Shown here: positions 1 through 64,000 of the stretch, piece after piece
Numbering within the stretch: position 1 is the first letter of the stretch
Layout: each line of letters opens with the position of its first letter
IMG/VR virus record: IMGVR_UViG_3300033555_000001
Coordinates: 1-64,000 of that record
DNA from: a virus
Taxonomy: Duplodnaviria; Caudoviricetes
DNA: 64,000 nt
Direction: 5' to 3' (one strand)
Notes under the pieces: generated by a model
Told to the model about the DNA's origin: nothing
What the model saw: only the letters and a program-made list of their open reading frames with translations
The model's database searches: none
Program-made: the position numbers and the translations under genes

Positions 1-867
1 GATACAGGTAATGGCTTTGATGGCGGAGGTGGTGCGTTCATTGACGGATTAGTTCGCTTACCTGCATCTGGTACTGTTAAAAATTTATATACGATTTGCG
101 CTGCACCAGGAGATGGAGGAGGCAGCGCCGACCCTAATTCACAGAACTCAAAAAATGGGGGTTTTGGAGGTACAGGATACGCGTTCAGTAATAATTCTCT
201 CCAAAGTTCAAACGGCGGTCTTGGCGGCAACGCAGGGAATGAAGAACAAAGCGGCGGTGCGGGTGGTGGTGGTGGCAGCGGCGCGCTATGGTATGAAGCA
301 GATGGGTTATTTATACCTATTGCCGTATCTCCTGGCGGCGGCGGCGGCGCCGGCCTGGGGCATACCCCTAATATTAAAGATCCAAGTATAGTACCAAGTA
401 ATAGATTGAATAAAAACATTTTTATTGATATTAACGCCGGAATTTTTTTAGGTGGCATTGCCGGTCAGGGATCAAATAATCTACCTCCACAGGTTACTTC
501 GCCATCATACGATGGCGGTGCGGGTGGTGGTGGTGGTTCGATGTCTGGTACCGGCGGAATCTACCCAACTGAATTCATACAAGGACAAACCCGACCGCAA
601 GATGAAACTGCCGGCACAGGCGGCTCTACTGGTTTTGCTCAATATAATACTTCTTACGTACTCTCGTCAAGTAATTATGCTTTCATTAATAATAATTCCA
701 GCACCTCGAGGGGCACCGTCAACACCGGCTGGCAATCGGGTAATTATGGCTTTGGCGGTATTGGCGGCACCTTTTCTATATCGGGCAGTTCTGGAGTTCA
801 AGGAGTTACTTCAATTGCGTGGAGCACTCAAGTTTCTCAACCTAACCTTACCCCACCTGGAGTTTAA
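1..867 (+). CDS. Glycine-rich structural/tail-associated protein, 5' partial
   Basis: Frame 1 is open from base 1 (DTGNGFDGGGG...) into the track ORF 406..867, with many GGxGG runs. The 406 start is therefore not the true start. Confidence 0.7.
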   Translation, partial: DTGNGFDGGGGAFIDGLVRLPASGTVKNLYTICAAPGDGGGSADPNSQNSKNGGFGGTGYAFSNNSLQSSNGGLGGNAGNEEQSGGAGGGGGSGALWYEADGLFIPIAVSPGGGGGAGLGHTPNIKDPSIVPSNRLNKNIFIDINAGIFLGGIAGQGSNNLPPQVTSPSYDGGAGGGGGSMSGTGGIYPTEFIQGQTRPQDETAGTGGSTGFAQYNTSYVLSSSNYAFINNNSSTSRGTVNTGWQSGNYGFGGIGGTFSISGSSGVQGVTSIAWSTQVSQPNLTPPGV

Positions 868-1197
868 ATGATTAAGCATTCTTTTGTAATTGGCTCATTG
901 AGCTGCTCTCAAACTAATCCGGCCAAGCCAGATCTTGTTGTTGCGCTGCAAGTACAGTTCATGGCCGTAGATGATACTGATGGAATTAGCGCAAATATGG
1001 GGGCAGTTCTAAAAATTACAGAACCCGATCAATTCATTCTATTTCATGAATTAACGGAAGGTGTAGTGAACTTATGGGTAGAAAATCACGAGCAGTTCAC
1101 AAAGATTAAAGAAAGCCTTGAGGGTATTATTGCCATGAAGCAAAATCCGCCAGTAATTGAGCGTACAGCGCCGTGGATCTCTAAGGTTGTTGTTTAA
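868..1197 (+). CDS. Hypothetical protein, possibly tail-associated
   Basis: 109 aa ORF whose ATG directly abuts the stop of the upstream gene. Confidence 0.6.
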   Translation: MIKHSFVIGSLSCSQTNPAKPDLVVALQVQFMAVDDTDGISANMGAVLKITEPDQFILFHELTEGVVNLWVENHEQFTKIKESLEGIIAMKQNPPVIERTAPWISKVVV

Positions 1198-1271
1198 CAT
1201 TACTTGACTCGGGTTGGCAAACCGGCGGATCTGCTAAATAACTGTGTTGAATACTGAACCTGAAATTAATT

Positions 1272-1299
1272 TTACTTATCGGGTTTTTGTGTTAAGATT
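1272..1299 (+). promoter_or_regulatory. Sigma70-like promoter upstream of the leader/tRNA array
   Basis: TTTACT-N16-TAAGAT with an extended -10 (TGtTAAGAT). Confidence 0.55.
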
Positions 1300-1376
1300 C
1301 ATCTATCGAACGTTGAGGCGCCGGACAGAACTACGTTACCCGGGCGAACGTTCACTAACCTTATTAAGAGAGTATC

Positions 1377-1499
1377 ATGACTAAATTTTGTATGCAAACT
1401 TCAAATCGCTTCTGGCAAAATTGCCAGCGGTTTGATTTTGCCCGCAAAAATGAACATGAGATTAATACACACTTCCAGGCTGGAGGTTCTAAAGCGTAA
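1377..1499 (+). CDS. Leader peptide (40 aa) of a putative attenuator
   Basis: ATG at 1377 after AAGAGAG; reads MTKFCMQTSNRFWQNCQRFDFARKNEHEINTHFQAGGSKA*. The stop lies inside the antiterminator stem-loop. Not in the ORF track because it is short. Confidence 0.7.
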   Translation: MTKFCMQTSNRFWQNCQRFDFARKNEHEINTHFQAGGSKA

Positions 1500-1558
1500 G
1501 CTCTAGAAATCCAAATCCAACCTGGGAGACTATGAAAATAGTTTCCCAGTTTTGTTTT
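1473..1558 (+). terminator. Attenuator: antiterminator overlapping an intrinsic terminator
   Basis: TTCCAGGCTGGA (1473-1484) pairs with TCCAACCTGGGA (1516-1527). The terminator is CTGGGAGACTAT-GAAA-ATAGTTTCCCAG (1522-1549) plus TTTTGTTTT. Both structures need CTGGGA 1522-1527. Confidence 0.75.
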
Positions 1559-1773
1559 CGACTGGATTTAACAACCGCTTTAAGCTTAGCGGAATAGAAA
1601 TAAGGTTGGACCGCGATGAAACTGTCGAGTAGCCTTCAGACAGACGAGTGCGATAAAGGCAAACAAATTTAATAGGCCTGCTGTGAAAGCAGCGGGTTTA
1701 TTTTAAAGCGCAGCTAAGTGAACTAGACCAGGTAAGTAGAGCCAAAATCTCGAACTAGCGCGCTTTAAAATGA

Positions 1774-1848
1774 AGGGAGTAGGTGGATTGGCGACACGCA
1801 ACCTTCTGAGGGTTGATGCACAAGGTTCGATTCCTTGACTCCCCGCCA
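1774..1848 (+). tRNA. tRNA-Gln(CTG)
   Basis: Anticodon arm CAACC-TTCTGAG-GGTTG, T-loop TTCGATT, encoded CCA. Confidence 0.9.
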
Positions 1849-1853
1849 ACATT

Positions 1854-1929
1854 GCCGAGTGAGCTAGTGAAGTCATAGCGCTGGATTGAAAATCCGGAGA
1901 ACATGGAGCGTTACCGTGACTCGGCACCA
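1854..1929 (+). tRNA. tRNA-Phe(GAA), atypical T-loop
   Basis: Acceptor GCCGAGT/ACTCGGC, arm CTGGA-TTGAAAA-TCCGG, T-loop AGCGTTA, CCA. Confidence 0.85.
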
Positions 1930-1934
1930 GAATA

Positions 1935-2006
1935 CTACCGTTCCACTTCGGGTGAGGTGACCTGCCCTTCAAGCAGAGAAGACGAGTTCGACTCTCGTAC
2001 GGTAGA
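1935..2006 (+). tRNA. tRNA-Glu(TTC)
   Basis: Acceptor CTACCGT/ACGGTAG, loop CCTTCAA, T-loop TTCGACT; no encoded CCA. Confidence 0.8.
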
Positions 2007-2012
2007 TAATTT

Positions 2013-2096
2013 GTTCCGTGATGACTGCTGGTAACGGTCAGTACCCTTTCAAGGTACCGCCTCAGGGCTAGGGTTCGACTCCCGTACGCGATACCA
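2013..2096 (+). tRNA. tRNA-Glu(TTC)-like with long D stem and variable arm
   Basis: Arm GTACC-CTTTCAA-GGTAC, 5-bp D stem GACTG/CGGTC, extra hairpin GCC-TCAG-GGC, imperfect acceptor and T stems, ends ACCA. Confidence 0.6.
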
Positions 2097-2099
2097 TTT

Positions 2100-2171
2100 T
2101 TCGTGTTCGACTTCAGGTGAGGTCAGCGGGTAGAAAGCCCGCGTAGACAGGTTCGAGTCCTGTACACGGAA
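2100..2171 (+). tRNA. tRNA-like gene with degenerate anticodon loop (possible pseudo-tRNA)
   Basis: Intact acceptor TTCGTGT/ACACGGA, D arm and T arm (TTCGAGT). The loop TAGAAAG lacks U33 and there is no CCA. Confidence 0.55.
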
Positions 2172-2202
2172 TTAGTTATTCAGTCGTTTAAGTGTACTTT
2201 GC

Positions 2203-2275
2203 TCCAGTGTAGCTCAGTGGTAGAGCAGCTCCCTGTTAAGGAGACGGTCGTTGGTCCGATCCCAGCCTCTGGAGC
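2203..2275 (+). tRNA. tRNA-Asn(GTT)
   Basis: TAGCTCAGTGGTAGAGC D arm, loop CTGTTAA, T-loop TCCGATC; no CCA. Confidence 0.8.
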
Positions 2276-2368
2276 AAAGTACATTTTAAAGTAACAACGC
2301 CTACACGGTGTAATCGCAAAAAACGAGAGCGTCTGTTCTCGTGATTAATTCTGTGTAGGCTTTTCAGT

Positions 2369-2443
2369 TGGGTGCAGGCGGATTGGCGACGCGCGACCTT
2401 TTGAGGGTCGAAGTACAGAGTTCGATTCTCTGGTGCCCTACCA
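2369..2443 (+). tRNA. tRNA-Gln(TTG)
   Basis: Arm CGACC-TTTTGAG-GGTCG, T-loop TTCGATT, CCA. Confidence 0.9.
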
Positions 2444-2449
2444 ACATTT

Positions 2450-2522
2450 AGTTCCAAGGTGTTCATGGACGCACACGGCCCTGTCACGGCTGAGGAGAGG
2501 GGATCGTTACCCCCTGGAACTG
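2450..2522 (+). tRNA. tRNA-Asp(GTC), atypical T-loop
   Basis: Acceptor AGTTCCA/TGGAACT, arm CGGCC-CTGTCAC-GGCTG, T-loop ATCGTTA; no CCA. Confidence 0.8.
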
Positions 2523-2530
2523 GCGAATAT

Positions 2531-2602
2531 ATGTCTGCCGATGGATACGGTTTTGGCCCTGCGAAGGCTGAACAGCAGGTTCGATTCCTGCCAGACGTAC
2601 CA
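2531..2602 (+). tRNA. tRNA-Arg(GCG), non-canonical 72-nt form
   Basis: Acceptor ATGTCTG/CAGACGT, arm TGGCC-CTGCGAA-GGCTG, TTCGATT, ACCA. The D hairpin directly follows the acceptor stem. Confidence 0.75.
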
Positions 2603-2610
2603 ACATTAAT

Positions 2611-2687
2611 GGGTCTTAGGCCGAAGAGGATTAGGCACCTGGCTTTTAACCAGACATTAGGGGGTTCGAGTCCCCCAGGACCCACCA
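2611..2687 (+). tRNA. tRNA-Lys(TTT)
   Basis: Acceptor GGGTCTT/AGGACCC, loop CTTTTAA, TTCGAGT, ACCA. Confidence 0.9.
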
Positions 2688-2726
2688 ATACAGCAGGCTG
2701 ATATACTTACCAGCCTGCGCTACCAG

Positions 2727-3131
2727 TTAATCCAGGAAAATAATTCTAGCAGTACCGCTTTGCACGGTATTGAAGGTTATTGTAATTGTGTCTGGATCGT
2801 TGATAGTAATAGAGTCCGGAAAAATAACGGACTTGTTATTATCAAACGCCTGCACTATTACATTCTCCGAATTGAAGTTATGATTGACTACCCAGGTCAT
2901 GGCGGGTGTAGTTACTGGCACGATTGCTTTACGAATACCATTTCCTGCAAGCGGCAAACCCACAAGAGCCCCGTTCACAAAGGCAAGTACCTGCCCTTCT
3001 TGAAGTGTAATAGCGTCGAACTGACGAGGTCCTGCACCACGTCGAACGATAATAGTTTCTTGGGCTGGGTCCGTGTTTAGGTAGCCACGTTTTGGCAATT
3101 CTACCTGGACAAAGTCTTCAAAAGCACTCAT
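2727..3131 (-). CDS. Hypothetical structural protein
   Basis: 134 aa, beta-rich; its start overlaps the stop of the upstream 548 aa gene by one base. Confidence 0.6.
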   Translation of the reverse strand: MSAFEDFVQVELPKRGYLNTDPAQETIIVRRGAGPRQFDAITLQEGQVLAFVNGALVGLPLAGNGIRKAIVPVTTPAMTWVVNHNFNSENVIVQAFDNNKSVIFPDSITINDPDTITITFNTVQSGTARIIFLD

Positions 3132-4777
3132 TATGCCACCTCTTCAATGTCTACTTGCAGGGTGCCGGTGGTATTAGCGCCAGCAAAGTCTGCATCGGTG
3201 AGGAAAAGAAAACCACCGTTTGGATTGTAAGTACCATCTGCGTTGGTGATGGTAAAGCCTGCAAAGAACTGTGAAGTATCAGTACGACGCGTCAGCACAG
3301 AAGATCCAGTATAGCTTGCGAGTGTTTTGGTAAAGTCAGTAACGTTAGTACCAATCGCTGCTGTTTGCGAGAATGCTGCAAAGACAAGAGTTCGACGAAC
3401 AAAACCACCAACAACATAAGAGGCACCAGCGGTAATTGTAGAACCAGCTACATTTGCAATATTCGTTAAAACAAGCGTGTTAAACGTTTGTGATCCATCT
3501 ACATCTGCATCAGTGATTCTGAGCGTACGTGAGTAAACTCCGGCTGAGAACGTCCATGCACCCTGAAAAGTTCCGCTTGAAGCAACTAGAGTTGGCAGCG
3601 CATTCAGCAGTTGATTTGCGGTAATACGTACCGTGTAGTCCTTACCCGCTGGTGTTGATGTAAGTCGGGTTGGATTTCCAACAATTGAAATTGCTGCTGT
3701 TGGAGCCGTATTTGCAATTGAAATAGCTGCTGTACTAACCGTAACTGCGGCGTTCGAAGTTTTTGTTGCGGTAATTGTATAGTTCTGAACTCCAATTACA
3801 TAGCCACCGCTGACACGCGTTACGGTCTTTGTTGCACCATAGACTGATGGGTCAGTTACTGACAGATCTGCTGAAGAAGTGTATGTAACCGTATCTGCAC
3901 TAGTAACAGCAGCGGTAACAGTCGAGGACTCTGTGCCCTTCAGCGCAGATTGACCAGTTGGGTAAGTAATAACACGAGCTGCAATGCCCGGATAAGTCTG
4001 ATTCAGTGTAACTGTATTAGTGGTAAGGACGGTGGAACCAAAGGTTCCAAGAGCGTTGCGCGCCCGAACTGATGCACTTTGAACGCCAGATGCCGCGCCC
4101 ACAATAAAGGTGCCTGTTAAAGTTTTAAATCCGGTACCACCTGAATCTGTTGCTCCCAGCGTTAGCGAAGAAATAGATTTTGCTGCACCGCTGACTATAA
4201 CTTCAGCGTACGTTGCCGAGTTAGCTACAACACCAGAGATTGGCAGCACGTCATTTTGCTTTACCTCTGTTTGAGATCCTGGAAGCACTCCAATTGTGGC
4301 AGTCTGTACGGCTGGGCCTGCTTCAGCAACGGTGATTGTTGCAGTAGCTGTTGCATTTGTGTTTGACGTAATTGTGACAACAGAGTTCACAGTAATAATT
4401 AAGTCTGCAAAACCAGAGAAGAAGCGACGGTCAAACTGGTCTTCTGAAATGGTACCGGTAATTGGTCCACCGGCTTGTGGTGGCTCAGTTGTTACGGTAA
4501 CAGTTGGAGAATAAAAAGCTGATCCACCCTCTGCAATAAATGAGACACGAACGTTTTGTGTATCAGTCGTGCCGTTAATAATGACCCTGTTTGCTGGAAT
4601 AGTGTTGGGAACAAATTGCTTATTGCCAACAATACCCGTTGATGTTGGGGAAATGTCTGTGATGAACACACCCCCTACAATGGCACCCGAGATCACCTGA
4701 GCATCAACATATCTCTTTGTTGCTATTTCTTGAGGCAGTGTTGGATCAGTAGTCGCGGTGCTTTGATAAATCTTCAT
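3131..4777 (-). CDS. Thr/Ser/Gly-rich beta-sandwich (Ig-like) virion protein
   Basis: 548 aa with surface/structural composition; TATAAATA on the minus strand at 4826-4833 upstream. Confidence 0.6.
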   Translation of the reverse strand: MKIYQSTATTDPTLPQEIATKRYVDAQVISGAIVGGVFITDISPTSTGIVGNKQFVPNTIPANRVIINGTTDTQNVRVSFIAEGGSAFYSPTVTVTTEPPQAGGPITGTISEDQFDRRFFSGFADLIITVNSVVTITSNTNATATATITVAEAGPAVQTATIGVLPGSQTEVKQNDVLPISGVVANSATYAEVIVSGAAKSISSLTLGATDSGGTGFKTLTGTFIVGAASGVQSASVRARNALGTFGSTVLTTNTVTLNQTYPGIAARVITYPTGQSALKGTESSTVTAAVTSADTVTYTSSADLSVTDPSVYGATKTVTRVSGGYVIGVQNYTITATKTSNAAVTVSTAAISIANTAPTAAISIVGNPTRLTSTPAGKDYTVRITANQLLNALPTLVASSGTFQGAWTFSAGVYSRTLRITDADVDGSQTFNTLVLTNIANVAGSTITAGASYVVGGFVRRTLVFAAFSQTAAIGTNVTDFTKTLASYTGSSVLTRRTDTSQFFAGFTITNADGTYNPNGGFLFLTDADFAGANTTGTLQVDIEEVA

Positions 4778-5030
4778 TTGTCAAGCTCCTGTTAATATAA
4801 AATACATCTTTAAGATACAAATCCATATTTATAAGTGCTGCCATGCCCCGTTTTGACGCGGGTGAAAATAAATGGCGGTATAACATTAACATCCCTCTGC
4901 TTACGGATTAAGCTCGAGCGCTTCGAACGCTTGATGGGTGGTTTGACTCCATCCAGAGGGGCCAAGTTTCAATGGTGCGTTTCGCGTGTTTGGTATTGTA
5001 AATACTTCATATTACCAAAGGGGAGTAACA

Positions 5031-5417
5031 ATGATACTGCGTGAATTATTAAAATTGACAGAACAAAAGGTGTTTGCCACTGGCAAAAATGGAGCTCCAA
5101 GTAAATGCTTCCGGGAGGTTACATCACCTAGTTTGCCTAAAGATACCATCATAGGTTATGGCTCTGTCAGTGACGGAACAGAGACAGTTACACATGTGTT
5201 CCTTCTGGATGATAATGGAGACATTCAAGAACCAACCATGATGAAAGGGCAAACAGGCTTTGCGAAAGGCGCACCTATCACTCATCTGAAATACAAAGTG
5301 CTTGGTACGATTAAGCTTGGTGATCTGCCGAATGACGGCACTGATGGCATGCAGAAATGGAAAACTCGTGAAATAGCCATAGCAAAAATTGCCAATGAGG
5401 CAGCTAAGACAACTTAA
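5031..5417 (+). CDS. Hypothetical protein, candidate internal virion protein
   Basis: GGGAG RBS then MILRELLKLTE. Confidence 0.6.
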   Translation: MILRELLKLTEQKVFATGKNGAPSKCFREVTSPSLPKDTIIGYGSVSDGTETVTHVFLLDDNGDIQEPTMMKGQTGFAKGAPITHLKYKVLGTIKLGDLPNDGTDGMQKWKTREIAIAKIANEAAKTT

Positions 5418-5438
5418 CATCAGAATTACGATTTCAAT

Positions 5439-5515
5439 GGTGCCTGTAGTGTAATGATTTAACACCTCCCCCTGTGAAGGGGATATAGCGGGTTTGATTC
5501 CCGTCAGGCACCCCA
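5439..5515 (+). tRNA. tRNA-His(GTG)
   Basis: G-1 present, arm TCCCC-CTGTGAA-GGGGA, C73, CCA. Confidence 0.9.
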
Positions 5516-5536
5516 TTTTTTTAATCAGGAGTTATC

Positions 5537-5716
5537 ATGACAGAACTACAACGTGCAAGTGCACGATTATTTGGCCCGCACGGTATTGGCTGCAGCGATA
5601 TTAAAATTTTTCCGGGCGATGGTCAGTTCACGGCGGAGCAATTAGCAGGTGAAATCAACAAAGCGTTAGACGCGCTTCAGAGCGGTAACTATGAGCTCGT
5701 GCTTGAGGATGACTGA
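5537..5716 (+). CDS. Hypothetical protein (59 aa)
   Basis: AGGAG RBS; MTELQRASARLFGPHG...; not in the track. Confidence 0.55.
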   Translation: MTELQRASARLFGPHGIGCSDIKIFPGDGQFTAEQLAGEINKALDALQSGNYELVLEDD

Positions 5717-5807
5717 TAGTCTGACTCCTGTAACGACCGTTACACTTTAAACCGGCATTTTTCTCAGGTTGATGTTATAATCACTCATCGACTCACGGAG
5801 AACAAAA

Positions 5808-6077
5808 ATGCAAAAATTAGTTATTATGTGGGATATCGAAGCAAGTGAAACTAAAAATGTTTCTTTAACTTCACCAGTTCTCTACGAATCGCCAAAGAAA
5901 TTTCTGATGGATTTTGAGGCGGCTGTTGTACAGTCTAAGAAAAATAATCAATCTACTTTTATTTTTGCAAATCTCGCGTGGCGAACAGCGGATTTTTACT
6001 TCTCTGGTTGTGACATACCAATACTGCCTGAAGTCTTTACGCTTGACCAATGGTTTGAGGATTTTGTTGCACTTTAA
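5808..6077 (+). CDS. Paralog family A, member 1
   Basis: Shares KLxIxW...PVLYES...F...LDxWFE with 6132 and 7185; has its own promoter TCAGGTTGATGTTATAAT. Confidence 0.75.
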   Translation: MQKLVIMWDIEASETKNVSLTSPVLYESPKKFLMDFEAAVVQSKKNNQSTFIFANLAWRTADFYFSGCDIPILPEVFTLDQWFEDFVAL

Positions 6078-6131
6078 ATTAAAAAATATCAGGTTGATGT
6101 TATAATCACTCATTGACACTCGGAGAGTCTC

Positions 6132-6392
6132 ATGGAAAAGCTGATAGTAATCTGGCAAAAATCGGACTTTTATCACACTGATATGCCGACACCTGTTCTG
6201 TATGAATCACCAGAGAGGTTTCTTAGCGATTTTGCTGCAGCAATTCGTGCTGGTGTCGCCGCCCGCGAGCCAGAAATAAAATTTGCTGGTGTTGAGTGGG
6301 TCTGTGATGATTTTTATTATAATAATGATGTGATCATGTATCCGGACGTGTTTACTGTTGATGAGTGGTTTGAAACATTTGTTCCAAAATAA
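6132..6392 (+). CDS. Paralog family A, member 2
   Basis: Same motifs and same upstream promoter cassette. Confidence 0.75.
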   Translation: MEKLIVIWQKSDFYHTDMPTPVLYESPERFLSDFAAAIRAGVAAREPEIKFAGVEWVCDDFYYNNDVIMYPDVFTVDEWFETFVPK

Positions 6393-6451
6393 TGTACGTA
6401 CTGCTCAATTAAGCGTATAATTTTATTCAATCTTGTAAACCGGAGAATCAG

Positions 6452-6796
6452 ATGCATCGCACCGATACTCACACTCGTAGAATTTACTGCGTAGATGTTG
6501 CGGCTTCCTTTGCTAAACATCGTGCTGATTTGGTAGCTGTGGCAAAAGCTGAAGACTTAACCGTTATTTTAGACAGCGCCGACGGGTTCGTTGCAGAGGG
6601 TTTTGATCACTGCAAGAGTCGAATCAGATATCTTGCTGGTTCAATTGATCAGCCATTTGCGAATGGCCCATCACTGACTTGCATGGACGGGCATCTTATA
6701 TACCACACGCTTTTCCTGCCAAAAAGCGCTAAACCAGAGCAATCACGTAGAACGCAAATCGGCAAACAAATTGGAGGCAACTGCCACGATGTATAA
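6452..6796 (+). CDS. Hypothetical protein
   Basis: GGAG RBS, 114 aa. Confidence 0.5.
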   Translation: MHRTDTHTRRIYCVDVAASFAKHRADLVAVAKAEDLTVILDSADGFVAEGFDHCKSRIRYLAGSIDQPFANGPSLTCMDGHLIYHTLFLPKSAKPEQSRRTQIGKQIGGNCHDV

Positions 6797-7046
6797 TAAG
6801 ACTAAAACTGAAGCACCATTCATCCCTGATGGTTATTTGGACAACGTAAATCAAGCTATTGCCGAAGCAAACTCGCGCTTGAACAGAGCAGGAATGCCAA
6901 CTTATTCAGACCTCTTAGATATGCTTCGAACAGCCGAGACCCTTATCACGGGAGAGTTTAATTCTGCATTTGCCCACCAAGATGAAACTATTCAGCTGAT
7001 GGCACAAATACACAGTGCTTTCATTTATGCGGGCCGCAAAACGTGA
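6789..7046 (+). CDS. Hypothetical protein
   Basis: GGAGG RBS before ATG 6789. Confidence 0.55.
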   Translation: MYNKTKTEAPFIPDGYLDNVNQAIAEANSRLNRAGMPTYSDLLDMLRTAETLITGEFNSAFAHQDETIQLMAQIHSAFIYAGRKT

Positions 7047-7184
7047 ATCATGTTGAGCTCTCCAAGCTAGCACACTTCAAGCAATGGAACACTTCCTGGG
7101 TGACACAGACACGGCGCCCACCTGAAGAGCGGGAGAATACGATCGTTGCCAACACCAAGGACCATTTTTATTGTCGAGAGTAAT

Positions 7185-7472
7185 ATGAAAAAATTAGTTA
7201 TTCAGTGGAAACACGGCGATGACTGCACGTACAGCTGTACTTTAACGCAGCCAGTTCTGTATGAATCAGCTGAAGCGTTCTTAGTAGAATTTGAAGACGC
7301 GGTTGTTCAGGCAATGCACGCGGGTGTTGCAGAGTTTACATTTGCAAATATAATTTGGAACACTCACGAATTTACAGCGTTTAGTTTTATATATGACTGC
7401 ACGTCCCCCGTACTTCCTGCAGTTGCCGAGCTTGACGAGTGGTTTGAAATTAACTGTCAAGCGGTTAATTAG
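7185..7472 (+). CDS. Paralog family A, member 3
   Basis: MKKLVIQW...PVLYES...LDEWFE. Confidence 0.75.
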   Translation: MKKLVIQWKHGDDCTYSCTLTQPVLYESAEAFLVEFEDAVVQAMHAGVAEFTFANIIWNTHEFTAFSFIYDCTSPVLPAVAELDEWFEINCQAVN

Positions 7473-7695
7473 TTTTTGTGAGTTAGCACTAGTGGAAGTG
7501 CACTGCCCCCATACGGCAGAACGAAATCAGTTCGAACCTGATACTCACAACCAAACATATTGCCCTTTAGTTATAATATCACTTCAGTCAGAAAACAAGG
7601 TTGTTCTTTTATAATCCTTTTTTCGACGGTTGCTAAATAGATATTGCAGGAACAAACTGTCGTTGACAGTCTCCTAACTACTCAAAGGACATAAA

Positions 7696-8109
7696 ATGAT
7701 TAAATCTACTCTCGTAGTTCTGACTGCCGCTGCATCGCTTGGTCTGACAGGCTGCGCAACTAAGCAACAAACTGGCGCGCTGGTTGGTACCATTGTTGGT
7801 GCTGCAGTGCTTGGCCCAATTGGCGGCAGTGCAGCTGCTCACATTGGTGCGGCAATTGTTGGTGGTGTTATTGGTAACATTATCGGTTCAAAGATTGGTG
7901 CAAGCATGGATGCTCGTGATCGTATGCTGGCTCAAGACGCAGTTGCTCGCAACCAAAAGACCACAATCACCAGCACAAGCTCGAACGCTGTTTACGTTGT
8001 AACTCCAGAAGACCAGGGTAACGGTACCTCCAGAGTTACCATGGAACGGACGCAGGACGGTAAGACTTCTTCAGAAACAGTTATCATGAAGAAGCCAATC
8101 CGCGAGTAA
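7696..8109 (+). CDS. Glycine-zipper 2TM lipoprotein
   Basis: Lipobox LTGC, GAxxGAxxG zipper; TAAATAG at 7634. Confidence 0.75.
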   Translation: MIKSTLVVLTAAASLGLTGCATKQQTGALVGTIVGAAVLGPIGGSAAAHIGAAIVGGVIGNIIGSKIGASMDARDRMLAQDAVARNQKTTITSTSSNAVYVVTPEDQGNGTSRVTMERTQDGKTSSETVIMKKPIRE

Positions 8110-8135
8110 TCAAGGTTAGTTCAGTTATAAATAAG

Positions 8136-8160
8136 AGGAGTCTTACGGGACTCCTTTTTT
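8136..8160 (+). terminator. Intrinsic terminator
   Basis: AGGAGTC/GACTCCT hairpin followed by a T run. Confidence 0.7.
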
Positions 8161-8169
8161 GATTTCAAT

Positions 8170-8241
8170 GCACCGATGCCAGAATGGTAATGGGCGCAGC
8201 TGCAACCTGCGTATTTGGCGGTTCGATTCCGTCTCGGTGCT
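8170..8241 (+). tRNA. tRNA-Cys(GCA)
   Basis: Acceptor GCACCGA/TCGGTGC, loop CTGCAAC, U73. Confidence 0.88.
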
Positions 8242-8250
8242 CATGAATAT

Positions 8251-8324
8251 GGGGAAATAGTTTAGTGATAGAACAGGGCACTCCAAACGCTCTGGCCGAG
8301 GTGTGATTCCTCGTTTCCCTGCCA
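8251..8324 (+). tRNA. tRNA-Trp(CCA), copy 1
   Basis: Loop CTCCAAA, T-loop TGTGATT, GCCA end. Confidence 0.75.
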
Positions 8325-8363
8325 GCTTTATGTTAAAATATTATTTTAACTACTAATATTACA

Positions 8364-8555
8364 ATGAACGCACTTGAACGAATTTGGGCCCGAGCCACTG
8401 GCCACTTAATGGGCGAAACAGATCAGGATCGTCCTGATGTTCCAGTGTTAAAATTAAAAGAGGCCAGAATTGCTTTGGCTCTAAAAACATTCTGGATTGT
8501 GCTTCATACTGTAACCTGCGTTGCGATCATTGCAAATGTAATCAGGCACTGGTAA
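8364..8555 (+). CDS. Small membrane protein
   Basis: 63 aa with a C-terminal hydrophobic helix ending VIRHW. Confidence 0.6.
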   Translation: MNALERIWARATGHLMGETDQDRPDVPVLKLKEARIALALKTFWIVLHTVTCVAIIANVIRHW

Positions 8556-8569
8556 TCACAATGAACGCT

Positions 8570-8641
8570 ACCTCGTCTGTGGGATACAGTATTGGGACTT
8601 CTAATCCTGAATGAGAGGTTCGACTCCTCTACGAGGTCCCA
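8570..8641 (+). tRNA. tRNA-Arg(TCT), non-canonical 72-nt form
   Basis: Acceptor ACCTCGT/ACGAGGT, loop CTTCTAA, TTCGACT, CCA. The D hairpin CTGT-GGGAT-ACAG directly follows the acceptor. Confidence 0.75.
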
Positions 8642-8687
8642 TCAGCCACGCGCCAGCTAAATAGCTCTATATTTTTATGGAGCCTAA

Positions 8688-9281
8688 ATGATTAACCTTC
8701 CACGCCTGCAAATTCTTGCAGAAGCACGCCAGCCTGATTTAAAGTACAGTGACAAACGCGTCAAGGGCGCACTTGAAAAAGTAACACTTGAGCTCCAAGG
8801 TAACAACTCTGGTGCCATGACACGGCTTACAAAACGCTATGAGCGCCTGGACCGATCAGCAAAGCTGCTGACTGAAAAACGAAATGAAGTAAACGCGCAG
8901 ATTAAAAATGTTGGTGATCAGCTCTTTGATGCTGAGGACAGTATTGCTACGCGAATTATCGAAACAATTTCATGCACCATCATGTTAACTGCTGCGCAGA
9001 AAGCAGCTGACAAAGCGCCAAGCAAAAAGATTGATTTTGAATCAGCATACGCTGAGCTTGCAAAGCTAGTGCCAGAGCTGCAGGAAAAAGTCGATATGAT
9101 TACTGCTAAGTACACCGAAATTATTGCCGCAAAAGATACTCCAACGGCTCTTCGAGTAAAATTGAAAGAGGGAATTTTGGATACCTTAAAGAGCTGGATC
9201 AAAGGGTTTATCAGCGAAATTAAATCTTGGGGAACATCTTATGACGCTAAGCTTGCCAAAATTAAGGCGCTGCTGAAATGA
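8688..9281 (+). CDS. Helical hypothetical protein, candidate virion protein
   Basis: 197 aa; TAAATAG at 8658; GGAG RBS. Confidence 0.65.
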   Translation: MINLPRLQILAEARQPDLKYSDKRVKGALEKVTLELQGNNSGAMTRLTKRYERLDRSAKLLTEKRNEVNAQIKNVGDQLFDAEDSIATRIIETISCTIMLTAAQKAADKAPSKKIDFESAYAELAKLVPELQEKVDMITAKYTEIIAAKDTPTALRVKLKEGILDTLKSWIKGFISEIKSWGTSYDAKLAKIKALLK

Positions 9282-10123
9282 AATTAAGCGAACTTCTATG
9301 TGAAAACGCGTCTGGTTATGATAATCTGAGTTCGTCTGCAAAAGAAATGTTGGCTTATCTTATTCATGATAAGTCACACGTGTTTGATAAAATCTCAACC
9401 AACAAAGACATGGTTGAAGTGCTCAGCAAGCACTCTGAAAAATGTAATAAGACACTGTATCGCGGTGTTTCACCTGCAGAGCTAAAGCAAATTAAGGCTG
9501 GAAAACCGCTTTCCTATCACACCTCATATTCAGAATCAAAAGAAATTGCTGAGGGTTTTGGGACAGTTATCACGGTACTTCCACCAACTACAGGTTTTTG
9601 CTATTGGAAGTACCAAAAGAAAACTCTTGAAGCTTTGCGCAAAAACGATCCAGAAGAATTTGATTCTGTCGATGGAGAACACGATCTTAAATTATCTCTT
9701 GACGAAAAAGAATGGATTTTTGATATTGGTGTAGTGTTCACGGAAACCGCTGAACTTACATATAAATTTGGCGCCGCAGAGCAAACAAAGAAAGCTGATG
9801 TTGCGGCGGCTAGCGATGCTTTAAAAATTGAAGACATAAAAGTCGGCGATAGAGTCTCGTTCTTATCTGATACCACATACGGGACAGGTGAGAAGAGTAG
9901 ACAGGCCGGTAAAGTAGTGTCAATCACTAGAGCTGGAGAACCTATTCCAGCCGTTCCAGGCTATGATTTCAGCATAAACAATAAAGATTCACAGCCGGGA
10001 AAACCTACAAAATTTGATTTGTTGTTTGTGAAAGCGGAACATGTTAACCTCGCTGGTAAAATTAGCTATGTGCCGATGCTCAGCAGTCAAATTGTTAAGA
10101 GTGCTAAATTTAGTTGGGAATAG
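9278..10123 (+). CDS. Putative ADP-ribosyltransferase (R-S-E class)
   Basis: LYRG, TSYS and EKE motifs in the correct order; C-terminal SH3-like segment. Confidence 0.55.
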   Translation: MKLSELLCENASGYDNLSSSAKEMLAYLIHDKSHVFDKISTNKDMVEVLSKHSEKCNKTLYRGVSPAELKQIKAGKPLSYHTSYSESKEIAEGFGTVITVLPPTTGFCYWKYQKKTLEALRKNDPEEFDSVDGEHDLKLSLDEKEWIFDIGVVFTETAELTYKFGAAEQTKKADVAAASDALKIEDIKVGDRVSFLSDTTYGTGEKSRQAGKVVSITRAGEPIPAVPGYDFSINNKDSQPGKPTKFDLLFVKAEHVNLAGKISYVPMLSSQIVKSAKFSWE

Positions 10124-10242
10124 ATAGATAAGCGTGTTATAATAGTTTCAAGATAATTCGAGAGCGAGTGAAAGACGAATTATGCTGCCTAGAGAAATTT
10201 AGGTTCTGCGGTTAGCAGAGGTAACAGAGTCTCGCAAGTTAT

Positions 10243-10313
10243 AGGGGCGTGGTGTAGTGATAGCACAAGGGTCTCCAAAACCTTTAGTGGGAGTTTGATT
10301 CTCTCCGCCCCTG
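10243..10313 (+). tRNA. tRNA-Trp(CCA), copy 2
   Basis: Acceptor AGGGGCG/CGCCCCT, arm AGGGT-CTCCAAA-ACCTT; no CCA. Confidence 0.8.
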
Positions 10314-10499
10314 GTCCTGGTTAATTTGTACAAGTAAAGTTCCCTAAGACCCTGCACGGGACAACCCACCAGTAAATGGTCTAGCACAGCCTAGGTAAGC
10401 GGAACCAATCTATAGTTCTAAACTCCATAATCAACAGTTTACACCTCTCTGGTAATAGAGTAGAATAATCTTTTATTCTGGTCTACGTCAAGGGATTTT

Positions 10500-11513
10500 A
10501 TGAATCGCATTGGTTTTGCCTGCAAATGGATCGACAGCGCGTCTCAGGTTAACGCAATTGGCGCCAATGATCCGGCAAAAGAACTTAATCCCTGCACTAC
10601 TACAATTACTTGGCTTGCAAAGCAAACGCGCGAAGTGGCTGAGCAAAAGCTGTTTAGCCTCATGAAGTACAATATTGAGGCCACGCGTCGGTTAGTAGAG
10701 CGAGTTGGCCAGCAGCCTGCGCACTTGCGCATGGTGCGGCTCAGCAGCGATTTGCTCATGGCGTACACACACGTAGACCACCGTGATTGGTGGCAGCGCC
10801 CTGACGTACAGGACTATTTGGAAAAGAATTTTAGAGTTGTTGGCGATTTAGCACGAGCACTAGACGTGCGTCTTAGCATGCACCCTGGCCAGTTCTGCGT
10901 ACTAGCAAGTGTCAGCGATGGAATTATTGAGCGCTCAATTGAAGAATTTGAGTACCACACGGACATGGCCCGATTTATGGGGTACGGCTCAAAGTTCCAA
11001 GACATGAAAATCAACGTCCACATTAGTGGCAAGCGTGGCCCACAGGGTATCAAGGACGCACTCCAGCGACTGTCGCCAGAGGCGCGCAATATGATTACCA
11101 TTGAAAACGACGAGATGAGCTGGGGTGTTGATGCAAGCCTGGCGCTGGCAGATGACCTGGCCTTGGTGCTTGATATTCATCATCACTGGATTCGCACGGG
11201 TGAATACATCCAACCAACTGATTCGCGCTTTCAGGCCATGATCGAATCCTGGCGTGGTGTGCAGCCCGTAATTCACTACAGCGTAAGCAGGGAAGATGTG
11301 TTGCCTGATCATGTTACGACCGTGCTGCCCGACCACGCGGCCCTGCTAAAAACAGGTCACAATAAATCCAAGCTCAGGGCGCACAGCGATTTTTACTGGA
11401 ACACTGCAGTAAGCGATTGGGCAGGCAGCTTCCAGCCCTATGCAGATATTATGTGCGAATGTAAATCCAAGAATTTAGGAAGTGCAGCTTTTGCAGCACA
11501 AGTTTATAAGTAA
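10500..11513 (+). CDS. uvsE: UV damage endonuclease
   Basis: RIGFACK, RLSSD, RLSMHPGQF, TIENDE, LDIHHHW, HYS and RAHSD motifs. Confidence 0.92.
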   Translation: MNRIGFACKWIDSASQVNAIGANDPAKELNPCTTTITWLAKQTREVAEQKLFSLMKYNIEATRRLVERVGQQPAHLRMVRLSSDLLMAYTHVDHRDWWQRPDVQDYLEKNFRVVGDLARALDVRLSMHPGQFCVLASVSDGIIERSIEEFEYHTDMARFMGYGSKFQDMKINVHISGKRGPQGIKDALQRLSPEARNMITIENDEMSWGVDASLALADDLALVLDIHHHWIRTGEYIQPTDSRFQAMIESWRGVQPVIHYSVSREDVLPDHVTTVLPDHAALLKTGHNKSKLRAHSDFYWNTAVSDWAGSFQPYADIMCECKSKNLGSAAFAAQVYK

Positions 11514-11519
11514 AACAAC

Positions 11520-11596
11520 ACGTCTGTAGCTCAATTGGACAGAGCAGCGGTCTTCTAAACCGCAGGTTGTGGATTCAAATTCCGCCAGACGTACCA
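11520..11596 (+). tRNA. tRNA-Arg(TCT), canonical
   Basis: TAGCTCAATTGGACAGAGC D arm, arm GCGGT-CTTCTAA-ACCGC, ACCA. Confidence 0.9.
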
Positions 11597-11602
11597 GATT
11601 TA

Positions 11603-11632
11603 AAACGCTATTTGTCACCTAATGCCTCTATA
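11603..11632 (+). repeat. 30-bp exact dispersed repeat, copy 1 (copy 2 at 53770-53799)
   Basis: AAACGCTATTTGTCACCTAATGCCTCTATA occurs at both positions. Confidence 0.85.
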
Positions 11633-11698
11633 TGGCGCGTAATACACATAACACTCTCAGGCACATCTAAATAGAACTCTCTATTATGCCTTTTTCGT

Positions 11699-12571
11699 AT
11701 GAAATTTTTCAAAAAAATATTGGCGTTAATGCTGGCACTTCCATTTGTCGGAGTGTCCCTGGCTACTGATCGCCCGCTTTATACAATTTACACTGCGTCC
11801 GCAAAGGGCACGTACTACCAATTTGGCCTTGATATTCAACGCGCCTGTCCTCATCTAAAAATTCAAGTAATCAACACACACGGCTCCCTAGACAACGTTA
11901 ATAATCTGATTCAGCCATCAGTGATGAGGACTGGTCACCAGTTTGCTCTTGTCCAAAATGATGCGCTTGCTGCAATGACTGAAGATGAACCGCGGCTTAA
12001 GGCGCTGATCACTCCAGCAATGCGGATGTACAGCGAGGAAATCACCGTGCTTGTTAGCAAGAGCTCTAATATTCAATCGCTGAGCGATCTTGCCGGGAAA
12101 CGAGTAGCAGTTGGAGTTGTAGGATCTGGTACCTGGTTTTCGGCTGCCGCCATCAAGTCTCAGCTTGGCATTACATGGGCTTCGATTGAAATACCAGCAG
12201 AAGAAAGTTTACTTGGTGTGCTGTCCGGGGATATTGACGCGCTTATTACCGTAAGCGGCCACCCAGTAAAATTTTTTAGTGAGCTTGGAGCCAGCATGAA
12301 GGGTCACGTAAAGCTGCTTAACATGAGTGGCGTTGAGCTGGACCAAATGTATAAAACCGCGGTGCTCCCAAAAAACACGTATCTTTGGCAAGACCGCGCC
12401 GTAGAATTACGCTCCACGCGCTCCACTATGATTACTCCTTCATCAACTCCTGAATCGGCCACACGCGCCCTTATTCAGTGCATCAGCTCGAAACAAGAAG
12501 AGCTGCGAGCATGGGGACACCCAAAGTGGCGCACCATGCAGTTTCCAGCAGTATCAACAAAGACTAAGTAG
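11699..12571 (+). CDS. TAXI-family TRAP solute-binding protein
   Basis: Signal peptide; GTYYQFG, THGSLDNVNNL, ALVQND, SLSDLAGKRVAVGxxGSGT motifs. Confidence 0.85.
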   Translation: MKFFKKILALMLALPFVGVSLATDRPLYTIYTASAKGTYYQFGLDIQRACPHLKIQVINTHGSLDNVNNLIQPSVMRTGHQFALVQNDALAAMTEDEPRLKALITPAMRMYSEEITVLVSKSSNIQSLSDLAGKRVAVGVVGSGTWFSAAAIKSQLGITWASIEIPAEESLLGVLSGDIDALITVSGHPVKFFSELGASMKGHVKLLNMSGVELDQMYKTAVLPKNTYLWQDRAVELRSTRSTMITPSSTPESATRALIQCISSKQEELRAWGHPKWRTMQFPAVSTKTK

Positions 12572-12573
12572 CC

Positions 12574-13296
12574 ATGGATCCTAAAAAAGATAAACTGACA
12601 GAAGATAAACTGACAGAAGATAAACTGAGTTGGGTTCCTGCAATACAGGATTTTACCGACAAGTTAACAATAACACGAATTGTCACAGCACTGTTTGCAG
12701 GTATCATGTTCACCGGAATGATGATGGTGTATGAAAACCGTGATTTGATTTTTGAAAAAATTTACAATACCGGCCAGCGCCCGCAACCCAGCGCAATGCT
12801 TTTGTCAGTGTGGGATGTAACTCCTAAAACAAAAGAAGATTTAATTTCCCTAGTAAAGGGTTCCAGCTTAATTTCTTTTGCGCTTATTACTGAAGTTGAC
12901 TTGCAGAAAAACCGCAGCACTGCTAAGCACTGGTTTCTGGACGATCCAAACGAGGCGCAAATCCGAGCGCGGGCTTCTACTGCCCTGCCGCAGGCGGTGT
13001 TTGACTATGACGCCAAAAACACGCAGCAAATGGTAGGTGTGTTAAACAACGATTTTGTGTGTGCCAAATTTACTGACACAATTTACGTGCGGTCATTTCC
13101 TGATCTTGCAAAACGTGTGCCAGTAATATGCCGCATTGCAATTCCACCGTTTTACGGGAAGTTTGTAGGTATCCTAACATTTGGCCTGCGCGTACAGCCT
13201 ACAAAGGACGAACTAGACTCGATTAGACTTGAGGCTTCTAGGCTAGCAGTTGAAATTTACTTGCGCGATATTCTAAAAAAGCAACCAACAAAGTAA
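12574..13296 (+). CDS. Single-TM protein with periplasmic GAF-like domain (T4 holin T-like), paralog 1
   Basis: N-terminal TM segment, two conserved Cys, ICRIAIPPFYGKFVGILTF...IRLEASRLAVEIY. Confidence 0.5.
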   Translation: MDPKKDKLTEDKLTEDKLSWVPAIQDFTDKLTITRIVTALFAGIMFTGMMMVYENRDLIFEKIYNTGQRPQPSAMLLSVWDVTPKTKEDLISLVKGSSLISFALITEVDLQKNRSTAKHWFLDDPNEAQIRARASTALPQAVFDYDAKNTQQMVGVLNNDFVCAKFTDTIYVRSFPDLAKRVPVICRIAIPPFYGKFVGILTFGLRVQPTKDELDSIRLEASRLAVEIYLRDILKKQPTK

Positions 13297-13355
13297 CTGG
13301 TAAACCTGGTAAACTAGCCAAAGATCCCTAAATAGCTTTGTCAAACGGAGCGTGT

Positions 13356-14015
13356 ATGGATCTCAAGAAAGTTTTGCCAGTTGCAGCAAATGTGATTTCT
13401 TGGCTGTCACTGAAAAAGATAGTCATGCTTGTTTGCGCGGGTCTAGTGCTCATTTTTGTCATGACGATTTTTGAAAATCGCTCGGTTGTAACCAAAATCT
13501 TCAAACCAAAAGACTATGCAATTCCAGCTGAACACCGGCTTGTTGTTGCTGACGACACCCAGAAAAAAATTCAAGAGTTAGTAACACGATCGCCCGACAT
13601 CAACATGATCATGATCATTGGCGCAGAGATCAGAGTTAATCAGCGAGAGCTTGTTTACTACTTTTCGGATGACGTAACAATTGATCTAGCAATGAAAAGT
13701 TATATTGGCACCCACTCGACACGTCAACCAATTTTTTCGGTTGACGAGCGCAATAACGCGCAAATGGTCAGCGTGATTAATGGCGAGTTTGGATGCTATA
13801 AGTACGAAGCTTCAATGAGCACGATTATTGCGCCCGCAGTAAGTTTGCAGGCACCAGCAATTTGTCGCATATCACTGCCACCCTACTATGGCGAATTCAG
13901 CGGCTATGTGAATATTACGCTCTCTAAATTCCCCGATGTGGCACTGCAAAATCAAATCAGAATTGACGCTGTTAGACTGGCAACTGAAATTTACGACAGA
14001 AGCCAAAAACAGTAA
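13356..14015 (+). CDS. Holin T-like paralog 2
   Basis: Same layout; ICRISLPPYYGEFSGYV...IRIDAVRLATEIY; TAAATAG at 13329. Confidence 0.5.
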   Translation: MDLKKVLPVAANVISWLSLKKIVMLVCAGLVLIFVMTIFENRSVVTKIFKPKDYAIPAEHRLVVADDTQKKIQELVTRSPDINMIMIIGAEIRVNQRELVYYFSDDVTIDLAMKSYIGTHSTRQPIFSVDERNNAQMVSVINGEFGCYKYEASMSTIIAPAVSLQAPAICRISLPPYYGEFSGYVNITLSKFPDVALQNQIRIDAVRLATEIYDRSQKQ

Positions 14016-14077
14016 TCAGCTGGGCTATTAGCACAGGTATTGTAAATAGAATAACGATTATGTTCTTAGGAGGACTT

Positions 14078-14188
14078 ATGATTTATTTTATTATTGGCGT
14101 AGCAGTTGGCGCAGCATTCTCACCTTTCTGGATCAAGCTTTGGTTTGCAATAAAAGCCAAAGCCCGCGATCTATCGGATAAAAAATGA
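14078..14188 (+). CDS. Small membrane protein (36 aa)
   Basis: AGGAGG RBS; MIYFIIGVAVGAAFSPFWIKLW; TAAATAG at 14043. Confidence 0.6.
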   Translation: MIYFIIGVAVGAAFSPFWIKLWFAIKAKARDLSDKK

Positions 14189-14388
14189 TCCCCGATCTAC
14201 AGGTCGGCACACCTGTCCTGGCACTGATGGCCGGCACTTTTGCGTGGGTGCTCTTTATTATTGTGCGCAGAGGCGTGGCATGTCATTCCTGGCGCAAAAA
14301 CCTAAACCGACGAGCTGAAACAAACAAAAAAGCAGAGGCAGTATTACACCGACGCCGTACTGATGGCTCTCTAATTGACACGAACTAG
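14185..14388 (+). CDS. Small membrane protein
   Basis: One TM segment with a basic tail; ATGA overlap with the upstream gene. Confidence 0.55.
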   Translation: MIPDLQVGTPVLALMAGTFAWVLFIIVRRGVACHSWRKNLNRRAETNKKAEAVLHRRRTDGSLIDTN

Positions 14389-14410
14389 ACAGTAAATACG
14401 CAGAGTAATA

Positions 14411-14440
14411 ACGGGAGCCAATTATTCGGGCTCCCGTTTT
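14411..14440 (+). terminator. Intrinsic terminator
   Basis: ACGGGAGCC/GGCTCCCGT hairpin followed by a T run. Confidence 0.7.
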
Positions 14441-14483
14441 AGCTTTAACACTAACCTAAAAATATATTATAATTGGAGTCATT

Positions 14484-14936
14484 ATGGATTCAATAGATGA
14501 ACTGCAGTACGAAAAACGCCCAAGGGCCGGTTTAATTCCGTACATGTGGGAAGATGGCATTTTGAAATTTTTGATGATGGTAAGCTCGAACGCTAAATTT
14601 GGCGGACCACGACCAATGATTTCAAAGGGTAAAATTGAAGAAGGCGAGAACACGTTTGAGTGCGCCATTAGAGAAGCTGAAGAGGAGCTTGGTCTAGTGC
14701 GTGAAAATTTGGCCGCTGTTCCAATACTAATTGCCAGCGAGCGTGTTGAGCTCAGGAGTGGAGCGTACAGACTTACCGTATATGCAGCACCAATTCAGGA
14801 CAAGTGGGACTTTAGTAAGTGGTGCGACGAGACCGAGTATATTTTATGGATGTCGCTCGAAGATTTTCGTGAAAACGGTCGTAAGGACCACGTAAAGTAC
14901 GTCGAGCAAGTAGCAGCTCTAGCCGCTCGCCTCTAG
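14484..14936 (+). CDS. NUDIX hydrolase
   Basis: Nudix box GKIEEGENTFECAIREAEEELG. Confidence 0.9.
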   Translation: MDSIDELQYEKRPRAGLIPYMWEDGILKFLMMVSSNAKFGGPRPMISKGKIEEGENTFECAIREAEEELGLVRENLAAVPILIASERVELRSGAYRLTVYAAPIQDKWDFSKWCDETEYILWMSLEDFRENGRKDHVKYVEQVAALAARL

Positions 14937-14945
14937 GAGAAACAG

Positions 14946-15542
14946 ATGCACAAGCACCAGATCCTTGCTCTTGACCAGCAAGGACAGCCGCACCGATGGA
15001 TTAGCGCAGAGCTTGCAATTACATACCACGCCAAAGGTTTGGTCGCTTGGCAACTGGGCGATGAGGCGCACTTGTTGTTTCGTGGTGGTGACAACAGAGT
15101 AACTGGTCAGCAATCTCAAATTGTTACTGCTCCAATCGTTGCAATAAAGGGCGAGTCCGTGGCCGGCAATAAGCGCGCCAGTCGTGTGCCAACGCTGTCT
15201 AACAAAGAACTCTTTGCCCGAGACCGGTGGACGTGTGCGTACTGCGGCCATATCTTTAATGACACTAAGCTTACTCGTGATCACGTTATCCCGGTGAGCC
15301 GTGGTGGTCTAGACGTGTGGACAAACGTAGTAACAGCGTGCGAATATCATAATCACAAAAAAGATAACAAGCTTTTGCAAGAGGCCGGTATGGAACTGCT
15401 GTACGTACCGTACACACCTAATCGCGCAGAGCACTTGATTCTTAAATCAAGAAGGATGTTACCTGTCCAGGCCGAATACCTGGCACAATTTATTCCTCAG
15501 GCGAGCAGGGCTCATTATCTGTTAGATGAAGTACAACATTAG
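14946..15542 (+). CDS. HNH endonuclease
   Basis: RDRWTCAYCG...TRDHVIPVSRGG...WTNVVTAC...N..K. Confidence 0.88.
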   Translation: MHKHQILALDQQGQPHRWISAELAITYHAKGLVAWQLGDEAHLLFRGGDNRVTGQQSQIVTAPIVAIKGESVAGNKRASRVPTLSNKELFARDRWTCAYCGHIFNDTKLTRDHVIPVSRGGLDVWTNVVTACEYHNHKKDNKLLQEAGMELLYVPYTPNRAEHLILKSRRMLPVQAEYLAQFIPQASRAHYLLDEVQH

Positions 15543-15556
15543 CATTAGGGAATTTT

Positions 15557-15808
15557 ATGAAATTGTCTGAATTAAACGCCGCACCAATAATCGAAGAAAC
15601 TGTCGGTTGGTATATTATCAGTAACGCAGAGGATTCATTTCCGGATGCCGGTCCATTTGAAACTTATTCAGAAGCCAGACGAGCCAGTCAAGGCTATTCA
15701 TGGTACAGAGAAGAAGACTTTGACATTGCATACGGTCGCGCCGATCCAGCCAGCCAGGATTTTTACGACCTGAAGGAACCAGACAAACAAAGAAGCCCTA
15801 CAGATTAA
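15557..15808 (+). CDS. Hypothetical protein, candidate internal virion protein
   Basis: Starts MKLSELNAAPIIEE. Confidence 0.55.
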   Translation: MKLSELNAAPIIEETVGWYIISNAEDSFPDAGPFETYSEARRASQGYSWYREEDFDIAYGRADPASQDFYDLKEPDKQRSPTD

Positions 15809-15851
15809 AACTGTGTTAAAATTTATTTGACGGTAACTACTTAGGAAAATT

Positions 15852-16337
15852 ATGCAAGTTAATAGCGAACGTTACGCGGAGTATTGCTTTAGGGCCGCCA
15901 GCATTGTGTGCATTGGTCTTACCTTCCTGTTCTGGGGTGAATGGCTAAAGGTGCTCTTTACTTGGCTGGGGCTTGTTCCAATGGCTATTGTGTTTGCATT
16001 TTTTGTAGGGGTAGTACTGCGAGCCATGGGCGGTACACTGCCCGACACCGAAGAAGCCACCGAGCCAGATCACGTTTGGCTAGAGGGTACAACAACTAAA
16101 GTATCAGATGAGATTGTTGGCGTCTATATGGACACGCAGATTCACGCCTGGGTTCTCATGAATAATCCTACTGAGGGTGGTGAGGACGTTAAGCTATTCT
16201 GGGAAAGCACAGTAGATCTTGAGGCAGGGTTTGATCCACCGCCAAATAGATGGTTCATGATCTTGCCACCGGGTTTGTTGTACCTGGAGCCAGCAAAAGA
16301 AGAAGCCGAATCGTTAACCACTACTACAGAGGAATAA
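15852..16337 (+). CDS. Membrane protein (2 TM)
   Basis: Two hydrophobic segments followed by an acidic domain. Confidence 0.6.
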   Translation: MQVNSERYAEYCFRAASIVCIGLTFLFWGEWLKVLFTWLGLVPMAIVFAFFVGVVLRAMGGTLPDTEEATEPDHVWLEGTTTKVSDEIVGVYMDTQIHAWVLMNNPTEGGEDVKLFWESTVDLEAGFDPPPNRWFMILPPGLLYLEPAKEEAESLTTTTEE

Positions 16338-16610
16338 AATGTTGCGTGCATGGATGAATATTTTACCGCTTTTTATAATAAAGATCTTGGCTAGAAAATA
16401 CGGTGAGCACTTTGCATTTGGTGGAATTGCTGTGGCTCAGGCTACACCAGGCGTTTTTGTTCAAGTCAGTAAAAAGTAAATCATGTAATAATTTTAACGT
16501 GGTCAGTGACCACGTTTTATTTTCAGGATGCGCACTGTTATAAATAGTAATATAATGACAATACGCGCTAAATAACAATATCACTCACACTGATACAACT
16601 AGAGGATCGT

Positions 16611-17264
16611 ATGAAACCGCAACAAAAACGGAATGCAGTTTACGCAGTGCTAGGTGTTCTAACACTGGTAGTGATTGTTGCGCTTGGAGTTAAACTTTAC
16701 CGAGATAAGGGTACTCTTAACACAACCGGCGAATTAAGCACCGCTTCAAAAGAGCAGCTAAAAGAAGAAGTTTCTGATACTAAACACGTGTTTGGCGCCT
16801 ATGTGGTCAGAATCAGCAAGTCTTCAAAAGACAACCCTATATTATGGTCGGGTTCCACTAATCCGGAGTTTAAAAGAATTACTGAGAATTTTTTAAAAAC
16901 AACAGGCGGAACTGGAGTTGGAGCACAGTATTTTGAACCAACAACCGGTAACTCTAATTTAATTTCACAGGCAATTTCAAAAGGTCAAATTGCCTGTGAT
17001 CGAATTGAAAATTCAGCTTTACCAGCTGCTATACCAGAGATCACAAAGTACGCTAAAACCGTGTGCTTTGGACCGCTTCCGCCGTTTGACACGGACTCAA
17101 GAGAGATAATTATAGTTTTACTTGACGTGCCAAAGGAAAGCTTGAATGCCCAGGTACTCAGAAAAGAAATTTTGCGGATCCAATTAGAAGTATATCACCG
17201 CGAATATCTTAATCAAGAGATCTGGTTTGAAAAAGTAATTAACCCACCAGGAGTAAAATCATGA
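16611..17264 (+). CDS. Holin T-like paralog 3 (divergent)
   Basis: N-terminal TM, IAC...VCFGPLPP, C-terminal helix; TATAAATAG at 16539. Confidence 0.45.
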   Translation: MKPQQKRNAVYAVLGVLTLVVIVALGVKLYRDKGTLNTTGELSTASKEQLKEEVSDTKHVFGAYVVRISKSSKDNPILWSGSTNPEFKRITENFLKTTGGTGVGAQYFEPTTGNSNLISQAISKGQIACDRIENSALPAAIPEITKYAKTVCFGPLPPFDTDSREIIIVLLDVPKESLNAQVLRKEILRIQLEVYHREYLNQEIWFEKVINPPGVKS

Positions 17265-18139
17265 AGAAAACAGTCCTAGCACTAGCAATTCTTGCAGCAA
17301 GCACCGCAGCCTCGGCTCAGATATCGTTTACTATTTCCGATACCGGTTATGGTCGTATCACCCTTGGCGAAAGCGTTCAGCCTGACGTGGTCTATCAGGA
17401 ACCGCGTACCGTGTATCAAACCTATCAGAATTACGAGCCAGTCTATGTCCGTGTTCCGGTTCAGCAACAACAGAACTGGTCCAGGTATTGTGCATCGTAC
17501 AACCTGTGCAATCGCCCAGTCTATTTTGTGCAAGAGTCTTGGTACCAATCTGAAACTCGCAATAACGACGACTTTGAAGAGCGCCGTGAAGAAGCACGCG
17601 CAGAAGCACGCGCCGAGCGCCGTAGGTTGCAGGAAGAAGCACGTGAAGCGCGCGAAAATCGCAAAGACTACCGCCGCGATGAACGCTATGGCCACCGCGA
17701 TGAAGTAGACTACAAAACTCGTTGGGTTCATGCAGCAAACGAGGGTCAGTCTTTCACGTTAAACGGAACAGCTACTGTACGTTATGGTGCTAACGGCAAG
17801 TTCGTACAAAAGAACGTCACGAATGCCGGTGCCTGCACCAACGCGTTCTTTGGCAGCGATCCAGCACCAAATGTTCGTAAAGAATGTGATGTGCTTACCC
17901 GCGATAACCATGACAGCCGCCATGACGACTACAGAACTCGTTGGGTTTTTGAGGCAAACGAGGGTCAGTCTTTCACGTTAAACGGAACAGCTACTGTACG
18001 TTATGGTGCTAACGGCAAGTTCGTACAAAAGAACGTCACGAATGCCGGTGCCTGCACAAACGCGTTCTTTGGCCGTGATCCAGCGCCAAATGTTCGTAAA
18101 CAGTGCGATGTTCTTACCCGTTACACACGCAGTAACTAA
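17261..18139 (+). CDS. Secreted protein with two tandem lectin-like beta repeats
   Basis: Signal peptide; WSRYCASYNLCNRPVYFV segment; two near-identical ANEGQSF...CTNAFFG.DPAPNVRKxC repeats. Confidence 0.7.
   Translation: MKKTVLALAILAASTAASAQISFTISDTGYGRITLGESVQPDVVYQEPRTVYQTYQNYEPVYVRVPVQQQQNWSRYCASYNLCNRPVYFVQESWYQSETRNNDDFEERREEARAEARAERRRLQEEAREARENRKDYRRDERYGHRDEVDYKTRWVHAANEGQSFTLNGTATVRYGANGKFVQKNVTNAGACTNAFFGSDPAPNVRKECDVLTRDNHDSRHDDYRTRWVFEANEGQSFTLNGTATVRYGANGKFVQKNVTNAGACTNAFFGRDPAPNVRKQCDVLTRYTRSN
17708..18120 (+). repeat. Intragenic tandem duplication, period 219 nt
   Basis: 17708-17901 and 17927-18120 are nearly identical at DNA level. Confidence 0.9.
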
Positions 18140-18172
18140 TCGCGGGGTCTAATAGACCCCTGGAAGTAACAC

Positions 18173-18200
18173 GGCCCCTTAACTGGGGCCTTTTTGTTTT
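18173..18200 (+). terminator. Intrinsic terminator
   Basis: GGCCCC/GGGGCC hairpin followed by TTTTTGTTTT. Confidence 0.75.
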
Positions 18201-18248
18201 CCTACGAAAATACACGATAAATAGGCTATCTGTCATACAAAGGAAAAC

Positions 18249-18737
18249 ATGAACACTATTCTACGGGCAATGATCAAGCCCTTTTTAATTTCAACACTAT
18301 TCTTATTCTCTTTGCTTGGGGTAGTGTTTGTGATTGGTCGCATGATTGGCTATGATGCGGTACCACCAGTGCAAGTACTCTACGCTGCCACTGATGTCAC
18401 ATGGTTAATCCAGGCCAGAGCCGCGGTGCACAGTACTGTTACTGTTACCCTAGTGCTAATGGGCATGGTGCTTTTGGCTTCTGCAAAAGTTCAAAGATTC
18501 ACATATGGCCGCCGTACACTTGGAATGACCGCGGTTGGATATATGCTGCTGACTACGGCCGCGTGGAACATGACTGTTGTAGGTTTAATTGTTTACGGCG
18601 GGCCATGGCACTTGATGAGTTTTATTATAGGATTTATTGAAGCCGTTATGGTGACAACTGCTGTGCTAATTATATGTCGTGCAGAATTGCTTAAGAGATC
18701 CGTGCGTGGAGAAAATCGTGAACAGCAGATTCGCTAA
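18249..18737 (+). CDS. Multi-pass membrane protein (about 4 TM)
   Basis: Hydrophobic segments; TAAATAG at 18218; AGGA RBS. Confidence 0.65.
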   Translation: MNTILRAMIKPFLISTLFLFSLLGVVFVIGRMIGYDAVPPVQVLYAATDVTWLIQARAAVHSTVTVTLVLMGMVLLASAKVQRFTYGRRTLGMTAVGYMLLTTAAWNMTVVGLIVYGGPWHLMSFIIGFIEAVMVTTAVLIICRAELLKRSVRGENREQQIR

Positions 18738-19317
18738 ACCATTCTTGATTGCTCTCGCCATAGTGCTCACGGTCATGTTTGCATTTACAGCGCTGTTTTC
18801 AGCTGAGAAATTAAAAAAACTAGACTATGTAAACACTGGATTTTCAAATCAGCTGCACCCGCAGACCATTAGATCCATTGAGGATTACTCTCAGCGGTAT
18901 CCGTTTATTGGCGCTATTTCGTTAATTGGGTTTGACTTTCAGAAAAATACCAGACTCCCAGTGTTTACAATAATTCCAAACGCCCAAATCAAGGAAATAG
19001 TTTCAAAGTATCCTGCTGGTGCCGACATTGCGCCAATTTTTACCAGTGATAAAAAGCAAAACGACGCAATGTCCGCGCTCTTAAACGGTGAATTTGCGTG
19101 CGTAGGCAGCAAAGCAGGTGCATTCTCACGGATCTTTAAATTGCAAGATATACTAACCACGTCCTGCAGAATTCCTATTTTACCGGCAAGTGGGCGCATG
19201 ATTGGTTATCTTGCCGTGCACCTCACAAAAACTCCGACGCCAGCTGAATTAAAGCAAATTGAAGCTGATACTAAAACTATCGCGGCCAGCATTTACTATG
19301 GAGAAGTTGTGCCATAA
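18718..19317 (+). CDS. Holin T-like paralog 4
   Basis: GGAG then GTG start; TM segment; FAC...SCRIPILP...GYLAV...IAASIY. Confidence 0.5.
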   Translation: MNSRFAKPFLIALAIVLTVMFAFTALFSAEKLKKLDYVNTGFSNQLHPQTIRSIEDYSQRYPFIGAISLIGFDFQKNTRLPVFTIIPNAQIKEIVSKYPAGADIAPIFTSDKKQNDAMSALLNGEFACVGSKAGAFSRIFKLQDILTTSCRIPILPASGRMIGYLAVHLTKTPTPAELKQIEADTKTIAASIYYGEVVP

Positions 19318-19463
19318 CTGTTAAACACTGTAACGCACTGTAACGCACTCGTGGGTCTGCACTGTTACAAGTTCAGACCCACGGTGGTATTCCGTTACAC
19401 TTTAGTTTACCACGATCCTGAAAACATGATATTATGTCTCTACTCCACCAGCCAAGAGATTAA

Positions 19464-19676
19464 ATGAATACCGCGCAAATAGCACTTCTCTCAAAAGCAA
19501 CTGAACAAGTTAATTCAAATCAGGAACTTGCATTCTTTGCACTCGAAGCAGAGTTTCGCGCGAATGGACCTTTTCATACTGCAAAAAAGTATGACTGTCT
19601 AGTGAATAATAGCGGTGAAGAGTTTGCGATTGCCGTCATGAGTATGCAGAATTCTATCGTGCCAAGGAGCTACTAA
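19464..19676 (+). CDS. Hypothetical early protein
   Basis: Follows the repeated promoter cassette at about 19393-19442. Confidence 0.5.
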   Translation: MNTAQIALLSKATEQVNSNQELAFFALEAEFRANGPFHTAKKYDCLVNNSGEEFAIAVMSMQNSIVPRSY

Positions 19677-19677
19677 G

Positions 19678-19986
19678 ATGGGCTATAAATCTATCGCGGT
19701 TATCGATCACGACGTGCTGCAAGAGGCACTCAATAATCCAGAAGAATTTGTCAAGCGTTTATTTACCGCGTGTTTGGCGCAGGGTAAATCTAAATCTGTT
19801 TCAGTAGCCGGCTGCACACCTGCAATTGTATTATGGACTGGTCCCGCTGATCAAACTCCTGTTCTGCGTTTTGAAGATTTTAACTGCGAGCAAGCAACTG
19901 GTGCAGTACTCGACGCGTATGAAACGGCTCTTGCAAAACGCGGGCGTGCTGAACAGGCTAAAAAGAAAACCTTAGGTTACGACTAA
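19678..19986 (+). CDS. Hypothetical protein
   Basis: 102 aa, tightly packed. Confidence 0.55.
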   Translation: MGYKSIAVIDHDVLQEALNNPEEFVKRLFTACLAQGKSKSVSVAGCTPAIVLWTGPADQTPVLRFEDFNCEQATGAVLDAYETALAKRGRAEQAKKKTLGYD

Positions 19987-20068
19987 GCAAGCCGTTACAG
20001 TTTAATTTACCACGATCCTGAAAAAGGTGATATTATGTCTCTACTGACTAAACGTGCTAAGAGAAAAT

Positions 20069-20350
20069 ATGACTGCTAATTCATTTCCTAATTTACGTAA
20101 AACAGTACATATTCATGCGCACTTTACGGCACAGGATTGGAGTTTGTCCGGCTCCGGTCTTCTAAACATTGCTGCACATATGCTAAATCGTCAACTTGAG
20201 CAGTTTGTTAACGCTGGTGGATATACCAAAAACGACGTTATGGAAAGAATGGTAACGTATATGAAAGAAGAACACTTGGAGTCTGAGGAAAATTATGCAG
20301 CGTGCACGCCATTTCTGAATAAAGTTCTTGATGAAATTTACGGAGAATAA
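20069..20350 (+). CDS. Hypothetical early protein
   Basis: Follows the second copy of the promoter cassette at about 19993-20044. Confidence 0.5.
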   Translation: MTANSFPNLRKTVHIHAHFTAQDWSLSGSGLLNIAAHMLNRQLEQFVNAGGYTKNDVMERMVTYMKEEHLESEENYAACTPFLNKVLDEIYGE

Positions 20351-20351
20351 T

Positions 20352-20591
20352 ATGACTATTCACTATGACTTGCTTGGCACTCACCCAGAGCTAGATGATG
20401 TTCAAGTACAAGAAGCAGTAACGCACTTGGGTCTGGCAATGGCTTCGCACTCCTCCGCGGTCAAAGATTTTGCCGATCGGCTCTTAAACATTATCAAGCA
20501 CCACTACGGCTTGCTGCTCGAAGATTTTAATTCTCTTGGCGCTCTTCTAGACGCGGTTGAAAGTGTAGAACAGGCAAACGCTGTTCGCTGA
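20352..20591 (+). CDS. Hypothetical protein
   Basis: GGAG RBS. Confidence 0.55.
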   Translation: MTIHYDLLGTHPELDDVQVQEAVTHLGLAMASHSSAVKDFADRLLNIIKHHYGLLLEDFNSLGALLDAVESVEQANAVR

Positions 20592-20629
20592 GAAGCGTGA
20601 TATAATTTAAAAAACTGCCAGGAAAAACT

Positions 20630-20923
20630 ATGAGCTTTGATAAAGACATGACGTACCTTCAATCCCTGAAATTTGTAACTCTGGGTATTATTAGAAGTCC
20701 TCTCACTGTTGATGAACTGTATGAGCTAAAAGAAGCTGCAACAACAGTTTTTTATTTGGTGTTTGCCGCGCTCTTCAGAATAGCGTGCTTGATTGCACTG
20801 CCAATCACAGCCCCGCTGTTTACTCTGCTGATTATGCAAGAGCGCCGAAAGGCCGCCAAACAAACTGATTTTAATTCTGCTAAAGAACAGCGCGCGGCAT
20901 TTAGAATAAATCGCGATGACTGA
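20630..20923 (+). CDS. Membrane protein
   Basis: Central hydrophobic stretch. Confidence 0.55.
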   Translation: MSFDKDMTYLQSLKFVTLGIIRSPLTVDELYELKEAATTVFYLVFAALFRIACLIALPITAPLFTLLIMQERRKAAKQTDFNSAKEQRAAFRINRDD

Positions 20924-21578
20924 GCTCAACAGGTTCCAACGACTGCTCATCTCTGCCCGGTACTGGTTGCTGGGCATCGCTGAAACTGACTCGCAGTACT
21001 TCAAAGTCCTTGAAGCACTGGAGTTCAGCCGCGAGCATCACAATGGCGAACGCAACGGCGGCGATCCGGAATTTATCCATCAGCTGGGTATTTTCCATCA
21101 TATTCGTACGCTGCACCGGCACCTGAAGAATCCACTCGTTGTGTACACGCTTATTTTCCTACATGACGCAGTTGAAGACAAGAACAAAAGTACTGGTGAG
21201 TTTATCTCGCTGACCGAGATTGGCGCCAGATTTGGCCCAATTATTGAGGCCAAGGTTAAAAAGCTTTCCAAAGAAATTTTAGGTCAAAAGAACAGTGAGT
21301 ATTCGTTAGACGTAATTTTTGATGATGAGGACTGTGGGCCAGCCAAAGGTGGTGATCGAGTTAACAACGTATCAAGTATGGTTGGCGTGTTCAAACCTGA
21401 TCGCTTAGAGCGTTATGTAAAAGAAACTGCTGATGAATTTCTGCCACGCTTGAAAAAAGCTCGGCGAAAGTTTCCACACCAAGAAGCCGTATATGAAAAC
21501 ATTAAGCTTGAGCTAATTAATCACTTACAACTTATTGCACACATTACCGGCACGCCAGAACATGAAGCTATTCAGTAA
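20916..21578 (+). CDS. HD-domain hydrolase, SpoT/Mesh1-like (p)ppGpp hydrolase family
   Basis: H.G..R..G.P...H, LHDAVED, V..LSK, K..DR..N motifs. Confidence 0.7.
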   Translation: MTELNRFQRLLISARYWLLGIAETDSQYFKVLEALEFSREHHNGERNGGDPEFIHQLGIFHHIRTLHRHLKNPLVVYTLIFLHDAVEDKNKSTGEFISLTEIGARFGPIIEAKVKKLSKEILGQKNSEYSLDVIFDDEDCGPAKGGDRVNNVSSMVGVFKPDRLERYVKETADEFLPRLKKARRKFPHQEAVYENIKLELINHLQLIAHITGTPEHEAIQ

Positions 21579-21831
21579 GCTCAATGCGTGGTACAGCAAT
21601 TTAGAGCAGCCATACCGGGCCATGCTTTTTATAATTCAGCTGTACGGAGCATTTATTGTTTTTAGATTTGGCGCTATTTTTTGGCTGCGCGTGCCAATGA
21701 CACTCGGCCTGATTGGTTTTTTAATATTGTTTTTGCTGAGCATTTCACGGTGGCTCAGCGGATACGGGCTTACTATGCTTGCAGCAACTGCTGGCGTGCT
21801 CACATATACTGCGTACATAACACTGTGCTAA
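21562..21831 (+). CDS. Membrane protein
   Basis: About three hydrophobic helices. Confidence 0.55.
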   Translation: MKLFSKLNAWYSNLEQPYRAMLFIIQLYGAFIVFRFGAIFWLRVPMTLGLIGFLILFLLSISRWLSGYGLTMLAATAGVLTYTAYITLC

Positions 21832-21858
21832 TCTTGCGCTGAAAATCAGGTAAATTAA

Positions 21859-22404
21859 ATGATTAAACTAATTACTGCGGTGGACGCCACCAACGCAATC
21901 GGTAACGCGGATGGTTCGCTGCCCTGGCAGCTCTCGCACGATCTTGCAATTTTTAAACAGAAAACTCTTGGTTCTACCGTGTTAATGGGCCGCAAAACCT
22001 TTGAGTCCCTGAACCGACCCGCGGGCCTGCCGGGCAGAACAAACATTGTTTTAAGCTCTTCACAAACACGGTTTACTGAAATTCAAGGGGTTAAATTTGC
22101 ACGCGGATTTGATCAGCTGCCAGCTGTAGATGGTGATCTCTGGATCATTGGTGGTGCTGCCGTGTACGCCCAGGTACTTGATCGCGGAATTGTTGATGAG
22201 CTACATGTTACGGAGGTTCACACTAACTCGGGTGCCAGCGTTCATTTTCCAGTTCAACTTTACAACACTCAAGAATTCGTAGCCAACCAGGCAAAGCTAG
22301 GGATTATTTGGGTGCTTACTAATATTCACCAGCCGACTGTATCGCACATTGGAATTACAATTAAAGTTTACAAGAGAGACCGCCGTGGCATCCCCGTACT
22401 TTGA
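21859..22404 (+). CDS. folA: Dihydrofolate reductase
   Basis: AIGN.G.LPW.L..DL..FK, MGRKTFESL, LPGRTNIVLS, WIIGGA.VY. Confidence 0.92.
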   Translation: MIKLITAVDATNAIGNADGSLPWQLSHDLAIFKQKTLGSTVLMGRKTFESLNRPAGLPGRTNIVLSSSQTRFTEIQGVKFARGFDQLPAVDGDLWIIGGAAVYAQVLDRGIVDELHVTEVHTNSGASVHFPVQLYNTQEFVANQAKLGIIWVLTNIHQPTVSHIGITIKVYKRDRRGIPVL

Positions 22405-22609
22405 GTACTCCAAAATAATTTGTAACGGTTCTGCCCTAAGAGTGCGAATTGGCAGCGAACTGTGGTATGATACACTTCAGGCTGGAAACAAGCAGAAACA
22501 AATTTTTAGCTTTAACGTGCTAGAAGAACAAACTGCTCCGCCAGGAATGAAAAAGCTTAGAGCATACACGGTTATAATTTTATGGTTTTGTTTATCAATT
22601 TGCTTTTAA
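22349..22609 (+). CDS. Hypothetical protein with C-terminal TM (start uncertain)
   Basis: Fills the gap between DHFR and the bactofilin gene. Confidence 0.4.
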   Translation: MELQLKFTRETAVASPYFEYSKIICNGSALRVRIGSELWYDTLQAGNKQKQIFSFNVLEEQTAPPGMKKLRAYTVIILWFCLSICF

Positions 22610-22616
22610 GAGAAAA

Positions 22617-23015
22617 ATGAAAAATCCATTTAAAGATTCTGGTTTTGATACACTGATTGGCACTGGCACAATCATCATCGGAAATATGATGATTGAGCCG
22701 GGCTGCACTGCTGTTGTTGATGGTCGAATAGCCGGTGAATTAATCGCTGGAGGGGCAGATCTAGAAGATACCGGTAAAACAGTGCTTGTGGTACGGGGTA
22801 CGGTTGAAATGAGCAGCTCTATTCATGTACACAACGTAACCGTGAGTGGACATTTAAAATGTAAAACATTAATCGTGAACGGCCAGCTCTCGGTTAAAAA
22901 TGGCGCCAAGATCACCGCCGAAACTATCAAGTACCGAGCGCTGCACGTAGAATCGGGCGCGATTTTGCTGGGACAGATGATTCACCTTGATCATGTGCAG
23001 TCTGTTTCAGAATGA
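22617..23015 (+). CDS. Bactofilin (polymer-forming cytoskeletal protein)
   Basis: TLIG.GT.I.G, VDG.I.G, V.G.L.V..GAKI...I.Y..L.VE.GA.L.G beta-helix pattern. Confidence 0.75.
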   Translation: MKNPFKDSGFDTLIGTGTIIIGNMMIEPGCTAVVDGRIAGELIAGGADLEDTGKTVLVVRGTVEMSSSIHVHNVTVSGHLKCKTLIVNGQLSVKNGAKITAETIKYRALHVESGAILLGQMIHLDHVQSVSE

Positions 23016-23118
23016 TTGCTATAGAGTCAGGATCAATCAAATAAACTTTACTGCGCCTCTCAGTTTAGTGTTATAGTAACCATGTACCACGAAATAACCA
23101 CCCAAAGGAGTTTCACAT

Positions 23119-25077
23119 ATGTCAGCACTTACATCTCTTGCTTCTAGCTTTGCTGCTAAGTTCGCAGCTCCAGAAGTAATTTCACTTGAAGCATATCTGG
23201 AAAAATGTTCTACAGATAAGATGGTGTTCGCAACTGCTGCTGAACGCATGGTTGCTTCGATCGGCGAGCCAGAAGTTGTCGATACCTCAGACGATCCTCG
23301 CTTGAGCCGCATTCACAGCAACAAAAAGATTCGTGTTTATTCTGCGTTTAAAGATTTCTACGGCGCAGAAGAAGCAATCGAGCGTTTAGTTGCGTACTTC
23401 CGCCACTCTGCTGCTGGGCTGGAAGAGTCAAAGCAAATCCTGTATCTCAAAGGACCAGTTGGCGGTGGTAAGTCCTCCATTGTCGAGCGCCTCAAAAGTC
23501 TGATGGAGAAGCATCCAATTTACGCGCTGTATGATGCCAGTGAAAAAGATCCTGAAATGCGGATCTCTCCAGTGTTTGAATCGCCGCTTGGCTTGTTTAA
23601 CCCGCACGATGCAGAGCACGCTGCAGTGTTGAATGAATCCAATATTCCACTGAACTATACTGGTCAAACAGTACTGAGCGGCTGGGCACTGAAAAAGCTT
23701 GAAGAGTTTGGCGGTGACATTACCAAGTTCAGTGTTGTAAAGCTCTTTCCAAATAAAGACACGCAAATCGGCGTGATGAAGGTTGAACCAGGCGACGAGA
23801 ACAACCAAGACGTCTCGGTGCTGATTGGTAAAACTGACCTGCGTAAACTCGAAAAGTACTCGCAGAATCACCCGTACGCCTACACATACTCAGGCGGTCT
23901 GAATCGCACAAACCAAGGTATGATGGATTTTGCCGAGATGTTTAAAGCAAACATCAAGACGCTGAATCCGCTGTTGATGGCGACTCAAGAGCGTAACTAC
24001 AACGGTACTGAGGCTATTCCAGCAATGCCGTACACTGGTATTATTTGCGCGCACTCTAACGAGAGCGAGTGGTTCGCATTTAAGAACAACAAAACTAACG
24101 AGGCTTTTCTTGATCGTGTGTACATTGTTGATGTGCCGTACTGCCTGCGCGTTGATGAAGAAATTAAGATTTACCAGAAAATGCTGAATGGTTCCAGCTT
24201 GCGCGACGCGCCTGTGGCTCCTGGTACTCTTAAGATGTTGGCACAGTGGATGGTACTTACGCGGTTGCGCGAGCCAGAGAACTCAACAATATATGGAAAG
24301 CTTCGTGTATACAACGGCGAAAACGTCAAGGACACCATGCCAAATGCCAAGCCGTACGAAGAGTACCGCGATGCAGCTGGGGTGAACGAGGGTATGAGCG
24401 GCATGAGTACGCGCTTTGCCTTTAAGGTGCTCTCATCGGTATTTGATTTGCGCCCTGAAGAAGTCCAGGCAAACCCGGTTGATCTGATGTTTGCGATTGA
24501 AGAAGCCATTAAGAAAGAAGCACTGCAAGAGGAAACACACAAAAAGTTCTTAAGCTTTATTAAAGATTGGCTCCATAAAGAGTACTTTAATTTCTTGGAA
24601 AAAGAGCTGCGTGCTGCGTATCTGGATAGCTTTAATAGCTTTGGGCAAAACATGTTTGAGCGCTATGTATTGTTTGCTGAAGCATGGATTAGCGATGAGC
24701 AGTGCCGCGATCCAGAAACACATACCTTGCTGAATCGTGAAAGTTTGAATCAGCGCCTGGAGGAGATTGAAAAACCAGCTGGTATTGTTAACGCAAAGGA
24801 TTTCCGCAATGAGATCGTTAACTATGTGCTGCGTTACAAGCACAAGCATGACGTGGCTCCAAAGTGGAATGAGTACGAAAAGATTAAGGTTGTGCTTGAA
24901 AAGCGGATGTTTAGTGCTACTGAAAACATCATGCCTGTTATCTCCTTTGGCCAGAAGCAGGACAAAGAGACTGAAGAAAAGCACGGTAAGTTCCTTGATC
25001 GTATGGTAGAATCTGGTTATACAATTAGCCAGGTTAAAACCCTAGTGAGCTGGTGGAGTTCGAACAAAAAGAGCTAG
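23119..25077 (+). CDS. prkA: PrkA/YeaG AAA+ ATPase-like serine kinase
   Basis: ATAAERM...IGEP, LYLKGPVGGGKSS, PGDENNQDVS.LIGK.D, GMSTRFAFK motifs. Confidence 0.95.
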   Translation: MSALTSLASSFAAKFAAPEVISLEAYLEKCSTDKMVFATAAERMVASIGEPEVVDTSDDPRLSRIHSNKKIRVYSAFKDFYGAEEAIERLVAYFRHSAAGLEESKQILYLKGPVGGGKSSIVERLKSLMEKHPIYALYDASEKDPEMRISPVFESPLGLFNPHDAEHAAVLNESNIPLNYTGQTVLSGWALKKLEEFGGDITKFSVVKLFPNKDTQIGVMKVEPGDENNQDVSVLIGKTDLRKLEKYSQNHPYAYTYSGGLNRTNQGMMDFAEMFKANIKTLNPLLMATQERNYNGTEAIPAMPYTGIICAHSNESEWFAFKNNKTNEAFLDRVYIVDVPYCLRVDEEIKIYQKMLNGSSLRDAPVAPGTLKMLAQWMVLTRLREPENSTIYGKLRVYNGENVKDTMPNAKPYEEYRDAAGVNEGMSGMSTRFAFKVLSSVFDLRPEEVQANPVDLMFAIEEAIKKEALQEETHKKFLSFIKDWLHKEYFNFLEKELRAAYLDSFNSFGQNMFERYVLFAEAWISDEQCRDPETHTLLNRESLNQRLEEIEKPAGIVNAKDFRNEIVNYVLRYKHKHDVAPKWNEYEKIKVVLEKRMFSATENIMPVISFGQKQDKETEEKHGKFLDRMVESGYTISQVKTLVSWWSSNKKS

Positions 25078-25134
25078 CAATCCGGAATGATTCAGCAGGG
25101 TGAAAATCTTGCTGAATCTCTGTGAAAGAGCATA

Positions 25135-26808
25135 TTGAATCTACAAGAAAAAATTAACGCATATCTCAGGACCCCTAACGGGTCCTGGTCTCGTTCCAGA
25201 ATGGACTCCCCTGAAAATGCGGAATTGATTCAGGAAATACGCTTAAAATTTCCACTCCTTGATCTTGAAGAAGCAATTTGGCTGTGCCTGCAAAATGCTG
25301 ATCCAAGTACATGTCAAGAGTGTTCTGCACTTATTAAATTCAAATCGCTGCGCACGGGCTATGGTGGCAGATATTGCTCAATTAGCTGCTCGTCAAAAAA
25401 TACCTCGGCTCAGGCGCGCGTAACTAAACTTAAGAACGGAACTGACGGATCGTTTGGCTCAGTGAAGTTTAAACAGTCCATGGTTGACAAGTACGGAGTT
25501 TCAAACTCAGGCCAAAGCGCAGAGATTAAAACAAAAATAAAAGAAACGATGTTGGAGCGCCATGGGGTTTCCAGCGGGCTACAACTAGTGCAAGATAGAA
25601 GTGCTGCGCAGAGTTCAGCAGCAAAAATAAAAAGAGCTGTTACTAATCTAGAAAAGTACGGCACGGCTCATGCAATTTCTGCTGTGGTTACCAGAGAGAA
25701 ATCTGGTGCAACGCTGCTTAAAAACTACGGTGCAACTAACCCCATGCACTCCGTTCAGATTGTTGCCAAAATGTCCGGCGTAAAGTTAGAAAAGTACAGA
25801 GTGGCGCGGGTTGCTGCGCTCTCTTCAACCGTTGAGCTGATCAGCCCGGTGGGTGATTTAAAATCTAAAAATAGTATGCTTAGCTGGCGGTGCGTTCAGT
25901 GCTCTAATGAGCTCCAGAGCAATCTAGATGACGGAAAAACACCTCGCTGCATAATGTGTTATCCTCACCAGAAAACCGGATCAGCGCTGGAGAGCAAATT
26001 TTTAGATTTGATAAGCAGCGATTTAGGCCCCGTCAGAGTAAATGACCGCACACAACTCAGTCCACTGGAACTTGATTTTTACTGGCCAGAGAAAAATATG
26101 GCGGTTGAAATCAGCGGGTTGTACTGGCACAGCGAAAATGTCGGCGGTCGTGGTAATAAAGAGCTGTCTAAATTAGAGCAGTGCACTCAGAAAAACATAA
26201 GGCTGCTGACCTTTTACGAGGATGAAGTACTTGGCAAGGCGGCAATAGTGCGATCAATTGTGCTTGCAGCGGCCGGAGTTTTTAAAAGAAAGATTGCGGC
26301 CAGAAAAACCACCGTGCGAGAACTAACAGCGCAGGAATGTAGAGAGTTTATTGACTTAAATCATATTCAGGGTTATTCAGGTGGTTTCTTGAAATTGGGC
26401 CTTGAGCACCAGGGTGAACTGGTCGCGGCGTTGGTGATTGGAAAATCCAGATTTAAATCAAAGAGTCAGTACGAGCTTATTAGATTTTGCCAAAGTTTAG
26501 AAACTCAAATTGTTGGTGGATTTGCTAAGCTACTGGCAGCGGCAAAACGGCAGGTTTCTGGGACGTGCGTGAGCTATGCCGACCGCCGACTCTTTACTGG
26601 AGCGGCGTACTTGAGGCACGGCTTCGGGTTAGACTATTACACCTCTCCTGGTTTCTACTGGACTGACTATCGTGTTAGAATAAATCGTCAGCGTTTTCAG
26701 CGGCATAAGTTACCAGCAAATGAAAAGACTGCCGCACAAATAGTATTTGAGCGCGGATATGACCGGATTTGGGACTGTGGACAAGCAGTCTTTACAGGAA
26801 ACCTTTAA
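25135..26808 (+). mobile_element. Free-standing homing-endonuclease-like gene 1 (Zn finger, KYG repeats, Vsr/PD-(D/E)xK, GNAT-like C-terminus)
   Basis: CxxC clusters; ELDFY...AVEISGLYWHSE; NHIQG...ELIRFC...GGFAKL...SYADRR. Confidence 0.7.
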
Positions 26809-26816
26809 GGAATAAA

Positions 26817-27455
26817 ATGGAAAAGCTACCTACAACATCGTACATCTTTGTAGACCGCCGTGTTCTTGGTCGCGGTAAATCAATGGGTAACAGGCAGCGG
26901 CTCTTGCGTCGCATCACCGATGCAATTCGTCAGGCTCGCCCAGAAGACATTGATGCTGGTGGCGTAAAGAGCATGGGCGGCGGTGCAACACCACAGGGTA
27001 ATATGAATCCGGTAAAGGTCACGCGGCAGTCCCTGTACGAGCCAACCTTTCACTACGCCAGCGGTACTGGTACTCACGACATTGTTCTTATTGGCAACGA
27101 CGAGTGGGAGCGTGGTGATCAATTCCCAGTATCCAGTCCTGAAGAAGGCCAGGGCGGCGGTGGGCCGGGTGATGATGGTGAAGATGATTTTATTATCAAC
27201 GTAAGTCGCGATGAATTTTTTAACGTGTTCTTTGAGGACTGCGAACTGCCTGACCTGGTTCAGACACACGAGAAAGAACTGCCGGAACTAATGCCCAAGC
27301 ACGCTGGCTTTCAGAAAGAGGGAAATCCTGCACAGCTTAATGTTGTACGCTCGTTTAAAAATGCACTGCCACGCCGTCGTGCCCTGTCAAAAGACTCACG
27401 TGAACAATTAGAAATACTAGAGGCAGAGCTAGCAGCGCTAAAATCCGGAAACTAG
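26817..27455 (+). CDS. yeaH: YeaH (DUF444) N-terminal half
   Basis: IFVDRR...KSMGNRQRLLRR, EP.FH, GNDEW.RGD, FFEDCELPDL, AGF..EG.PA.L...RS; ends in a coiled-coil helix. Confidence 0.85.
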   Translation: MEKLPTTSYIFVDRRVLGRGKSMGNRQRLLRRITDAIRQARPEDIDAGGVKSMGGGATPQGNMNPVKVTRQSLYEPTFHYASGTGTHDIVLIGNDEWERGDQFPVSSPEEGQGGGGPGDDGEDDFIINVSRDEFFNVFFEDCELPDLVQTHEKELPELMPKHAGFQKEGNPAQLNVVRSFKNALPRRRALSKDSREQLEILEAELAALKSGN

Positions 27456-27478
27456 TATAACCACTAAGAGATCTAATT

Positions 27479-28024
27479 ATGCGCGTCAAGACAGTAATTA
27501 TTTTTACAATTTCAATTGTTGTGTGTTTAGTGGCGGCCTTTGCAACAACGCTGCCACAAGCGCTATCACTGCGGCCGGTCTTTGCCGGTGTGGCGCTTTT
27601 CTCGTTTGCAGTATGTTTATCACTGTGGTTGTTTACATCAGGGCGCAGTTCTGAAAAAAGATCCGATGGAACTCTAGCACTTGTGCCCCTGAATAACCCT
27701 GCTAAGACTGAAGAAACTCCACTCAGTGGGGGCACTTACATGTACACCGAAAGTGGTGGTGGAAACTATCAAATTAACATTGGTTTTAAGAGCATGTCTG
27801 AAATGCACGACGCGCATGACTTTCTGTGTGATTTAATTAAGGCGTCTCCAAAATCAAATATCGATTATAGGTGTGTACTGTCTTGTGGCTGCAAGAGTTC
27901 GTATGGTGGATTTCCATCAGAGTGGGATGCATCCGATCGCGATGGCAGTCTTGCTATTGCCAGTGGTGTGCTGTGTGAAAAGTGTTTTCACGCGTTTGAG
28001 GCGCGGCCAGCACCGCACAATTAA
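27479..28024 (+). CDS. Unrelated 2-TM protein with Cys motifs, inserted between the yeaH halves
   Basis: Two N-terminal TM segments; CxxxCxC and CxxC motifs. Confidence 0.55.
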   Translation: MRVKTVIIFTISIVVCLVAAFATTLPQALSLRPVFAGVALFSFAVCLSLWLFTSGRSSEKRSDGTLALVPLNNPAKTEETPLSGGTYMYTESGGGNYQINIGFKSMSEMHDAHDFLCDLIKASPKSNIDYRCVLSCGCKSSYGGFPSEWDASDRDGSLAIASGVLCEKCFHAFEARPAPHN

Positions 28025-28108
28025 CGCCAAGGAAAAGTAAAAATTTATGCAGCCCATCGGGTTGGTTATAGGTTATGATAACGTATGCACGTCCTCTAAG
28101 GGTTTTAT

Positions 28109-28822
28109 ATGAATGAGATTACTGGAATCACTGACAAAGAGCTTAAGATTGCCGAAATTGAGCTGCAAATCGCAGAGCTCAAGGCTAAAATCTCGGGCAT
28201 ACCGTTCTTTGAAAAGCTAGATCTGCGGTATACCAAAAAAGATAAAGTGCTTGTCAAGTCCGCCGATGCCGTGTTCTGCATGATCATGGACGTATCAGGA
28301 TCAATGGATGAAGACAAAAAGCGCATGGCCAGAAAATTCTTCAGCCTGCAATATGCCTTTATCAAACGCAAGTACCCGCAGACTGATTTGGTTTTTATTG
28401 CACACACCGAAACGCCAGAAGAACTTACTGAAGAAGAGTTCTTTACAACGCGGCGCAGTGGTGGCACCGTTCTCTCGCCTGCATATACTATGCTGAATCA
28501 AATTATTAAAACCCGGTACGACGCAAACATCACGAATATTTATTTGTCACAGGCAAGTGATGGCGACAATTGGTCTGATGACAATAATAATATTATTCCT
28601 GAGCTTGAGAGCAACGGCCTAATGGCCAAGCTCAGATACATGTCTTATGCACAGGTTGGCGAAAGTTTCTCCTCTAGCTATGGCGGTGGAGTAACACTGT
28701 GGAGTGTACTGCAGTCAATTATGAACACTAGCAAGAAAATGGCCATGGTTAAAATTGGCCAAGACTCAGAAGTTTTTGATGCGTTCCATAAGATTTACAA
28801 AAAGGGCAAAGACCGCAAGTAA
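28109..28822 (+). CDS. yeaH: YeaH (DUF444) C-terminal half with VWA/MIDAS motif
   Basis: IPF...DLRY, AVFCMIMDVSGSM, GGT.LS, NIY.SQASDGDNW. Confidence 0.88.
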   Translation: MNEITGITDKELKIAEIELQIAELKAKISGIPFFEKLDLRYTKKDKVLVKSADAVFCMIMDVSGSMDEDKKRMARKFFSLQYAFIKRKYPQTDLVFIAHTETPEELTEEEFFTTRRSGGTVLSPAYTMLNQIIKTRYDANITNIYLSQASDGDNWSDDNNNIIPELESNGLMAKLRYMSYAQVGESFSSSYGGGVTLWSVLQSIMNTSKKMAMVKIGQDSEVFDAFHKIYKKGKDRK

Positions 28823-28885
28823 CATAATATGATCCGGATAGCGGCTGGGTTAGATGCTCAGCCGTACTGGGAACATAACTTTATG

Positions 28886-28914
28886 TTGTACTAACTGATT
28901 AATTGTGTTATAAT
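28886..28914 (+). promoter_or_regulatory. Sigma70-like promoter of endonuclease gene 2
   Basis: TTGTAC-N17-TATAAT. Confidence 0.6.
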
Positions 28915-28919
28915 TTATA

Positions 28920-30512
28920 ATGCAAAACGCCAAGACCGCCAAATTCTTAAACTTACTGAACGTAAGCACAGTAAAAGAACTCAGGGCAGCAGAACTTCCA
29001 TCATCATGGTCGTACATTTCTAGAGCTCGTTATCTTAATTCCACCGCACCACTTTACTCTTTGCTGGACACGGTAAATTGCAGAACGCTTTCTGAGGCAG
29101 CATATACGCTGCTCAACGGCCCTGGAGCCTGCAAAGTGTGTTCATCAGGTACTCCATTTAAAACTTGGAAGTCAGGCAGAGCAACGTACTGCGGAAAAGC
29201 GTGCATGCACAAAGACGCCGACCTGGCTCTTTCTCAACGGCTAAAGCGCGAGGCAACAATGCTCGAGCGCTATGGTGCAAAGCACACGCTAAGTTCTGCT
29301 AATCTGCGCGCAAAGGTAGAAAAAACTTCACTGACTAAGTACGGCATAACTCACCCGGCTTCATCAGATGCGTCAAGGAATAAAAGAAAAAAGACAAACA
29401 CTGAGCGCTATGGTGGTCCTTCTCCGGGTGCCTCTGCTGAGATCTCAGCCAAATACGGTAAAACACGACGCGCTAATAAAGCCACAAACCATATTGCAAC
29501 AGCAGAACAACTTGGGTTTAAACTAATCAGTGGAGATCCGTTTGACCGAGAGCCAAGCACTTGGCAGTGCTCCTGCGGTTCGCAGTTCTCTCATTCATGG
29601 ATGACTGCGCAACACGCGCCAATTTGTAGAGTCTGCACGCCAATGATTCGCGGCACTTCTAAAGAAGAGCAAGAACTTGCTGAATGGCTCAGAGGTCAAC
29701 TACAAATTGAAACTAATTACCGAATTTATACGGGCAAAAAGACGTACAGCGAGCTAGATGTCTTTGTTCCATCTAAAAAGGTAGCAATAGAATTTAATGG
29801 GCTGTACTGGCACAGCGAGCTATTTGGTCGCGGCTCCAGGTATCACGCAGATAAAATGAAGCTCGCCGCCGAAAACGGAATTAAACTTGTTCAAGTGTTT
29901 GAGCACGAGTGGTCAAAGAAAAAAGAAATTTGCAAAAGCATTATCTCTGCTAAGTTAGGGTTAATTAAAAACAAATTTCATGCCAGAAAATTAGAGCTTG
30001 TCCAGTTAGATAAAGCTGAGGCCCGCGCGTTCTTCGATCAGAATCATATTTCTGGAAACAGCACGTTTAACGTGGCTTTTGGCTTAAAGTTAAATGGAGA
30101 ACTCTTGTGCGCCGGATCATGGGCACAAGATCGATTTGCGCGTGATAAGAGCAAAATTGAACTTATCAGGTTCACCAGTAAAATAAATTGTTCAATCTCT
30201 GGAGGACTTGGTAGAATAACAGCAGCAGCTCAAGCCTTTTTCCCAGGCAGAACCTTAAAGACTTTTTGTGATCTGCGATGGGGAACTGGCGATGGTTATA
30301 CAGCAGCAGGTTGGGATAGAATAAAAGAAACTGCACCGGCATATTGGTACTTTACTGGATTAAATGTGAGTCACAGAAGCATGTACCAGCGTAAGAAGTT
30401 ATTAGAATTAAGCGGTAAAGATAGTGGTACTGAATGGGAACTCGCGCAGTTCTGTGGGTTAAACAGATTTTGGGACTGTGGAAATGCCGTCTTTGAAAGG
30501 GCACCGAAATGA
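28920..30512 (+). mobile_element. Free-standing homing-endonuclease-like gene 2 (paralog of 25135)
   Basis: Same architecture; ELDVFVP..KVAIEFNGLYWHSE; NHISG...ELIRF. Confidence 0.7.
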
Positions 30513-31999
30513 GCGATCTAATTATTACATCAAAAACTGACTGGACTCCCGATCTATTAGAGCGAGTCTGGAAAGAAATTGAAAAAATCTCTATTGAAGA
30601 GCTTGAGCTGATTCCAGGCCGAGATCTCTATACAAATCAATTTGAGATTGTAAGCGCGGAACAAATGCTGGATGCGTACGCCAGTATTGGTTTACCGGTG
30701 CACTACAACCACTGGAGTTTTGGAAAAGACTTTTTGCAGAACGCAAAAGCCTATGAAAAAGGCGAGCAAGGTTTAGCGTATGAGATGGTAATCAACAGCA
30801 ATCCATGTATTAATCTGCTGATGGAGGAAAATTTAGCTTACATGCAAACAATGGTGATGGCGCATGCTGGCGTAGGTCACAACGCAGTATTTGCTAACAA
30901 CGTGTACTTTAAAGAATGGACCCAAGCCGGCTCCATTATTGACTACATGTTGTTTGCTCGTGATTATATCAGGCACTGTGAAGAGCGCTATGGTGCTATT
31001 GAAGTTGAACTAGTGCTTGATGCGTGCCACGCACTTGCAGCCCATGGCATTGACAAGTTCAAGCGACGCCATCGTCCAAAATTGTCAGAAGAAGCGCGTC
31101 TGAAAATGCTGATGACCAGCGATGACCAGCGCCAAAAAGAGCTAGACATCATTCTGCAGCGCACTACCATTGATGAAAAGCTTGAATCAGCAATGGATCT
31201 AGACGAGGGTGATTTCCTAGAAGAAGACGAAGAAAATATCCTGTACTACATCATGAAAAAATCGCCCAATCTGGAGCGGTGGAAGCGTGAAATTATCCGG
31301 ATTGTTTACAAGATTAACCAGTACTTTTCGCCACAGGGTCCGACAAAAATCTTGAACGAGGGCTTTGCCACGTTTTGTCACCACTACATCATGCAGCGCT
31401 TGGAAGAAAAGGGAATTATTACCAGCGACGCTTTTATGGCGTACCTGACATCGCACAGCGGAGTTATCTTTCAACCAACGTACGACAAGCGCTACTACAG
31501 CGGCACCAACCCATATGCACTTGGTTTTGCAATCTTGTCAGATGTAAAGCGAATTTGCGAGAATCCAACTGATGAAGATCGCCAGTGGTTTCCTAATTTG
31601 ATCGGGCAGCGGTGGCAGGACGCTATTAAAGAAGCAGCGTTTGAGCACCGTGATGATAGCTTTATTATGCAGTACATGTCGCCTAAAGTTATTCGTGATC
31701 AAAAATTGTTTACGGTTAGTATTGACTACAGCAACGATGACGAAGCACCGGATGCTTTTGTCTCTGAGATTCACGACGATATAGGTTATGCAAATATCCG
31801 CAGTGCTCTTGCAAAGTCTAAAGAGCGCGTGAACTATGTGCCGCAAATTGTAGTTGAAGGCGCTGATCTTGAGGGCGATCGTACATTGTACCTGCGGTAC
31901 GACGCGTATCAAGGACGCGAGCTTGACGAGGAAGATGCTGCTGCAGTGTTGCAGTACGTAGACAGTCTGTGGGGATATACTGCAGAACTTGATGCCTGA
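30509..31999 (+). CDS. ycgB: SpoVR/YcgB family protein
   Basis: DWT.DLL, QMLDAYASIGLP.HYNHWSFGK, GLAYEMVINSNP, TKILNEGFATF.H, NPYALGF. Confidence 0.93.
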   Translation: MSDLIITSKTDWTPDLLERVWKEIEKISIEELELIPGRDLYTNQFEIVSAEQMLDAYASIGLPVHYNHWSFGKDFLQNAKAYEKGEQGLAYEMVINSNPCINLLMEENLAYMQTMVMAHAGVGHNAVFANNVYFKEWTQAGSIIDYMLFARDYIRHCEERYGAIEVELVLDACHALAAHGIDKFKRRHRPKLSEEARLKMLMTSDDQRQKELDIILQRTTIDEKLESAMDLDEGDFLEEDEENILYYIMKKSPNLERWKREIIRIVYKINQYFSPQGPTKILNEGFATFCHHYIMQRLEEKGIITSDAFMAYLTSHSGVIFQPTYDKRYYSGTNPYALGFAILSDVKRICENPTDEDRQWFPNLIGQRWQDAIKEAAFEHRDDSFIMQYMSPKVIRDQKLFTVSIDYSNDDEAPDAFVSEIHDDIGYANIRSALAKSKERVNYVPQIVVEGADLEGDRTLYLRYDAYQGRELDEEDAAAVLQYVDSLWGYTAELDA

Positions 32000-32050
32000 T
32001 CCTGAAAACAGTGTATAATAGCACTGTTGCTAATTTTATTCGGAGACAGT

Positions 32051-32299
32051 ATGGACTTATCTTATCTCGCAAATTTATCTGAAACTCAATTTGAAGCAGA
32101 GCGCTACCGATTGATTAAAGCAGAGATTGAAAAGGCACCAACACCGGTACTTAAAAAGAAAGCGCTGGCTCTTCAGTTTGAGCTTGACGCTCTCAGAGAA
32201 ACGCTGTCTACAGAGGACTTCTTGCAGTCAATTGCGCACAGGATAAGAGACAATTTAGAGAACATAGAAGATCAAATCCAATATGCAAAGAGTGTGTAG
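32051..32299 (+). CDS. DUF3135-like protein
   Basis: FEAER..LI...IE.AP.....ALALQFELD; GGAG RBS. Confidence 0.5.
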   Translation: MDLSYLANLSETQFEAERYRLIKAEIEKAPTPVLKKKALALQFELDALRETLSTEDFLQSIAHRIRDNLENIEDQIQYAKSV

Positions 32300-32324
32300 C
32301 CAGACATACTCAGACTAACCACGC

Positions 32325-32355
32325 AAAAGAAAGGGACTCAATGAGTCCCTTTTTA
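32325..32355. terminator. Bidirectional terminator
   Basis: AAAGGGACTC/GAGTCCCTTT with flanking A and T runs between convergent genes. Confidence 0.8.
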
Positions 32356-32400
32356 TATGGCGCTACATTAATCCGCAGCAGTGCAACAGGGCACCACCGG

Positions 32401-33051
32401 TTAAGTTAAGTTCGCTTCAATCTGGTTTCTTGTCGTTTCAATTTGATTAAAAGCTGTTACGGCTGCTTCCAGCGTCGCAGCGTTTTTAATCAAGTACTTG
32501 TCCATCCGCAGATTGTCAAGCGCAAAAAGTGCAGACCTGAATCCTGCAGCTTGATTTAAAATAATCCCAGCGGCAGTCTGATAAGTTATGTTATTATTAT
32601 TAGCAAAGCGAGTAATCCACTCTGTTGGTGCTATCGTGAAATTAGAATCAGTATACTCGCGAGCCGCCTTTTCTCTTTCGATATAGCCCATGTAAAAGCG
32701 CGTCTTTTTTGTAATTATTTCGGCGATAGTATCGTCTACTGTTACCATCATTTGCTCTCGCTTTTGTATATCACTGAGAACAGGTGGCGGTGGAATTATG
32801 AATTCCCCCTTAATCTGCTTTTCAAGCGCTCGATCCGCAAAGCCTGATATGTTATCTTCTTTTACAATTTGCTCAGCAAGCGCAATAACACCAGCTTCAG
32901 TGCGATCCGGAATTGGGCTAGGAAAAAACTTACTGCTCTCAGTTTTTAACGACACACCTGCCGGGTTAGTTACCGTAAAGTTAAATTTAACGCTTGAGAT
33001 TCCAGTTTCATCACGCTGAGCGCTAACATCTTCAATTATATATGTGTTCAT
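32401..33051 (-). CDS. Tail fibre assembly/chaperone-like protein
   Basis: Directly downstream of the tail fibre; Y..RE..A..Y...LD.LRM pattern. Confidence 0.55.
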   Translation of the reverse strand: MNTYIIEDVSAQRDETGISSVKFNFTVTNPAGVSLKTESSKFFPSPIPDRTEAGVIALAEQIVKEDNISGFADRALEKQIKGEFIIPPPPVLSDIQKREQMMVTVDDTIAEIITKKTRFYMGYIEREKAAREYTDSNFTIAPTEWITRFANNNNITYQTAAGIILNQAAGFRSALFALDNLRMDKYLIKNAATLEAAVTAFNQIETTRNQIEANLT

Positions 33052-33060
33052 TTGTAATCC

Positions 33061-36000
33061 TTAAATTTCAGCGTTGATTATAGCGTTTGCTTGTGTAAAG
33101 CCGTGGTTGGGGCCAGTGGTTATAACCACTGAAAAAACATAGGTTTGTGGGTTAGTAGTCACAACCTGCAGGTTTTGCGCGTTAGCGTACGCAGCAGCTG
33201 GGAACGTTACTACTGGCGCCGTCCTCATGACTGTGCCCCATCGACCTGTTGTATACACGGTGCCACCAGTAGCGTGGTAACCACCAAAAATTAAATCGTT
33301 GTGCACAGTGTAATATCGTTGGCACAGTTGTATTTCAACAGCACCTGGTCTGCGCTCAAAGCTGTTTAACGCACCGGGTTCTAGTTGAACTTGCGTAATT
33401 TCAAAAAAGTCGCCTGCGGCGGGTGCCTGAACTCTAATTGCTATTTTTAGGAAGTGGTCAACGCCGAATGTTTTACCCACAATAGAAGGCATAGTAAATG
33501 TTAAAGAAGACCGCTGAAACGCGGCGCCGGCGTTCCCAGCACTTACTTGAACAACTGAACCAAAAGTTGAGGCACTTGCACCACCTCCCGTCCCAAAATT
33601 TTGCTCAATGTACACTGATACACTTTTAGCTGTTGCACCAGTGCGATGACTAAAAGACAGTGTTACTAACTGACCCGATAGGGTAGCCACACCCTCAACG
33701 CGCTGGCTAATATCATAAAACGTAGTAGCACCACTTGTAGTTTGGGCAATGCGCATGGCATTGCTTAGGCCATCAACAGTCTGTGGGTTTTGCGTTGTTT
33801 GGCTTACTGTGTACGACGAGCCCGAAAGCGAGTCAGTGGAAATTATCCACCGATCCGCAGTGTACACGCCGGTAACATTAGAAAAAGAAGTGCCGCGCTG
33901 CCAGATGCCAAACCCCGGGTTAATAAGTCGGTTTCTAAAACCTGTGGCTGCCGTGATTCCACTCAGCGCGGTCTGTACAAATTCAGTAGTGGCGACTTTA
34001 GTAGAGTTATCTGCCAGGGCCTGAGTAGGGGCACTAACAATTGCCGAAAACGATGTGTTTCCGGAAAATGTATTAACCCCCGACAGTGTCAAACCTGATT
34101 TATATTCAAGAGCAGTACCAGCAGCATTGACTCCCAGCACCTGATTTGCAGTACCAAGCGCGGTAAGATTTGTACCACCTTTGCTAATTGCCAAAGTTCC
34201 ACTGATATTGTTGAGAGCAAGATTTGCCTCGGCAACATCAATGGTTGGGTTTCCTGCAACTCCGCCGCCATCAGTGACAGTAAGCTTTGTCGATCCTGCA
34301 GTAAGCGTACGTGTTGCACTGGTACCAGCACCAGTAACAGCGTACAATCCTGTAGTAACAGTATTTGCAAGAGCTGTCAGATCTGAATCAAGGCCTTGTG
34401 CATCAGTGATGCCGTAACCGGCTAATGTGGTTGGATTTGTACCAGCGGTTACACGCCCAAATGCGTCAGTTGTTACTGACTTGTATGTTCCAGCGGCACC
34501 AACTGCCACCAGGTCAATTGCCGGACCGGCCGTAACTCCATCGCCATTTAATACTGATACTCTACCAGCGGCACCAGTAATCGATCGTGTTGCCCAAGTA
34601 TCCGCACCGGTCCGCGCGGCAAATCCATTCCCAGATAATCCCTCAAGAGCGGCCAAATCATTTGACAGCAAAAAGGTCAGTGTTCCGCTGTTTGTAATAG
34701 GTGATCCGGTAACAGTAAAGCCGGCAGCTGGTGCAATTGCAGCAACTGAAGTAACAGTTCCGACATTGAGCGCAGCAATAGTGACAGATCCTGTTCCGTG
34801 CGTTACGGAGATACCAGATCCAGCTGCAATTGTTTTATACTCTAACGTACCGCCCGCAGATACAACGCCCAGCACCTGATTTGCGGTTCCTGCGGCGCTT
34901 AAATCCGTACCGCCTTTTGCGATTGACAAAGTTCCACTAATGTTGTTGAGAGCAAGGCTGGATTCAACAACGTCAACCGTTGGGTTTCCTGTAACCCCAT
35001 TACCACTTGCTATTGAAATCTTGGTTGACCCGGCAACAATCATGCGTGTAGAGCTTGTTCCTGCACCAGTAACGGCGTACAACCCCGTAGTAATGGTGTT
35101 TGCAAGAGCTGTTAGATCTGAATCCAGACTTTGCGAGTCAGTAATGCCATACCCAACCAGAGTTGTTGGAGTATTAGTCAGTGTATTCCAGTTCTGCGTT
35201 GTACTGGCAGCAGTAACACGACCATAACCGTCAGTAGTTACAGCAACGTACGAACCTGCAGTTCCAACAAGTGCCAAGTCAATAGAGTCAGCGTTAACAA
35301 CGATCCGGCTCACAGCAGCGCTTACAACATCAAGTGAGTTCAGCGTGCGAGTTAAACCGTTTCCAGCGGTTAGTACTGTGCCGTCAACATAGGATTTTGT
35401 TGTTAGATCACCAGCACCTACGGGAGCAACACCTGCTACTGGCAGCGTGAAAGACCAGGCACCAGTAATTGTTTCTGTTCCGGCGTTTCTGGCCAAGAGA
35501 GCGCCATCTGTGATTTGCGACTCTGTAACTGTAAGTGCGCCTTGATGCTGCACAACGCTGCCTGCAGAAATTCTGGCGTTGTCAAATGCACCGCTTGTGG
35601 TTTGGGCAGCAGAAATAGCTATTGGTGTGCTGCTTGCAGCGGTAACTAAACCCTTGTTGTTAACTGTAAGCGTTCCAACTGCAGCTGCCGTGCCAAACAC
35701 ACCAGGGTTAACGTTTACAATTGCAAGCAGCAACTCTGCGGTGGTGCCAGTAACAGTGCCGCTAATATCGCCGGTGATGGTGGTGCTTGGCGCAGGTCCC
35801 GATCCTACTCGCTGCCAGGCGTTAGTCTCATCGTAAAAGTATAATCCTTCTGAGGCGTTATTTGTATTGAGATAGTAAATCTGGCCGCTGGTTCCACTGG
35901 TTGGTAGTGCAATTCCACTTGGGGTAACTAGCTGCTGCTCAGTGCTGATTCTGGTCCATGCGCCGGCAATGTAAATGTTGAGGCCTAGAATAGTATTGTC

Positions 36001-36120
36001 AGCAGATGTGTGAAAAAATAACTCTCCAACGTTTGGTAGTGCGGGGAATGACAGACCAGAGGCAACCGTGAGGTTAGTAATTACTGATCCTTCTGTAAGC
36101 TGAATACCATCATGACGCAT
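33061..36120 (-). CDS. Long tail fibre / receptor-binding protein
   Basis: Likely start [12 protein letters not shown] at 36120 (homologous to the 51877 start); internal repeats; C-terminal [13 protein letters not shown] domain. Confidence 0.8.
34180..35270 (-). repeat. Internal duplicated module in the tail fibre
   Basis: Two copies of a module (VTTD.FGRVTA...[10 protein letters not shown]...GNPT.DV...[15 protein letters not shown]) about 735 nt apart; boundaries approximate. Confidence 0.75.
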
Positions 36121-36205
36121 TATAATTCCGATATGGTTAGGGGTGACAGCGTATTTACGAATATAAGACCAATACCATAAATAAAGATCGATTACTGAGA
36201 AGACC

Positions 36206-36502
36206 ATGACATCCACTGTAGCCGCTGTTATTTCAGACACTAATCCAATCCTTGCTGCGACTATTCCGTGGCCGGAAAAAGGTAAAAAGGTAGAGCTCAT
36301 TGCAGAAAAATTTAAAATTTCTGCCAGTGAAGCCAGTAATATTTTTGAATTTGGATGTGCTGATCGGGGCTGGGGTGAAATGTCCACTGAAGCCAGGGGC
36401 ACGGTGCACACGGCATATCAAGAAATTTTTCTTGAAGAAGCAGACGCTGAAGTTTCCCAGGCAGTTGTGATGGCAACACTACAGAAAGAGTTTAACCTGT
36501 GA
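36206..36502 (+). CDS. Hypothetical protein
   Basis: TAAATA at 36178; GTGA overlap with the next gene. Confidence 0.55.
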
Positions 36503-37377
36503 TTTCATTTAAGCAGTTTTTAACCGAGGGCGGCAAAGCTACAGAGAAGCACGGAACCGTTCGTGCTACTCAGGCGGACATGCAGGCAGCTCTTAAGTTT
36601 GTGTCAAATGCAATTGAAGTTCCAGTTTCTAAGCTGGCCAAACAACTGCTTGGCTCGGCACGGCTAACACACGCTGGGCATCAACTAGATTCAGGCGATG
36701 TAGATATTGCGCTGCCACTAGAATTAAAAACCACTGCCGTTGAAAAATTAACTGCGGCAGTTGGATCTAAACCACTTGCAATTGGCGGCTCAACTTTTTC
36801 CTTTGCTGTTCCAGCCGGCGATAAAAAAGTCCAAGTTGATCTTATGTTTGTAACAGATTTAGACTGGGCCAGTTTTTCGCATTATTCAAGCAAGGACAGC
36901 GCGCACAAGAGCGCCGTTCGCAATGAGCTGCTGCACAGTGCACTGAAATTCTCTGCAGAAGATGGAAAAGACCTGCGCGTCAAAGATGCGGGTGGAGAAG
37001 ATATTGTGCGTGCTTCCCGCGCGTACAAGCTTGATACTGGCGTAGAGCGAATTTTTAAAGTAGCCAAGAATAGAAAAGATGGCAAGGGCCGCGTAAAGGG
37101 AACCAGTGCTGTGTCTCCGCTGGAAGTACAGGCTGCGCTAGATGCGTTAGGGCACTCTGGAAAATTCAGTTCAGAGCAGGACCTTATCACGGACCCAGAT
37201 AAATTTGCTGCGCTGTTGTTTGGCAATACGGTTACCGCTGCTGATCTTAAATCCGCTGAACAACTAATCAAACTTATTGCCGCACACTCGTCAGCAAAAG
37301 AAATTTTCAAAGACGCGGTTAAGGGTATGATCAGACGAAAACTTGTGGTTCCACCAGAACTAGAAGAATACAGATAA
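36499..37377 (+). CDS. Putative Pol-beta-family nucleotidyltransferase, candidate virion protein
   Basis: LGS...SGDVDIA...VQVDLMF; N-terminus [10 protein letters not shown]. Confidence 0.6.
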   Translation: MISFKQFLTEGGKATEKHGTVRATQADMQAALKFVSNAIEVPVSKLAKQLLGSARLTHAGHQLDSGDVDIALPLELKTTAVEKLTAAVGSKPLAIGGSTFSFAVPAGDKKVQVDLMFVTDLDWASFSHYSSKDSAHKSAVRNELLHSALKFSAEDGKDLRVKDAGGEDIVRASRAYKLDTGVERIFKVAKNRKDGKGRVKGTSAVSPLEVQAALDALGHSGKFSSEQDLITDPDKFAALLFGNTVTAADLKSAEQLIKLIAAHSSAKEIFKDAVKGMIRRKLVVPPELEEYR

Positions 37378-37380
37378 AGA

Positions 37381-37405
37381 AAAAGGGAGCTAATTAGCTC
37401 CCTTT
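37381..37405. terminator. Bidirectional terminator
   Basis: AAAGGGAGCT/AGCTCCCTTT between convergent genes. Confidence 0.8.
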
Positions 37406-37421
37406 ATTATTTCTGCAGCAG

Positions 37422-39323
37422 TTAAAGCTTGTTGACAATAAGCCTACGATTTAACTTTTGTACTTCTTCAGTCAGCTCGGTTATTTGAAGCTGCTGAGCC
37501 TTGATTGCTTCAACAAACAACCCAGCTAAGTTACCGTACGCCAGCGCGAGCATGCCACCATTATCAGATACTGCTTCTGGTAGTACAGCTTGCACATCTT
37601 GCGCAATCAAACCTGTTCTGCGCTGGCCAGTTGCAATGTCAGTAAAGTTTACACCATTTAAACCTTGCACTTTAGCCAAGGCGTCTGGTATTGTTGAAAT
37701 ATCAGTTTTTAATCTGGAATCGGAAAAGGCGCTGATGTTACCGCCTGATGAAATGCTGCCATTTGCAGTAATGTTGCCGCCCGCATCAACACGAGCCACA
37801 ACACCGCTTGATCCATTACCAAAGAACGTGCCGTCTGTCCCGCCAAAGTAATTTAAAAATACGCCGGTTGCGCCTTCAGCAGAATCAAGGTGCAAGTTGT
37901 TTGCCGGTTTAGCTAATACTGCTGAAGTGTCAACTCTATTAAATGCTCCAATGTTACCGTCTATTACGCTTGTAAAAAGTGTTCCCTGCACCGAAGCATT
38001 GCTTTGCACTACAAGCGTTGGAGTTGTTACTTGACCGCTAAAGGTAGGACTTGCGAGCTTTGCATATCCCGCGGCATTACCTAACTGACTCAGGTCGGTT
38101 AAGTTACCCTGATCCCAAAGAGTTCTAAAAGCACCCCACACACCAGTGTTTCCAGTATTGTCGTTCACGCGGAACTTCAGGCCGTTTGGTGCGCCTTCCT
38201 CAAAGTTCCAATTCGCGGCGAGCTGCATTGCTCTGGCACCACCACCTGCACCACCCACAACGGTAAGGCCTACGTGAAATGCCCCAATGTCGCTAGAAGT
38301 AAACGAATCAAATCCGCTTATAGAGTTTATGTTGAACTGCGGTGGCGTCATTGACAGAGCGCCTGAGCTGCCCATGTCATAAAACAGAGCTGGCTTAGCG
38401 TGCGCGGTAAATCCACTTGCTGGAGAATTTGGAAACGTTTGCGTGGCAGTATTAAGTGCAACGATTCCGGTCCACGGCACGCTCAGCGCATTCTGCGCGG
38501 TAGTTGCAGTAGTTGCAGTAGTAGCGCTGTTTGCCGTGTTAGCAGTTGAAGCGTTACCAACGCTCAGCGTGGATTGATCTACGAATTTTGGTGCTGCGGC
38601 TCCCTGAGAAATAAGCACTTGGTTTGTTCCGCCAAGTACTGCACTAACTGACACGCCAGCGCCATAGAGCACTGCACCTGCGGCTGGCGGAATTACAGTT
38701 CCAAGCCCACCAAATTCAACCCGTAACGCGCCATTTAAAAAGTATGTTGGCAGATCTACGTATGAAGCACCATTTAGGCCGTCCAGTAAATCCGCATTTA
38801 GCCCGCTGCCAGCCCCGTCATTTTCAGCGGTCCAAACTTTGGCACCTCTAAAAGTCAGGCCAACAGCAGAAGCGCCATTTACAACAAGCGCTTGGGATAA
38901 GTTTAGCGTGCCGCCTGAGCCGGTCCATGAATCGCCGGTACCCATAGATATGATACCGTTAACGGCTTCGATTATTGACGGCTTATTAGTTCCACTGCCG
39001 TCTTGGTTACCAAGAAGTACTCGTTGTGCGCCCGCGGCCTGCGTGATTTTTAAGAATGATGGCACAGTAAGTGCGCCAGTCATTGTATCGCCGCTCTTTG
39101 AGACAAACAAATCAGGTGAAGTTGCCTGCACCCAGTCTTGAGTAGGTTGATAACCCAGAGCGCCAGTATTGGCGTCCTGAATAAAACCAAACATGTACAA
39201 GCCTTGTGAACCACCAGTTCCGCTGTCCGTCTTGAAAAACAGCGATCCGTCGGGGGTGGTATTAGTTGGCGGCAGCAGCGGACCGTACGAGATCATTGCG
39301 CTGCCGTTGAGGATTTTTGCCAT
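37422..39323 (-). CDS. Tail fibre with C-terminal peptidase S74 intramolecular chaperone
   Basis: SDSRLK.DI...GLIAQDVQ.VLPEAV...LAY...L.VEAIK followed by a coiled coil. Confidence 0.85.
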   Translation of the reverse strand: MAKILNGSAMISYGPLLPPTNTTPDGSLFFKTDSGTGGSQGLYMFGFIQDANTGALGYQPTQDWVQATSPDLFVSKSGDTMTGALTVPSFLKITQAAGAQRVLLGNQDGSGTNKPSIIEAVNGIISMGTGDSWTGSGGTLNLSQALVVNGASAVGLTFRGAKVWTAENDGAGSGLNADLLDGLNGASYVDLPTYFLNGALRVEFGGLGTVIPPAAGAVLYGAGVSVSAVLGGTNQVLISQGAAAPKFVDQSTLSVGNASTANTANSATTATTATTAQNALSVPWTGIVALNTATQTFPNSPASGFTAHAKPALFYDMGSSGALSMTPPQFNINSISGFDSFTSSDIGAFHVGLTVVGGAGGGARAMQLAANWNFEEGAPNGLKFRVNDNTGNTGVWGAFRTLWDQGNLTDLSQLGNAAGYAKLASPTFSGQVTTPTLVVQSNASVQGTLFTSVIDGNIGAFNRVDTSAVLAKPANNLHLDSAEGATGVFLNYFGGTDGTFFGNGSSGVVARVDAGGNITANGSISSGGNISAFSDSRLKTDISTIPDALAKVQGLNGVNFTDIATGQRRTGLIAQDVQAVLPEAVSDNGGMLALAYGNLAGLFVEAIKAQQLQITELTEEVQKLNRRLIVNKL

Positions 39324-39439
39324 TTATGCTCCAGAAGAACCGGGTTGTCGTAGATCTGCTATTTAGCCTGATCCTCGGCCTGTGGTAGTAGTACGCCACA
39401 AAAGTGTTAGAATTACTAATCACTAGTAAAGAGGAAAAT

Positions 39440-40429
39440 ATGGAACACCAACAAACTGGCGAGTTAAACAACGATTTCCGCACTTGCTTGTCTCATCTAA
39501 TGGAGAATGGGCTTACTGCAAATCCTCGCGGCACTGTTACTAAAGAGTTACTAAATTACAATATTTCTTTGCTGGACGCGCGAAATCGCGTTATTACATT
39601 TCCAGATCGCAAAACTAACCTAAAATACTTGCTTGGCGAATTTGTGTGGTATCTCACTGGAGCCAATACGGTTAATGGCATATTACCTTATTCAAAATTC
39701 TGGGCCAATATTACAAACTCAGGCGATTTTGAAGAGATTGGTTATGCAGCCGGAACTATTAATTCAAACTACGGTTACCGGTTATTTGGGCACGACGAGT
39801 TTTCGGACGTTCCAGGCAAGCGCGATGAGACTGGTACAATCCAGTGGTTGAGTCAGTGGGAGGCCGTTATTGATCTTCTCAGCCGGGATAAAGACAGTCG
39901 TCAGGCAATTTTAAATATTCACCGCCCAAGCGATCGCCATCCAGGAAACTCAGATGTGCCGTGCACACTGTCTCTGCAAGTGTTGATCCGCGAGAATAAG
40001 CTGCACATGATTACCAATATGCGCAGCAACGACATTGTGCTTGGATTCACAAATGACGTGTTTCAATTTACCATGCTGCAAGAGTGTTTGATGGTTCAGC
40101 TTAAAGATGTCTACCCGGAACTAGAGCTTGGCACGTATTTCCACAACGCTGGTTCCATGCATGCTTATGACCGGCACTTTGCAATGGCTGCAGCTATTAT
40201 TGCTGATGAAAATGCAGTCGAGAAATCCATGATTCCAATGGACGAATTTAACCTGGGTGTAGTTGAGAAACTAGCATTTATTGAGCAGTTATGGGTTCAC
40301 CACGGAATGCCTGCAGCTTTTGATTTCGCTCAAGTGCCATCTTTTAACGAGCTGTCTCCTTACTGGCAAAATTTAGTTAAGTTCTGTTTTTCCTCGGATC
40401 CTGCAGCAGAACTAGCAATCTTTAAGTAA
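39440..40429 (+). CDS. Thymidylate-synthase-fold enzyme, dCMP hydroxymethylase/hydroxylase type
   Basis: PCT...MRSND...GFTND matches the T4 gp42 pattern (FRND) rather than ThyA (PFN). Confidence 0.75.
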   Translation: MEHQQTGELNNDFRTCLSHLMENGLTANPRGTVTKELLNYNISLLDARNRVITFPDRKTNLKYLLGEFVWYLTGANTVNGILPYSKFWANITNSGDFEEIGYAAGTINSNYGYRLFGHDEFSDVPGKRDETGTIQWLSQWEAVIDLLSRDKDSRQAILNIHRPSDRHPGNSDVPCTLSLQVLIRENKLHMITNMRSNDIVLGFTNDVFQFTMLQECLMVQLKDVYPELELGTYFHNAGSMHAYDRHFAMAAAIIADENAVEKSMIPMDEFNLGVVEKLAFIEQLWVHHGMPAAFDFAQVPSFNELSPYWQNLVKFCFSSDPAAELAIFK

Positions 40430-40436
40430 GACTTAC

Positions 40437-42179
40437 ATGAAATATAAAGAACAAATAGAGGAAGCTTATAATTACCTTGGGTTCACCCCTAGAGGAAACC
40501 AATTAGCGGACATCAGCTTGATTTTAACTGGTTTTCTTGATGAAGGATTTAAGACTCAAATCTTGTCTGCACCAACTGGTACTGGCAAATCTATAATTGG
40601 CGCAATTACTGCAGAAGTTCTGCATAAAATTAGAGCTCCTGACGTACATCACGGGGCCTCTTTTTTACTTTCGCCAACTAACATATTGAGCGAGCAATAC
40701 CACAACACTTTTCAAAAAGGCCGTGATCCGCTTGACACCCGCTTCAGGATGCTAAAGGGCGCCAGTAATTTTACCTGTGCAGCGCTGTCAACCCCAGAGG
40801 AACCCCAAACAGCAGAGCATTGCGCAATCAGAATGTTTCAGAAAGCTGACATGCTGTCAGTCATTGCCGACAACTGTGACAGCTGCGAATTTGCCCTGCA
40901 AAAAAGAATGCGCGACAAGGCCAGGCATTTAATTACAAATTATAGCTACTACTTTGTTGACCGAATGTACTTGGAAATTCTGGCCAAGCGCACCGTCACC
41001 GTCTTTGACGAAGCGCACATGATCAACGATTTGTTCACAGAGCACAACGCAATTTATTTCAGCGATTCTAGACTCAAGAAAATGGTTGATGAAATTGGTG
41101 AGCACCTGTCTATTGGCCACCGCGGAATTTTTAAAATAATCAAAGAAATTAAAGAAGCCATGAACAATGGCGAGATTGAACAGCACACGTACATGAAGTA
41201 CTTGGGGCTGCTTGCAGATGTCTATGGTCAGGTAACTGAAGCCGCGCAACTTGAACTAGAACGGTGTAACCCACGCAACCAGACAAAATACATGGCTCTT
41301 AGCAAGCTATCAAAAAAGTATTTTGGCCTTGGTTGCAAGATCAGTGACTTAATGATCTATGACTACCCACATGCTTTTGAGTACAAAGAAAAAAATCCAA
41401 AAGAGAAATTCTCAGAGGATGAGGTTTCGGTTAAGCCAATTTTTGTTGGTGAGATGTTTGACAAGTTAATTAACGCTGAATTTAATTTGTTAATGAGCGC
41501 GACTCTCAGCGAGCAGTACGCCCGGCGCACAATGACCCTTGAAAATGCTAAACACATTAGGCTGGCCCCGTCGTTCCCGCGAGAGAATAAAAAAGTTGTG
41601 TTCTATAAGCCTCAAAATTTAAACCAGACAACGCTTAAAACTCCGGTCACAATCAAAGCGCTGCAATCGGCAGCGTATGAAATCGCAGCGCATCACTCTG
41701 AGTTGGGCCACCGGGGCGTTGTGCTTGCGCCTAGCTTTGCTCTTACTGGAGATATAGCCGCGGCGCTTGAGGCCCGCGGTCTTAAAGCCAGAATTTACGA
41801 GCATCAGCGAGGTGAAAAGCTAGCAGAGGTGCTTGGTAGATTTACTCGTCACGCTGATGGCCCCGCAATTCTTCTTACGCCATCGGGCTTTGAGGGGCTA
41901 GACTTGGTCGGCGATTTAAGCCGGTATCAAATTATTTTGAAGGCGCCGTTTGGCTCTCTAGGCGAGGCGCGCATGAAAAAGATTTTGGCGGTTTGGCCGG
42001 ACATTTATTCTCTGATGACATTATCAAAATTAGTACAGGGTGCCGGAAGATCAGTTAGATCAGCAGAAGATTTTGCTACTACGTACATGTTAGACTCGAA
42101 TATTCAGAGGCTGTGGACTTCAAAACAAAACGAGTGGAGCAACGAGTTTCAGACCAGTTTTTCCAGCATTCTGTCATAA
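40437..42179 (+). CDS. DinG/Rad3-like SF2 helicase
   Basis: APTGTGKS, DEAH, EGLDL, QGAGRSVRS.ED. Confidence 0.85.
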   Translation: MKYKEQIEEAYNYLGFTPRGNQLADISLILTGFLDEGFKTQILSAPTGTGKSIIGAITAEVLHKIRAPDVHHGASFLLSPTNILSEQYHNTFQKGRDPLDTRFRMLKGASNFTCAALSTPEEPQTAEHCAIRMFQKADMLSVIADNCDSCEFALQKRMRDKARHLITNYSYYFVDRMYLEILAKRTVTVFDEAHMINDLFTEHNAIYFSDSRLKKMVDEIGEHLSIGHRGIFKIIKEIKEAMNNGEIEQHTYMKYLGLLADVYGQVTEAAQLELERCNPRNQTKYMALSKLSKKYFGLGCKISDLMIYDYPHAFEYKEKNPKEKFSEDEVSVKPIFVGEMFDKLINAEFNLLMSATLSEQYARRTMTLENAKHIRLAPSFPRENKKVVFYKPQNLNQTTLKTPVTIKALQSAAYEIAAHHSELGHRGVVLAPSFALTGDIAAALEARGLKARIYEHQRGEKLAEVLGRFTRHADGPAILLTPSGFEGLDLVGDLSRYQIILKAPFGSLGEARMKKILAVWPDIYSLMTLSKLVQGAGRSVRSAEDFATTYMLDSNIQRLWTSKQNEWSNEFQTSFSSILS

Positions 42180-42227
42180 CCTGAAGCAGCAAGACTATAA
42201 CTTTTAAATTCTGTATAGAATAGAGCT

Positions 42228-43463
42228 ATGAGCGATGACATAGATGACATGATGGCTGAATTAGACCGCGGCTTTTTAAGAGGGCTGTCGCTAGGTAGGG
42301 CGCCAGGTGGTGGCTTTACCGCTAAGAAGCGGCGCCGAAGAATTAAAGCTGAAGACAAGCGTAGGCAACTAGCCCGCCGGTACAAATCAAAAAAATTACT
42401 TGACCCAATAGAAATGAGGAACCATATGGAAGACGCGCCACTCCGGACCAAAGAAGCTCAAGAGACAAGCGGTGTTATTTTTGGTGCCTACAGTACCGAC
42501 GAGTGGGTATCTAGTACTCACCTGCGCACATCAATTGAAGCTGGTAAAAATACTCTTGCTATGGAAGGCACGTGGGTAACTCCAGCGGGCTGGAAATTGA
42601 GTGAGTGGGTCATGCAAATTAGTGATCGTTATAATTTTGTTTCAATGAACCGAGCGCTTGTCTTTATGCCATGGGGCATGATTGAAGCCAGTGTGAGCCG
42701 CGGCAAATTAGAGCTTGAACTAAACGGCACTCCAGAAAATGTTTTGGCGTTTATCAAAGCGCTGGACGACAGAACTACCACAGCACTAAAGCGAGCTGAG
42801 AATTTAATTGAGTGGGTTTACAGCGCCAGAGGTGATTCTATTTCAGTGCCACTGAACTACCGCCCCGCAATTAATGGTGCCTATCCATGGCTGCCAAAAG
42901 ATCTAGACAGCTATATTGATGACTACCTTAATTCACAGGCCAGCGTACTTATTCTGATTGGCAAGCCTGGAACCGGTAAGACTACATTCATCAAAAACCT
43001 GATTCACCGCAGCGGTGGTGATGCAAAAGTAACCTATGATGAAGCGGTAATGTCCGGTGATTCGTTGTTTGCTGGCTTTATTGAATCAGAAGACCGCTTT
43101 ATGATCATGGAAGATGCTGACATGTTCTTGAAGAGCCGTGAAGATGGGAACAGCATGATGCACCGGTTCTTGAACGTGAGTGACGGCCTGATTTCGGCGC
43201 AGGATAAAAAGCTCGTATTCAGTACGAACCTGCCAAGCGTGCGCGATATTGATTCTGCACTGATGCGACCAGGCCGCTGTTTTGACGTGGTGGAGTTCCG
43301 CCCTCTCACTCGTGTTGAAGCACAAGTAGTAGCCTCTGAAATGTCGGTTGAGCTGCCTGATGGAAATGAGTTCACTCTTGCCGAAATATTTAATGTGCAG
43401 CCAAGTGGTGACGTTAACAGCAACGCCCGCACCGTAAAACGTAAGATTGGGTTTGCCTCATGA
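42228..43463 (+). CDS. AAA+ ATPase
   Basis: GKPGTGKT, MEDAD, STN, ALMRPGRCFD; alternative start at 42426. Confidence 0.85.
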   Translation: MSDDIDDMMAELDRGFLRGLSLGRAPGGGFTAKKRRRRIKAEDKRRQLARRYKSKKLLDPIEMRNHMEDAPLRTKEAQETSGVIFGAYSTDEWVSSTHLRTSIEAGKNTLAMEGTWVTPAGWKLSEWVMQISDRYNFVSMNRALVFMPWGMIEASVSRGKLELELNGTPENVLAFIKALDDRTTTALKRAENLIEWVYSARGDSISVPLNYRPAINGAYPWLPKDLDSYIDDYLNSQASVLILIGKPGTGKTTFIKNLIHRSGGDAKVTYDEAVMSGDSLFAGFIESEDRFMIMEDADMFLKSREDGNSMMHRFLNVSDGLISAQDKKLVFSTNLPSVRDIDSALMRPGRCFDVVEFRPLTRVEAQVVASEMSVELPDGNEFTLAEIFNVQPSGDVNSNARTVKRKIGFAS

Positions 43464-43756
43464 TTATTTCATCGCGCCCTGATGAATCATTTTCAGCGCA
43501 CGCTGATTTTACTCAGGCAGAACTTGAGCTTATGACCGTGCTGTTGTATAATGTAAAGCTCGGCAATGGTTTTACTGAATGGAGAGACGCTGCTTTTACG
43601 CTGATTAACAAATTAGACGATATGGCGTTTTACAAATATCAAAATATGGATTTTGCTGCCGATGCGGTTGCAAAGATAAACATGGAGATTCACTTGCTTG
43701 ATTCCCGTGGTCGTGCTGCAGGAATCTTAAATGAAGATTACGAAATAGTCGTTTAA
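43460..43756 (+). CDS. Hypothetical protein
   Basis: ATGA overlap with the upstream gene. Confidence 0.55.
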   Translation: MIISSRPDESFSAHADFTQAELELMTVLLYNVKLGNGFTEWRDAAFTLINKLDDMAFYKYQNMDFAADAVAKINMEIHLLDSRGRAAGILNEDYEIVV

Positions 43757-43765
43757 GGAGCTAGT

Positions 43766-44299
43766 GTGGTTAAAAATTTAATGATTGAGGGGCTTGATCG
43801 TCTCGGTAAAGATACGCTTATTGAGGGCATTCAAAGTCTATTAGGTTACCATCAGGTACTGCATTACTCAAAGCCAATGGCTCTCAAGAAGTATCTTAAT
43901 GACCTGCAAATGTATCAACGAGTCTCGTTTACCGTGATGTTTGATTTGCTAAACAGTTATCACCGGATAATTTGTAATCGAGCGCACTTGGGCGAGTGCG
44001 TATATGCTCCTCTGTACCGAGGGTACGACGGAAACTACGTGTTTGACATTGAGGACAAGTTTGACACTAGCAATACTCGGCTAATTTTGCTGACCGAAGA
44101 TTTTAAAATTGCTCGACACTTTGTTGACGACGGCCTGTCACTTGGCGCAATTGAGAATCGCGAGCGCGAGCAAAATATGTTTATTGAGGCATTTGAAAAA
44201 TCAACCATTGAAGATAAGAGAATTATCTGTGTTACTGACGAGAAGCTGGGCGGTTTTAAACCAAAGCACAGGGTGCTTGAACTAGCGCTTGCCGCATGA
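43766..44299 (+). CDS. dNMP (thymidylate-type) kinase
   Basis: IEGLDRLGKDT P-loop; NRAHLGECVY..LYRGY. Confidence 0.75.
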   Translation: MVKNLMIEGLDRLGKDTLIEGIQSLLGYHQVLHYSKPMALKKYLNDLQMYQRVSFTVMFDLLNSYHRIICNRAHLGECVYAPLYRGYDGNYVFDIEDKFDTSNTRLILLTEDFKIARHFVDDGLSLGAIENREREQNMFIEAFEKSTIEDKRIICVTDEKLGGFKPKHRVLELALAA

Positions 44300-44934
44300 G
44301 ACTGGTCCTGACGAGTGATACTCATTCACCCGTCAGGCCAGGTGACATTCCAGATGGTGACGTATTTGTACATGCTGGCGATTTGCTGCGCACCGGTTAT
44401 GTTACTGAATGGCCCGCTGCGCTGGACTGGTTAGCCGCACTTCCTCATAAGATTAAACTGTTTGTGCCTGGCAATCATGACTTTCACCTTCAAGTCTATC
44501 CTGGCCCAGCGCTGCAGGATTTACGGCGAGCAGGTGTGGTTGTGGTTGGCTTGCCAAATAACCCTCATTATGAAACTTACTTGTTGCCTAACAAGATGTC
44601 GTTACTAGGCCTGCCGTACGTGACCGGACTTCCACGGTGGGCTTTTAACACTACGGAAGTAGAGCTCTGTGCATACCTTAAACGGGTTGGCAGGCATGAC
44701 GTAGTCATCAGTCACGCGCCGGTATATGGAATATTAGATCAGGTTAGTACTGTTAACTCCGGCATCACTGCGTACCGATCATATCTCCTTGAACACACAC
44801 CACTGTTGTGGGTGCACGGCCATATTCACGAGTGCTATGGATCTGCGCTTGTTGAGGGCTGCCAATTTTATAATGTTGCCATGTGCAACAGAAAGTATGA
44901 ACATGCTAATGCACCAGTAATTGTAGATCTCTAA
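44296..44934 (+). CDS. Calcineurin-like metallophosphoesterase
   Basis: SDTH, HAGD, PGNHD, ISHAP, HGHIH. Confidence 0.9.
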   Translation: MRLVLTSDTHSPVRPGDIPDGDVFVHAGDLLRTGYVTEWPAALDWLAALPHKIKLFVPGNHDFHLQVYPGPALQDLRRAGVVVVGLPNNPHYETYLLPNKMSLLGLPYVTGLPRWAFNTTEVELCAYLKRVGRHDVVISHAPVYGILDQVSTVNSGITAYRSYLLEHTPLLWVHGHIHECYGSALVEGCQFYNVAMCNRKYEHANAPVIVDL

Positions 44935-45066
44935 TCGGTCAGAGATTTGTTACGTGTGATCCCATAAATTGTGAACTATTCTTTTGTTGCTGACAGTATA
45001 ATGGTGTTGACATTGTAAATTGTTAAAAAATGTAACATTTAATTATAAAAAGAAAAGGGAGTCACA

Positions 45067-45267
45067 ATGAGTACCGAACACCCAGCTTTTCAGATCTCGG
45101 CAGCACAAATTATAGCAAACAGATATTACGCACTTCTTGCCGTGCACGGACCAGCCATTGCGCTATTGCTGCAGTGCAAAGAGGCGCACATTGGCATCTT
45201 GCTAGACCAGCTAGCAGCTCAGAAAAACTGTGAACATTCCTGTATAAACAACAAAGACCATCAATAA
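45067..45267 (+). CDS. Hypothetical protein
   Basis: GGGAG RBS. Confidence 0.45.
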   Translation: MSTEHPAFQISAAQIIANRYYALLAVHGPAIALLLQCKEAHIGILLDQLAAQKNCEHSCINNKDHQ

Positions 45268-45314
45268 ACGCACCTTGCCCTGCCGATAACAAGTGGTTAA
45301 TTAAAAATAATAAT

Positions 45315-45572
45315 ATGGGAAAGATCATGCGACAATTTAGAAGAATCACTGATTTAATCAGGACTAATTTATTTCGTTTAGCTGGTTCATCCATTGGCGG
45401 CTGTACATACCTGGTACGGGCCAACCCCTGCTCATGCACGCAAAAGGCGTGTATCTGTAACCCATGGCATATTCTAACTCCTGAAAAAGACGTTCTTGTT
45501 ACGTGCATGGACAAAAAAGACGCTGAAGAAATCGCAGAAACAATGAACCTGAAACGGCGCAAAAACGATTGA
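45315..45572 (+). CDS. Hypothetical protein
   Basis: 85 aa with a Cys-rich centre. Confidence 0.45.
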   Translation: MGKIMRQFRRITDLIRTNLFRLAGSSIGGCTYLVRANPCSCTQKACICNPWHILTPEKDVLVTCMDKKDAEEIAETMNLKRRKND

Positions 45573-45651
45573 TCTACCCAGGATTGGTCCGACCGGTATT
45601 TTTAACCGGTGTATGATCTCTCTATCAGAAAATATTTAAGCAAGGAATACA

Positions 45652-46803
45652 ATGAAGATTGCCGTTATTAAACTTGGTGCCAGAATTACTTGGGAAACAG
45701 ACGCAGCGGTCGGGCCGGGCGAGGCAATCTCCATCTGTAAAGCTCTTACACTGGGTGGTGCAGAAGTTCACGTGTTTACTAAGCTCCTGACAAAAGACAC
45801 GCTTGACCCAAGTTTAGTGTGGCACAACTTGCTAGATGATACCGACACTGGCGCACTTGATGCTCTACTCATAATTAACGGCAATGTTAATTTTTTTGGA
45901 GGCCAAGAAGACGAGGCGCAAATTCTAAACTACAAAATTATCAATCAGTTCGCTGGTACTGTAGTGTACGTGATGTGCGACCCCGAACTGCCGCTGTGTC
46001 AGATCTGGGACAGCGTAAGTAAAAAGCCGTGGGGCTCAAAGTACAATGAAGCCGATGTTAACATTACGCGTTTAGATATTAACGTGCTGTCACAACCCTT
46101 TTCGGTACCCAAGGTGCTGGGTCGCTGGACAAATAAAAAGGGTACTGCACCCGTTGCCCGGCTGTTTCACTTTCCAATGGAGAGATTTCCACTGTTGAAC
46201 GAGTGGTTAGATCCTAAGCCAGCACCAGAGATTGATCTGCTATATGGTGGTACTACGCGCGGTGGGCGCCGAGTTCCTAATTTGTTTAAGTGGTACTACG
46301 GCATGCCAGAGTCTATCAAAACCGAAATTTTTGGTTCTATTGATCATGATGATTTTGTAAAGCATACGAAAATTAATCAGGATTTGCTGGCAAGTACTCG
46401 TGCACCAGATTTTACTGGCATGGTGAAATACCGGCATGTGCTGCCAAAAATGAATAATTCACTGGCTCACCTGGTAACCGGCGATCCGTCCTATGAAGAA
46501 CTAGACATAATTCCACAGCGCACGTATGAGTGCATTGCTGCGGGTAACGTGGTTTTTGTTGATGCGGCAATGGACATCAGCCGGCGAATTTACCCTGCTG
46601 GCGACGAAATGGCAGAATTTTTATATGTTAACACGCGGGCTGAGCTGATTGATAGAATTACAGCATTAAAAGAAGACAGCTCTGTACGGCAGTACGTATT
46701 AGATTATCAAAAAAGTGCTACAAATTTTAACGCCGTAAATTTCTGCACATCACTAGTGCAGAAAATAAAATCACTAGAAACTTATCCCTGGTGCCGAAAA
46801 TAA
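45652..46803 (+). CDS. bgt: T4 beta-glucosyltransferase-like DNA glycosyltransferase
   Basis: Colinear with T4 BGT: MKIA.I..G, NFFGG, D..LP..Q.W..V..KPW, D.LYGG..R.G.R, YVN.RAELIDR. Confidence 0.8.
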   Translation: MKIAVIKLGARITWETDAAVGPGEAISICKALTLGGAEVHVFTKLLTKDTLDPSLVWHNLLDDTDTGALDALLIINGNVNFFGGQEDEAQILNYKIINQFAGTVVYVMCDPELPLCQIWDSVSKKPWGSKYNEADVNITRLDINVLSQPFSVPKVLGRWTNKKGTAPVARLFHFPMERFPLLNEWLDPKPAPEIDLLYGGTTRGGRRVPNLFKWYYGMPESIKTEIFGSIDHDDFVKHTKINQDLLASTRAPDFTGMVKYRHVLPKMNNSLAHLVTGDPSYEELDIIPQRTYECIAAGNVVFVDAAMDISRRIYPAGDEMAEFLYVNTRAELIDRITALKEDSSVRQYVLDYQKSATNFNAVNFCTSLVQKIKSLETYPWCRK

Positions 46804-46822
46804 AATTACTAGGAACCACAAA

Positions 46823-46981
46823 ATGAATAGCCTGGACGGTTGGTTTGCATTTGCACTTTTACTACTTGTTTTTGTTTGCTATTTTTCGCTAAGCGGTCTA
46901 ATGATACCGCACGCTGGGCTGATCACACTTGGCTATGCTGTAGTAATGGCAGTGCTCACATTTGCTAAGCATAAAAAATAA
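46823..46981 (+). CDS. Small membrane protein (52 aa)
   Basis: AGGA RBS, two hydrophobic helices. Confidence 0.5.
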   Translation: MNSLDGWFAFALLLLVFVCYFSLSGLMIPHAGLITLGYAVVMAVLTFAKHKK

Positions 46982-46990
46982 CGGCACACA

Positions 46991-47470
46991 ATGAGCACCA
47001 TGTTTACACGGCTGTCTGAAAGCGACCAAGCCGCGCTTCATCAGCGCGTGCTGTATCGACAAATTAAATTTTTAAATCCGGTGATGCGCTGTGATCGACA
47101 AATTTTGCTTGTTGGTGATCGTCCGGCGCCGGATGCACCGCTTGATCCTGATTTTCACTTTACCCCATTTGGCGCACTGCGACATTCCTCGCTGTACTTG
47201 AATTTAAAACTTCACAGCGCAGGCATTCAAGAGGAGCGTCTCTCCTGGGTAAATTCGCGGGATGCCTGGGGAGAATATAGTTCGCACAGCGTGTTGCTCC
47301 AGCCTTGGATCTTGATCATAGCGCTGGGTGGCGCTGCAGAGCAGTGGCTCAAGCGGTCGGTTTGCCGCAGTCCAATTATCCGAGTTCCTCACCCAGCCGC
47401 GTGGAAACGGTTTCACGCCTCAGAAGAGTACCAGTTAATCCCGGAGCTTGTCAGAGCTCTTGGTGTCTGA
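46991..47470 (+). CDS. Uracil-DNA-glycosylase-fold protein
   Basis: LLVGDRP, IIALG..A..WL, PHPA motifs. Confidence 0.5.
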   Translation: MSTMFTRLSESDQAALHQRVLYRQIKFLNPVMRCDRQILLVGDRPAPDAPLDPDFHFTPFGALRHSSLYLNLKLHSAGIQEERLSWVNSRDAWGEYSSHSVLLQPWILIIALGGAAEQWLKRSVCRSPIIRVPHPAAWKRFHASEEYQLIPELVRALGV

Positions 47471-47517
47471 ACCCTATTTCAGGATTCGTACGAACTTAAA
47501 AAGTTTAGAATATAAAA

Positions 47518-47688
47518 ATGAAAAAGCTAAAGTTAATTCTGTTTTGGGTAACGTTTCCAATCGCGGTACCAGTTATGTACGCGGTCGGCGTTTTTGCGGA
47601 CCTGGTAGGTACTAGGGCTCAGGACGCGGCAGAGATTTTCTTTGAGCATATGTCTGATTTTGAAGAATGGTGTTTTGATAAAGAATAA
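47518..47688 (+). CDS. Small membrane protein (56 aa)
   Basis: N-terminal hydrophobic stretch; not in the track. Confidence 0.45.
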   Translation: MKKLKLILFWVTFPIAVPVMYAVGVFADLVGTRAQDAAEIFFEHMSDFEEWCFDKE

Positions 47689-47722
47689 CTGCGCACTAAG
47701 TTAGCACAACACGAGAAAGATT

Positions 47723-48388
47723 ATGCTTAAATTTGATCACCCAACGCTTGTAACCTTAACCGCCCCAACGTGTGCAGGAAAGAATTTTTTACTTGACGCT
47801 CTCGCGGAAAATTTTGGTTTTTCGAGAATCGTCAGCACCACTGATCGTGCAGCTCGCATGGGCGAGATTGAAGGCGTGCACTACAATTTTATCAGCACTG
47901 AAAAATCTCTAGCAATGGAGAGAGATAATTTGTTTGCAGAACTTGTTACGTACAACGGCACGCGGTACGGAGTGACCCATGTAGAGATGGCAAATAAAGT
48001 ACAGGCTGGTTTACCGCCGCCAATTGTAATTCTCGAGCCACAGGGGCTGCAGATTTATAAGAAGTACTGCATGCAGCAAGGTTGGCAACTCTTCAGCGCG
48101 TTTATCAATACGCCTGAAAAGATCCGGCTCAGTAGATTAGTTCAACGAACAACAGATGATATTTGTACTGCAGTAGACAGCCTAGAATCAGATATTCTGG
48201 CCGCATCTATTGCTAAAATAATTGCCGTGAACAACGCGCGGCTGACGTCAGTAATTGAGAATGAACGGATGTGGTTGCACGCAAGCGACTGGCACGCAAT
48301 TGTTTCCGGTACTGACATTAAAGAGGCACTAAACACAGTGCAATTAGGTGTTGCAAATCGTAAGCTTAAAAACGGCGTATATCAATAA
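47723..48388 (+). CDS. Guanylate-kinase-like protein
   Basis: APTCAGK, STTDR..R.GE.EG.HYNF, Y.G..YG. Confidence 0.8.
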   Translation: MLKFDHPTLVTLTAPTCAGKNFLLDALAENFGFSRIVSTTDRAARMGEIEGVHYNFISTEKSLAMERDNLFAELVTYNGTRYGVTHVEMANKVQAGLPPPIVILEPQGLQIYKKYCMQQGWQLFSAFINTPEKIRLSRLVQRTTDDICTAVDSLESDILAASIAKIIAVNNARLTSVIENERMWLHASDWHAIVSGTDIKEALNTVQLGVANRKLKNGVYQ

Positions 48389-48408
48389 CTTTACTAATAG
48401 GAAATAAA

Positions 48409-48693
48409 ATGACAAACTCAACTACAATCATCAGCGCAATTGAATCAAACGAAGCTCAAGAACTGTACGCAACTGGTCTGAAATTAACATCAACAGATCG
48501 GCAGCTACAAAACGGCACAATCTCGCTGATTGGCACCGTTAACAAGCAAAGTGTTAAGTACCTGATTACTGCATCAGGTAAAGTGTTCAGCAATGGTTTT
48601 CTCGTGCGTACCGTGCGTGGTGCATACCCACTACAGCAGTACCGCGCTGGACTAAAGGCCGCTGCACAATTGCTCTCTAATCGCACTGCATAA
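48409..48693 (+). CDS. Hypothetical protein
   Basis: AGGA RBS. Confidence 0.55.
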   Translation: MTNSTTIISAIESNEAQELYATGLKLTSTDRQLQNGTISLIGTVNKQSVKYLITASGKVFSNGFLVRTVRGAYPLQQYRAGLKAAAQLLSNRTA

Positions 48694-48863
48694 TGACCCA
48701 ACGGGTTCATCCAACGCCTCCTAGCAACAGGGAAGTTTGCGACAGTTGCGGGCCGGTGAAGAATGGAGCACACAAGTGGTGGTGCAATGCCATCTCAATT
48801 GCTGTTCCTCCAGCAATTGTACTCACAGTAATAGTGCTTGTATTGCTGATTGAGTACTATTAA
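48693..48863 (+). CDS. Small membrane protein (56 aa)
   Basis: TAATG overlap; CxxC plus C-terminal TM. Confidence 0.45.
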   Translation: MTQRVHPTPPSNREVCDSCGPVKNGAHKWWCNAISIAVPPAIVLTVIVLVLLIEYY

Positions 48864-48880
48864 CCTGAATTCTCAGGTGT
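48860..48880. repeat. 21-bp palindromic site, copy 1 (copy 2 at 51914-51934)
   Basis: TTAACCTGAATT[C/A]TCAGGTGT, 20 of 21 identical; contains ACCTGA-N4-TCAGGT. Confidence 0.8.
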
Positions 48881-48901
48881 TGCGCAGTACAAGCAGAAAT
48901 A

Positions 48902-48931
48902 GGAAAGAGCCCTCAATTGAGGGCTCTTTCC
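48902..48931. terminator. Terminator-like hairpin between convergent genes
   Basis: GGAAAGAGCCCTC-AATT-GAGGGCTCTTTCC, 13-bp stem. Confidence 0.7.
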
Positions 48932-49007
48932 ACATCCTTGATAATTTCCTCTTATCAAGTTGGAGCGGATTGTAACAACTGTTACCTGCGCAGGAACAGA
49001 TAAGGAA

Positions 49008-49556
49008 TTACTGCAAATTATTAAATGATTGTGTTTGCACAGCTTGAACAGTCGTGATGTTGTTAAGCGTTGTCCACGCAGTGCCGTCAGACGAATACTG
49101 AAATGCATATGATTTAGCATGATACCCACTGCTGGCATCAAAAGCAAACATTTGTACAGAACTTATTGCTTTAGTTATTCCAGCACCAAAGTTTATTCCC
49201 CAGTGAACAACCAAGTTACTTCCCTCAGCACCTACATTTTGCCAATAAGTTGACACGTCTTCGTCAGCTGCCTTAGATGTGTCAAATGTCCCACCTAAAG
49301 TCTGATTAGATATAGCAATGCCACCTGTTGATAAGTTTGGCCCAGAACAATCAATGCTTTCATAGAATCTGTATTCGCGAACAGCATGAAAATATGGTGC
49401 GGTGCCGTACGGATCTATCCAGCTTGTGTTTGTTGCGAGCAATCGCCAGTACTGATAAGAAGCCTTGGTGTTGATAACACTAGCTATAACACTAGCCTTG
49501 CTAAATTTACCAAGCCCGCCCAATAAACCGTTTGATAGTGTGCTAATAATCGGCAT
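49008..49556 (-). CDS. Discoidin/F5-8-like carbohydrate-binding protein
   Basis: YQYWRL...EYRFY...FQYSSDG..WTT. Confidence 0.55.
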   Translation of the reverse strand: MPIISTLSNGLLGGLGKFSKASVIASVINTKASYQYWRLLATNTSWIDPYGTAPYFHAVREYRFYESIDCSGPNLSTGGIAISNQTLGGTFDTSKAADEDVSTYWQNVGAEGSNLVVHWGINFGAGITKAISSVQMFAFDASSGYHAKSYAFQYSSDGTAWTTLNNITTVQAVQTQSFNNLQ

Positions 49557-49570
49557 ATAATTTTCCTATT

Positions 49571-51877
49571 TTAAGCAAACTTGGTAGCAGTTGCCAAGAC
49601 CGTGTATGTTGAAGCTGCCGTCTTGATAACTGTTAATGAGTACGAATCAATTGCATTCACTGAACCAGCTGTTGGTGCCGTTCCATTCCATTTTGGCGTT
49701 ACTACAGTACCATCAATTGTAAAGACGGTTGGATAAAACGCAGTAGCGCCGTTTGTGACTAGCACCGCGATCGACGCTGACTGGCCAATTGCCATGGTGT
49801 TATTCAGAGTAGCTGTGCTGCTGCCACGGATGTTCAGCGTGAAGTTAGCAGTTGCAGCAACTGTAAAGTTCCAAACAGCGGCAGTGTTTAGATCAATTTG
49901 TGTTGTTGCTGTTGGCGCGGTAGCTGTGGTGTTTACTTTCTCCAACATTGCTTGAACACTGGTATTACCAGTAAGTGTTGCACCAGTAAGTGTTGCACCA
50001 GTAAGTGTTGCACCAGTTGATGAAACATAACCCTGAGCTTTTACAAACGCGGTTGTTGCAAGTTTTGTTGATGAGTCTGCAGTAGCTGGTGTTACCGATG
50101 TTGGACTAATCTTAAAATCTAGAATCTTAGAAGCACGGTTAATGCTATAAACTATAGTTTGAGTGCCTGTATCACCTTGAGCAACCATGTTAAAATTTGA
50201 ACCACCATCACTTCCAGACTCAGCTGTGTTATCAGCGTGCATATTCCAACGACCGCTGGCGCCACTTGTCCAATACAGTGTTCTGAACGAACCAGCAGGA
50301 CTGCTTATGAGGAGATTATTGGTGGTTGCGGTAATTGTGCCGACGTTATCAATACGGAAGCGTTCCGTATTAGCTGTCTTCATGTAAACAAAACCCGGTA
50401 TTCCACTGCCGCCAGCACCACCAGCAAGTGTTATATCGCCGCCGCCAGCCGCCCCAGTATTGTTGTTACCACCACGAACAATTACGCTACCAGCTCTCTG
50501 TTGTGCTGAATCAGCACCACGCACTGTTAATAGTCCAGCTGCATTGGCTGTAGACACGTCACCAGCATTAACTGTTAAGTCCCTTTGTTGATCTGATCTA
50601 AAACTAGCGGTAGCAGTACTGATCGTTATGGAGGTGGGAGTTATAGTTATTTTATCTGCCGCAACTGTTGGGTTGGTAAGAGTTAAAGCACTACTTGCCG
50701 CATATGTAAAGTTTGACGACGCGCCAAAAGCCCCTGCATTGTTATATTGGATTTGTGTATCAGCACCCGCAACAGTACCACCAACACCATACCCTTGTGC
50801 TTTAACGAATGCAGTAGTTGCTAACGCCGTAGAGCTATCAGCGGTTGCTGCGGTTGGGGCTGTCGGTGTACCGGTAAGGGCAGGTGATACTGCATGCACG
50901 CCGGAACCGGTACCAGTTGACGTAGTTGTTCCTGTACCACCTTGCAGCACTGATAGCGCTGTTGTTAAACCAGTAAGCGATGTGATGTTAGAGTTTGCGC
51001 CTGATGTAGCAACGCCACCGACGTCGGCCGCGACCAGAACAACAGCTCCTGTTTTGCCAGCTACGGATGTCACAGATCCAGCAGTTGTAACATACCCTTG
51101 GGCTTTAACAAATGCCGTGGTTGCGAGTTGAGTAGAATCTGTAGCCGGGGCTGCCGTTGGAGCTGTTGGAGTACCAGTAAAGGCAGGTGAAGCAAGTGCA
51201 GCAACTCCACTGACGTCCGCTACAGTAAGTACAATTGCGCCCATCCTACCAGCAACACTTGATACTTCGCTTTGTGAACCGTCAATTCCGTCCCAGGCGG
51301 TGCCGTTGAACAGAACCAAATCGCCAACATTAAAACTAACTAGCCCATTCAACGAGGAAAAGAAAGTAAATGTTTGAGTTGGGTTAGTGAACGTTGCTTG
51401 ATCAATTGTTAGAGATGTGCCACTTACTATAGTGACGGTTGCTGTGCCAATGATGTTCCCACCAGTAACACTTTGACCTACTGTAATTCCAGTAGAGCTG
51501 ATCAGTATCGTAAGGCCGCTGTTACTTTCCGTTGGTGATCTTACGGTTGTAGTACCTGGTAACAATCCAGCTGTTGATACTTTGTAGTATTCACCTTTTA
51601 CGCCAACACTAGAAACAAGAGCGGGAGTGTTTGTAACAGGATTCCAAGTACCCTTAAAATCAAGGCCACCAGCTACACCTGCAATAGCCGCATCAACGTA
51701 AACTGAGTCTGGCTGTCGAAGCCACGCAGCGCCTGAGTAAACGTGCAGCCCTAGTCCAGCGTCTGTTCTAAAAAAAAGTTCGCCAGTGCTTGGATTAAGT
51801 GGAAATGTGGTTCCCTGAGCAAGTGTCAGGTTTTGAAAAGTAGAGCCCTCAATAAGGGTAAGGCCATCGGTCAACAT
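49571..51877 (-). CDS. Tail fibre / receptor-binding protein
   Basis: N-terminus shared with the 36120 fibre; SPA.TGTPTAPTA...TTAFVK repeats; TAAATA upstream. Confidence 0.8.
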   Translation of the reverse strand: MLTDGLTLIEGSTFQNLTLAQGTTFPLNPSTGELFFRTDAGLGLHVYSGAAWLRQPDSVYVDAAIAGVAGGLDFKGTWNPVTNTPALVSSVGVKGEYYKVSTAGLLPGTTTVRSPTESNSGLTILISSTGITVGQSVTGGNIIGTATVTIVSGTSLTIDQATFTNPTQTFTFFSSLNGLVSFNVGDLVLFNGTAWDGIDGSQSEVSSVAGRMGAIVLTVADVSGVAALASPAFTGTPTAPTAAPATDSTQLATTAFVKAQGYVTTAGSVTSVAGKTGAVVLVAADVGGVATSGANSNITSLTGLTTALSVLQGGTGTTTSTGTGSGVHAVSPALTGTPTAPTAATADSSTALATTAFVKAQGYGVGGTVAGADTQIQYNNAGAFGASSNFTYAASSALTLTNPTVAADKITITPTSITISTATASFRSDQQRDLTVNAGDVSTANAAGLLTVRGADSAQQRAGSVIVRGGNNNTGAAGGGDITLAGGAGGSGIPGFVYMKTANTERFRIDNVGTITATTNNLLISSPAGSFRTLYWTSGASGRWNMHADNTAESGSDGGSNFNMVAQGDTGTQTIVYSINRASKILDFKISPTSVTPATADSSTKLATTAFVKAQGYVSSTGATLTGATLTGATLTGNTSVQAMLEKVNTTATAPTATTQIDLNTAAVWNFTVAATANFTLNIRGSSTATLNNTMAIGQSASIAVLVTNGATAFYPTVFTIDGTVVTPKWNGTAPTAGSVNAIDSYSLTVIKTAASTYTVLATATKFA

Positions 51878-52022
51878 AAAAGCAATCTCCTAGAGTAGAT
51901 CGTGTATTTAGTCTTAACCTGAATTATCAGGTGTCAAACCGCCTCACGCCAGAGATAGAATGAATCTTACTTTGGTGTGAGGCAAACATGAAAAATTCCC
52001 TGTACAGAATAGAGAGCTCAAC

Positions 52023-52178
52023 ATGAGGCTCTGGATGTGGCAGCTGCTGATTTGCCTGTTTTTGCTGGCGTGGACGGCCGTTGGGATTTGGGACTGGAGC
52101 CTGTGCGTTGAGAGCGGCGGTGATTCTCTTGCGTGCACGTTCAGGTATCCTGTTTCTCAGCTGTATCTACTGCAGTAA
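52023..52178 (+). CDS. Small membrane protein (51 aa)
   Basis: GAGAG RBS; MRLWMWQLLICLFLLAW. Confidence 0.4.
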   Translation: MRLWMWQLLICLFLLAWTAVGIWDWSLCVESGGDSLACTFRYPVSQLYLLQ

Positions 52179-52248
52179 CCGTTACAATTCTCTTGTGTTA
52201 TTAATAAGAGCTAATTGTTAGAATATACTCAATTACTAAGGAACAACC

Positions 52249-52524
52249 ATGTCTGATTTAATTAGCCGTATCAATGACATTACAAAAGACGCCAACAACA
52301 GCGATGACGTAAAAATCAAAGAGCTAATAGGTTTCTATTTTAAAAATACTGTGTACCTTTCTCCAGATATGATTGGCCTAATTCTTTTTAATATTGAGCG
52401 AATTGTAAATGCGCGTGTGATTAAAAATCCGGATCCTGGTGTTCCGCTTAATGCAGGTGTTAATGTCGTGCAGCTAGTACCAAAACATCCAGACAGGCGG
52501 TCCAATCGCGGGCGCGAAATTTGA
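52249..52524 (+). CDS. Hypothetical protein
   Basis: AAGGA RBS. Confidence 0.5.
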   Translation: MSDLISRINDITKDANNSDDVKIKELIGFYFKNTVYLSPDMIGLILFNIERIVNARVIKNPDPGVPLNAGVNVVQLVPKHPDRRSNRGREI

Positions 52525-52542
52525 TACCCGCGAAAGATTAAA

Positions 52543-52791
52543 ATGATTCCACCAGATCAGCCACTGAACACTGCGGTTTTTAAAAGTAGTGATTTGATAA
52601 AGTGTTATAGACCGCCTAGTCTTCTGTCAGTAATGCCTGGAAATAAAGTAATGTTAGGTTCGTCAGGGCCGTGTATGATTGTTGCTGATGTTGATAAAAA
52701 TGGCGATGCAGTATGCCAATTTGAAGATGATGGAAAATTGGTGCAGTATACTTTTCCCTTAGCCATGCTTACGTGCTTTGGCGCTGAATAA
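52543..52791 (+). CDS. DUF2158/YodC-like protein
   Basis: V.L.S.GP.M.V...C.F....F....L pattern. Confidence 0.6.
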   Translation: MIPPDQPLNTAVFKSSDLIKCYRPPSLLSVMPGNKVMLGSSGPCMIVADVDKNGDAVCQFEDDGKLVQYTFPLAMLTCFGAE

Positions 52792-52804
52792 TATTGAGAT
52801 TAAA

Positions 52805-53218
52805 ATGATTCATATTATCTATTTGATTCTAATTGTCCTTGCATACAATTTTGGCTGGACAGCTGCACACCGAATGGTTGCAAGAGAATCCGAGTTGCTT
52901 GGCAAATTCTTTGTAGGTTCTAAAGTTTTTAAGAGTGAGCTGATTGAAGATCGCAGTCCAGCAGTCAAGGCAGATCTTCAACCGATACCGCAAGATTCTA
53001 TTTCAACTAACACTGTTAAAACTTCAGAGTCTGCAGTAGATTTAACTCACTTTATAGTAGGCAGCAAAGTATTTTTAAAATCCGGTGGTGCGCTAATGGA
53101 GGTTATTGGAATTCTTGATAACACGGATGTAGTCTGCTGGTATAGGAAAGATTCAGCAATTACGTTTGGAACTTTTCCACAAGCTGTGCTAAGAGGTTTA
53201 TCCAAGCAAACTAAGTAA
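52805..53218 (+). CDS. TM protein with C-terminal DUF2158/YodC-like domain
   Basis: VGSKVFLKSGGALMEV...CW...F.QAVL. Confidence 0.6.
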   Translation: MIHIIYLILIVLAYNFGWTAAHRMVARESELLGKFFVGSKVFKSELIEDRSPAVKADLQPIPQDSISTNTVKTSESAVDLTHFIVGSKVFLKSGGALMEVIGILDNTDVVCWYRKDSAITFGTFPQAVLRGLSKQTK

Positions 53219-53243
53219 TAATTGCATTTTAACGGGGGCTAAC

Positions 53244-53483
53244 GTGATATTAAATCTTTCTACAGAAAAGCATTTTGAGTTGTATGTTCTTGCTGCCATC
53301 GCAGCACCAGGCCCAACTACAGAGCAAATAACGACGGCTCAGAGGATGGATAAAAACTTGAATCCATATAACGACTACAATAAACCTAAGTTGCGAGATA
53401 CGGTTGAGATTATTGCTGATTACAAATTAGGCTGTGCAGACATTCTTCTAGCACGAGCAGTAAAGCAATTTGAAAAGGCATGA
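53244..53483 (+). CDS. Hypothetical protein
   Basis: GTG start after GGGG. Confidence 0.45.
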   Translation: MILNLSTEKHFELYVLAAIAAPGPTTEQITTAQRMDKNLNPYNDYNKPKLRDTVEIIADYKLGCADILLARAVKQFEKA

Positions 53484-53489
53484 TGTTAT

Positions 53490-53771
53490 ATGTGCAAAAA
53501 CCCATGTAAAGAATGTCCGTTTAAAGTTGAGAACGCCGGGCAGCTGTGTCATATCATGGTAGACCAAATGGAGGATAATGCTCAGTACCTCAAAGGGTTT
53601 CCGTGCCACATGAAAAACCCTAACAACGATATCCTGACGTGCGAGTCCCCAGCGCAAAACGCGAATGACTGCTCCGGGTTTAAGCGGATGCGAGAAAATC
53701 AGATGGCGGGATATGACGTAACTCTTCACCCAGATGTCGTTAGTTCATTTGACGAATTAATGAATTACTAA
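53490..53771 (+). CDS. Cys-rich hypothetical protein
   Basis: PCKECPF...FPCH...C.G. Confidence 0.55.
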   Translation: MCKNPCKECPFKVENAGQLCHIMVDQMEDNAQYLKGFPCHMKNPNNDILTCESPAQNANDCSGFKRMRENQMAGYDVTLHPDVVSSFDELMNY

Positions 53772-53799
53772 ACGCTATTTGTCACCTAATGCCTCTATA
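53770..53799 (+). repeat. 30-bp exact dispersed repeat, copy 2
   Basis: Identical to 11603-11632. Confidence 0.85.
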
Positions 53800-53812
53800 A
53801 CGCGAGAATAAG

Positions 53813-54268
53813 ATGCGATTTTACTGCTTTGTTAATAACGTCTATATGTCTGCCATCCAACACGGAATTCAGACCGCTCACGCCGTGTCAGAAATGAGCT
53901 TTAAAACCGCTCGTAATCCTGAAGCTCACGCAAAATATCTGATGTGGGCAGCGTGGCACAAGACGATCATTGTGTTACAAGGCGGGAATGTAGAGAATCT
54001 GCTGCGCTTAGAAAATGAAATAACTATATTGGCTAAGGAACTCGAACTGCCAGCTGTATCGTTCAGAGAAGATGAGGCGAGTCTCGGCGGAATAATTACC
54101 GCTGTGGCCGTGATACTTCCAGAAGCACTCTACGACACTGAGGTAGTGAAAGACGAAGACGGCTATACTGCCTTTAAACCACCTGTGGTTGGTGCGCAGT
54201 GGATCTCTGATTCATGGAGCCCCGAGCATAAACTGCTGTCGTTAATCAAGCTTGCTCGCCTTGCCTAG
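53813..54268 (+). CDS. PTH2-like peptidyl-tRNA hydrolase
   Basis: GIQTAHA, KTIIVL.G, F.ED...G..TAVA. Confidence 0.6.
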   Translation: MRFYCFVNNVYMSAIQHGIQTAHAVSEMSFKTARNPEAHAKYLMWAAWHKTIIVLQGGNVENLLRLENEITILAKELELPAVSFREDEASLGGIITAVAVILPEALYDTEVVKDEDGYTAFKPPVVGAQWISDSWSPEHKLLSLIKLARLA

Positions 54269-55017
54269 TCCAGACTCTTGACCCAGCGCTGATTAATTTT
54301 GGCGCGCTCTTCTGCGGTTATGGATAACAGCGCTTTTGCAATAATACTCGGGAGCACTGTGTTTCCCTTTAGTACTGCAAAATTGTAGGCGTAGTCGAAT
54401 CCAATCTGAGTTGCAGAGGTAGGAAGTTCAGTATTTTGGCGCAGCCACAAGTACGTGGCGTGATCCATTACTGCAGCCTCTACCGCGCCGGCGAGCATGG
54501 CGTCCATTGACAGCGAATCATTATCAAATTCAACCAGCTTTGCAAATGGCAGTTCGCTGTCAACCCAGGCTTTTACGGAGAATTTTTTTGCAATACTTAC
54601 AGATTTGGGCAGCTCCAGTACTGGGGCAGTGGTTACCAGCACGCCGCCCACTAAAGAATATGGCGGCGTAAATTCCAAGTACTCTAGCCGTTCAGCATTA
54701 ACTCTAATTGTGGTAATAAGATCTACTTTTTTGTCTTGAACGGCCACCAGTCCGGCATGAAATGTGCTGAACTCAACGGGGACTAATTTTAGCCCGGTTT
54801 TCCGCTCAATTAGTCGCACATAATCTATAGACATGCCGCGGAGTTTATCACCGTCCTTAAACATGTACGGTGCATGAGCTGTTTCTGCAACAAAAGTAAT
54901 TGTCGGATTAGCTCTTATATATTCTTTTTCAAAAAGAGTTAACCCAATATCTGGTTTAATGGGCGTACATGCTGTGAAAAACGTAGTAGTAAAAAGAAGA
55001 ATAAATTTAAGCATCAT
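54265..55017 (-). CDS. Family-3 periplasmic solute-binding lipoprotein
   Basis: Lipobox-like FTAC; PYMF.DG...GMSIDY..LI...GL, R..YL.FT.PY; TAAATA at 55040. Confidence 0.8.
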   Translation of the reverse strand: MMLKFILLFTTTFFTACTPIKPDIGLTLFEKEYIRANPTITFVAETAHAPYMFKDGDKLRGMSIDYVRLIERKTGLKLVPVEFSTFHAGLVAVQDKKVDLITTIRVNAERLEYLEFTPPYSLVGGVLVTTAPVLELPKSVSIAKKFSVKAWVDSELPFAKLVEFDNDSLSMDAMLAGAVEAAVMDHATYLWLRQNTELPTSATQIGFDYAYNFAVLKGNTVLPSIIAKALLSITAEERAKINQRWVKSLD

Positions 55018-55128
55018 CTAGCCCCGTGAGTGATGTACTTATTTACACCCGGAAATTCATCCTGATCTATATCGTTTAAGCGGGTGTTTTTCGATTAGAA
55101 TAAGTTCTTATATGTTATTGGAGACAGT

Positions 55129-55755
55129 ATGACTAGCCTGGCAAAAACAAACATTGAGCGCCAAATTGCAGCGCTTGAGCAACTTAACGGTGTTATTGAA
55201 TCAGCGGTATATCAGAAAATTGTTGATGCAGTTACCTCAGTGGCGCGGCAGAATTATCGTACTCGGGTGCTCATGGCTGGTGTTGGTAAAAACGCCAATA
55301 TCGCCGCTAAAATTTCAGAGACAATGGCAAGCTTAGGTATTCCTTCTATGCCAATTAATGTGTCGCACTTAGGGCATGGCGATTTTGGCTATATTGGTCC
55401 CTACGATACAATCATTCACATTTCACGGTCAGGTACTACGCGTGAGATGCTTGTGGCAATGGAACACATTGCGCTTATTCGACCAAGTGTGCTGCAGGTA
55501 CTGATTCACTGTAAGGCCGGCAAACCCGCAAACCCACATGCCGGTCTGGAGTTGTTTATTGGCGCAGTCAAAGAGGGTGATGAGCACGGCTTGGCTCCAA
55601 CAACAAGCACCACTGCGCTGCTCTGTATTTTAGACTGCATTTCTGTAGAAGCCTCGCACAACATTAAATTTGCTAGACTGAACTTTTTAAAGTTTCACCC
55701 GGATGGCGCACTTGGCGCGTTGCTTAAGGCTGAGCAGGAGAAGACAAATGTGTGA
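55129..55755 (+). CDS. SIS-domain sugar-phosphate isomerase (KdsD/GutQ arabinose-5-phosphate isomerase-like)
   Basis: GVGK...A.KI..T..S.G, HGD.G, SRSG.T.E, LAPTTSTT, FHP.GALG; no CBS domains. Confidence 0.85.
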   Translation: MTSLAKTNIERQIAALEQLNGVIESAVYQKIVDAVTSVARQNYRTRVLMAGVGKNANIAAKISETMASLGIPSMPINVSHLGHGDFGYIGPYDTIIHISRSGTTREMLVAMEHIALIRPSVLQVLIHCKAGKPANPHAGLELFIGAVKEGDEHGLAPTTSTTALLCILDCISVEASHNIKFARLNFLKFHPDGALGALLKAEQEKTNV

Positions 55756-56026
55756 GTGCGAAGTTTGTAAGCACGGCCGGATTTTTACTAAGAAGATTGA
55801 GGAACTGCTCCCAGAGCAGCGAGATTATTTTATCAGCCTGTACGAAGAGCTAATCGAGACTAAGTTTGATCTGGAGTATAAAACAGCCCTCATTAACGGA
55901 ACACTGTCTAATTCAGTAGCCCGGTTATCCAAGGCACTAGAGCGCGCGGAAAATAACATTCGGATTATAAAGGGCAAAGCTTCATGCGTACTTAACCGCC
56001 CTATTCCAGGCAGAGAGGAATACTAA
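55748..56026 (+). CDS. Hypothetical protein
   Basis: AGGAG RBS; MCECEVC. Confidence 0.5.
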   Translation: MCECEVCKHGRIFTKKIEELLPEQRDYFISLYEELIETKFDLEYKTALINGTLSNSVARLSKALERAENNIRIIKGKASCVLNRPIPGREEY

Positions 56027-57684
56027 TGAACGTAGTAATTGTTGCAGGTGGACTTGGATCAAGACTGGCACCGCTCACAAACAACGTGCCAAAGTTCCTG
56101 GTGAATATCGGCAAACAAACTGGTTACGTTGAACAGGTCAGATACTGGCTTAAAAATTTGCCACTGTTTGATGGTGGGAACTTATCGGCCAATACACTCA
56201 ATCTTACTGTAATTGTGCACAGCGCTTATGCAGACATGGTCAGCGAGTATCACAAGATGTATTTTCCGCTCGTTGAGCTCACCATCAAAACTACTGACGC
56301 GGCTAATGGATCAGCACATGCCATTAGTACTTGCTGCGAGCACCTAACTGGAGAATCGGTCTTTTTCCAGTGGTGCGACACCATGCCAAATCAACCGTTT
56401 ACTGGTGATATGTTACGGTGGATAAGTGGAAAAGCGAATATTATCTTTACTAATTACGACCACCCAAATCGCTATGGCACTAAGCAATTAGACGAGCTTG
56501 GCCCGGTTGAGGCTGTTTTACAGCCAGACGGCCGCGGCGGAATTTTCGGCCTGTACCACATTAGCAACTTTAAACCGCTTCCATACGCAGACGGTCAAGA
56601 TTTCGTAGAAGTAATTTCTCAGTACGGTACAAGCTATGAAGTACGGCTGGACTCCATAGTTGATTGGGGCGACATGCCTAAGCTTGAGCGCACTCGCTCT
56701 ACTGCTGATTCCGCTCGAGAGTTTAATAAAGTTGAGTTCCACGGTGAGCTTGTTGTAAAGTCCTCCTTGAACGAACAGGGTGACGGCCTCATTACCAAAG
56801 AAATGAATTGGTATAAGCTATTAAATGAGTTCAATGCGCCACTGCGTGGTATCAGAATTCCTAATACGTACTTTGGATCTGATGGAAAAAGTTTTATTAT
56901 GTCCCGCGTTAAAGGTGTGCCAGTATTTGAGCTGTGGCCGAGCCTGGACTCTGAAAATCGCGCTCTTGTTCTACAGCGGTTAATTGACCAAATGAAAAAG
57001 TTACATAGTCTGCATTCGATAAATGTGTCTAAAAAAGTTATTATCGACGACATTAAGACTGAGGCTCGAAATAAACTAATTTCCAGATGGCATGAAATTC
57101 GCGGCTTTGTTGAATGTTTTGGCGCGGTGAGCAGTGTTAACGGACAGGAGCTCTCTGGCTGTGGGCGAGATTACCCAGAATATATTATTAATTCGCTGTG
57201 TGACGAGTTAATTGGATGTGACGGAAATTCTGGAGTTTATGGCGCCCTTAACTTTTATTCTATCGTGCACGGCGATCTACAGATGTCAAACACCATGATT
57301 GACCCTGACACTCTAGAAGTTTCTATCATTGATCCTCGTGGATATTTTGGAAAAACCCTAGGTTATGGTCTGCCTGATTATGACATTGCTAAGTTGCTGT
57401 ACTCCCTTAATGGATACGACCTGTTTAACTACTCTAAGACCTTTCATATTGACGTGGTTAAAACTCCTTATAACACGACAGATATTAAATTCGATATCCC
57501 TCAGCCCGCTCTGGGGGGCTGCGAAGATATAATCGCACGCACCTTTAGAAGAGAACACCATATCTGGCTTGCCATCATCTTTCTTGGTTTGGCACAGTAC
57601 ATTAAAAATGATCCAGTTAAATGTATTGCTGCACATTATCACGGGCTGAGCCTTGCAGAGAAAGTGCTGTCCAGAAAGATATAA
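56026..57684 (+). CDS. Nucleotidyltransferase fused to an APH/choline-kinase-like domain
   Basis: AGGLGSRL.PLT..VPK.L at the N-terminus; HGDL...N...IDPRG...YD.AKL at the C-terminus. Confidence 0.85.
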   Translation: MNVVIVAGGLGSRLAPLTNNVPKFLVNIGKQTGYVEQVRYWLKNLPLFDGGNLSANTLNLTVIVHSAYADMVSEYHKMYFPLVELTIKTTDAANGSAHAISTCCEHLTGESVFFQWCDTMPNQPFTGDMLRWISGKANIIFTNYDHPNRYGTKQLDELGPVEAVLQPDGRGGIFGLYHISNFKPLPYADGQDFVEVISQYGTSYEVRLDSIVDWGDMPKLERTRSTADSAREFNKVEFHGELVVKSSLNEQGDGLITKEMNWYKLLNEFNAPLRGIRIPNTYFGSDGKSFIMSRVKGVPVFELWPSLDSENRALVLQRLIDQMKKLHSLHSINVSKKVIIDDIKTEARNKLISRWHEIRGFVECFGAVSSVNGQELSGCGRDYPEYIINSLCDELIGCDGNSGVYGALNFYSIVHGDLQMSNTMIDPDTLEVSIIDPRGYFGKTLGYGLPDYDIAKLLYSLNGYDLFNYSKTFHIDVVKTPYNTTDIKFDIPQPALGGCEDIIARTFRREHHIWLAIIFLGLAQYIKNDPVKCIAAHYHGLSLAEKVLSRKI

Positions 57685-57752
57685 TTCAGCTCTGGTTGTA
57701 CGGTGTACTTTTCTAAAAAACTTGTATATAATCTCTCCTAACAGGAGTGGAT

Positions 57753-58061
57753 ATGAAAACAATCTACAAGTATGTGTTACCTTTTATGGAAATTGTGCAC
57801 ATTGATTTGCCAAAGGGTGCAGAGGTTATCAGGTGCGATGGGATCGAGGGCTTCATTTATATTTGGTGCGTAATTGACACTGAAGCTCCTCTTGAAAAGC
57901 GCACGTTTTACCTGTTTAAAACTGGCGCAAAAATAGATGATAATCTGAATTTAAAATATCTGGGCTGTGGTGCGATCTTTATTCAGATGGAATTAATGAT
58001 GTACATCTTTGAATCAAAAGATCCATGGCGCCCATATTCAGCTACTTCAACGGTGTGCTAG
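57753..58061 (+). CDS. Hypothetical protein
   Basis: MKTIYKY.LP...LP.GA..I pattern seen in phage proteins. Confidence 0.55.
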   Translation: MKTIYKYVLPFMEIVHIDLPKGAEVIRCDGIEGFIYIWCVIDTEAPLEKRTFYLFKTGAKIDDNLNLKYLGCGAIFIQMELMMYIFESKDPWRPYSATSTVC

Positions 58062-58062
58062 C

Positions 58063-58689
58063 ATGCTAATAGGAAATGCGCCAGTAATTCTTGGACCGTA
58101 CGGTTTAGACATTACTGAGTTTCTATTCTGCCAGGACATGCCAATTTCTTTAGTTGGCAGTACTGGCGTCTCCATACCCGACAATTTAAAGTTTACAGCT
58201 CCTCTAGTAAACGCGGTCAAAGCAGACCTCCATAAAAATAATATTAAGTTAGATGGGGTCTACATTTATTTGACGGCTAAAAATACAATTGTCCCTGCAA
58301 ATCAAGAACAGGCGCGACCGGGCTGGCACACTGATGGCTTTGGCTCAGCTGATCTGAACTATATTTGGTACGATAAAATCCCAACGGTGTTTTGTGCTGG
58401 TGAGCTTGAAGTATCTGACGATCATGAACTTTCAATGTTAGAGATGGCTCAAGGCTGTGAGGGCCGAGAGCTTAAAACCTATCCCAACCATTTCTTGTTG
58501 AAGCTAGACCAAACCGTAATCCATCGCTGTGGCACTTCAGAAAAGACCGAGCAGCGCGCATTTATCAAAATTTCAGTATCCAAGAACAAATACAACTTAC
58601 AGGGTAATGCTAAAAATTACCTGCTGAACTACGACTGGGACATGCTGCCGCGAAATCAAACTCGTAACAATCCACACAAGCCAGAATAA
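58063..58689 (+). CDS. Putative 2OG-Fe(II) dioxygenase-fold protein
   Basis: RPGWHTDG (HxD), distal VIHR, then R.F.K.S. Confidence 0.5.
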   Translation: MLIGNAPVILGPYGLDITEFLFCQDMPISLVGSTGVSIPDNLKFTAPLVNAVKADLHKNNIKLDGVYIYLTAKNTIVPANQEQARPGWHTDGFGSADLNYIWYDKIPTVFCAGELEVSDDHELSMLEMAQGCEGRELKTYPNHFLLKLDQTVIHRCGTSEKTEQRAFIKISVSKNKYNLQGNAKNYLLNYDWDMLPRNQTRNNPHKPE

Positions 58690-58953
58690 CCGTTACAAAA
58701 TATTTTTTTGGGATCAGTGTTATTTTCCAGAAAAGGTGATATTATTCTTCTTGTACCACTGGAGATTATATGCACAGCTCAAGATTACTGGCAACGCAGA
58801 TAAAATGCGGATTTTTGTTTCAGCCAGCAGGATTTTGGATTGGGGCGCACTGGTCGCGGCATAACAGACGCCTCTGCATTAATGTGCTGCCATGTTGCAC
58901 TATGTGGATCGCGCTACCAGGTGGAAATCTTCCAAACAAGGTTAAACTCTAAT

Positions 58954-59148
58954 ATGAAGACTAAAATGGCAGAGCAAAAAGACCTAGACATGGATCTTGT
59001 GTATTCAATTGTTCGTGCTGCAATAACTGCCGCGCGCCGTGATCAGATTAAAAAAGTTTCGACCCTAAGAGAAATTCTGATTACTGAATTTTGTGACAGA
59101 GCTGCTGTTAATGCGGCGTTGGTTATTTGGTCTGTTAATTCAGAATAA
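58954..59148 (+). CDS. Hypothetical protein
   Basis: Likely start MKTKMAEQ. Confidence 0.45.
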   Translation: MKTKMAEQKDLDMDLVYSIVRAAITAARRDQIKKVSTLREILITEFCDRAAVNAALVIWSVNSE

Positions 59149-59173
59149 TTCGAGAATATGAAGACTGAAATGA

Positions 59174-59398
59174 TTGTTCCAAGCTTACGATAATTTTAAC
59201 TTTTTTGGAGTTTTAATGGGCGTTGAACCTGGGGAAAAGCGAATCAAGGACTTTGGACTCTGGCTGGACGAGCCAATGGATCTTGACGAATTTTTTGGAA
59301 CGCCGCCGCCTTACCCAATAATGCTGACCAAAGCAAAAAGCGCTATCCTTAAACTGTGTGCAGCCGCCAAAGGAAAAATGTTAAAGAAAGTAGCTTAA
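59174..59398 (+). CDS. Hypothetical protein
   Basis: Fills the operon. Confidence 0.45.
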   Translation: MFQAYDNFNFFGVLMGVEPGEKRIKDFGLWLDEPMDLDEFFGTPPPYPIMLTKAKSAILKLCAAAKGKMLKKVA

Positions 59399-59407
59399 GG
59401 AAATAAG

Positions 59408-59749
59408 ATGAAAATCAAAACATCAGAATTAAAAGACGCCGCCCTTAATTATGCAGTGGCTCGGGCTTCGGGAAAGCGTCCGAGCATGTTTATATTCCAG
59501 CAGACCGGAAAATTGGCAGCGGAGCACAACTATTCAACAGACTGTGCACAGGGCGGGCCGGTCATTGATCGTGAACATATTGGCACTGATTGGTGCGGGT
59601 TTGGCGTCTGGGAGGCGTGGGACGACAAAACTATGCCGGCGCCGCGCTACACCGGCCCCACACGCTTGATCGCAGCTATGCGTTGCTACGTTGCCAGTTG
59701 TTTAGGGGGTGAAGTTGAGATCCCAGAGGAGCTTTGTAATGTTAATTAA
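59408..59749 (+). CDS. NinX/DUF2591-like phage protein, copy 1
   Basis: SEL...ALNYAVA...YST...GGP.I...GPT.LIAAMRC.V....G.EVEIPEEL. Confidence 0.75.
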   Translation: MKIKTSELKDAALNYAVARASGKRPSMFIFQQTGKLAAEHNYSTDCAQGGPVIDREHIGTDWCGFGVWEAWDDKTMPAPRYTGPTRLIAAMRCYVASCLGGEVEIPEELCNVN

Positions 59750-60083
59750 AGTTAATACTTTGGCCGACCTTGCCCTTAACTGGGCAGTTGCGAAAGCGCT
59801 TGGGGAATACGAGCACAACCTTGAGCCAAAGCAGTTTACGAAGCTGCACGATGCTGGGGAGTTTCACTATTCAACCGACTTGTTCCAAGGTGGGTCAATC
59901 ATCGAGTGGGAACGTATTAACCCTACACCGTACACGGTCGGCAAAGATTGGTTCGCCACGCTACCGAATGCCACGGGCGGTGTATGTGTTACAGGCCCCA
60001 CCCTGCTCATTGCAGCCATGCGCTGCTTTGTGACATCGAAGTTGGGAGAGGAAATTGAAATACCCGATGAGTTGTTAAGTTAA
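59739..60083 (+). CDS. NinX/DUF2591-like phage protein, copy 2
   Basis: Tandem paralog with the same motifs. Confidence 0.75.
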   Translation: MLIKVNTLADLALNWAVAKALGEYEHNLEPKQFTKLHDAGEFHYSTDLFQGGSIIEWERINPTPYTVGKDWFATLPNATGGVCVTGPTLLIAAMRCFVTSKLGEEIEIPDELLS

Positions 60084-60205
60084 AACTTAATATGGAGCTG
60101 ACATGGCTGAGCCAATGGATCTTGACAGATATTTTGGCACGGCCCCACCACCCTCTAAACTAGTGATTGCAGTACGGGGTTGGTTTAAAAAATTGGGAGG
60201 ATAAA

Positions 60206-61057
60206 TTGCCAGAAGGCCCGGAAGTTAAACGTGTTGCCACAGGACTAAACGATGTTATCACTGGTCTTACCATAACCGGTGCAGAAATTATTAGTGGTCG
60301 ATACACCCGTGTTGGTGAAGCTCTTGGGCTGTCTGCTCTAGTTGGCTGTACGGTAACTGGTGTGCGGTGCAAAGGCAAATTAATTGTATTTGATTTTATT
60401 TCCGGCGCAGGTAATAAATTTTCGGCGCTGAGCACGCTTGGCATGACCGGCTTTTGGACACCGGATTCCAGATTCAAGTACAAACGACTTGAGTTTAAGT
60501 TCAGTGATGGCAGTCAAGTCGGGTACCATGACCCTCGTAACTTTGGCACTTTTAAAATTGTTAGCACTGAACAGGCGCAGAAAAAACTCAATGAGTTGGG
60601 CCCAGACATTTTGGATGTTCAGCTCAGCAATAGAACCGAGTTACTAAAACAGTTTATTTCTCGAATAGAACGCTATGGCAAAAATCACACGCTTGCCACG
60701 GCACTACTGGACCAACGAATTGCCGCTGGTAGTGGGAACTACATCAGAGCTGATGCAATGTACCTGGCTGAGCTCTCACCACACCTGGAAGTGCACACGC
60801 TGGACCATGACCGGTTAAAGAGAGTGTGGACTGCACTTACGGAAATTGGCGAGGCGGTAGAACTAAATCGTTATCCACGCTTATTTTTACTGGGGGTAAG
60901 CAACAGGCTTGCTGAATTATCTCAGCGGGTACCGGTGTTTGACGAGTATCAGCACTTGGTTTACTACCAGCAGACATCTCCATTTGGTACTCCGGTTACT
61001 TCATACCGAGATAAAAATAAACGGACTGTTTGGTACGCTCCAGAGGAGCAGCGCTGA
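60206..61057 (+). CDS. Fpg/Nei-family DNA glycosylase
   Basis: GGGAGG RBS then TTG-PEGPEV; R.KGKL, LGMTG, D.RNFG, LLDQ..AG.GNYIR.D. Confidence 0.88.
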   Translation: MPEGPEVKRVATGLNDVITGLTITGAEIISGRYTRVGEALGLSALVGCTVTGVRCKGKLIVFDFISGAGNKFSALSTLGMTGFWTPDSRFKYKRLEFKFSDGSQVGYHDPRNFGTFKIVSTEQAQKKLNELGPDILDVQLSNRTELLKQFISRIERYGKNHTLATALLDQRIAAGSGNYIRADAMYLAELSPHLEVHTLDHDRLKRVWTALTEIGEAVELNRYPRLFLLGVSNRLAELSQRVPVFDEYQHLVYYQQTSPFGTPVTSYRDKNKRTVWYAPEEQR

Positions 61058-61064
61058 AAATAAA

Positions 61065-61094
61065 ATAGGGAGCCAATGGCTCCCTATCATTTTT
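61065..61094. terminator. Bidirectional terminator
   Basis: ATAGGGAGCC/GGCTCCCTAT between convergent genes. Confidence 0.75.
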
Positions 61095-61110
61095 ACAACA
61101 CAGCAGTCAG

Positions 61111-61428
61111 TTACTTCAAGCTGCGAAAGAGCAAGCCAGCAAGAAATCCAACAGCTGCTGCAATACCAACGGCAGCGGCTGGTTGTTCACGAACTTGAGC
61201 GCGGCTCTTATTCATGGCTGCAGCGTGGGCGTCTTTTAACTGCGCACCCTTAACTTTTGCAGCAGCGCTTGCCTCTGTAGCCTTTGACATGAAGCGGTCA
61301 ATAATAGGCTTTGCTTTTGTTTCAACCGTGCTCTGTGCAAAACGAGCCGAACCAGCTGCAGCGGTTACTGCGTCCAAGCCGGCTTTTTCGGCCTGGTCAA
61401 TCACTGGGGTTTTTGGAAAAGTGTCCAT
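61111..61428 (-). CDS. ElaB/YqjD (DUF883)-like membrane-anchored protein
   Basis: C-terminal VREQP.AAVGIAAAVGFL.GLL. Confidence 0.75.
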   Translation of the reverse strand: MDTFPKTPVIDQAEKAGLDAVTAAAGSARFAQSTVETKAKPIIDRFMSKATEASAAAKVKGAQLKDAHAAAMNKSRAQVREQPAAAVGIAAAVGFLAGLLFRSLK

Positions 61429-61443
61429 AATAAGTCTCCTTAA

Positions 61444-61719
61444 TTAACGGCAGTATCTGACGTTATTTTCAATAAAGCAATCACTGCGGCGATCATTGCT
61501 GCCACGGTGGTCGTAAGTACGTCCATTGCGCTGAATTTGCGATCCAATTAACCCGCCAACTGCAGCACCGCCAATAACTGATGCTGTGTTGCCACCAATT
61601 AATTGTCCGGCAACTGCGCCAATAGCTGCACCACCAAGTACATTTCGTTCGGTTGGAGACATGTTAGCACAGCCACTCAGTGCTGAAACTGCAAAAACTA
61701 CTGCGATTAGTGATTTCAT
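61444..61719 (-). CDS. OsmB-like glycine-zipper lipoprotein
   Basis: Lipobox LSGC; GAAIGAVAG.LIGG...GAAVGGLIG. Confidence 0.75.
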   Translation of the reverse strand: MKSLIAVVFAVSALSGCANMSPTERNVLGGAAIGAVAGQLIGGNTASVIGGAAVGGLIGSQIQRNGRTYDHRGSNDRRSDCFIENNVRYCR

Positions 61720-61997
61720 TTTGACTCCGGTGTAACAGTAACTGATCCACGCTTGACATCAACGTCTGGCGCAGTAAAATCAACGTCTGGTGTTTTTACG
61801 TTTGGAACAGTAACAGTCTGGTCTTCCATCTTGATAATAGGAGAACCGTCAGCTGCTGTCTTTACATCAGGGGTAAAGAACAGGAAAAACATCAGCGCAA
61901 TAAAGGCAATAATACCAACCACGGTAATAATTAACCCGGTGTTTGATTTCTTGCCCGCCTTTAATTCTGAATCAGTGTTTTGATTTCGTGGTACCAT
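61716..61997 (-). CDS. Single-TM protein with VxxPxV repeats
   Basis: TM segment, VPNVKTPDVDFTAPDVDV; TAAATA at 62036. Confidence 0.6.
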   Translation of the reverse strand: MVPRNQNTDSELKAGKKSNTGLIITVVGIIAFIALMFFLFFTPDVKTAADGSPIIKMEDQTVTVPNVKTPDVDFTAPDVDVKRGSVTVTPESK

Positions 61998-62216
61998 GTG
62001 ATTCTCCTTAGTAGATGATCAAAGCGATCTTAGGTTATTTAGCAGAAATACCTTTTAAGCAATGCTTTTTAATCTCAGTTTAACCCGAGCGCGGCTCATA
62101 GCGCGGTCATGCGTTGTACATTTATCGGCTATAATGTATAATGATTAAATCAACAGCAAAGTCCTATCAAACCAGACAATACTCTGACAGATTTTAAATG
62201 CAAGCGGGATGTTAAA

Positions 62217-62477
62217 ATGAAAGCTAAACTAAGACGTTATCGCCGGCGGTTGTGGTGCTGGTGGGTTGAATGCAAAAGAGAACACTGCTGGATTAGCGCC
62301 GATGCGATTTCAACAATGATTGCCGAGCGCAAACGGCAAGACTCGCCAAAAACAGAACCTGAAAACATTTTAGCAAACGCAGCACCCGTACGAGAAGAGC
62401 GCGCGTGTGTTGAGTGCGGACGGCGCGAGTACCTTAAAAATAAAGACTGGATTAACTTTGGCCCGCGTTCGCAATAA
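62217..62477 (+). CDS. Hypothetical protein
   Basis: 86 aa with CVECG. Confidence 0.4.
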   Translation: MKAKLRRYRRRLWCWWVECKREHCWISADAISTMIAERKRQDSPKTEPENILANAAPVREERACVECGRREYLKNKDWINFGPRSQ

Positions 62478-62589
62478 AGGATTTATAATCCGCACAAGCG
62501 GGTGTACATAGATCACCTCCACGAATTAAAGAAGTGAACCTGAATTTTAAAAGGTGTATAATACACACAGTTCTATACACAGGTAAAAC

Positions 62590-64000
62590 ATGACAAAGCA
62601 TATTGCACAAACGTATCACGTCTTAGACGAGATAGAGCACGTCCGAAAGCGGACGGGAATGTACGCAGGCTCTACTGAACTTACTTCTTCAAACGAGTGG
62701 GTCTATGATCCTGCTGCCAAGAAAATGGTAAAGCGAGATGTTCAGTACATTCCAGCTTTTGTCAAAATCTTTTCTGAAATTCTGGACAACGCAATTGATG
62801 AAGCCCGCCGCCACGGCGTGTGTGATGCTATTCGAGTAGAGTTTGACCAAGACGGTTCTATTTCGGTAACTGATAATGGTTCAGGTATTCCAGTTCAAAT
62901 TCACCCGCAAACCGGCAAGTACGTTGCTGAGACGGTTTTTTCTAATCTGCGAGCTGGTTCTAATTTCAATGACTCTGAAGACCAACAATTAATCGGTACT
63001 AACGGAGTCGGCAGCACGCTCACAAATATCCTGTCAAAACACTTTAGAGTTGAGTCGTGCGACGGTAAAAAGCTGCTTCGTCAGGATTTTTATAATGGTT
63101 TGCGCGAGCGCACAGACCCAAAGATTACGGCCCACAATAAAAAGTATACTAAAATCACCTTTACTCCGGACTATGAGTTCTTTAAACTCACTGAGCTCAG
63201 CACTGACCACGTGCTAAAGATGACAAAAAAGGTTGCCGACGCTGCTGCATGTAATCCAGCAGTCAAGTTCTATGTGAACGGCGAACGGTTAAATGTTGCA
63301 GACTTTGGCGACTACATTGCTCTCTATGCCACTGATTTTGTATACGATGACACCACAGATTGGAAGGTCGGTATCTCGGCGTCAGACGGCTTTGAGCAAG
63401 TTTCCTTTGTTAATTCCGTAGAGACTTATCAGGGTGGCACGCACGTGTTCTATGTAATGGATCAGATTACTGAAGCCATTCGCACGTTCTTGAAGAAAAA
63501 ATACAAAGCAGACGTGAAGCCCGCCGATATTCGCAATCACATGCGCGTATACATTAGCGCAAACGTGAACCGCCCTAAGTTTTCAAGTCAGACAAAAGAA
63601 AACATGATCAGTCAGCCCGGCACCTACAAGACTAGCTGGCAGGTGCCGGACAAAATGATCACAAAACTGTTGAAGTCCCCAATCATTCAAACAGTGCTGG
63701 ACTGGATTGAAGCCAAGGCAAAAGCTGCCGAGCTTGCTGAGCTCCGTAAGCTGAATAAGGACGCCAGCAAGACTAACCCAAAGCGCGTTGATAAGTTTGA
63801 CGACGCCGTGGAAAAGACTGATCGTCACCTGTGCGAGTGCTATTTTACCGAGGGCGATTCCGCACGAAACTCAATTCAGTCTGCACGCGGTAAAAACAGG
63901 CATATTGGTTCGTTTTCTCTGCGGGGCAAGCCAACTAATGTGTATGACGAGGACATCAAGGAGTTAATTAAGCCTCGCAAGAGTGGTGAGCTCTCTGAAT
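62590..64000 (+). CDS. Type II DNA topoisomerase ATPase/TOPRIM subunit, 3' partial
   Basis: EHVRKRTGMYAGS, EILDNAIDE, DNGSGIP, GTNGVGS, FTEGDSA, LRGKP; runs off the window so it is absent from the track. Confidence 0.93.
   Translation, partial: MTKHIAQTYHVLDEIEHVRKRTGMYAGSTELTSSNEWVYDPAAKKMVKRDVQYIPAFVKIFSEILDNAIDEARRHGVCDAIRVEFDQDGSISVTDNGSGIPVQIHPQTGKYVAETVFSNLRAGSNFNDSEDQQLIGTNGVGSTLTNILSKHFRVESCDGKKLLRQDFYNGLRERTDPKITAHNKKYTKITFTPDYEFFKLTELSTDHVLKMTKKVADAAACNPAVKFYVNGERLNVADFGDYIALYATDFVYDDTTDWKVGISASDGFEQVSFVNSVETYQGGTHVFYVMDQITEAIRTFLKKKYKADVKPADIRNHMRVYISANVNRPKFSSQTKENMISQPGTYKTSWQVPDKMITKLLKSPIIQTVLDWIEAKAKAAELAELRKLNKDASKTNPKRVDKFDDAVEKTDRHLCECYFTEGDSARNSIQSARGKNRHIGSFSLRGKPTNVYDEDIKELIKPRKSGELSE

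Follow-up and report, generated by a model that had tools for sequence, protein, structure and literature searches.

A probable leader-peptide attenuator, with codons matched to the tRNA genes that it would control, in a jumbo phage

The role of phage tRNA genes and the way in which they are controlled are debated, the proposals being that they compensate for codon usage, replace host tRNAs that have been degraded or allow escape from anticodon nucleases. At the start of the 310.7 kb genome of a jumbo phage, recovered from an ice metagenome, a 40-codon open reading frame and an intrinsic terminator precede an array of tRNA genes, an arrangement which raises the question of whether the output of the array is set by attenuation. 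Classical attenuation has, to our knowledge, so far been known only for amino-acid biosynthesis and one synthetase operon, and we found no description in the literature of trp-operon-style control of tRNA genes. We report a computational analysis of this locus, within a window comprising the first 64,000 nucleotides of the genome, and of its relatives. We consider it likely, though not settled, that the element works as a transcription attenuator of the ribosome-mediated (leader-peptide) kind, gating the phage tRNA array and with sensing codons matched to the tRNAs under its control.

The anatomy of the locus can be read directly from the DNA, all of the features described here lying on the + strand. 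The leader reading frame (1377..1499) has an ATG start, 40 codons and a TAA stop, with AAGAGAG located 5 nt 5' of the ATG, and has homologues in 16 other loci. The intrinsic terminator (1522..1558), identified by a terminator scan, consists of a stem-loop (1522-1549) with a 12-bp stem and a GAAA loop, followed by the tail TTTTGTTTT, and is the top terminator-like site within the first 13 kb. Behind it lies the array (1774..2687), in the order Gln(CUG), Phe-like, two Glu-like, Phe, Asn, Gln(UUG), Asp, Arg(GCG) and Lys(UUU). The original prediction had described this leader, an antiterminator, the terminator and ten tRNA or tRNA-like genes, and we find all of them at the coordinates it gave. ARAGORN in its default mode calls seven tRNAs between 1774 and 2687; the Phe-like gene (1854-1929) and the two Glu-like genes (1935-2006 and 2013-2096) emerge only when the threshold is relaxed and, of these three, Rfam backs only the Phe-like one (36 bits). 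Because convergent genes begin at 2727, the unit behind the terminator is limited to these ten genes, a short array representing seven amino acids.

The remaining tRNA genes are scattered. Those elsewhere in the window (His at 5440, Met at 7477, Cys/Trp at 8170, Arg at 8570, Trp at 10242 and Arg at 11520) all follow protein genes, and no leader cassette was found for them. Eleven more, at 276-288 kb (Tyr, Pro, Leu, Thr, Ile, Ser and one CTA suppressor), bear out the earlier suspicion that the window does not hold the full set; this cluster has no leader-plus-terminator cassette.

Upstream of the leader, a motif resembling the late promoters of T4, CTAAATAAC, of the TATAAATA class, lies at 1234..1242; its function is inferred, and the motif cgCTAAATA / TATAAATA is also found 5' of the leader in most related loci. 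A sigma-70-like promoter (1271..1298; TTTACT, a 16-nt spacer and the extended -10 element TGtTAAGAT) had been proposed at 1272-1299. It falls below the threshold of a consensus scan, but its extended -10 element is conserved in three close relatives; TGTTAAGAT, from the promoter region, is kept in L082, L084 and L098. Folding of 1300-1560, a region that is strongly structured (z = -5.0), places a 5'-UTR hairpin containing two copies of the palindrome GAACGTT(C) at 1308..1353, and GAACG repeats lie upstream of the leader of G001 as well. The upstream neighbour (109 aa) has no relative among viral contigs, and the closest relative identified through the tail sheath (71% identity) shows no synteny at the sheath and has its tRNA array elsewhere.

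The switch itself would lie in the antiterminator hairpin (1471..1529), which is supported by pairing, covariation and the fold of the nascent transcript. Its 5' strand (1471-1496) is made up of the last nine leader codons, its 3' strand occupies 1500-1529 and the stop codon (1497-1499) lies in the apical loop. The core arms, 1473-1484 and 1516-1527, are paired at 11 of 12 positions, with one G-U; the duplex has an energy of -19.6 kcal/mol (z = -4.5 against shuffled sequences). The hairpin overlaps the terminator at 1522-1529.

This order of reading frame, antiterminator, terminator, in some cases a further structured RNA that we call module B, and tRNA array recurs at 17 distinct metagenomic loci from uncultured large phages. 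The terminator is found in all 17 (-12 to -30 kcal/mol) and the stop codon always falls in the antiterminator apical loop. All 12 loci tested carry, within the final 60 nt of the reading frame, a partner for the 5' arm of the terminator and the 4-8 nt preceding it (energies from -18 to -26 kcal/mol; z from -3.5 to -5.9; p <= 0.004 in every case). Alignment with MAFFT misregistered the arms of the switch, and pairs were therefore counted in an anchored register of our own, in which positions -2 to +7 are paired in 11-17 of the 17 loci and each of positions +1 to +7 shows 2-6 Watson-Crick pair types. Although their sequences differ, all 17 loci retain the antiterminator pairing, a covariation that includes bases outside the terminator stem, and the expected conservation of the reading frame and of both alternative stems in homologous loci thus holds, with compensatory changes. 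In the nascent transcript, without the 3' terminator arm, the minimum-free-energy fold is the antiterminator in 17 of 17 loci; in the full-length transcript the terminator is thermodynamically favoured, so the outcome in the absence of any ribosome is unclear.

Within codons 12-17 lies a hairpin, H1 (1412..1427; CTGGCA AAAT TGCCAG), which is the sole consensus helix recovered by RNAalifold from 16 loci (five pairs, three of them compensatory, and one broken cell). H1 is a candidate RNA-polymerase pause hairpin, the pause role being an inference, and we found no pairing between it and the antiterminator arm. Module B (1575..1704), recognised by comparison between loci, lies 3' of the terminator and comprises a hairpin P0 (1575-1592) followed by an A-rich linker, GGACCGCGATGA (1608-1619), a hairpin P1 with an invariant loop (1622-1643), CGAGTGCGATAAAGG (1645-1659) and a terminal hairpin (1677-1696) with a U-rich tail. 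Across 16 sequences, four pairs of P1 covary and none is broken, and module B is present as a single copy in each genome. Pattern matches to it, those in bacterial genomes (31) and most of those in metagenomes (33), were rejected as chance occurrences in GC-rich coding DNA. Neither the leader nor module B has a family in Rfam.

The leader frame is conserved as a frame. All 17 leaders begin with ATG and have 40-45 codons, with indels in frame, and conserved Arg, Phe and Glu codons show synonymous variation; the Shine-Dalgarno sequence is weak in several relatives. A further 43 homologues of the peptide, 40-48 aa long, occur in public data, one of them called at 68 aa from an upstream start. The family is absent from cultured phages: across 50,697 phage records, blastn with 1200-2700 and with module B and tblastn with a leader peptide returned similarity to tRNA-Asn or nothing.

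What the leader encodes bears most directly on what it might sense. It had been claimed that 27 of the 40 codons, and 22 of the 25 from codon 10 to 34, specify precisely the ten amino acids for which the window has tRNA genes. The counts are correct, and the leader ranks first among 570 ATG reading frames of 35-60 codons in the whole genome for array-cognate amino acids. The exact match is an artefact of the window, which also holds tRNA-Met (7477) and hence serves eleven amino acids. Nor does the enrichment reach significance against the full genomic tRNA set of 17 amino acids (35/40 against 0.76 expected, p = 0.06), an outcome that the original prediction had named as counting against it. 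The valid comparison set is the array behind the terminator, not the whole genome or the window. Against this genome's own shortened array the sensing residues match at 19 of 29 (p = 5e-4); for the unmatched inputs, the tRNA genes for His, Met, Cys and Trp are kilobases distant and follow other genes, and Thr and Ile are served from the cluster at 276-288 kb.

Comparison between relatives is more informative, and here the leaders fall into two types, A and B. Upstream of the antiterminator arm, Leu, Ser, Pro, Gly, Ala and Tyr together account for 4.0% of residues in 49 unique type-A leaders, against 43% and 35% when the same bases are read in the two alternative frames; over the final 12 codons of the type-A leaders the figure is 41%, and the constraint on composition stops at the start of the antiterminator arm. 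Type-A arrays, of up to 27 tRNAs, contain only Lys, Glu, Gln, Asp, Arg, Ile, Phe, Asn, Met, Cys, His, Trp, Thr and Val tRNAs, the sole exception to these 14 amino acids being one Ala tRNA in L101. Where the array is full, 26-29 of the 29 leader residues belong to the array set, where 0.52-0.61 would be expected (p = 1e-4 to 2e-7). Type B is a diverged leader with the same RNA architecture, found at three loci (L080, L102 and L103). Ahead of the final 12 codons, its N-terminal part abounds in Ser, Leu, Gly, Pro and Tyr and lacks Lys, Asn, Ile and Ala; type-B arrays carry tRNAs for Ser, Leu, Pro, Gly and Tyr but none for Lys, Asn, Ile, Thr, Val or Ala. In G006 these absent tRNAs form a separate cluster ~43 kb away. 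Type-B leaders mismatch their own array at 5 of 93 residues, against 43 of 93 for the set of the other type. The two types represent only two independent lineages. The proposal that leader composition tracks array tRNA content across relatives is upheld, in a frame-specific manner and only upstream of the antiterminator arm.

A ribosome-dependent attenuator need not report the supply of array tRNAs; it might instead report general translation capacity, as set by the availability of ribosomes, the state of elongation factors or antibiotics, or, by an arrest like that of TnaC or SpeFL, a ligand of the nascent peptide. Any slowing of the ribosome would have the same RNA outcome, and the peptide order of type A is fairly conserved (the blocks FWQQRQ and RFERHEID), something that the mere counting of codons would not require. 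Trp and Gln are invariant in type A, and Trp stands at codon 13 in most leaders. The Trp-Gln-x-Cys-Gln block, however, overlaps H1, and it is the RNA that is kept where the peptide changes (L085, L011 and type B, in whose leaders Trp stands on the opposite strand of H1). This stretch is better explained by the RNA hairpin than by sensing, and Trp-Gln-x-Cys-Gln-Arg as a sensing or arrest motif was set aside accordingly. The type-B peptide, moreover, is very different while its RNA layout is identical, and a general sensor has no need for the frame-specific exclusion of amino acids missing from the array, nor for the shift seen in type B. We regard a general or arrest sensor as unlikely, while keeping it in consideration.

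We give still less credence, and indeed very little, to the idea that the leader is a free-standing 40-aa protein with its own terminator, beside an incidental upstream complement and tRNA genes with a promoter of their own. Such a protein would suit the conserved peptide family, the A-rich -10-like stretch between the terminator and the tRNAs, and the occurrence of module B without the leader in three lineages, but none of the 43 database peptides carries a precomputed Pfam domain. It would not account for an antiterminator that covaries in 17 loci, including outside the terminator stem, or for a stop codon that always sits in the apical loop, and it offers no reason for the switch from Lys/Asn/Thr/Ile-rich to Ser/Leu/Gly/Pro-rich leaders that tracks the neighbouring tRNA genes. 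An untranslated RNA switch (a riboswitch, a T-box-like element or a protein-controlled attenuator) with the open frame as a by-product is scarcely credible, for although 1300-1560 is strongly structured, H1 and the antiterminator are RNA features and module B looks like an aptamer followed by a hairpin, the ATG, frame and length are preserved in 17 of 17 loci despite indels, the excluded amino acids make up 35-43% of the other frames against 4% in frame, and neither the T-box nor any other Rfam family matches at E <= 1.

If the element is a codon-matched attenuator, transcription would begin upstream of 1377 and a ribosome would translate the 40-codon leader as RNA polymerase advances, the polymerase possibly pausing at H1 to await it. 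The last ~9 codons would provide the 5' strand of the antiterminator, whose 3' strand includes the 5' arm of the terminator. A ribosome running smoothly to the stop codon would unwind and cover the 5' strand, the terminator would fold and transcription would stop at ~1555. Were a cognate charged tRNA scarce, the ribosome would be held somewhere in codons 2 to ~30, the antiterminator would persist and the polymerase would read through module B into the tRNA genes. Since codons 2-30 are almost only array-cognate, such a switch would be a multi-input gauge of that tRNA set, shortage leading to more tRNA transcription, and the phage thus probably makes its array tRNAs when ribosomes decode the leader codons slowly. 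Leader translation, termination, read-through, pausing by the polymerase, the sense in which the switch responds and its physiological trigger are all inferred, without expression data; no RNA sequencing run was found to contain this DNA, and matching DNA occurs only in ice and glacier metagenomes. That the element serves to sense the loss of host tRNAs to anticodon nucleases is likewise only inferred, and the trigger may instead be starvation or plain homeostasis. A promoter between the terminator and the tRNAs, in the A-rich TATAGAAAT stretch of module B, is not excluded and would leave attenuation only partial.

A switch of the leader-peptide kind had not been expected at this locus. Should the attenuator be confirmed, classical attenuation would extend to tRNA genes and to a 14-input sensor, by which the phage measures the decoding of those very codons and makes the tRNAs on demand. 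The 'supply and demand' hypothesis could then be put to a direct test with simple reporters, the two leader types that shift with their arrays would constitute an unusually clear natural experiment, and the leader switch would offer synthetic biology a compact and portable sensor of how much tRNA is available. More speculatively, and with rather less behind it than the attenuator itself, the codon-matched leaders of large phages may be multi-input detectors of tRNA damage, in which cleavage or depletion of any of ~14 host tRNAs, whether by anticodon nucleases or by tRNA decay that phage or host induces, stalls the ribosome and elicits a burst of replacements, and module B may make the polymerase processive over the kilobases of untranslated tRNA genes or mark the transcript for processing, together forming a two-stage, RNA-only control of a viral translation back-up.

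Known leader-peptide attenuators include the enterobacterial trpL, hisL, leuL and pheL, the multivalent thrL and the ilvGMEDA leader, and pheM of the pheST synthetase operon; in the his, phe, leu and trp leaders the regulatory codons form tandem runs. The phage element shares with them a short translated reading frame (translation being inferred here), an antiterminator whose 5' strand lies in that frame and which is exclusive with an intrinsic terminator, a hairpin within the frame as a possible pause signal, termination decided (again by inference) by ribosome position, and sensing codons related to the controlled product. It differs in being phage-encoded, in controlling tRNAs rather than enzymes or synthetases, in having a long antiterminator hairpin with the stop codon in its apical loop and in having no obvious anti-antiterminator of the 1:2 type that we could find in the leader. 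Furthermore, where the enterobacterial leaders present a tandem run of one to three amino acids, the phage leader samples 13-14 interspersed amino acids once or a few times each; without tandem runs, its sensitivity to a partial shortage is uncertain.

The T-box riboswitch (RF00230) likewise couples tRNA status to a choice between terminator and antiterminator before translation-related genes. It binds uncharged tRNA directly and needs no reading frame; a cmscan of 1-13000 at E <= 1 found no T-box, only tRNA and chance matches. In Anabaena PCC 7120, the 26 tRNA genes of the trn operon are under the repressor TrcR (PMC10272220). There too an accessory tRNA array is held low and turned on under translational stress, but by a cellular ribbon-helix-helix repressor that binds DNA at the promoter and not by a leader peptide and RNA switch (PMC10272220).

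The same design is found in a cultured, unrelated phage, CcrBL9 of Caulobacter (MH588546), without sequence similarity to the leader family and without module B. Here a promoter and a 32-codon reading frame rich in Arg, Gln, Val, Ile, Phe and Asn, containing a copy of the terminator 3' arm, accompany an array of Val, Ile, Val, Gln, Asn, Arg and Phe tRNAs. As host and phage lineage both differ, this looks like convergence or a very old shared logic.

The DNA ahead of the tRNA array (1774-2687) is best read as a trp-type attenuator adapted to tRNA genes, with its translation, termination and read-through inferred from sequence in the absence of expression data. Every element listed in the original prediction (ORF, terminator, antiterminator pairing and tRNAs) is present, and its leader codon counts were correct. 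The leader ORF (1377-1499, 40 codons) opens with an ATG and has AAGAGAG five bases upstream. No other terminator-like site in the first 13 kb is as strong as the terminator (1522-1549), whose 12-bp stem carries a GAAA loop and precedes TTTTGTTTT. The antiterminator core, in which 1473-1484 pairs with 1516-1527, extends to a long hairpin (1471-1496/1500-1529) that holds the stop codon inside its apical loop. A ribosome at the end of the ORF would unwind the 5' strand of the antiterminator, allowing the terminator to form; one delayed within codons 2-30 would leave the antiterminator intact and the array would be transcribed. The response would be homeostatic, in that scarcity of these tRNAs would raise their transcription. 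The sequence does not discriminate between anticodon nucleases, starvation, host shut-off and simple feedback by the phage's own tRNAs as the natural trigger.

The window covers the first 64 kb of a single virus record of 310,728 bp with 45.5% G+C; the only public runs in which this DNA occurs are an ice and a glacier metagenome. The phage's tail sheath shares 44% identity with its counterpart in Pseudomonas phage PaBG, and no close relative was found among deposited phages. A relative in IMG/VR, with a 71% identical sheath, matches positions 1589-1659 at 80% directly before its own tRNA array and repeats the layout of a 40-codon ORF, terminator, conserved stretch, second hairpin and tRNAs; the stem of its terminator differs in sequence, while the GAAA loop and U-tract are the same. 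Scans with patterns derived from this stretch located 22 loci in viral sequences and a few in metagenomes; matches in bacterial genomes lay in GC-rich genes and were rejected as chance. A profile of twelve leader peptides found 43 further peptides of 40-48 amino acids among 5.8 billion proteins (one of them called at 68 amino acids, from an upstream start). None of the 43 carries a precomputed Pfam domain, and the source names attached to a few are only generic or evidently spurious.

The ATG and a length of 40-45 codons are kept in 17 of 17 loci, with indels in frame, and the conserved Arg, Phe and Glu codons are variable at the third position. The strongest evidence for the putative translation of this frame is its composition, for which we used 49 unique leaders of type A, the type to which the present leader belongs. 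From residue 2 to the length minus 12 (n=1414 residues), Leu, Ser, Pro, Gly, Ala and Tyr together make up 4.0%, with Pro, Gly and Tyr at zero and Leu at 0.1%. These six amino acids account for 40.8% of the last 12 residues, which is the proteome value of the phage (about 40%), and for 43% and 35% in the other two frames over the same nucleotides. The boundary in composition coincides with the start of the antiterminator arm, which a ribosome stalled upstream of this point would leave free.

The alternative stems are supported across homologous loci, as had been proposed, by covariation of the antiterminator in an anchored register (17 loci). In all 12 loci tested, the terminator 5' arm, together with 4-8 bases preceding the stem, has a complementary partner in the final 60 nt of the ORF. 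The duplexes have energies of -18 to -26 kcal/mol, with z = -3.5 to -5.9 relative to 500 dinucleotide shuffles, and the arm sequences vary by locus, for example CCCCAGGC/GCCTGGGG, ACCCTGGTCTT/AAGACCAGGGT, CCCTGGTTCT/AGAACCAGGG and CCCTTAGTG/CACTAAGGG. Positions -2 to +7 of the anchored register pair in 11-17 of the 17 loci, with two to six Watson-Crick pair types at +1 to +7. Covariation extends to pairs beyond the terminator stem, so a mere likeness of the ORF arm to the terminator 3' arm does not account for the complementarity. When the 3' arm is lacking, the minimum-energy structure pairs the terminator 5' arm with the ORF (17/17 loci), whereas the terminator is formed in the fold of the full-length transcript; this makes the choice a kinetic one, as it is in classical attenuators. 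The sole helix recovered by RNAalifold (16 loci) is H1, a hairpin within the ORF (1412-1427, codons 12-17) with three compensated pairs and 1 of 80 cells broken. The conserved Trp-Gln-x-Cys-Gln stretch is accounted for by H1, since this hairpin is retained at loci with an altered peptide.

In this genome the terminator is followed by a short array (Gln, Phe, Glu, Asn, Asp, Arg and Lys), and the unit is ended by convergent genes at 2727-4777. Seven of its tRNAs are found at the default threshold; a relaxed one adds three tRNA-like genes at 1854-2096, one Phe-like (GAA) and two Glu-like (UUC), which are below the ARAGORN default and odd in their D or variable regions. Only one of the three reaches the Rfam threshold, and they may represent gene copies that have diverged or are decaying. 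Between tRNA-Asn and tRNA-Gln the array contains a long inverted repeat, GCCTACAC...GTGTAGGC (2300-2360, inner hairpin 2323-2342). The array is matched by 19 of 29 sensing residues (p = 5e-4), rising to 24 of 29 with the scattered His, Met, Cys and Trp genes, and for array match the leader ranks first among 570 comparable ORFs of the genome. The claim that its codons specify exactly the amino acids with tRNA genes in the window does not hold, as the window also contains a Met tRNA, and tRNAs for Tyr, Pro, Leu, Thr, Ile and Ser are encoded beyond the window. The genome has 25 tRNA genes (ARAGORN), 14 at 1.7-11.6 kb and 11 at 276-288 kb, and against this full set (17 amino acids) the leader shows no significant enrichment (p = 0.06). 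It looks like a leader passed down from an ancestor whose array was full, as in the related loci L084 or L098. An amber-suppressor tRNA with anticodon CUA (labelled Pyl by ARAGORN) occurs at 276500-276575 of this genome and in two relatives, at 8865-8940 of L096 and about 5.6 kb upstream of module B (see below) in L097, so that some genes of these phages might undergo TAG read-through or recoding.

The expectation that leader composition tracks array content in related genomes was borne out, though by only two independent lineages within the leader family. Type-A arrays, of up to 27 genes, contain only Lys, Glu, Gln, Asp, Arg, Ile, Phe, Asn, Met, Cys, His, Trp, Thr and Val tRNAs, with the exception of one Ala tRNA in L101, and at loci with complete arrays 26-29 of 29 leader residues fall within the array set, against an expected fraction of 0.52-0.61. 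The diverged type-B loci (L080, L102, L103) have the H1, antiterminator, terminator and stop-in-loop design of type A. Before the last 12 codons, their peptides are rich in Ser, Leu, Gly, Pro and Tyr and lack Lys, Asn, Ile and Ala; their arrays contain Ser, Leu, Pro, Gly and Tyr tRNAs and lack those for Lys, Asn, Ile, Thr, Val and Ala. In one relative's genome (G006), Lys, Asn, Ile, Thr and Ala tRNAs form a separate cluster some 43 kb off. Type-B leaders show 5 mismatches in 93 residues to their own array set and 43 in 93 to the type-A set, and type-A leaders the reverse pattern. A general translation sensor or arrest peptide would leave unexplained a composition that is specific to one frame, limited by the boundary and matched to the array; a free-standing small protein fails on the same three features, as does an untranslated switch.

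A full-text literature search found no paper joining leader-peptide attenuation to tRNA genes, whether of phages or of cells. In functional terms the closest parallel is the Anabaena trn operon, which is induced under translational stress via the repressor TrcR (PMC10272220). The same leader-terminator-array design is found in an unrelated, cultured phage, Caulobacter phage CcrBL9 (MH588546 about 88760-88970; L104 5160-5370), where a promoter, a 32-codon ORF and a terminator precede seven tRNAs (Val, Ile, Val, Gln, Asn, Arg, Phe). Its ORF contains a copy of the terminator 3' arm and is dominated by the array isotypes, Arg, Gln, Val, Ile, Phe and Asn being abundant. As CcrBL9 is cultured, it offers an experimental route to this design.

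Upstream of the leader, a sigma-70-like extended -10 (1290-1298) is common to three close relatives, and a T4-late-promoter-like motif, TATAAATA/CTAAATA (1234-1242), recurs across the leader family, in the same position class at L078, L083, L079, L011, L008, L080 and L102. The presence of this motif besides sigma-70-like -10 boxes suggests transcription of the unit during more than one infection phase. The palindrome GAACGTT(C) occurs twice, at 1309-1316 and 1346-1353, bordering a 5'-UTR hairpin, and GAACG repeats also occur upstream of the leader in the G001 relative (L019); a DNA-binding protein could use the copies as its operator, or they could act as an RNA element.

A structured RNA of roughly 130 nt (1575-1704), which we term module B, follows the terminator and precedes the first tRNA. 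It comprises the hairpin P0, which covaries, an A-rich linker, a nearly invariant core (GACCGC...CGAGTAnnCTTCAG...CGAGTGCGAnAAAGG), whose stem P1 shows four covarying pairs and no broken one among 16 sequences, and a terminal hairpin that often carries a U-rich tail. It matches no Rfam family, and each of five genomes searched with a covariance model has exactly one copy. Module B is placed at the head of tRNA arrays in the window and in L003, L008, L009, L011, L023, L076-L087 and L097-L103; it occurs without a leader in L009, L023 and L076, and is located after the first tRNA in the type-B loci L102 and L103. Our guess is that it is a cis-acting processivity or processing signal for a long untranslated array. 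HNH or GIY-YIG endonuclease genes are inserted beside module B in three lineages, and HNH, NUMOD4 and GIY-YIG-type ORFs (L076 at about 5650-6010; upstream of module B in L102, L009 and L100; L103 at 4818-6551) adjoin it or sit inside arrays in several. The gene for the module B RNA and those for the tRNAs are possible homing sites.

Follow-up and report, generated by a model that had tools for sequence, protein, structure and literature searches.

Two tRNA-Arg genes near the start of a large phage genome are only 72 nt long and seem to place a small D hairpin directly after the acceptor stem. They raise the question of whether such genes are working tRNAs of a distinct structural class or ordinary tRNA genes that are decaying or wrongly drawn. 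To our knowledge, elongator tRNAs of the bacterial type are regarded as having an almost uniform core, the accepted exceptions being tRNA-Sec, tRNA-Pyl, allo-tRNAs and the tRNAs of organelles. An initial reading of the sequence alone (hereafter, the sequence-only reading) had proposed a distinct and selected tRNA-Arg class, and this proposal is borne out by 57 distinct sequences in which the D hairpin is kept by compensatory changes.

Compact tRNA-Arg genes in the phage tRNA cluster

The DNA that we analyzed (the window) is a 64-kb stretch that forms the start of a 310,728-bp IMG/VR record with an estimated completeness of 87 per cent. ARAGORN finds 25 tRNA genes in the whole phage genome, arranged in two clusters at 1.7–11.6 kb and 276–288 kb, and 14 of them lie in the window. 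For the two short tRNA-Arg genes, ARAGORN agrees with the sequence-only reading on the length of 72 nt, and the sequences agree with it on the small D hairpin, with GGAU in its loop, that immediately follows a perfect 7-bp acceptor stem. Both genes are real, but the count of two was too low: a structural scan recovered a third gene, which is not called by ARAGORN and had been missed. All three are on the plus strand, and in each the 72 nt include an encoded CCA.

The tRNA-Arg(GCG) gene (positions 2531–2602; ARAGORN) has its acceptor stem at 2531–2537 and 2592–2598, its D hairpin at 2538–2550, its anticodon arm at 2553–2571 with the anticodon at 2561–2563, its T arm at 2575–2591, and a discriminator A at 2599. 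The D hairpin reads CCG(A)-UGGAU-(A)CGG, so that the fourth D-stem pair is an A·A mismatch, and two adjacent G·U pairs lie within the anticodon stem. The gene belongs to a tight same-strand run of tRNA genes, 6 nt downstream of tRNA-Asp and 8 nt upstream of tRNA-Lys. The newly found tRNA-Arg(UCG) gene (4893–4964) has its D hairpin at 4900–4912 (CUUA-CGGAU-UAAG), its anticodon at 4923–4925, and a discriminator G; in its T loop, UUUGACU, the pairing partner of G19 is a U instead of a C. The tRNA-Arg(UCU) gene (8570–8641; ARAGORN) has its D hairpin at 8577–8589 (CUGU-GGGAU-ACAG), its anticodon arm at 8592–8610 with the anticodon at 8600–8602, its T arm at 8614–8630, and at 8638 a discriminator C, which is neither A nor G.

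The minimum free energy fold of the UCG gene is the structure of the class (z = −2.8). For the GCG and UCU genes, RNAfold sets a hairpin directly on the acceptor stem, with unremarkable folding z-scores, and ARAGORN, which starts the anticodon of both at nucleotide 31, draws a forced connector of one to two bases and a 3-bp, mostly wobble D stem.

A canonical tRNA-Arg(UCU) gene of 77 nt (11520–11596, plus strand; ARAGORN) lies outside the compact class and coexists with it, as the sequence-only reading had stated. Its connector is U8-N9, its D stem lies at tRNA positions 10–13/22–25, and its D loop has 9 nt; the anticodon stem has 5 bp and the variable loop 5 nt. In the acceptor stem it is almost identical to the compact GCG gene. 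On the plus strand, an open reading frame for a UvdE-type UV endonuclease precedes it (10500–11513; Pfam E = 4e-36), and one for an NMT1-like, phosphonate-binding-like protein follows it (11699–12571; Pfam E = 6.5e-26). A Pfam search of the genes located between the phage tRNAs returned only these UvdE-like and NMT1-like proteins and no tRNA-related protein, and a scan for promoters and terminators gave counts equal to those in shuffled sequence.

Several other tRNA genes of this phage also have unusual features. A plus-strand stretch at 1854–1926 scores 36 bits on the general tRNA model RF00005 and is absent from the default ARAGORN list; with a lowered threshold, ARAGORN adds Phe(gaa) at 1854–1929 and Glu(ttc) at about 1935–2006, both on the plus strand in the first cluster. 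The genes that ARAGORN calls as tRNA-Phe (2099–2172), Gln(ttg) (2369–2443), Asp (2449–2524), and Met (7477–7553), all on the plus strand, have no match to RF00005 at E ≤ 1. In the ARAGORN drawings, Phe and Asp have 8-bp acceptor stems, Asp has a 3-bp D stem, and Gln(ttg) has a one-base connector and a terminal U·U. Judging from these four genes, the phage may carry further non-standard tRNAs. Beyond the window, at genome positions 276500–276575 (plus strand), a tRNA gene with the amber-suppressor anticodon CUA, which ARAGORN labels Pyl, scores 70 bits on RF00005.

Helices of the compact layout

The 5′ half of the layout consists of a 7-bp acceptor stem, no connector, and a 4-bp D stem closed by a 5-nt N-G-G-A-U loop; two unpaired bases then lead to an anticodon stem of 6 bp, which is followed by a variable loop of 3 nt and a normal T arm. 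In every class member the connector has zero bases, the D stem begins at nucleotide 8, and the D loop has 5 nt. Members were sought with a spacing pattern derived from the two window genes noticed at the outset, and then with two wider patterns combined with a structural filter. The wider scan, which covered 1.67 Mb of fetched phage DNA and the whole genome of the phage itself, yielded 24 distinct sequences of the exact layout. In all, we collected 57 distinct sequences of the compact layout from 21 other IMG/VR phage contigs and from bacterial genomes, the window genes included. Base pairing was assessed in two alignments: A1, which holds the 24 distinct phage sequences (one of them the window gene at 4893), and A2, which holds 33 phage and bacterial sequences, none of them from the window.

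The tested pairs were those of the acceptor stem (columns 1–7/62–68), the D stem (8–11/17–20), the anticodon stem (23–28/36–41), and the T stem (45–49/57–61). In A1, 97.3 per cent of the cells are paired, and A2 gives the same figures. Both sides change in 21 of the 22 pairs of A1, shuffled alignments never reached the observed covariation, and pairing falls to 33–52 per cent when the partner columns are shifted by one to three positions. The acceptor stem (98.8 per cent paired in A1) and the T stem (100 per cent) both covary. The D stem is paired in 95–96 per cent of cells in A1 and A2, a percentage that is partly circular because the member filter demanded at least three of the four D-stem pairs (the anticodon was left free). 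That circularity does not touch the diverse pair types of the D stem, pair 23–41 (for which the filter did not select), the ranking of column pairs by mutual information, or a covariance model built without the window genes.

The D-stem pairs take, in stem order, the types CG/GC/UG, CG/UA/AU, AU/GC/UA/CG/UG, and GC/AU/CG/UA; at pair 10–18 in A1, for example, AU occurs 11 times, GC 8 times, UA 3 times, and CG and UG once each. The sequence-only reading had left three bases unpaired before the anticodon stem. Two of these are indeed free, but the third pairs with the first base of the variable loop: pair 23–41 is formed in 23 of 24 sequences in A1 (UA 10, CG 8, GC 3, and UG 2) and in 32 of 33 in A2, with 11–13 double changes. 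Because these columns pair, the anticodon stem grows to 6 bp, the connector in front of it shrinks to 2 nt, and 3 nt are left for the variable loop. Across the 57 distinct members, the 15 column pairs with the highest mutual information are exactly those of the proposed helices.

The sequence-only reading had also allowed for refolding into a canonical cloverleaf. In the register that this would need (a 2-base connector and a 3-bp D stem, of the type drawn by ARAGORN), only 44 per cent of cells are paired, compared with 95.8 per cent for the compact D stem in A1, and the class therefore does not refold into the standard cloverleaf. A further extension of the anticodon stem to 7 bp was also rejected, since the extra pair 22–42 occurs at chance level (14 of 34).

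Two pairs of columns outside the helices are correlated. The D loop begins with a base that is often the same pyrimidine as base 6 of the T loop (columns 12/55; 2542 and 2585 in the GCG gene; CC in 15 and UU in 8 of 34), and the first base of the connector before the anticodon stem correlates with the last base of the variable loop (columns 21/44; 2551 and 2574 in the GCG gene; CG in 10 and AA in 7). Both column pairs may reflect tertiary contacts within the compact core, at a correlation too weak for a firmer statement.

Detection by covariance models follows the same division between compact and canonical genes. In a search of the window with RF00005, whose gathering threshold is 29 bits, none of the three compact genes gives a match at E ≤ 1, and the canonical gene at 11520 scores 69.5 bits. 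A covariance model built on A1 (R1) scores the GCG, UCG, and UCU genes at 71, 75.3, and 75.7 bits, respectively; across the 310-kb genome, these are exactly the three matches of at least 71 bits, and the next match has 35 bits. The model built on A2 (R2), and hence without the window genes, scores the UCU gene at 71.7 bits, the UCG gene at 70.2 bits, and the GCG gene at 66.3 bits, with E-values between about 1e-13 and 1e-12 for the 64-kb window. R2 gives its next match there only 33 bits, and the canonical gene at 11520 reaches only 27.1 bits. The match of the three genes to the class is far beyond chance. When the tRNA cluster was compared with deposited phage records by megablast and blastn, nothing was returned for the Arg genes, and blastn searches of two other class members returned nothing either.

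Carriers among phages and bacteria

Lack of conservation, which the sequence-only reading had named as evidence against a class, is not what we found, since class members occur on 21 other phage contigs and in the Kribbella family of bacteria. The carrier contigs span 8 to 462 kb, and many are jumbo-sized. One phage (contig L002) carries a 72-nt tRNA-Arg(ACG) of the same shape in the gene order Gln(UUG)-Asp-Arg, which matches the window and makes the gene syntenic with that at 2531. Several phages carry compact sets: the same phage (as G003) has ACG and CCU; another, G005, has CCU, ACG, and CCG; and a third, the 416-kb G004, has GCG, UCU, UCG, a second GCG, and CCU, some of them with a longer variable loop.

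Related shapes also occur outside the exact layout. On a small GC-rich contig (L072; IMGVR_UViG_3300006056_000082), the minus strand at about 1378–2700 carries Thr(CGU), Thr(GGU), and Met(CAU) tRNA genes without a connector and with 4-nt D loops. A D arm without a connector is therefore not, in every phage, strictly a feature of arginine tRNAs, whereas the exact layout with the N-G-G-A-N loop is. Three tRNA-Arg genes on other contigs (L003, 7279–7352, plus strand; L119, 1024–1094, minus strand; L089, about 3364–3432, plus strand) have one connector base, a 4-bp D stem, and two to three bases before the anticodon stem, and they may be transitional between the canonical and the compact classes.

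The class is not phage-specific. With R2, one chromosomal compact copy was found in 73 of 101 Kribbella-family genomes, at 59–80 bits. A species-level scan that used one genome per prokaryotic species matched at least 120 loci, and at least 41 of them are of the compact class. Among the matches listed, most bacterial members are tRNA-Arg(CCG) genes on Kribbella chromosomes, and single cases come from Thermopolyspora, Bryobacteraceae, Granulosicoccaceae, Gloeobacterales, Myxococcaceae, Anaeromyxobacteraceae, and Limnoglobus assemblies, among others. R2, applied to about 33 candidates per genome in a thin sample of 150 further Actinomycetota genomes, yielded no member, which points to a patchy distribution at most.

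The member on the chromosome of Kribbella sp. CA-294648 (locus L186, 2565–2633) exemplifies the bacterial genes of this family, which lack an encoded CCA. The differences in the stems among species are compensatory changes, and the Kribbella member has no RF00005 match at E ≤ 0.01. In a complete Kribbella genome, a canonical Arg(CCG) gene is present in addition to the compact one, which rules out the compact copy as the sole reader of CGG. In two complete genomes, the compact gene occupies a syntenic metabolic locus next to genes for an FAD-linked oxidase, a U32-like protein, and a LarA-N-like protein; a fucosidase gene is also among the Kribbella neighbors. When the neighbors in these two genomes were checked for prophage genes and for tRNA-dependent enzymes, only ordinary metabolic genes were found. 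The long vertical retention of the gene in cells with ordinary translation machinery is a strong argument that the class provides a usable tRNA.

Arginine identity, structural parallels, and predicted function

All anticodons of the 57 distinct members are arginine anticodons: CCG in 34 members, UCU in 9, ACG in 8, and CCU, GCG, and UCG in 2 each. The view of the sequence-only reading that Arg(GCG) is uncommon thus holds even within the class, and the syntenic gene of phage L002 carries ACG. In bacteria, the determinants of arginine identity are A20, C35, U/G36, and A/G73, of which A20 is the strongest for the Escherichia coli ArgRS (PMC9976931). The D loop of the class reads N-G-G-A-(U/C/A), with the GG-A invariant in 57 of 57 members, those of the window included, and we equate the A with A20 from its position after G18 G19. 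C35 is likewise invariant, and position 36 holds either G or U. As the discriminator, 52 of 57 members have A or G (the GCG, UCG, and UCU genes of the window have A, G, and C, respectively). The anticodon loop reads C-U-NNN-A-A in 56 of 57 members, with U33 invariant, and the T loop reads UUCGANU, also in 56 of 57. A search of the phage for an ArgRS gene (PF00750) found none, and the ArgRS of the host is therefore the probable charging enzyme.

In a crude set of 255 long open reading frames, arginine is encoded by CGC (30 per cent), AGA (19 per cent), CGU (18 per cent), CGA (14 per cent), CGG (12 per cent), and AGG (7 per cent). By the wobble rules, GCG reads CGC and CGU, UCG reads CGA and CGG, and UCU reads AGA and AGG; the three genes are therefore predicted to supply a full six-codon arginine set in compact shape. 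Among the phage tRNAs, the compact genes are the only readers of CGN codons. The compact UCU gene, in turn, is redundant on paper, because the canonical Arg(UCU) gene is present.

Two known kinds of tRNA depart from the cloverleaf in a similar way. In mammalian mitochondrial tRNA-Ser(UCN), a type I mt-tRNA, the connector is a single base, the D loop is small, the anticodon stem has 6 bp, and the variable region has 3 nt; this tRNA keeps G18 G19 and T-Psi-C, is L-shaped, and is active in translation (PMC7609411). The compact tRNA-Arg class resembles it in the short connector, the small D loop, the 6-bp anticodon stem, the 3-nt variable region, and the elbow motifs, but has no connector base instead of one, and two bases between the D and anticodon stems. 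Moreover, tRNA-Ser(UCN) is an organelle serine tRNA with its own synthetase and factors, whereas the class has arginine identity and is found in bacteria and phages with standard machinery, and we see no sign of common descent. tRNA-Pyl has a connector of 0–1 nt (none in Methanomethylophilus alvus), a D loop of 4–5 nt, a 6-bp anticodon stem, and a 3-nt variable loop, and D. hafniense tRNA-Pyl, as seen in its crystal structure, has a compact core and a normal L shape despite the loss of U8:A14 (PMC7609411, PMC11764691). The class shares with tRNA-Pyl the compact core, the missing connector (as in M. alvus), the 6-bp anticodon stem, and the 3-nt variable loop. However, tRNA-Pyl has neither G18 G19 nor T-Psi-C, and it decodes UAG and receives its amino acid from PylRS, whereas the class keeps the GG and UUCGA motifs and carries six different arginine anticodons, with no UGA or CUA among them, and the ArgRS determinants. 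Because of these anticodons and determinants, and of its phage and bacterial carriers, the class belongs to neither the tRNA-Ser(UCN) nor the tRNA-Pyl family.

With canonical tRNA-Arg, the class has in common A20, C35, G/U36, the C-U-NNN-A-A loop, the 7-bp acceptor stem, and the 5-bp T stem with its 7-nt loop; canonical D loops range from 7 to 11 nt, compared to 5 nt in the class. In allo-tRNAs, the acceptor/T branch is 8/4 or 9/3 and the variable arm is long (PMC5389517); the 7/5 branch and the 3-nt variable loop of the class rule out membership in that group. Our literature search found no paper that describes a compact tRNA-Arg class in bacteria or phages. The conserved compact-core tRNA-Arg family is real and apparently undescribed.

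We consider it likely that the three window genes encode working elongator tRNA-Arg of this class. Since the class shares the four cloverleaf departures of tRNA-Ser(UCN) and tRNA-Pyl and keeps the elbow motifs, it most likely works as they do. The 7 + 5-bp acceptor/T branch and the invariant GG (corresponding to G18 G19) would, with the T loop, build the usual elbow. By analogy with tRNA-Pyl and mitochondrial tRNA-Ser(UCN), the shortened core would pack in the same manner and give an L shape; the invariant GG, the T loop, and the correlated columns 12/55 hint, indirectly, at such a fold. The L-shaped molecule would be accepted by RNase P, EF-Tu, and the ribosome, and the host ArgRS would charge it through the A after GG (corresponding to A20), C35, G/U36, and the discriminator. 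On this reading, the family diversified by changes of the anticodon, moves among large phages, and became fixed in at least one bacterial lineage.

Why the compact body is selected is a separate matter. The sequence-only reading had suggested resistance to arginine-specific tRNases of the colicin D type, and, in a broader form, the arginine set, with a core unlike that of host tRNA-Arg, could go unrecognized by a nuclease, modifying toxin, or phage-made factor directed at the canonical tRNA-Arg body, so that translation would continue when host tRNA-Arg is destroyed. Such counter-defence concerns only the selective reason for the shape and is compatible with functional tRNAs. It fits a published hypothesis that phage tRNAs resist anticodon nucleases, including colicin D, although that hypothesis places the escape in the anticodon loop (PMC10264068). 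In several large phages, whole Arg isoacceptor sets are compact instead of lone genes, which suggests an arginine-specific pressure on the tRNA body, and the exact layout is seen only with Arg anticodons. Against this, the anticodon loop, where colicin D-type enzymes cut, is canonical in 56 of 57 members; the class is stable on Kribbella-family chromosomes beside a canonical copy; the phage also keeps a canonical Arg(UCU); and no nuclease, immunity, or defence gene is linked to the compact genes, either among the genes between the phage tRNAs or at the two Kribbella loci. The canonical loop and the stable life in bacteria therefore lower the standing of the nuclease-resistance idea, and we think counter-defence improbable as the reason for the shape. 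The corresponding scenario of an escape based on the tRNA body, from a nuclease or modifying toxin of a host or competitor or from a phage factor that silences host tRNA-Arg, in which large phages carry a complete, insulated arginine-decoding kit (GCG, UCG, and UCU here, similar sets in other jumbo phages) and Kribbella captured one phage gene as a protected spare, is doubtful to a similar degree. If true, it would mean that the tRNA arms race has an escape route through the tRNA body and not through the anticodon loop.

Some special tRNA-Gly species serve cell-wall synthesis, and a charged compact tRNA-Arg could likewise be used off the ribosome, as an arginyl donor for a tRNA-dependent transferase or as a regulatory or decoy RNA. 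The redundancy of the extra copy in Kribbella and, for UCU, in the phage would agree with such a use, and the altered core could reduce use by the ribosome and EF-Tu. Yet the T loop and the anticodon loop are standard, as is the acceptor/T branch, whose 12 bp EF-Tu reads. The members, moreover, span all Arg anticodons and, in phages, track full codon coverage, neither of which a donor or decoy needs, and the neighboring genes in Kribbella are not aminoacyl-tRNA-dependent enzymes. We regard a non-ribosomal role as very improbable. It is scarcely credible that these are decaying or falsely called tRNA genes that fold as normal cloverleaves or have no function: RF00005 is blind to them, the D stem drawn by ARAGORN is weak, and two of the z-scores are unremarkable, but the canonical-style D stem is paired in 44 per cent of cells against 95–96 per cent (partly circular, as stated) for the compact hairpin, all four helices covary, the GG-A, C35, and T-loop positions are invariant, and the class is conserved over 21 other phage contigs and 73 Kribbella-family genomes.

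Given that RF00005 misses the compact genes and that ARAGORN misses one of the three here, phage arginine tRNAs may be undercounted in analyses of tRNA repertoires and codon coverage. If the compact genes are working elongator tRNAs, they would extend the tRNAs with a compact core like those of tRNA-Pyl and mitochondrial tRNA-Ser(UCN) by a family that serves a standard amino acid, arginine. Their occurrence in large phages, where they often form complete isoacceptor sets, and their fixation in a bacterial family that can be cultured make this directly testable. Since ArgRS reads A20 in the D loop, the class would also be a natural test of the minimal core that ArgRS needs, and it may offer a compact scaffold for tRNA engineering.

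Follow-up and report, generated by a model that had tools for sequence, protein, structure and literature searches.

Why would a phage carry the gene for a TAXI-family solute-binding protein, with no permease found for it, directly in front of a pair of paralogous single-pass membrane proteins? Lysis timing is a central trait in phage fitness, and to our knowledge the only well-understood periplasmic signal input to lysis is lysis inhibition in T4, where RI acts on the globular domain of holin T. A sequence-only reading of this locus had proposed that the two membrane proteins, here called A and B, are holin T-like GAF proteins and that the TAXI protein is a possible ligand-gated partner. We followed this up in a window of 64,000 nucleotides (the whole stretch of DNA analysed, positions 1 to 64,000 of IMG/VR record IMGVR_UViG_3300033555_000001), in the remainder of that record, and in related phages. 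Our tentative answer, to which we give a probability of roughly 0.3, is that A and B are a T-like lysis-timing pair with the TAXI protein as a periplasmic modulator.

A late-type envelope cassette

The source is an uncultured jumbo myovirus of 311 kb (a 310.7-kb record), and its host is Gram-negative. Among listed sequencing runs, no RNA run contained the sequence, and the single DNA run that did is labelled an ice metagenome, possibly the source sample. Five plus-strand genes follow a CTAAATAG motif and encode the TAXI protein, A, B, and two small products, s1 and s2 (Table 1). The TAAATAG noted earlier at 11668 sits within tCTAAATAGa, the start codon of A does lie 2 nt past the TAXI stop with the paralog behind it, and the two tiny membrane ORFs were found at their places. 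These last two overlap by 4 nt and both recur in related phages, and the GAAFS.FWI core of s1 is kept at loci L004, L017, and L021. The region had no Megablast match among 50,697 phage records, and Pfam and PHROGs gave none for s1, s2, the 292-aa secreted protein, or the 162-aa membrane protein encoded further downstream.

We interpret TAAATA as a non-chance motif because 77 of its 142 occurrences genome-wide (both strands) are fully intergenic despite a non-coding share of 8.7%, an enrichment of about six-fold. The form (C)TAAATA(G) stands 27–54 nt 5' of the starts of the genes for the GH108 endolysin (genome 231208–231789), tail sheath, tail fibre, TAXI protein, B, and a further paralog (E), and CTAAATAG is common to the cassette, the endolysin gene, and structural genes. 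The region is a late-transcribed envelope cassette, with its late timing predicted from the promoter motif.

Table 1. Positions of the cassette genes, promoter motifs, and further family members (window coordinates, except for paralog E)
Feature	Position	Strand	Basis or remark
Late-type promoter motif CTAAATAG	11667..11674	+	TAXI start codon 31 nt downstream
TAXI-family solute-binding protein, 290 aa, predicted secreted	11699..12571	+	Pfam, sequence, fold
Gene A, 240 aa, single-TM	12574..13296	+	phrog_31287, AF2, fold matches
Second CTAAATAG motif	13328..13335	+	27 nt 5' of B
Gene B, 219 aa, paralog of A, same architecture and Cys pair	13356..14015	+	Start ATG 13356 consistent with ortholog starts
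s1, 42-aa membrane peptide	14060..14188	+	TAAATAG at 14043, 17 nt upstream
s2, 67 aa, N-terminal TM and Arg-rich tail	14185..14388	+	C..WR.P.N.RR ... RRR motif
Paralog C, 217 aa	16611..17264	+	TAAATA at 16541, 16569
Secreted 292-aa repeat protein	17261..18139		Predicted co-transcribed with C
Terminator	18173..18190		
162-aa multi-TM protein	18249..18737		TAAATAG at 18218
Paralog D, about 212 aa	18679..19317	+	Overlaps end of the 162-aa multi-TM gene
Paralog E	genome 272700..273389	-	

A TAXI protein without a permease

The evidence supports the phage protein as a true TAXI family member, predicted to be secreted and without a permease. It scores 92 bits with Pfam NMT1_3 (PF16868), whose cut-off is 27 bits (E 6.5e-26, profile positions 1–265 of 289), with agreement from the genome search, and matches 8S4J/9IBO among PDB sequences (E 1.2e-10). 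The AF2 model (pLDDT 92.7) has a two-lobed class II binding-protein fold, for which TAXI proteins take Foldseek ranks 1–7 (E 1e-20 to 1e-16, TM 0.71–0.74), with VcGluP first (E 1e-20) and the TctC/Bug class next after them (E 2e-10). As read from the sequence, residues ~1–22 resemble a signal peptide, with a basic n-region, a hydrophobic core, and a ...SLA/T site. The Pfam family, the fold, and the predicted signal peptide are shared with VcGluP (VC0430; 8S4J, 9IBO) and Thermus TtGluBP (1US4, 8U79). Eight of the 11 positions that contact the ligand in VcGluP are kept, with conserved equivalents of S40, Y45, Y46, S75, Q93, E125, G156, and G203, and three are changed (H123, D157, and Y200 to Tyr, Thr, and an aliphatic residue). 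Unlike these two cellular proteins, the phage TAXI protein lacks a QM permease in six phage genomes and has a late-type promoter. It falls in a phage-only clade with about 30–34% identity to cellular relatives, is about 40 aa shorter at the C-terminus, and carries a conserved Cys pair of its own.

The orphan status that had been read from the window extends to the whole 310.7-kb record. A cognate permease elsewhere in the genome had been named as a finding that would explain the TAXI gene, and none turned up: DctM (PF06808, E≤1) had no match in the whole genome, nor in five related genomes, of which two are 97–100% complete, GltS permease was not found in this record, and no ORF in the genome has eight or more hydrophobic or TM segments. 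We note that this absence is not absolute, because the record is 87% complete by CheckV. Second NMT1-like proteins occur in three relatives (G001–G003), but these represent a different paralog; the genes of G002 and G003 adjoin ABC-transporter-like gene pieces and are therefore not displaced copies of the cassette gene. A literature search for phage TAXI proteins found no relevant paper.

One explanation is that A and B are T-type lysis-timing proteins and that the TAXI protein and s2 are a separate module merely placed in the same late operon, where the TAXI protein feeds a host TAXI-TRAP or GltS-type permease or has another envelope role. Cyanophage PstS has been proposed to act alongside the Pst system of its host in this way. 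The largely intact ligand pocket favors such a role, as does the ability of TAXI proteins to serve non-TRAP carriers (PMC12344293). BP0403 of Bordetella pertussis, for example, has no TRAP membrane partner and is translationally coupled to a GltS-type symporter, so TAXI partners are not fixed (PMC12344293). However, that partner is a polytopic Na+/glutamate symporter, whereas the genes coupled to the phage TAXI gene encode single-pass proteins, which cannot form a carrier. In addition, a late promoter of the type found at the endolysin and structural genes would be an odd time to increase nutrient uptake, and the C-terminal extension of roughly 45 aa that the nearest cellular relatives carry is gone from the phage clade.

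A virus-specific family of paired membrane proteins

A and B belong to a virus-specific and so far unnamed family with a holin-T-like architecture. The two proteins are 27–30% identical (E 1.6e-26). A is laid out as an N-terminal helix, a TM segment at ~31–53 (contained in helix 20–54 of the AF2 model, pLDDT 87.6), a bridge helix at 56–67, and a GAF-fold domain at 84–234. Two cysteines, C163 and C186 in A numbering, are invariant in the family and are usually the only two in the protein. The family comprises 61 close homologs and 396 clusters at 50% identity; among the best 150 of these 396 clusters, nearly all are about 190–320 aa long and match over the same single stretch, with a few shorter fragments. 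The taxa of its Atlas clusters are 89–100% viral. Counts of basic residues on the two sides of the TM segment (2.4 versus 2.0) do not fix the topology by the positive-inside rule.

The GAF assignment comes from structure. Pfam, including GAF (PF01590), had no match to A or B at E≤1, and a search of the family HMM against PDB sequences returned noise only (best CD81, E 0.16). The top Foldseek match of A is 3o5y, the GAF domain of a histidine kinase (E 8.6e-6). Free methionine-R-sulfoxide reductase, which combines a GAF fold and a catalytic Cys pair, was also among the fold matches; we dropped this reading because its cysteines sit at other positions and no further evidence pointed to it.

Comparison with holin T

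Holin T of T4 consists of an N-terminal helix, a TM segment, a bridge helix, and a periplasmic globular domain (PMC12162936), and a secreted protein of the periplasm regulates it by binding this domain (PMC12162936, PMC8385771, PMC11413866). A length of about 220 aa, this four-part layout, and a GAF-like domain with a Cys pair are common to holin T (PF11031; T/RI structures 6PSK, 6PX4, and 6PXE) and A/B. The t gene and A/B are also alike in being late-type genes located away from endolysin and spanins. The Cys pairs differ in placement, with C175–C207 in T, where C207 is in the last helix, compared with C163 and C186 in two strands in A/B. The tandem arrangement and the five paralogs found in this genome are also unlike T4. 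The antiholin RI is small, whereas the candidate periplasmic partner here is a 29-kDa TAXI protein; at 290 aa, it is unrelated to RI and would resemble it only in its proposed role.

Structural comparisons place T among the best matches of A. With VIA-align, the T periplasmic domain (6pxe_T) ranked first of 48,161 chains (Z 12.4, rmsd 3.5, 142 of 147 residues), but this match is not specific, because generic GAF domains reach Z 12.3–11 and dozens of them fall at Z 10–12. Foldseek matched A to T chains at E 1.9e-4 to 1e-3, and full-length matches in BFVD included phage proteins called holin, class III holin, or T holin (E 7.6e-5 to 1.6e-3) as well as proteins of RaK2 and GAP32 (E 1.5e-5 and 5.6e-6). 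The top named Atlas clusters for A and B were viral, with PF11031 on 23% and 12% of members, respectively. These clusters scored 0.96–0.97 with 206–210 shared features, compared with 0.81–0.90 for generic GAF clusters, although only four of the 10 best named Atlas matches share the family.

By sequence, homology of A/B to holin T is marginal. When 206 family sequences were aligned globally to T profiles with hhalign, the score was 22.9 (P 2.4e-4, probability 20%), compared with a best of 11.3 among 30 block-shuffled controls. The alignment was colinear and paired C186 with C175 of T, and its signal came from the N-terminal and TM part. Local hhalign of the family against T profiles gave probabilities of 2–6% (1.8% for A1), the C-terminal domain alone was not significant against T profiles, and PF11031 had no match to A/B at E≤1 in the protein scan or at E≤10 in the genome. 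A bridge through RaK2 did not close the distance: the T profile had no match in RaK2 at E≤10, and RaK2-type proteins are therefore no closer to T by sequence. The earlier assignment of A and B as holin T-like GAF proteins thus stood for architecture, fold, Cys pair, and a first-ranked structural match to T, but not for a PF11031 or profile match, with hhalign probabilities of 2–20% and a structural tie with generic GAF domains.

These results leave room for convergence. The cassette could hold co-regulated late envelope genes without a common function, with the likeness to T reflecting independent arrival at a TM-plus-GAF layout, as might be suggested by globular-domain similarity at noise level and by how common the GAF fold is. 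We consider this improbable, given the constant order of A and B and the well-supported A clade described below, the tight intergenic distances, and the virus-specific character of a family of this size.

Gene order and covariation across related phages

The sequence-only reading had called for a synteny check, and the cassette proved to be conserved. Family members occurred as tandem pairs at all 12 loci examined, with A first and B second in 11 of them. The A orthologs form a clade (support 100/99) and have diverged to 45–60% identity, and the tree places the A/B duplication before the divergence of the phage group. TAXI genes adjoin the pair at nine of the 12 loci, the exceptions being L024, L029, and L030.

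We found that TAXI covaries with s2 rather than with A and B. An s2-like ORF lies 3' of B at eight loci, namely the window and seven of the eight other TAXI-bearing loci, and none was detected at the TAXI-bearing L028 or the three TAXI-less loci. TAXI genes also turn up where A and B are lacking, as in RsoM2USA, a Rhizobium phage, and an EBPR siphovirus; in RsoM2USA, an HMM search found no family member within 5 kb of the TAXI gene. Joint gain and loss of TAXI and s2 around a pair that stays is what two separate modules would predict. At the same time, TAXI and s2 flank the pair in an order that was kept as A orthologs diverged, and the distance from TAXI to A ranges only from a 4-nt overlap to 10 nt (six loci with a clear A start, including loci with differing flanks). 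Taken together with the late promoter and the lost C-terminal extension, we regard separate modules as unlikely.

Further paralogs and the missing holin

The genome encodes five family members, and a single holin role does not account for this number, which weakens the holin reading. C and D are each predicted to be co-transcribed with a different envelope protein, and a general adaptor or sensor therefore fits them better than a holin does. Under this alternative, A to E would be phage-specific, membrane-anchored periplasmic GAF adaptors or sensors rather than lysis proteins, each tethering or sensing its own envelope partner: the TAXI protein for A/B, the 292-aa repeat protein for C, and the 162-aa multi-TM protein for D. 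Such proteins would serve the envelope late in infection, for instance in superinfection exclusion, envelope stabilisation, or receptor masking. Three of the five paralogs being in separate late operons with differing secreted or membrane proteins agrees with this, and so does a fold equally close to generic ligand-binding GAF domains and to T. Moreover, at none of the loci examined is a family member fused to an endolysin or next to one.

Other observations argue for a holin. The four-part architecture and the length of ~220 aa are those of a T-type holin, and the language-model neighbours carry PF11031 in part, not GAF. Since family members carry no output domain, any sensing would have to be relayed by the membrane segment. 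Searches with PF11031 and the T profile found no other T-type holin in five relatives or in this genome, which has 86 small ORFs with one or two TM segments, and the endolysin and spanins of this genome have no holin next to them. Cronobacter phage S13, which is T4-like, has a family member (S13_076) but lacks T, and the authors who described it report no holin. A T profile match in S13 (E 0.0027) was rejected, as it runs antisense inside nrdD and contains a stop codon. Both for these jumbo phages and for S13-like T4 relatives, the family is a strong candidate for the holin that is missing, and we consider the adaptor alternative somewhat unlikely.

Predicted docking and a model for lysis timing

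Complex modelling, which the sequence-only reading had suggested, gave a weak indication that the TAXI protein docks on A/B. The three-chain prediction (TAXI, A, and B) scored 0.51, above the best control at 0.22, but this falls in the weak band and one of the three runs scored 0.01 (the others 0.51 and 0.60). Runs agreed in at least 60% of contacts, with partner pLDDT of at least 85. Of 80 solved complexes, 58 reached the mark for this score, as did 2 of 110 mismatched pairs; at 0.60 or below, those reaching it were only seven of the 80 solved complexes and both passing mismatches. Docking would suit the adaptor alternative as well, and the score counts weakly in its favor.

In our preferred reading, that of a T-like pair modulated by the TAXI protein, A and B would be an ancient tandem pair resembling class-III (T4 T-type) holins. 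Each would place its N-terminal helix in the cytoplasm and its GAF domain, probably locked by a disulfide, in the periplasm, and the two may assemble in the inner membrane, possibly as a heteromer of holin/antiholin type. This assembly would control the moment at which the GH108 endolysin, encoded elsewhere, and the spanins reach the wall. The TAXI protein, which retains most residues that contact the ligand in glutamate-binding TAXI proteins and would be exported to the periplasm, would dock on the periplasmic domains of A/B as RI does on T, and an amino-acid-like periplasmic ligand may thereby modulate lysis timing, with s2 possibly taking part. A stricter version, in which the TAXI protein in either its ligand-loaded or ligand-free form docks on a heteromeric T-type pair so that an amino-acid-like periplasmic metabolite times lysis, is in our view decidedly unlikely.

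Biological relevance

This analysis delineates a large virus-specific family, with one jumbo-phage clade joining the A/B pair and a permease-less TAXI gene in an operon. Even if the TAXI link is not functional, the cassette adds evidence for a non-transport role of phage TAXI proteins. If the link is functional, these phages could read host or environmental metabolites in deciding when to lyse. Gating of the holin pair by the binding protein, if true, would be the first small-molecule control of lysis through a transporter-type binding protein and a new non-transport use of the TAXI family.

Cassette organization and late-type motif

The cassette comprises five plus-strand ORFs that follow a tRNA-Arg gene and the sequence tCTAAATAGa. 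The sequence-only reading had placed here a TAAATAG motif (11668), a secreted solute-binding protein of the TAXI family, two paralogous single-TM proteins (A and B) and two tiny TM proteins (s1 and s2), and we confirmed each of these elements at its position.

Cassette ORFs and neighboring features of the window
Feature	Position	Strand	Remark
UvdE-type UV endonuclease	10500-11513		just 5' of the cassette; PF03851, E 4e-36
tRNA-Arg	11520-11596
TAXI gene	11699-12571	+	first cassette ORF
Gene A	12574-13296	+	start 2 nt past TAXI stop
Gene B	13356-14015	+	ATG at 13356 matches ortholog starts
s1	14060-14188	+
s2	14185-14388	+	4-nt overlap with s1
NUDIX hydrolase and HNH endonuclease	14445-15542		range starts with the sigma-70-type promoter match
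Paralog C	from 16611		overlaps start of the next gene
Secreted 292-aa protein	17261-18139
Strong GC-rich terminator	18173-18190
Unit with paralog D	18218-19317
162-aa multi-TM protein	18249-18737		behind TAAATAG; end overlapped by paralog D
PrkA/YeaG-type serine kinase	23119-25077
First large paralogous protein	25135-26808
Second large paralogous protein	28920-30512
phrog_35217 protein	30509-31999

The next gene, for a NUDIX hydrolase, has its own near-consensus sigma-70-type promoter match (11/12; TTAACA-17-TATAAT, 14445-14473), so the cassette appears to be a unit of its own. Most related loci likewise have the NUDIX-HNH pair 3' of A-B, and several have a Ro60/TROVE gene further downstream.

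The motif is no chance match: TAAATA is depleted overall, yet 77 of 142 copies lie wholly between genes, although coding sequence makes up 91.3% of the genome. We found (C)TAAATA(G) 27-54 nt 5' of the endolysin, tail sheath, one fibre gene, TAXI, B, paralog E and the gene preceding paralog D, while paralog C has two TAAATA copies 42 and 70 nt upstream. The T4 late promoter is TATAAATA, and by analogy we read (C)TAAATA(G) as the putative late promoter core of this phage.

Phage genome and lysis genes

The virus is a jumbo myovirus whose record (310,728 bp, classed as linear in IMG/VR, 87% complete by CheckV) includes genes for a tail sheath and for tail fibres. The window, which covers the initial 64 kb of this record, holds 14 tRNA genes (1774-11596), with tRNA-Trp(cca) and tRNA-Arg(tct) duplicated. 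The sole public run containing the DNA is labeled ice metagenome, which may be the source sample. Lysis-related genes are a GH108 and PG_binding_3 endolysin and an Rz-like i-spanin with a lipoprotein-like o-spanin ORF, a pair that indicates a Gram-negative host. No holin was found next to the endolysin or spanins, and a profile search for the T4-type holin T, which recovers T in T4, T5 and others, found none in the genome or in five relatives; both negatives speak for A and B as candidate T-type holins.

Outside the window (genome 286441-287118, plus strand), we observed a 225-aa, seven-TM Bax inhibitor-1/YccA family protein (PF01027, E 6.5e-44). Such membrane modulators of cell death or FtsH are of host type, and this phage-borne copy could bear on lysis timing. 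The PrkA/YeaG-type kinase is 52-57% identical to genes of Enterobacter phage LAU1, huge uncultured phages and RsoM2USA; the two large paralogs 3' of it match PHROGs homing/HNH endonuclease families, and the region could represent a stress-kinase operon that was split or invaded.

An orphan TAXI protein

Membership of the first cassette protein in the TAXI family is solid, as Pfam, sequence and fold all agree. It scores 92 bits for NMT1_3 in Pfam (cut-off 27) and matches the solved TAXI proteins 8S4J/9IBO by sequence (E 1.2e-10). The best seven Foldseek matches of its AF2 model (pLDDT 92.7) are seven solved TAXI proteins (E 1e-20 to 1e-16, TM 0.71-0.74), with the next binding-protein class at E 2e-10. 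Its orthologs form a phage-only clade (39-57% identity), to which the closest cellular TAXIs are about 30-34% identical; these nearest cellular proteins have some 45 aa more at the C-terminus than the phage clade, which has its own conserved Cys pair. We transferred the glutamate contacts of VcGluP (PMC11574862) via HMMER alignment and found equivalents of S40, Y45, Y46, S75, Q93, E125, G156 and G203 retained, whereas H123, D157 and Y200 correspond to Tyr, Thr and an aliphatic residue. With most contacts retained, the pocket appears functional, and its ligand may be guessed to be amino-acid-like.

We found no DctM, GltS or ORF with at least eight hydrophobic segments in the genome, and no DctM in the genomes of five relatives, of which two are 97-100% complete. 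The lack of a cognate permease, noted for the window, extends to the whole record. In two related jumbo phages (L026, G002:182500-189000; L027, G003:266500-273000) we noted an additional NMT1-like binding protein adjoining ORFs that resemble an ABC ATPase and an ABC permease fragment, maybe an ABC importer of the phage or what is left of one.

Conservation of the A-B pair and its flanking genes

Across 12 distinct loci from metagenomic jumbo-phage contigs, the family occurred as a tandem pair in all 12. Of the 12 first genes, 11 grouped in a single clade of a maximum-likelihood tree (support 100/99) with short branches, and the second genes were more divergent; the A/B duplication is therefore old and gene order fixed. 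The coupling to TAXI holds in part, since TAXI lies directly 5' of the pair in nine loci and the pair occurs without it in three (L024, L029 and L030). In the six loci with a clear A start codon, TAXI-A spacing ranged from a 4-nt overlap to 10 nt, and one of these (L002) has otherwise unrelated flanks. L024 is nested in the TAXI-bearing clade, so its absence there looks like secondary loss, while L029 and L030 branch outside. An s2-like peptide (TM plus a C..WR.P.N.RR...RRR tail) followed B in eight loci, namely the window and seven of the eight other TAXI-bearing loci, and was not detected in L028 or the three TAXI-less loci. L024, the sole inner-clade phage without TAXI and s2, has a TnpB-like ORF (IS200/IS605-type, 407 aa; 6389-7612, minus strand) directly 3' of B.

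TAXI also occurs without the pair in other phages, for example RsoM2USA. By this distribution the A-B pair is the stable core, with TAXI and s2 as an accessory set flanking it in one clade. A and B could then be lysis proteins beside a separate orphan module of TAXI and s2, perhaps serving a host carrier; TAXI partners do vary (PMC12344293), and we consider this arrangement rather unlikely.

The single-TM protein family and its fold

A and B share 27-30% identity (E 1.6e-26), and the genome encodes three further paralogs (C, D and E). We found 61 close homologs of A; a profile search of 1.84 billion representatives gave 396 family clusters at E<=1e-3, of which the best 150 are nearly all about 190-320 aa and contain no fused output domain. 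Atlas cluster taxa are 89-100% viral. Neither protein has a Pfam match, and the PHROGs match, phrog_31287, is functionally unannotated. Residues F143, C163, C186, P192 and Y229 are invariant in the family alignment, and most members have exactly two cysteines. The AF2 model of A (pLDDT 87.6) consists of a helix containing the TM (20-54), a second helix (56-67) and an alpha/beta domain (84-234) that is, as modeled, a GAF fold. The best Foldseek match of A was 3o5y (E 8.6e-6).

The paralogs have candidate envelope partners of their own. Paralog C, preceded by TAAATA at 16541 and 16569, is co-transcribed up to the strong terminator with the secreted 292-aa protein. That protein combines a linker of low complexity and high charge with two Cys-containing repeats, each about 70 aa long and nearly identical to the other, and no family match was found for it. 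Paralog D lies 3' of the 162-aa protein, making a third unit of a TM-GAF paralog plus envelope partner. Both arrangements favor a general set of periplasmic GAF adaptors or sensors, an alternative that we regard as somewhat unlikely, and five paralogs would be odd for a holin.

Possible relationship to holin T

A shares the four-part layout of T: amphipathic cytoplasmic helix, TM, "bridge helix" and globular domain (PMC12162936). The solved periplasmic domain of T (6pxe_T) ranked first for A in VIA-align (Z 12.4, rmsd 3.5, 142/147 residues), in a tie with ordinary GAF domains (Z 12.3-11). Full-length matches in BFVD included phage proteins bearing the names holin, class III holin and T holin, along with RaK2, GAP32 and S13 proteins. 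The best named Atlas clusters for A and B were viral, with PF11031, the Pfam family of T, on 23% and 12% of members; PF11031-bearing clusters scored 0.96-0.97 (206-210 shared features) against 0.81-0.90 for generic GAF clusters, with family agreement in only four of the ten best named matches. Global hhalign of a 206-sequence family alignment with nine T and T5-type holins was colinear over 192 columns (score 22.9, P 2.4e-4; maximum 11.3 in 30 block shuffles, 3.9 for the reversed profile) and aligned C186 with T C175. The N-terminal segment and the TM account for this signal, and the globular domain taken by itself is not significant. The partner cysteines are not the same in the family as in T, and charge bias does not discriminate between the two topologies.

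The proposed likeness to T stands for fold and layout, whereas no profile-level homology was found. Also in favor of a T-type holin, S13_076 (E 2e-17) of the T4-like Cronobacter phage S13 belongs to the family, and this phage has no T by profile; its authors reported a lysozyme and no holin. A weak T match in S13 was rejected as antisense within nrdD. In tblastn, A matched none among roughly 1,980 T-bearing phage records. We consider it somewhat likelier than not that A and B are structurally T-like and probably distant relatives of T, and put their acting in lysis timing at slightly below even odds.

A possible link between TAXI and A/B

We predicted a three-chain complex of A (55-240), B (40-219) and mature TAXI as scored partner, with a separate alignment per chain. 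The score was 0.51 (runs 0.51, 0.01 and 0.60; at least 60% contact agreement, partner pLDDT at least 85) against 0.22 for the best control, which counts as weak support: of the 80 solved complexes in the benchmark 58 passed the mark, as did 2 of the 110 mismatched pairs, and only seven of the 80, plus both mismatches, did so at 0.60 or under. The suggestion that TAXI partners A/B gains a score above control, in a weak band and with one run near zero. Together with the conserved gene coupling, this brings a physical link to roughly even odds and not beyond; co-regulation only is quite unlikely.

Our preferred single reading, with a probability of roughly 0.3, is a T-like A/B assembly with TAXI as metabolite-dependent modulator of triggering. 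A and B would form a late-made holin or holin/antiholin assembly, and TAXI, exported alongside, would bind their periplasmic domains as the antiholin RI binds T (PMC8385771, PMC11413866). Binding would impose a metabolite-dependent bias on triggering, and s2 may participate. The nearest known kind is classed as T-type holin control by a periplasmic protein. We found no published description of the operon, a literature search on phage TAXI proteins giving false word matches only. The TAXI gene itself would be named by any annotation pipeline; new here are the definition of a large tandem-pair family specific to viruses and a conserved operon in which the A-B pair is united with a tiny membrane protein and a TAXI that lacks a permease.
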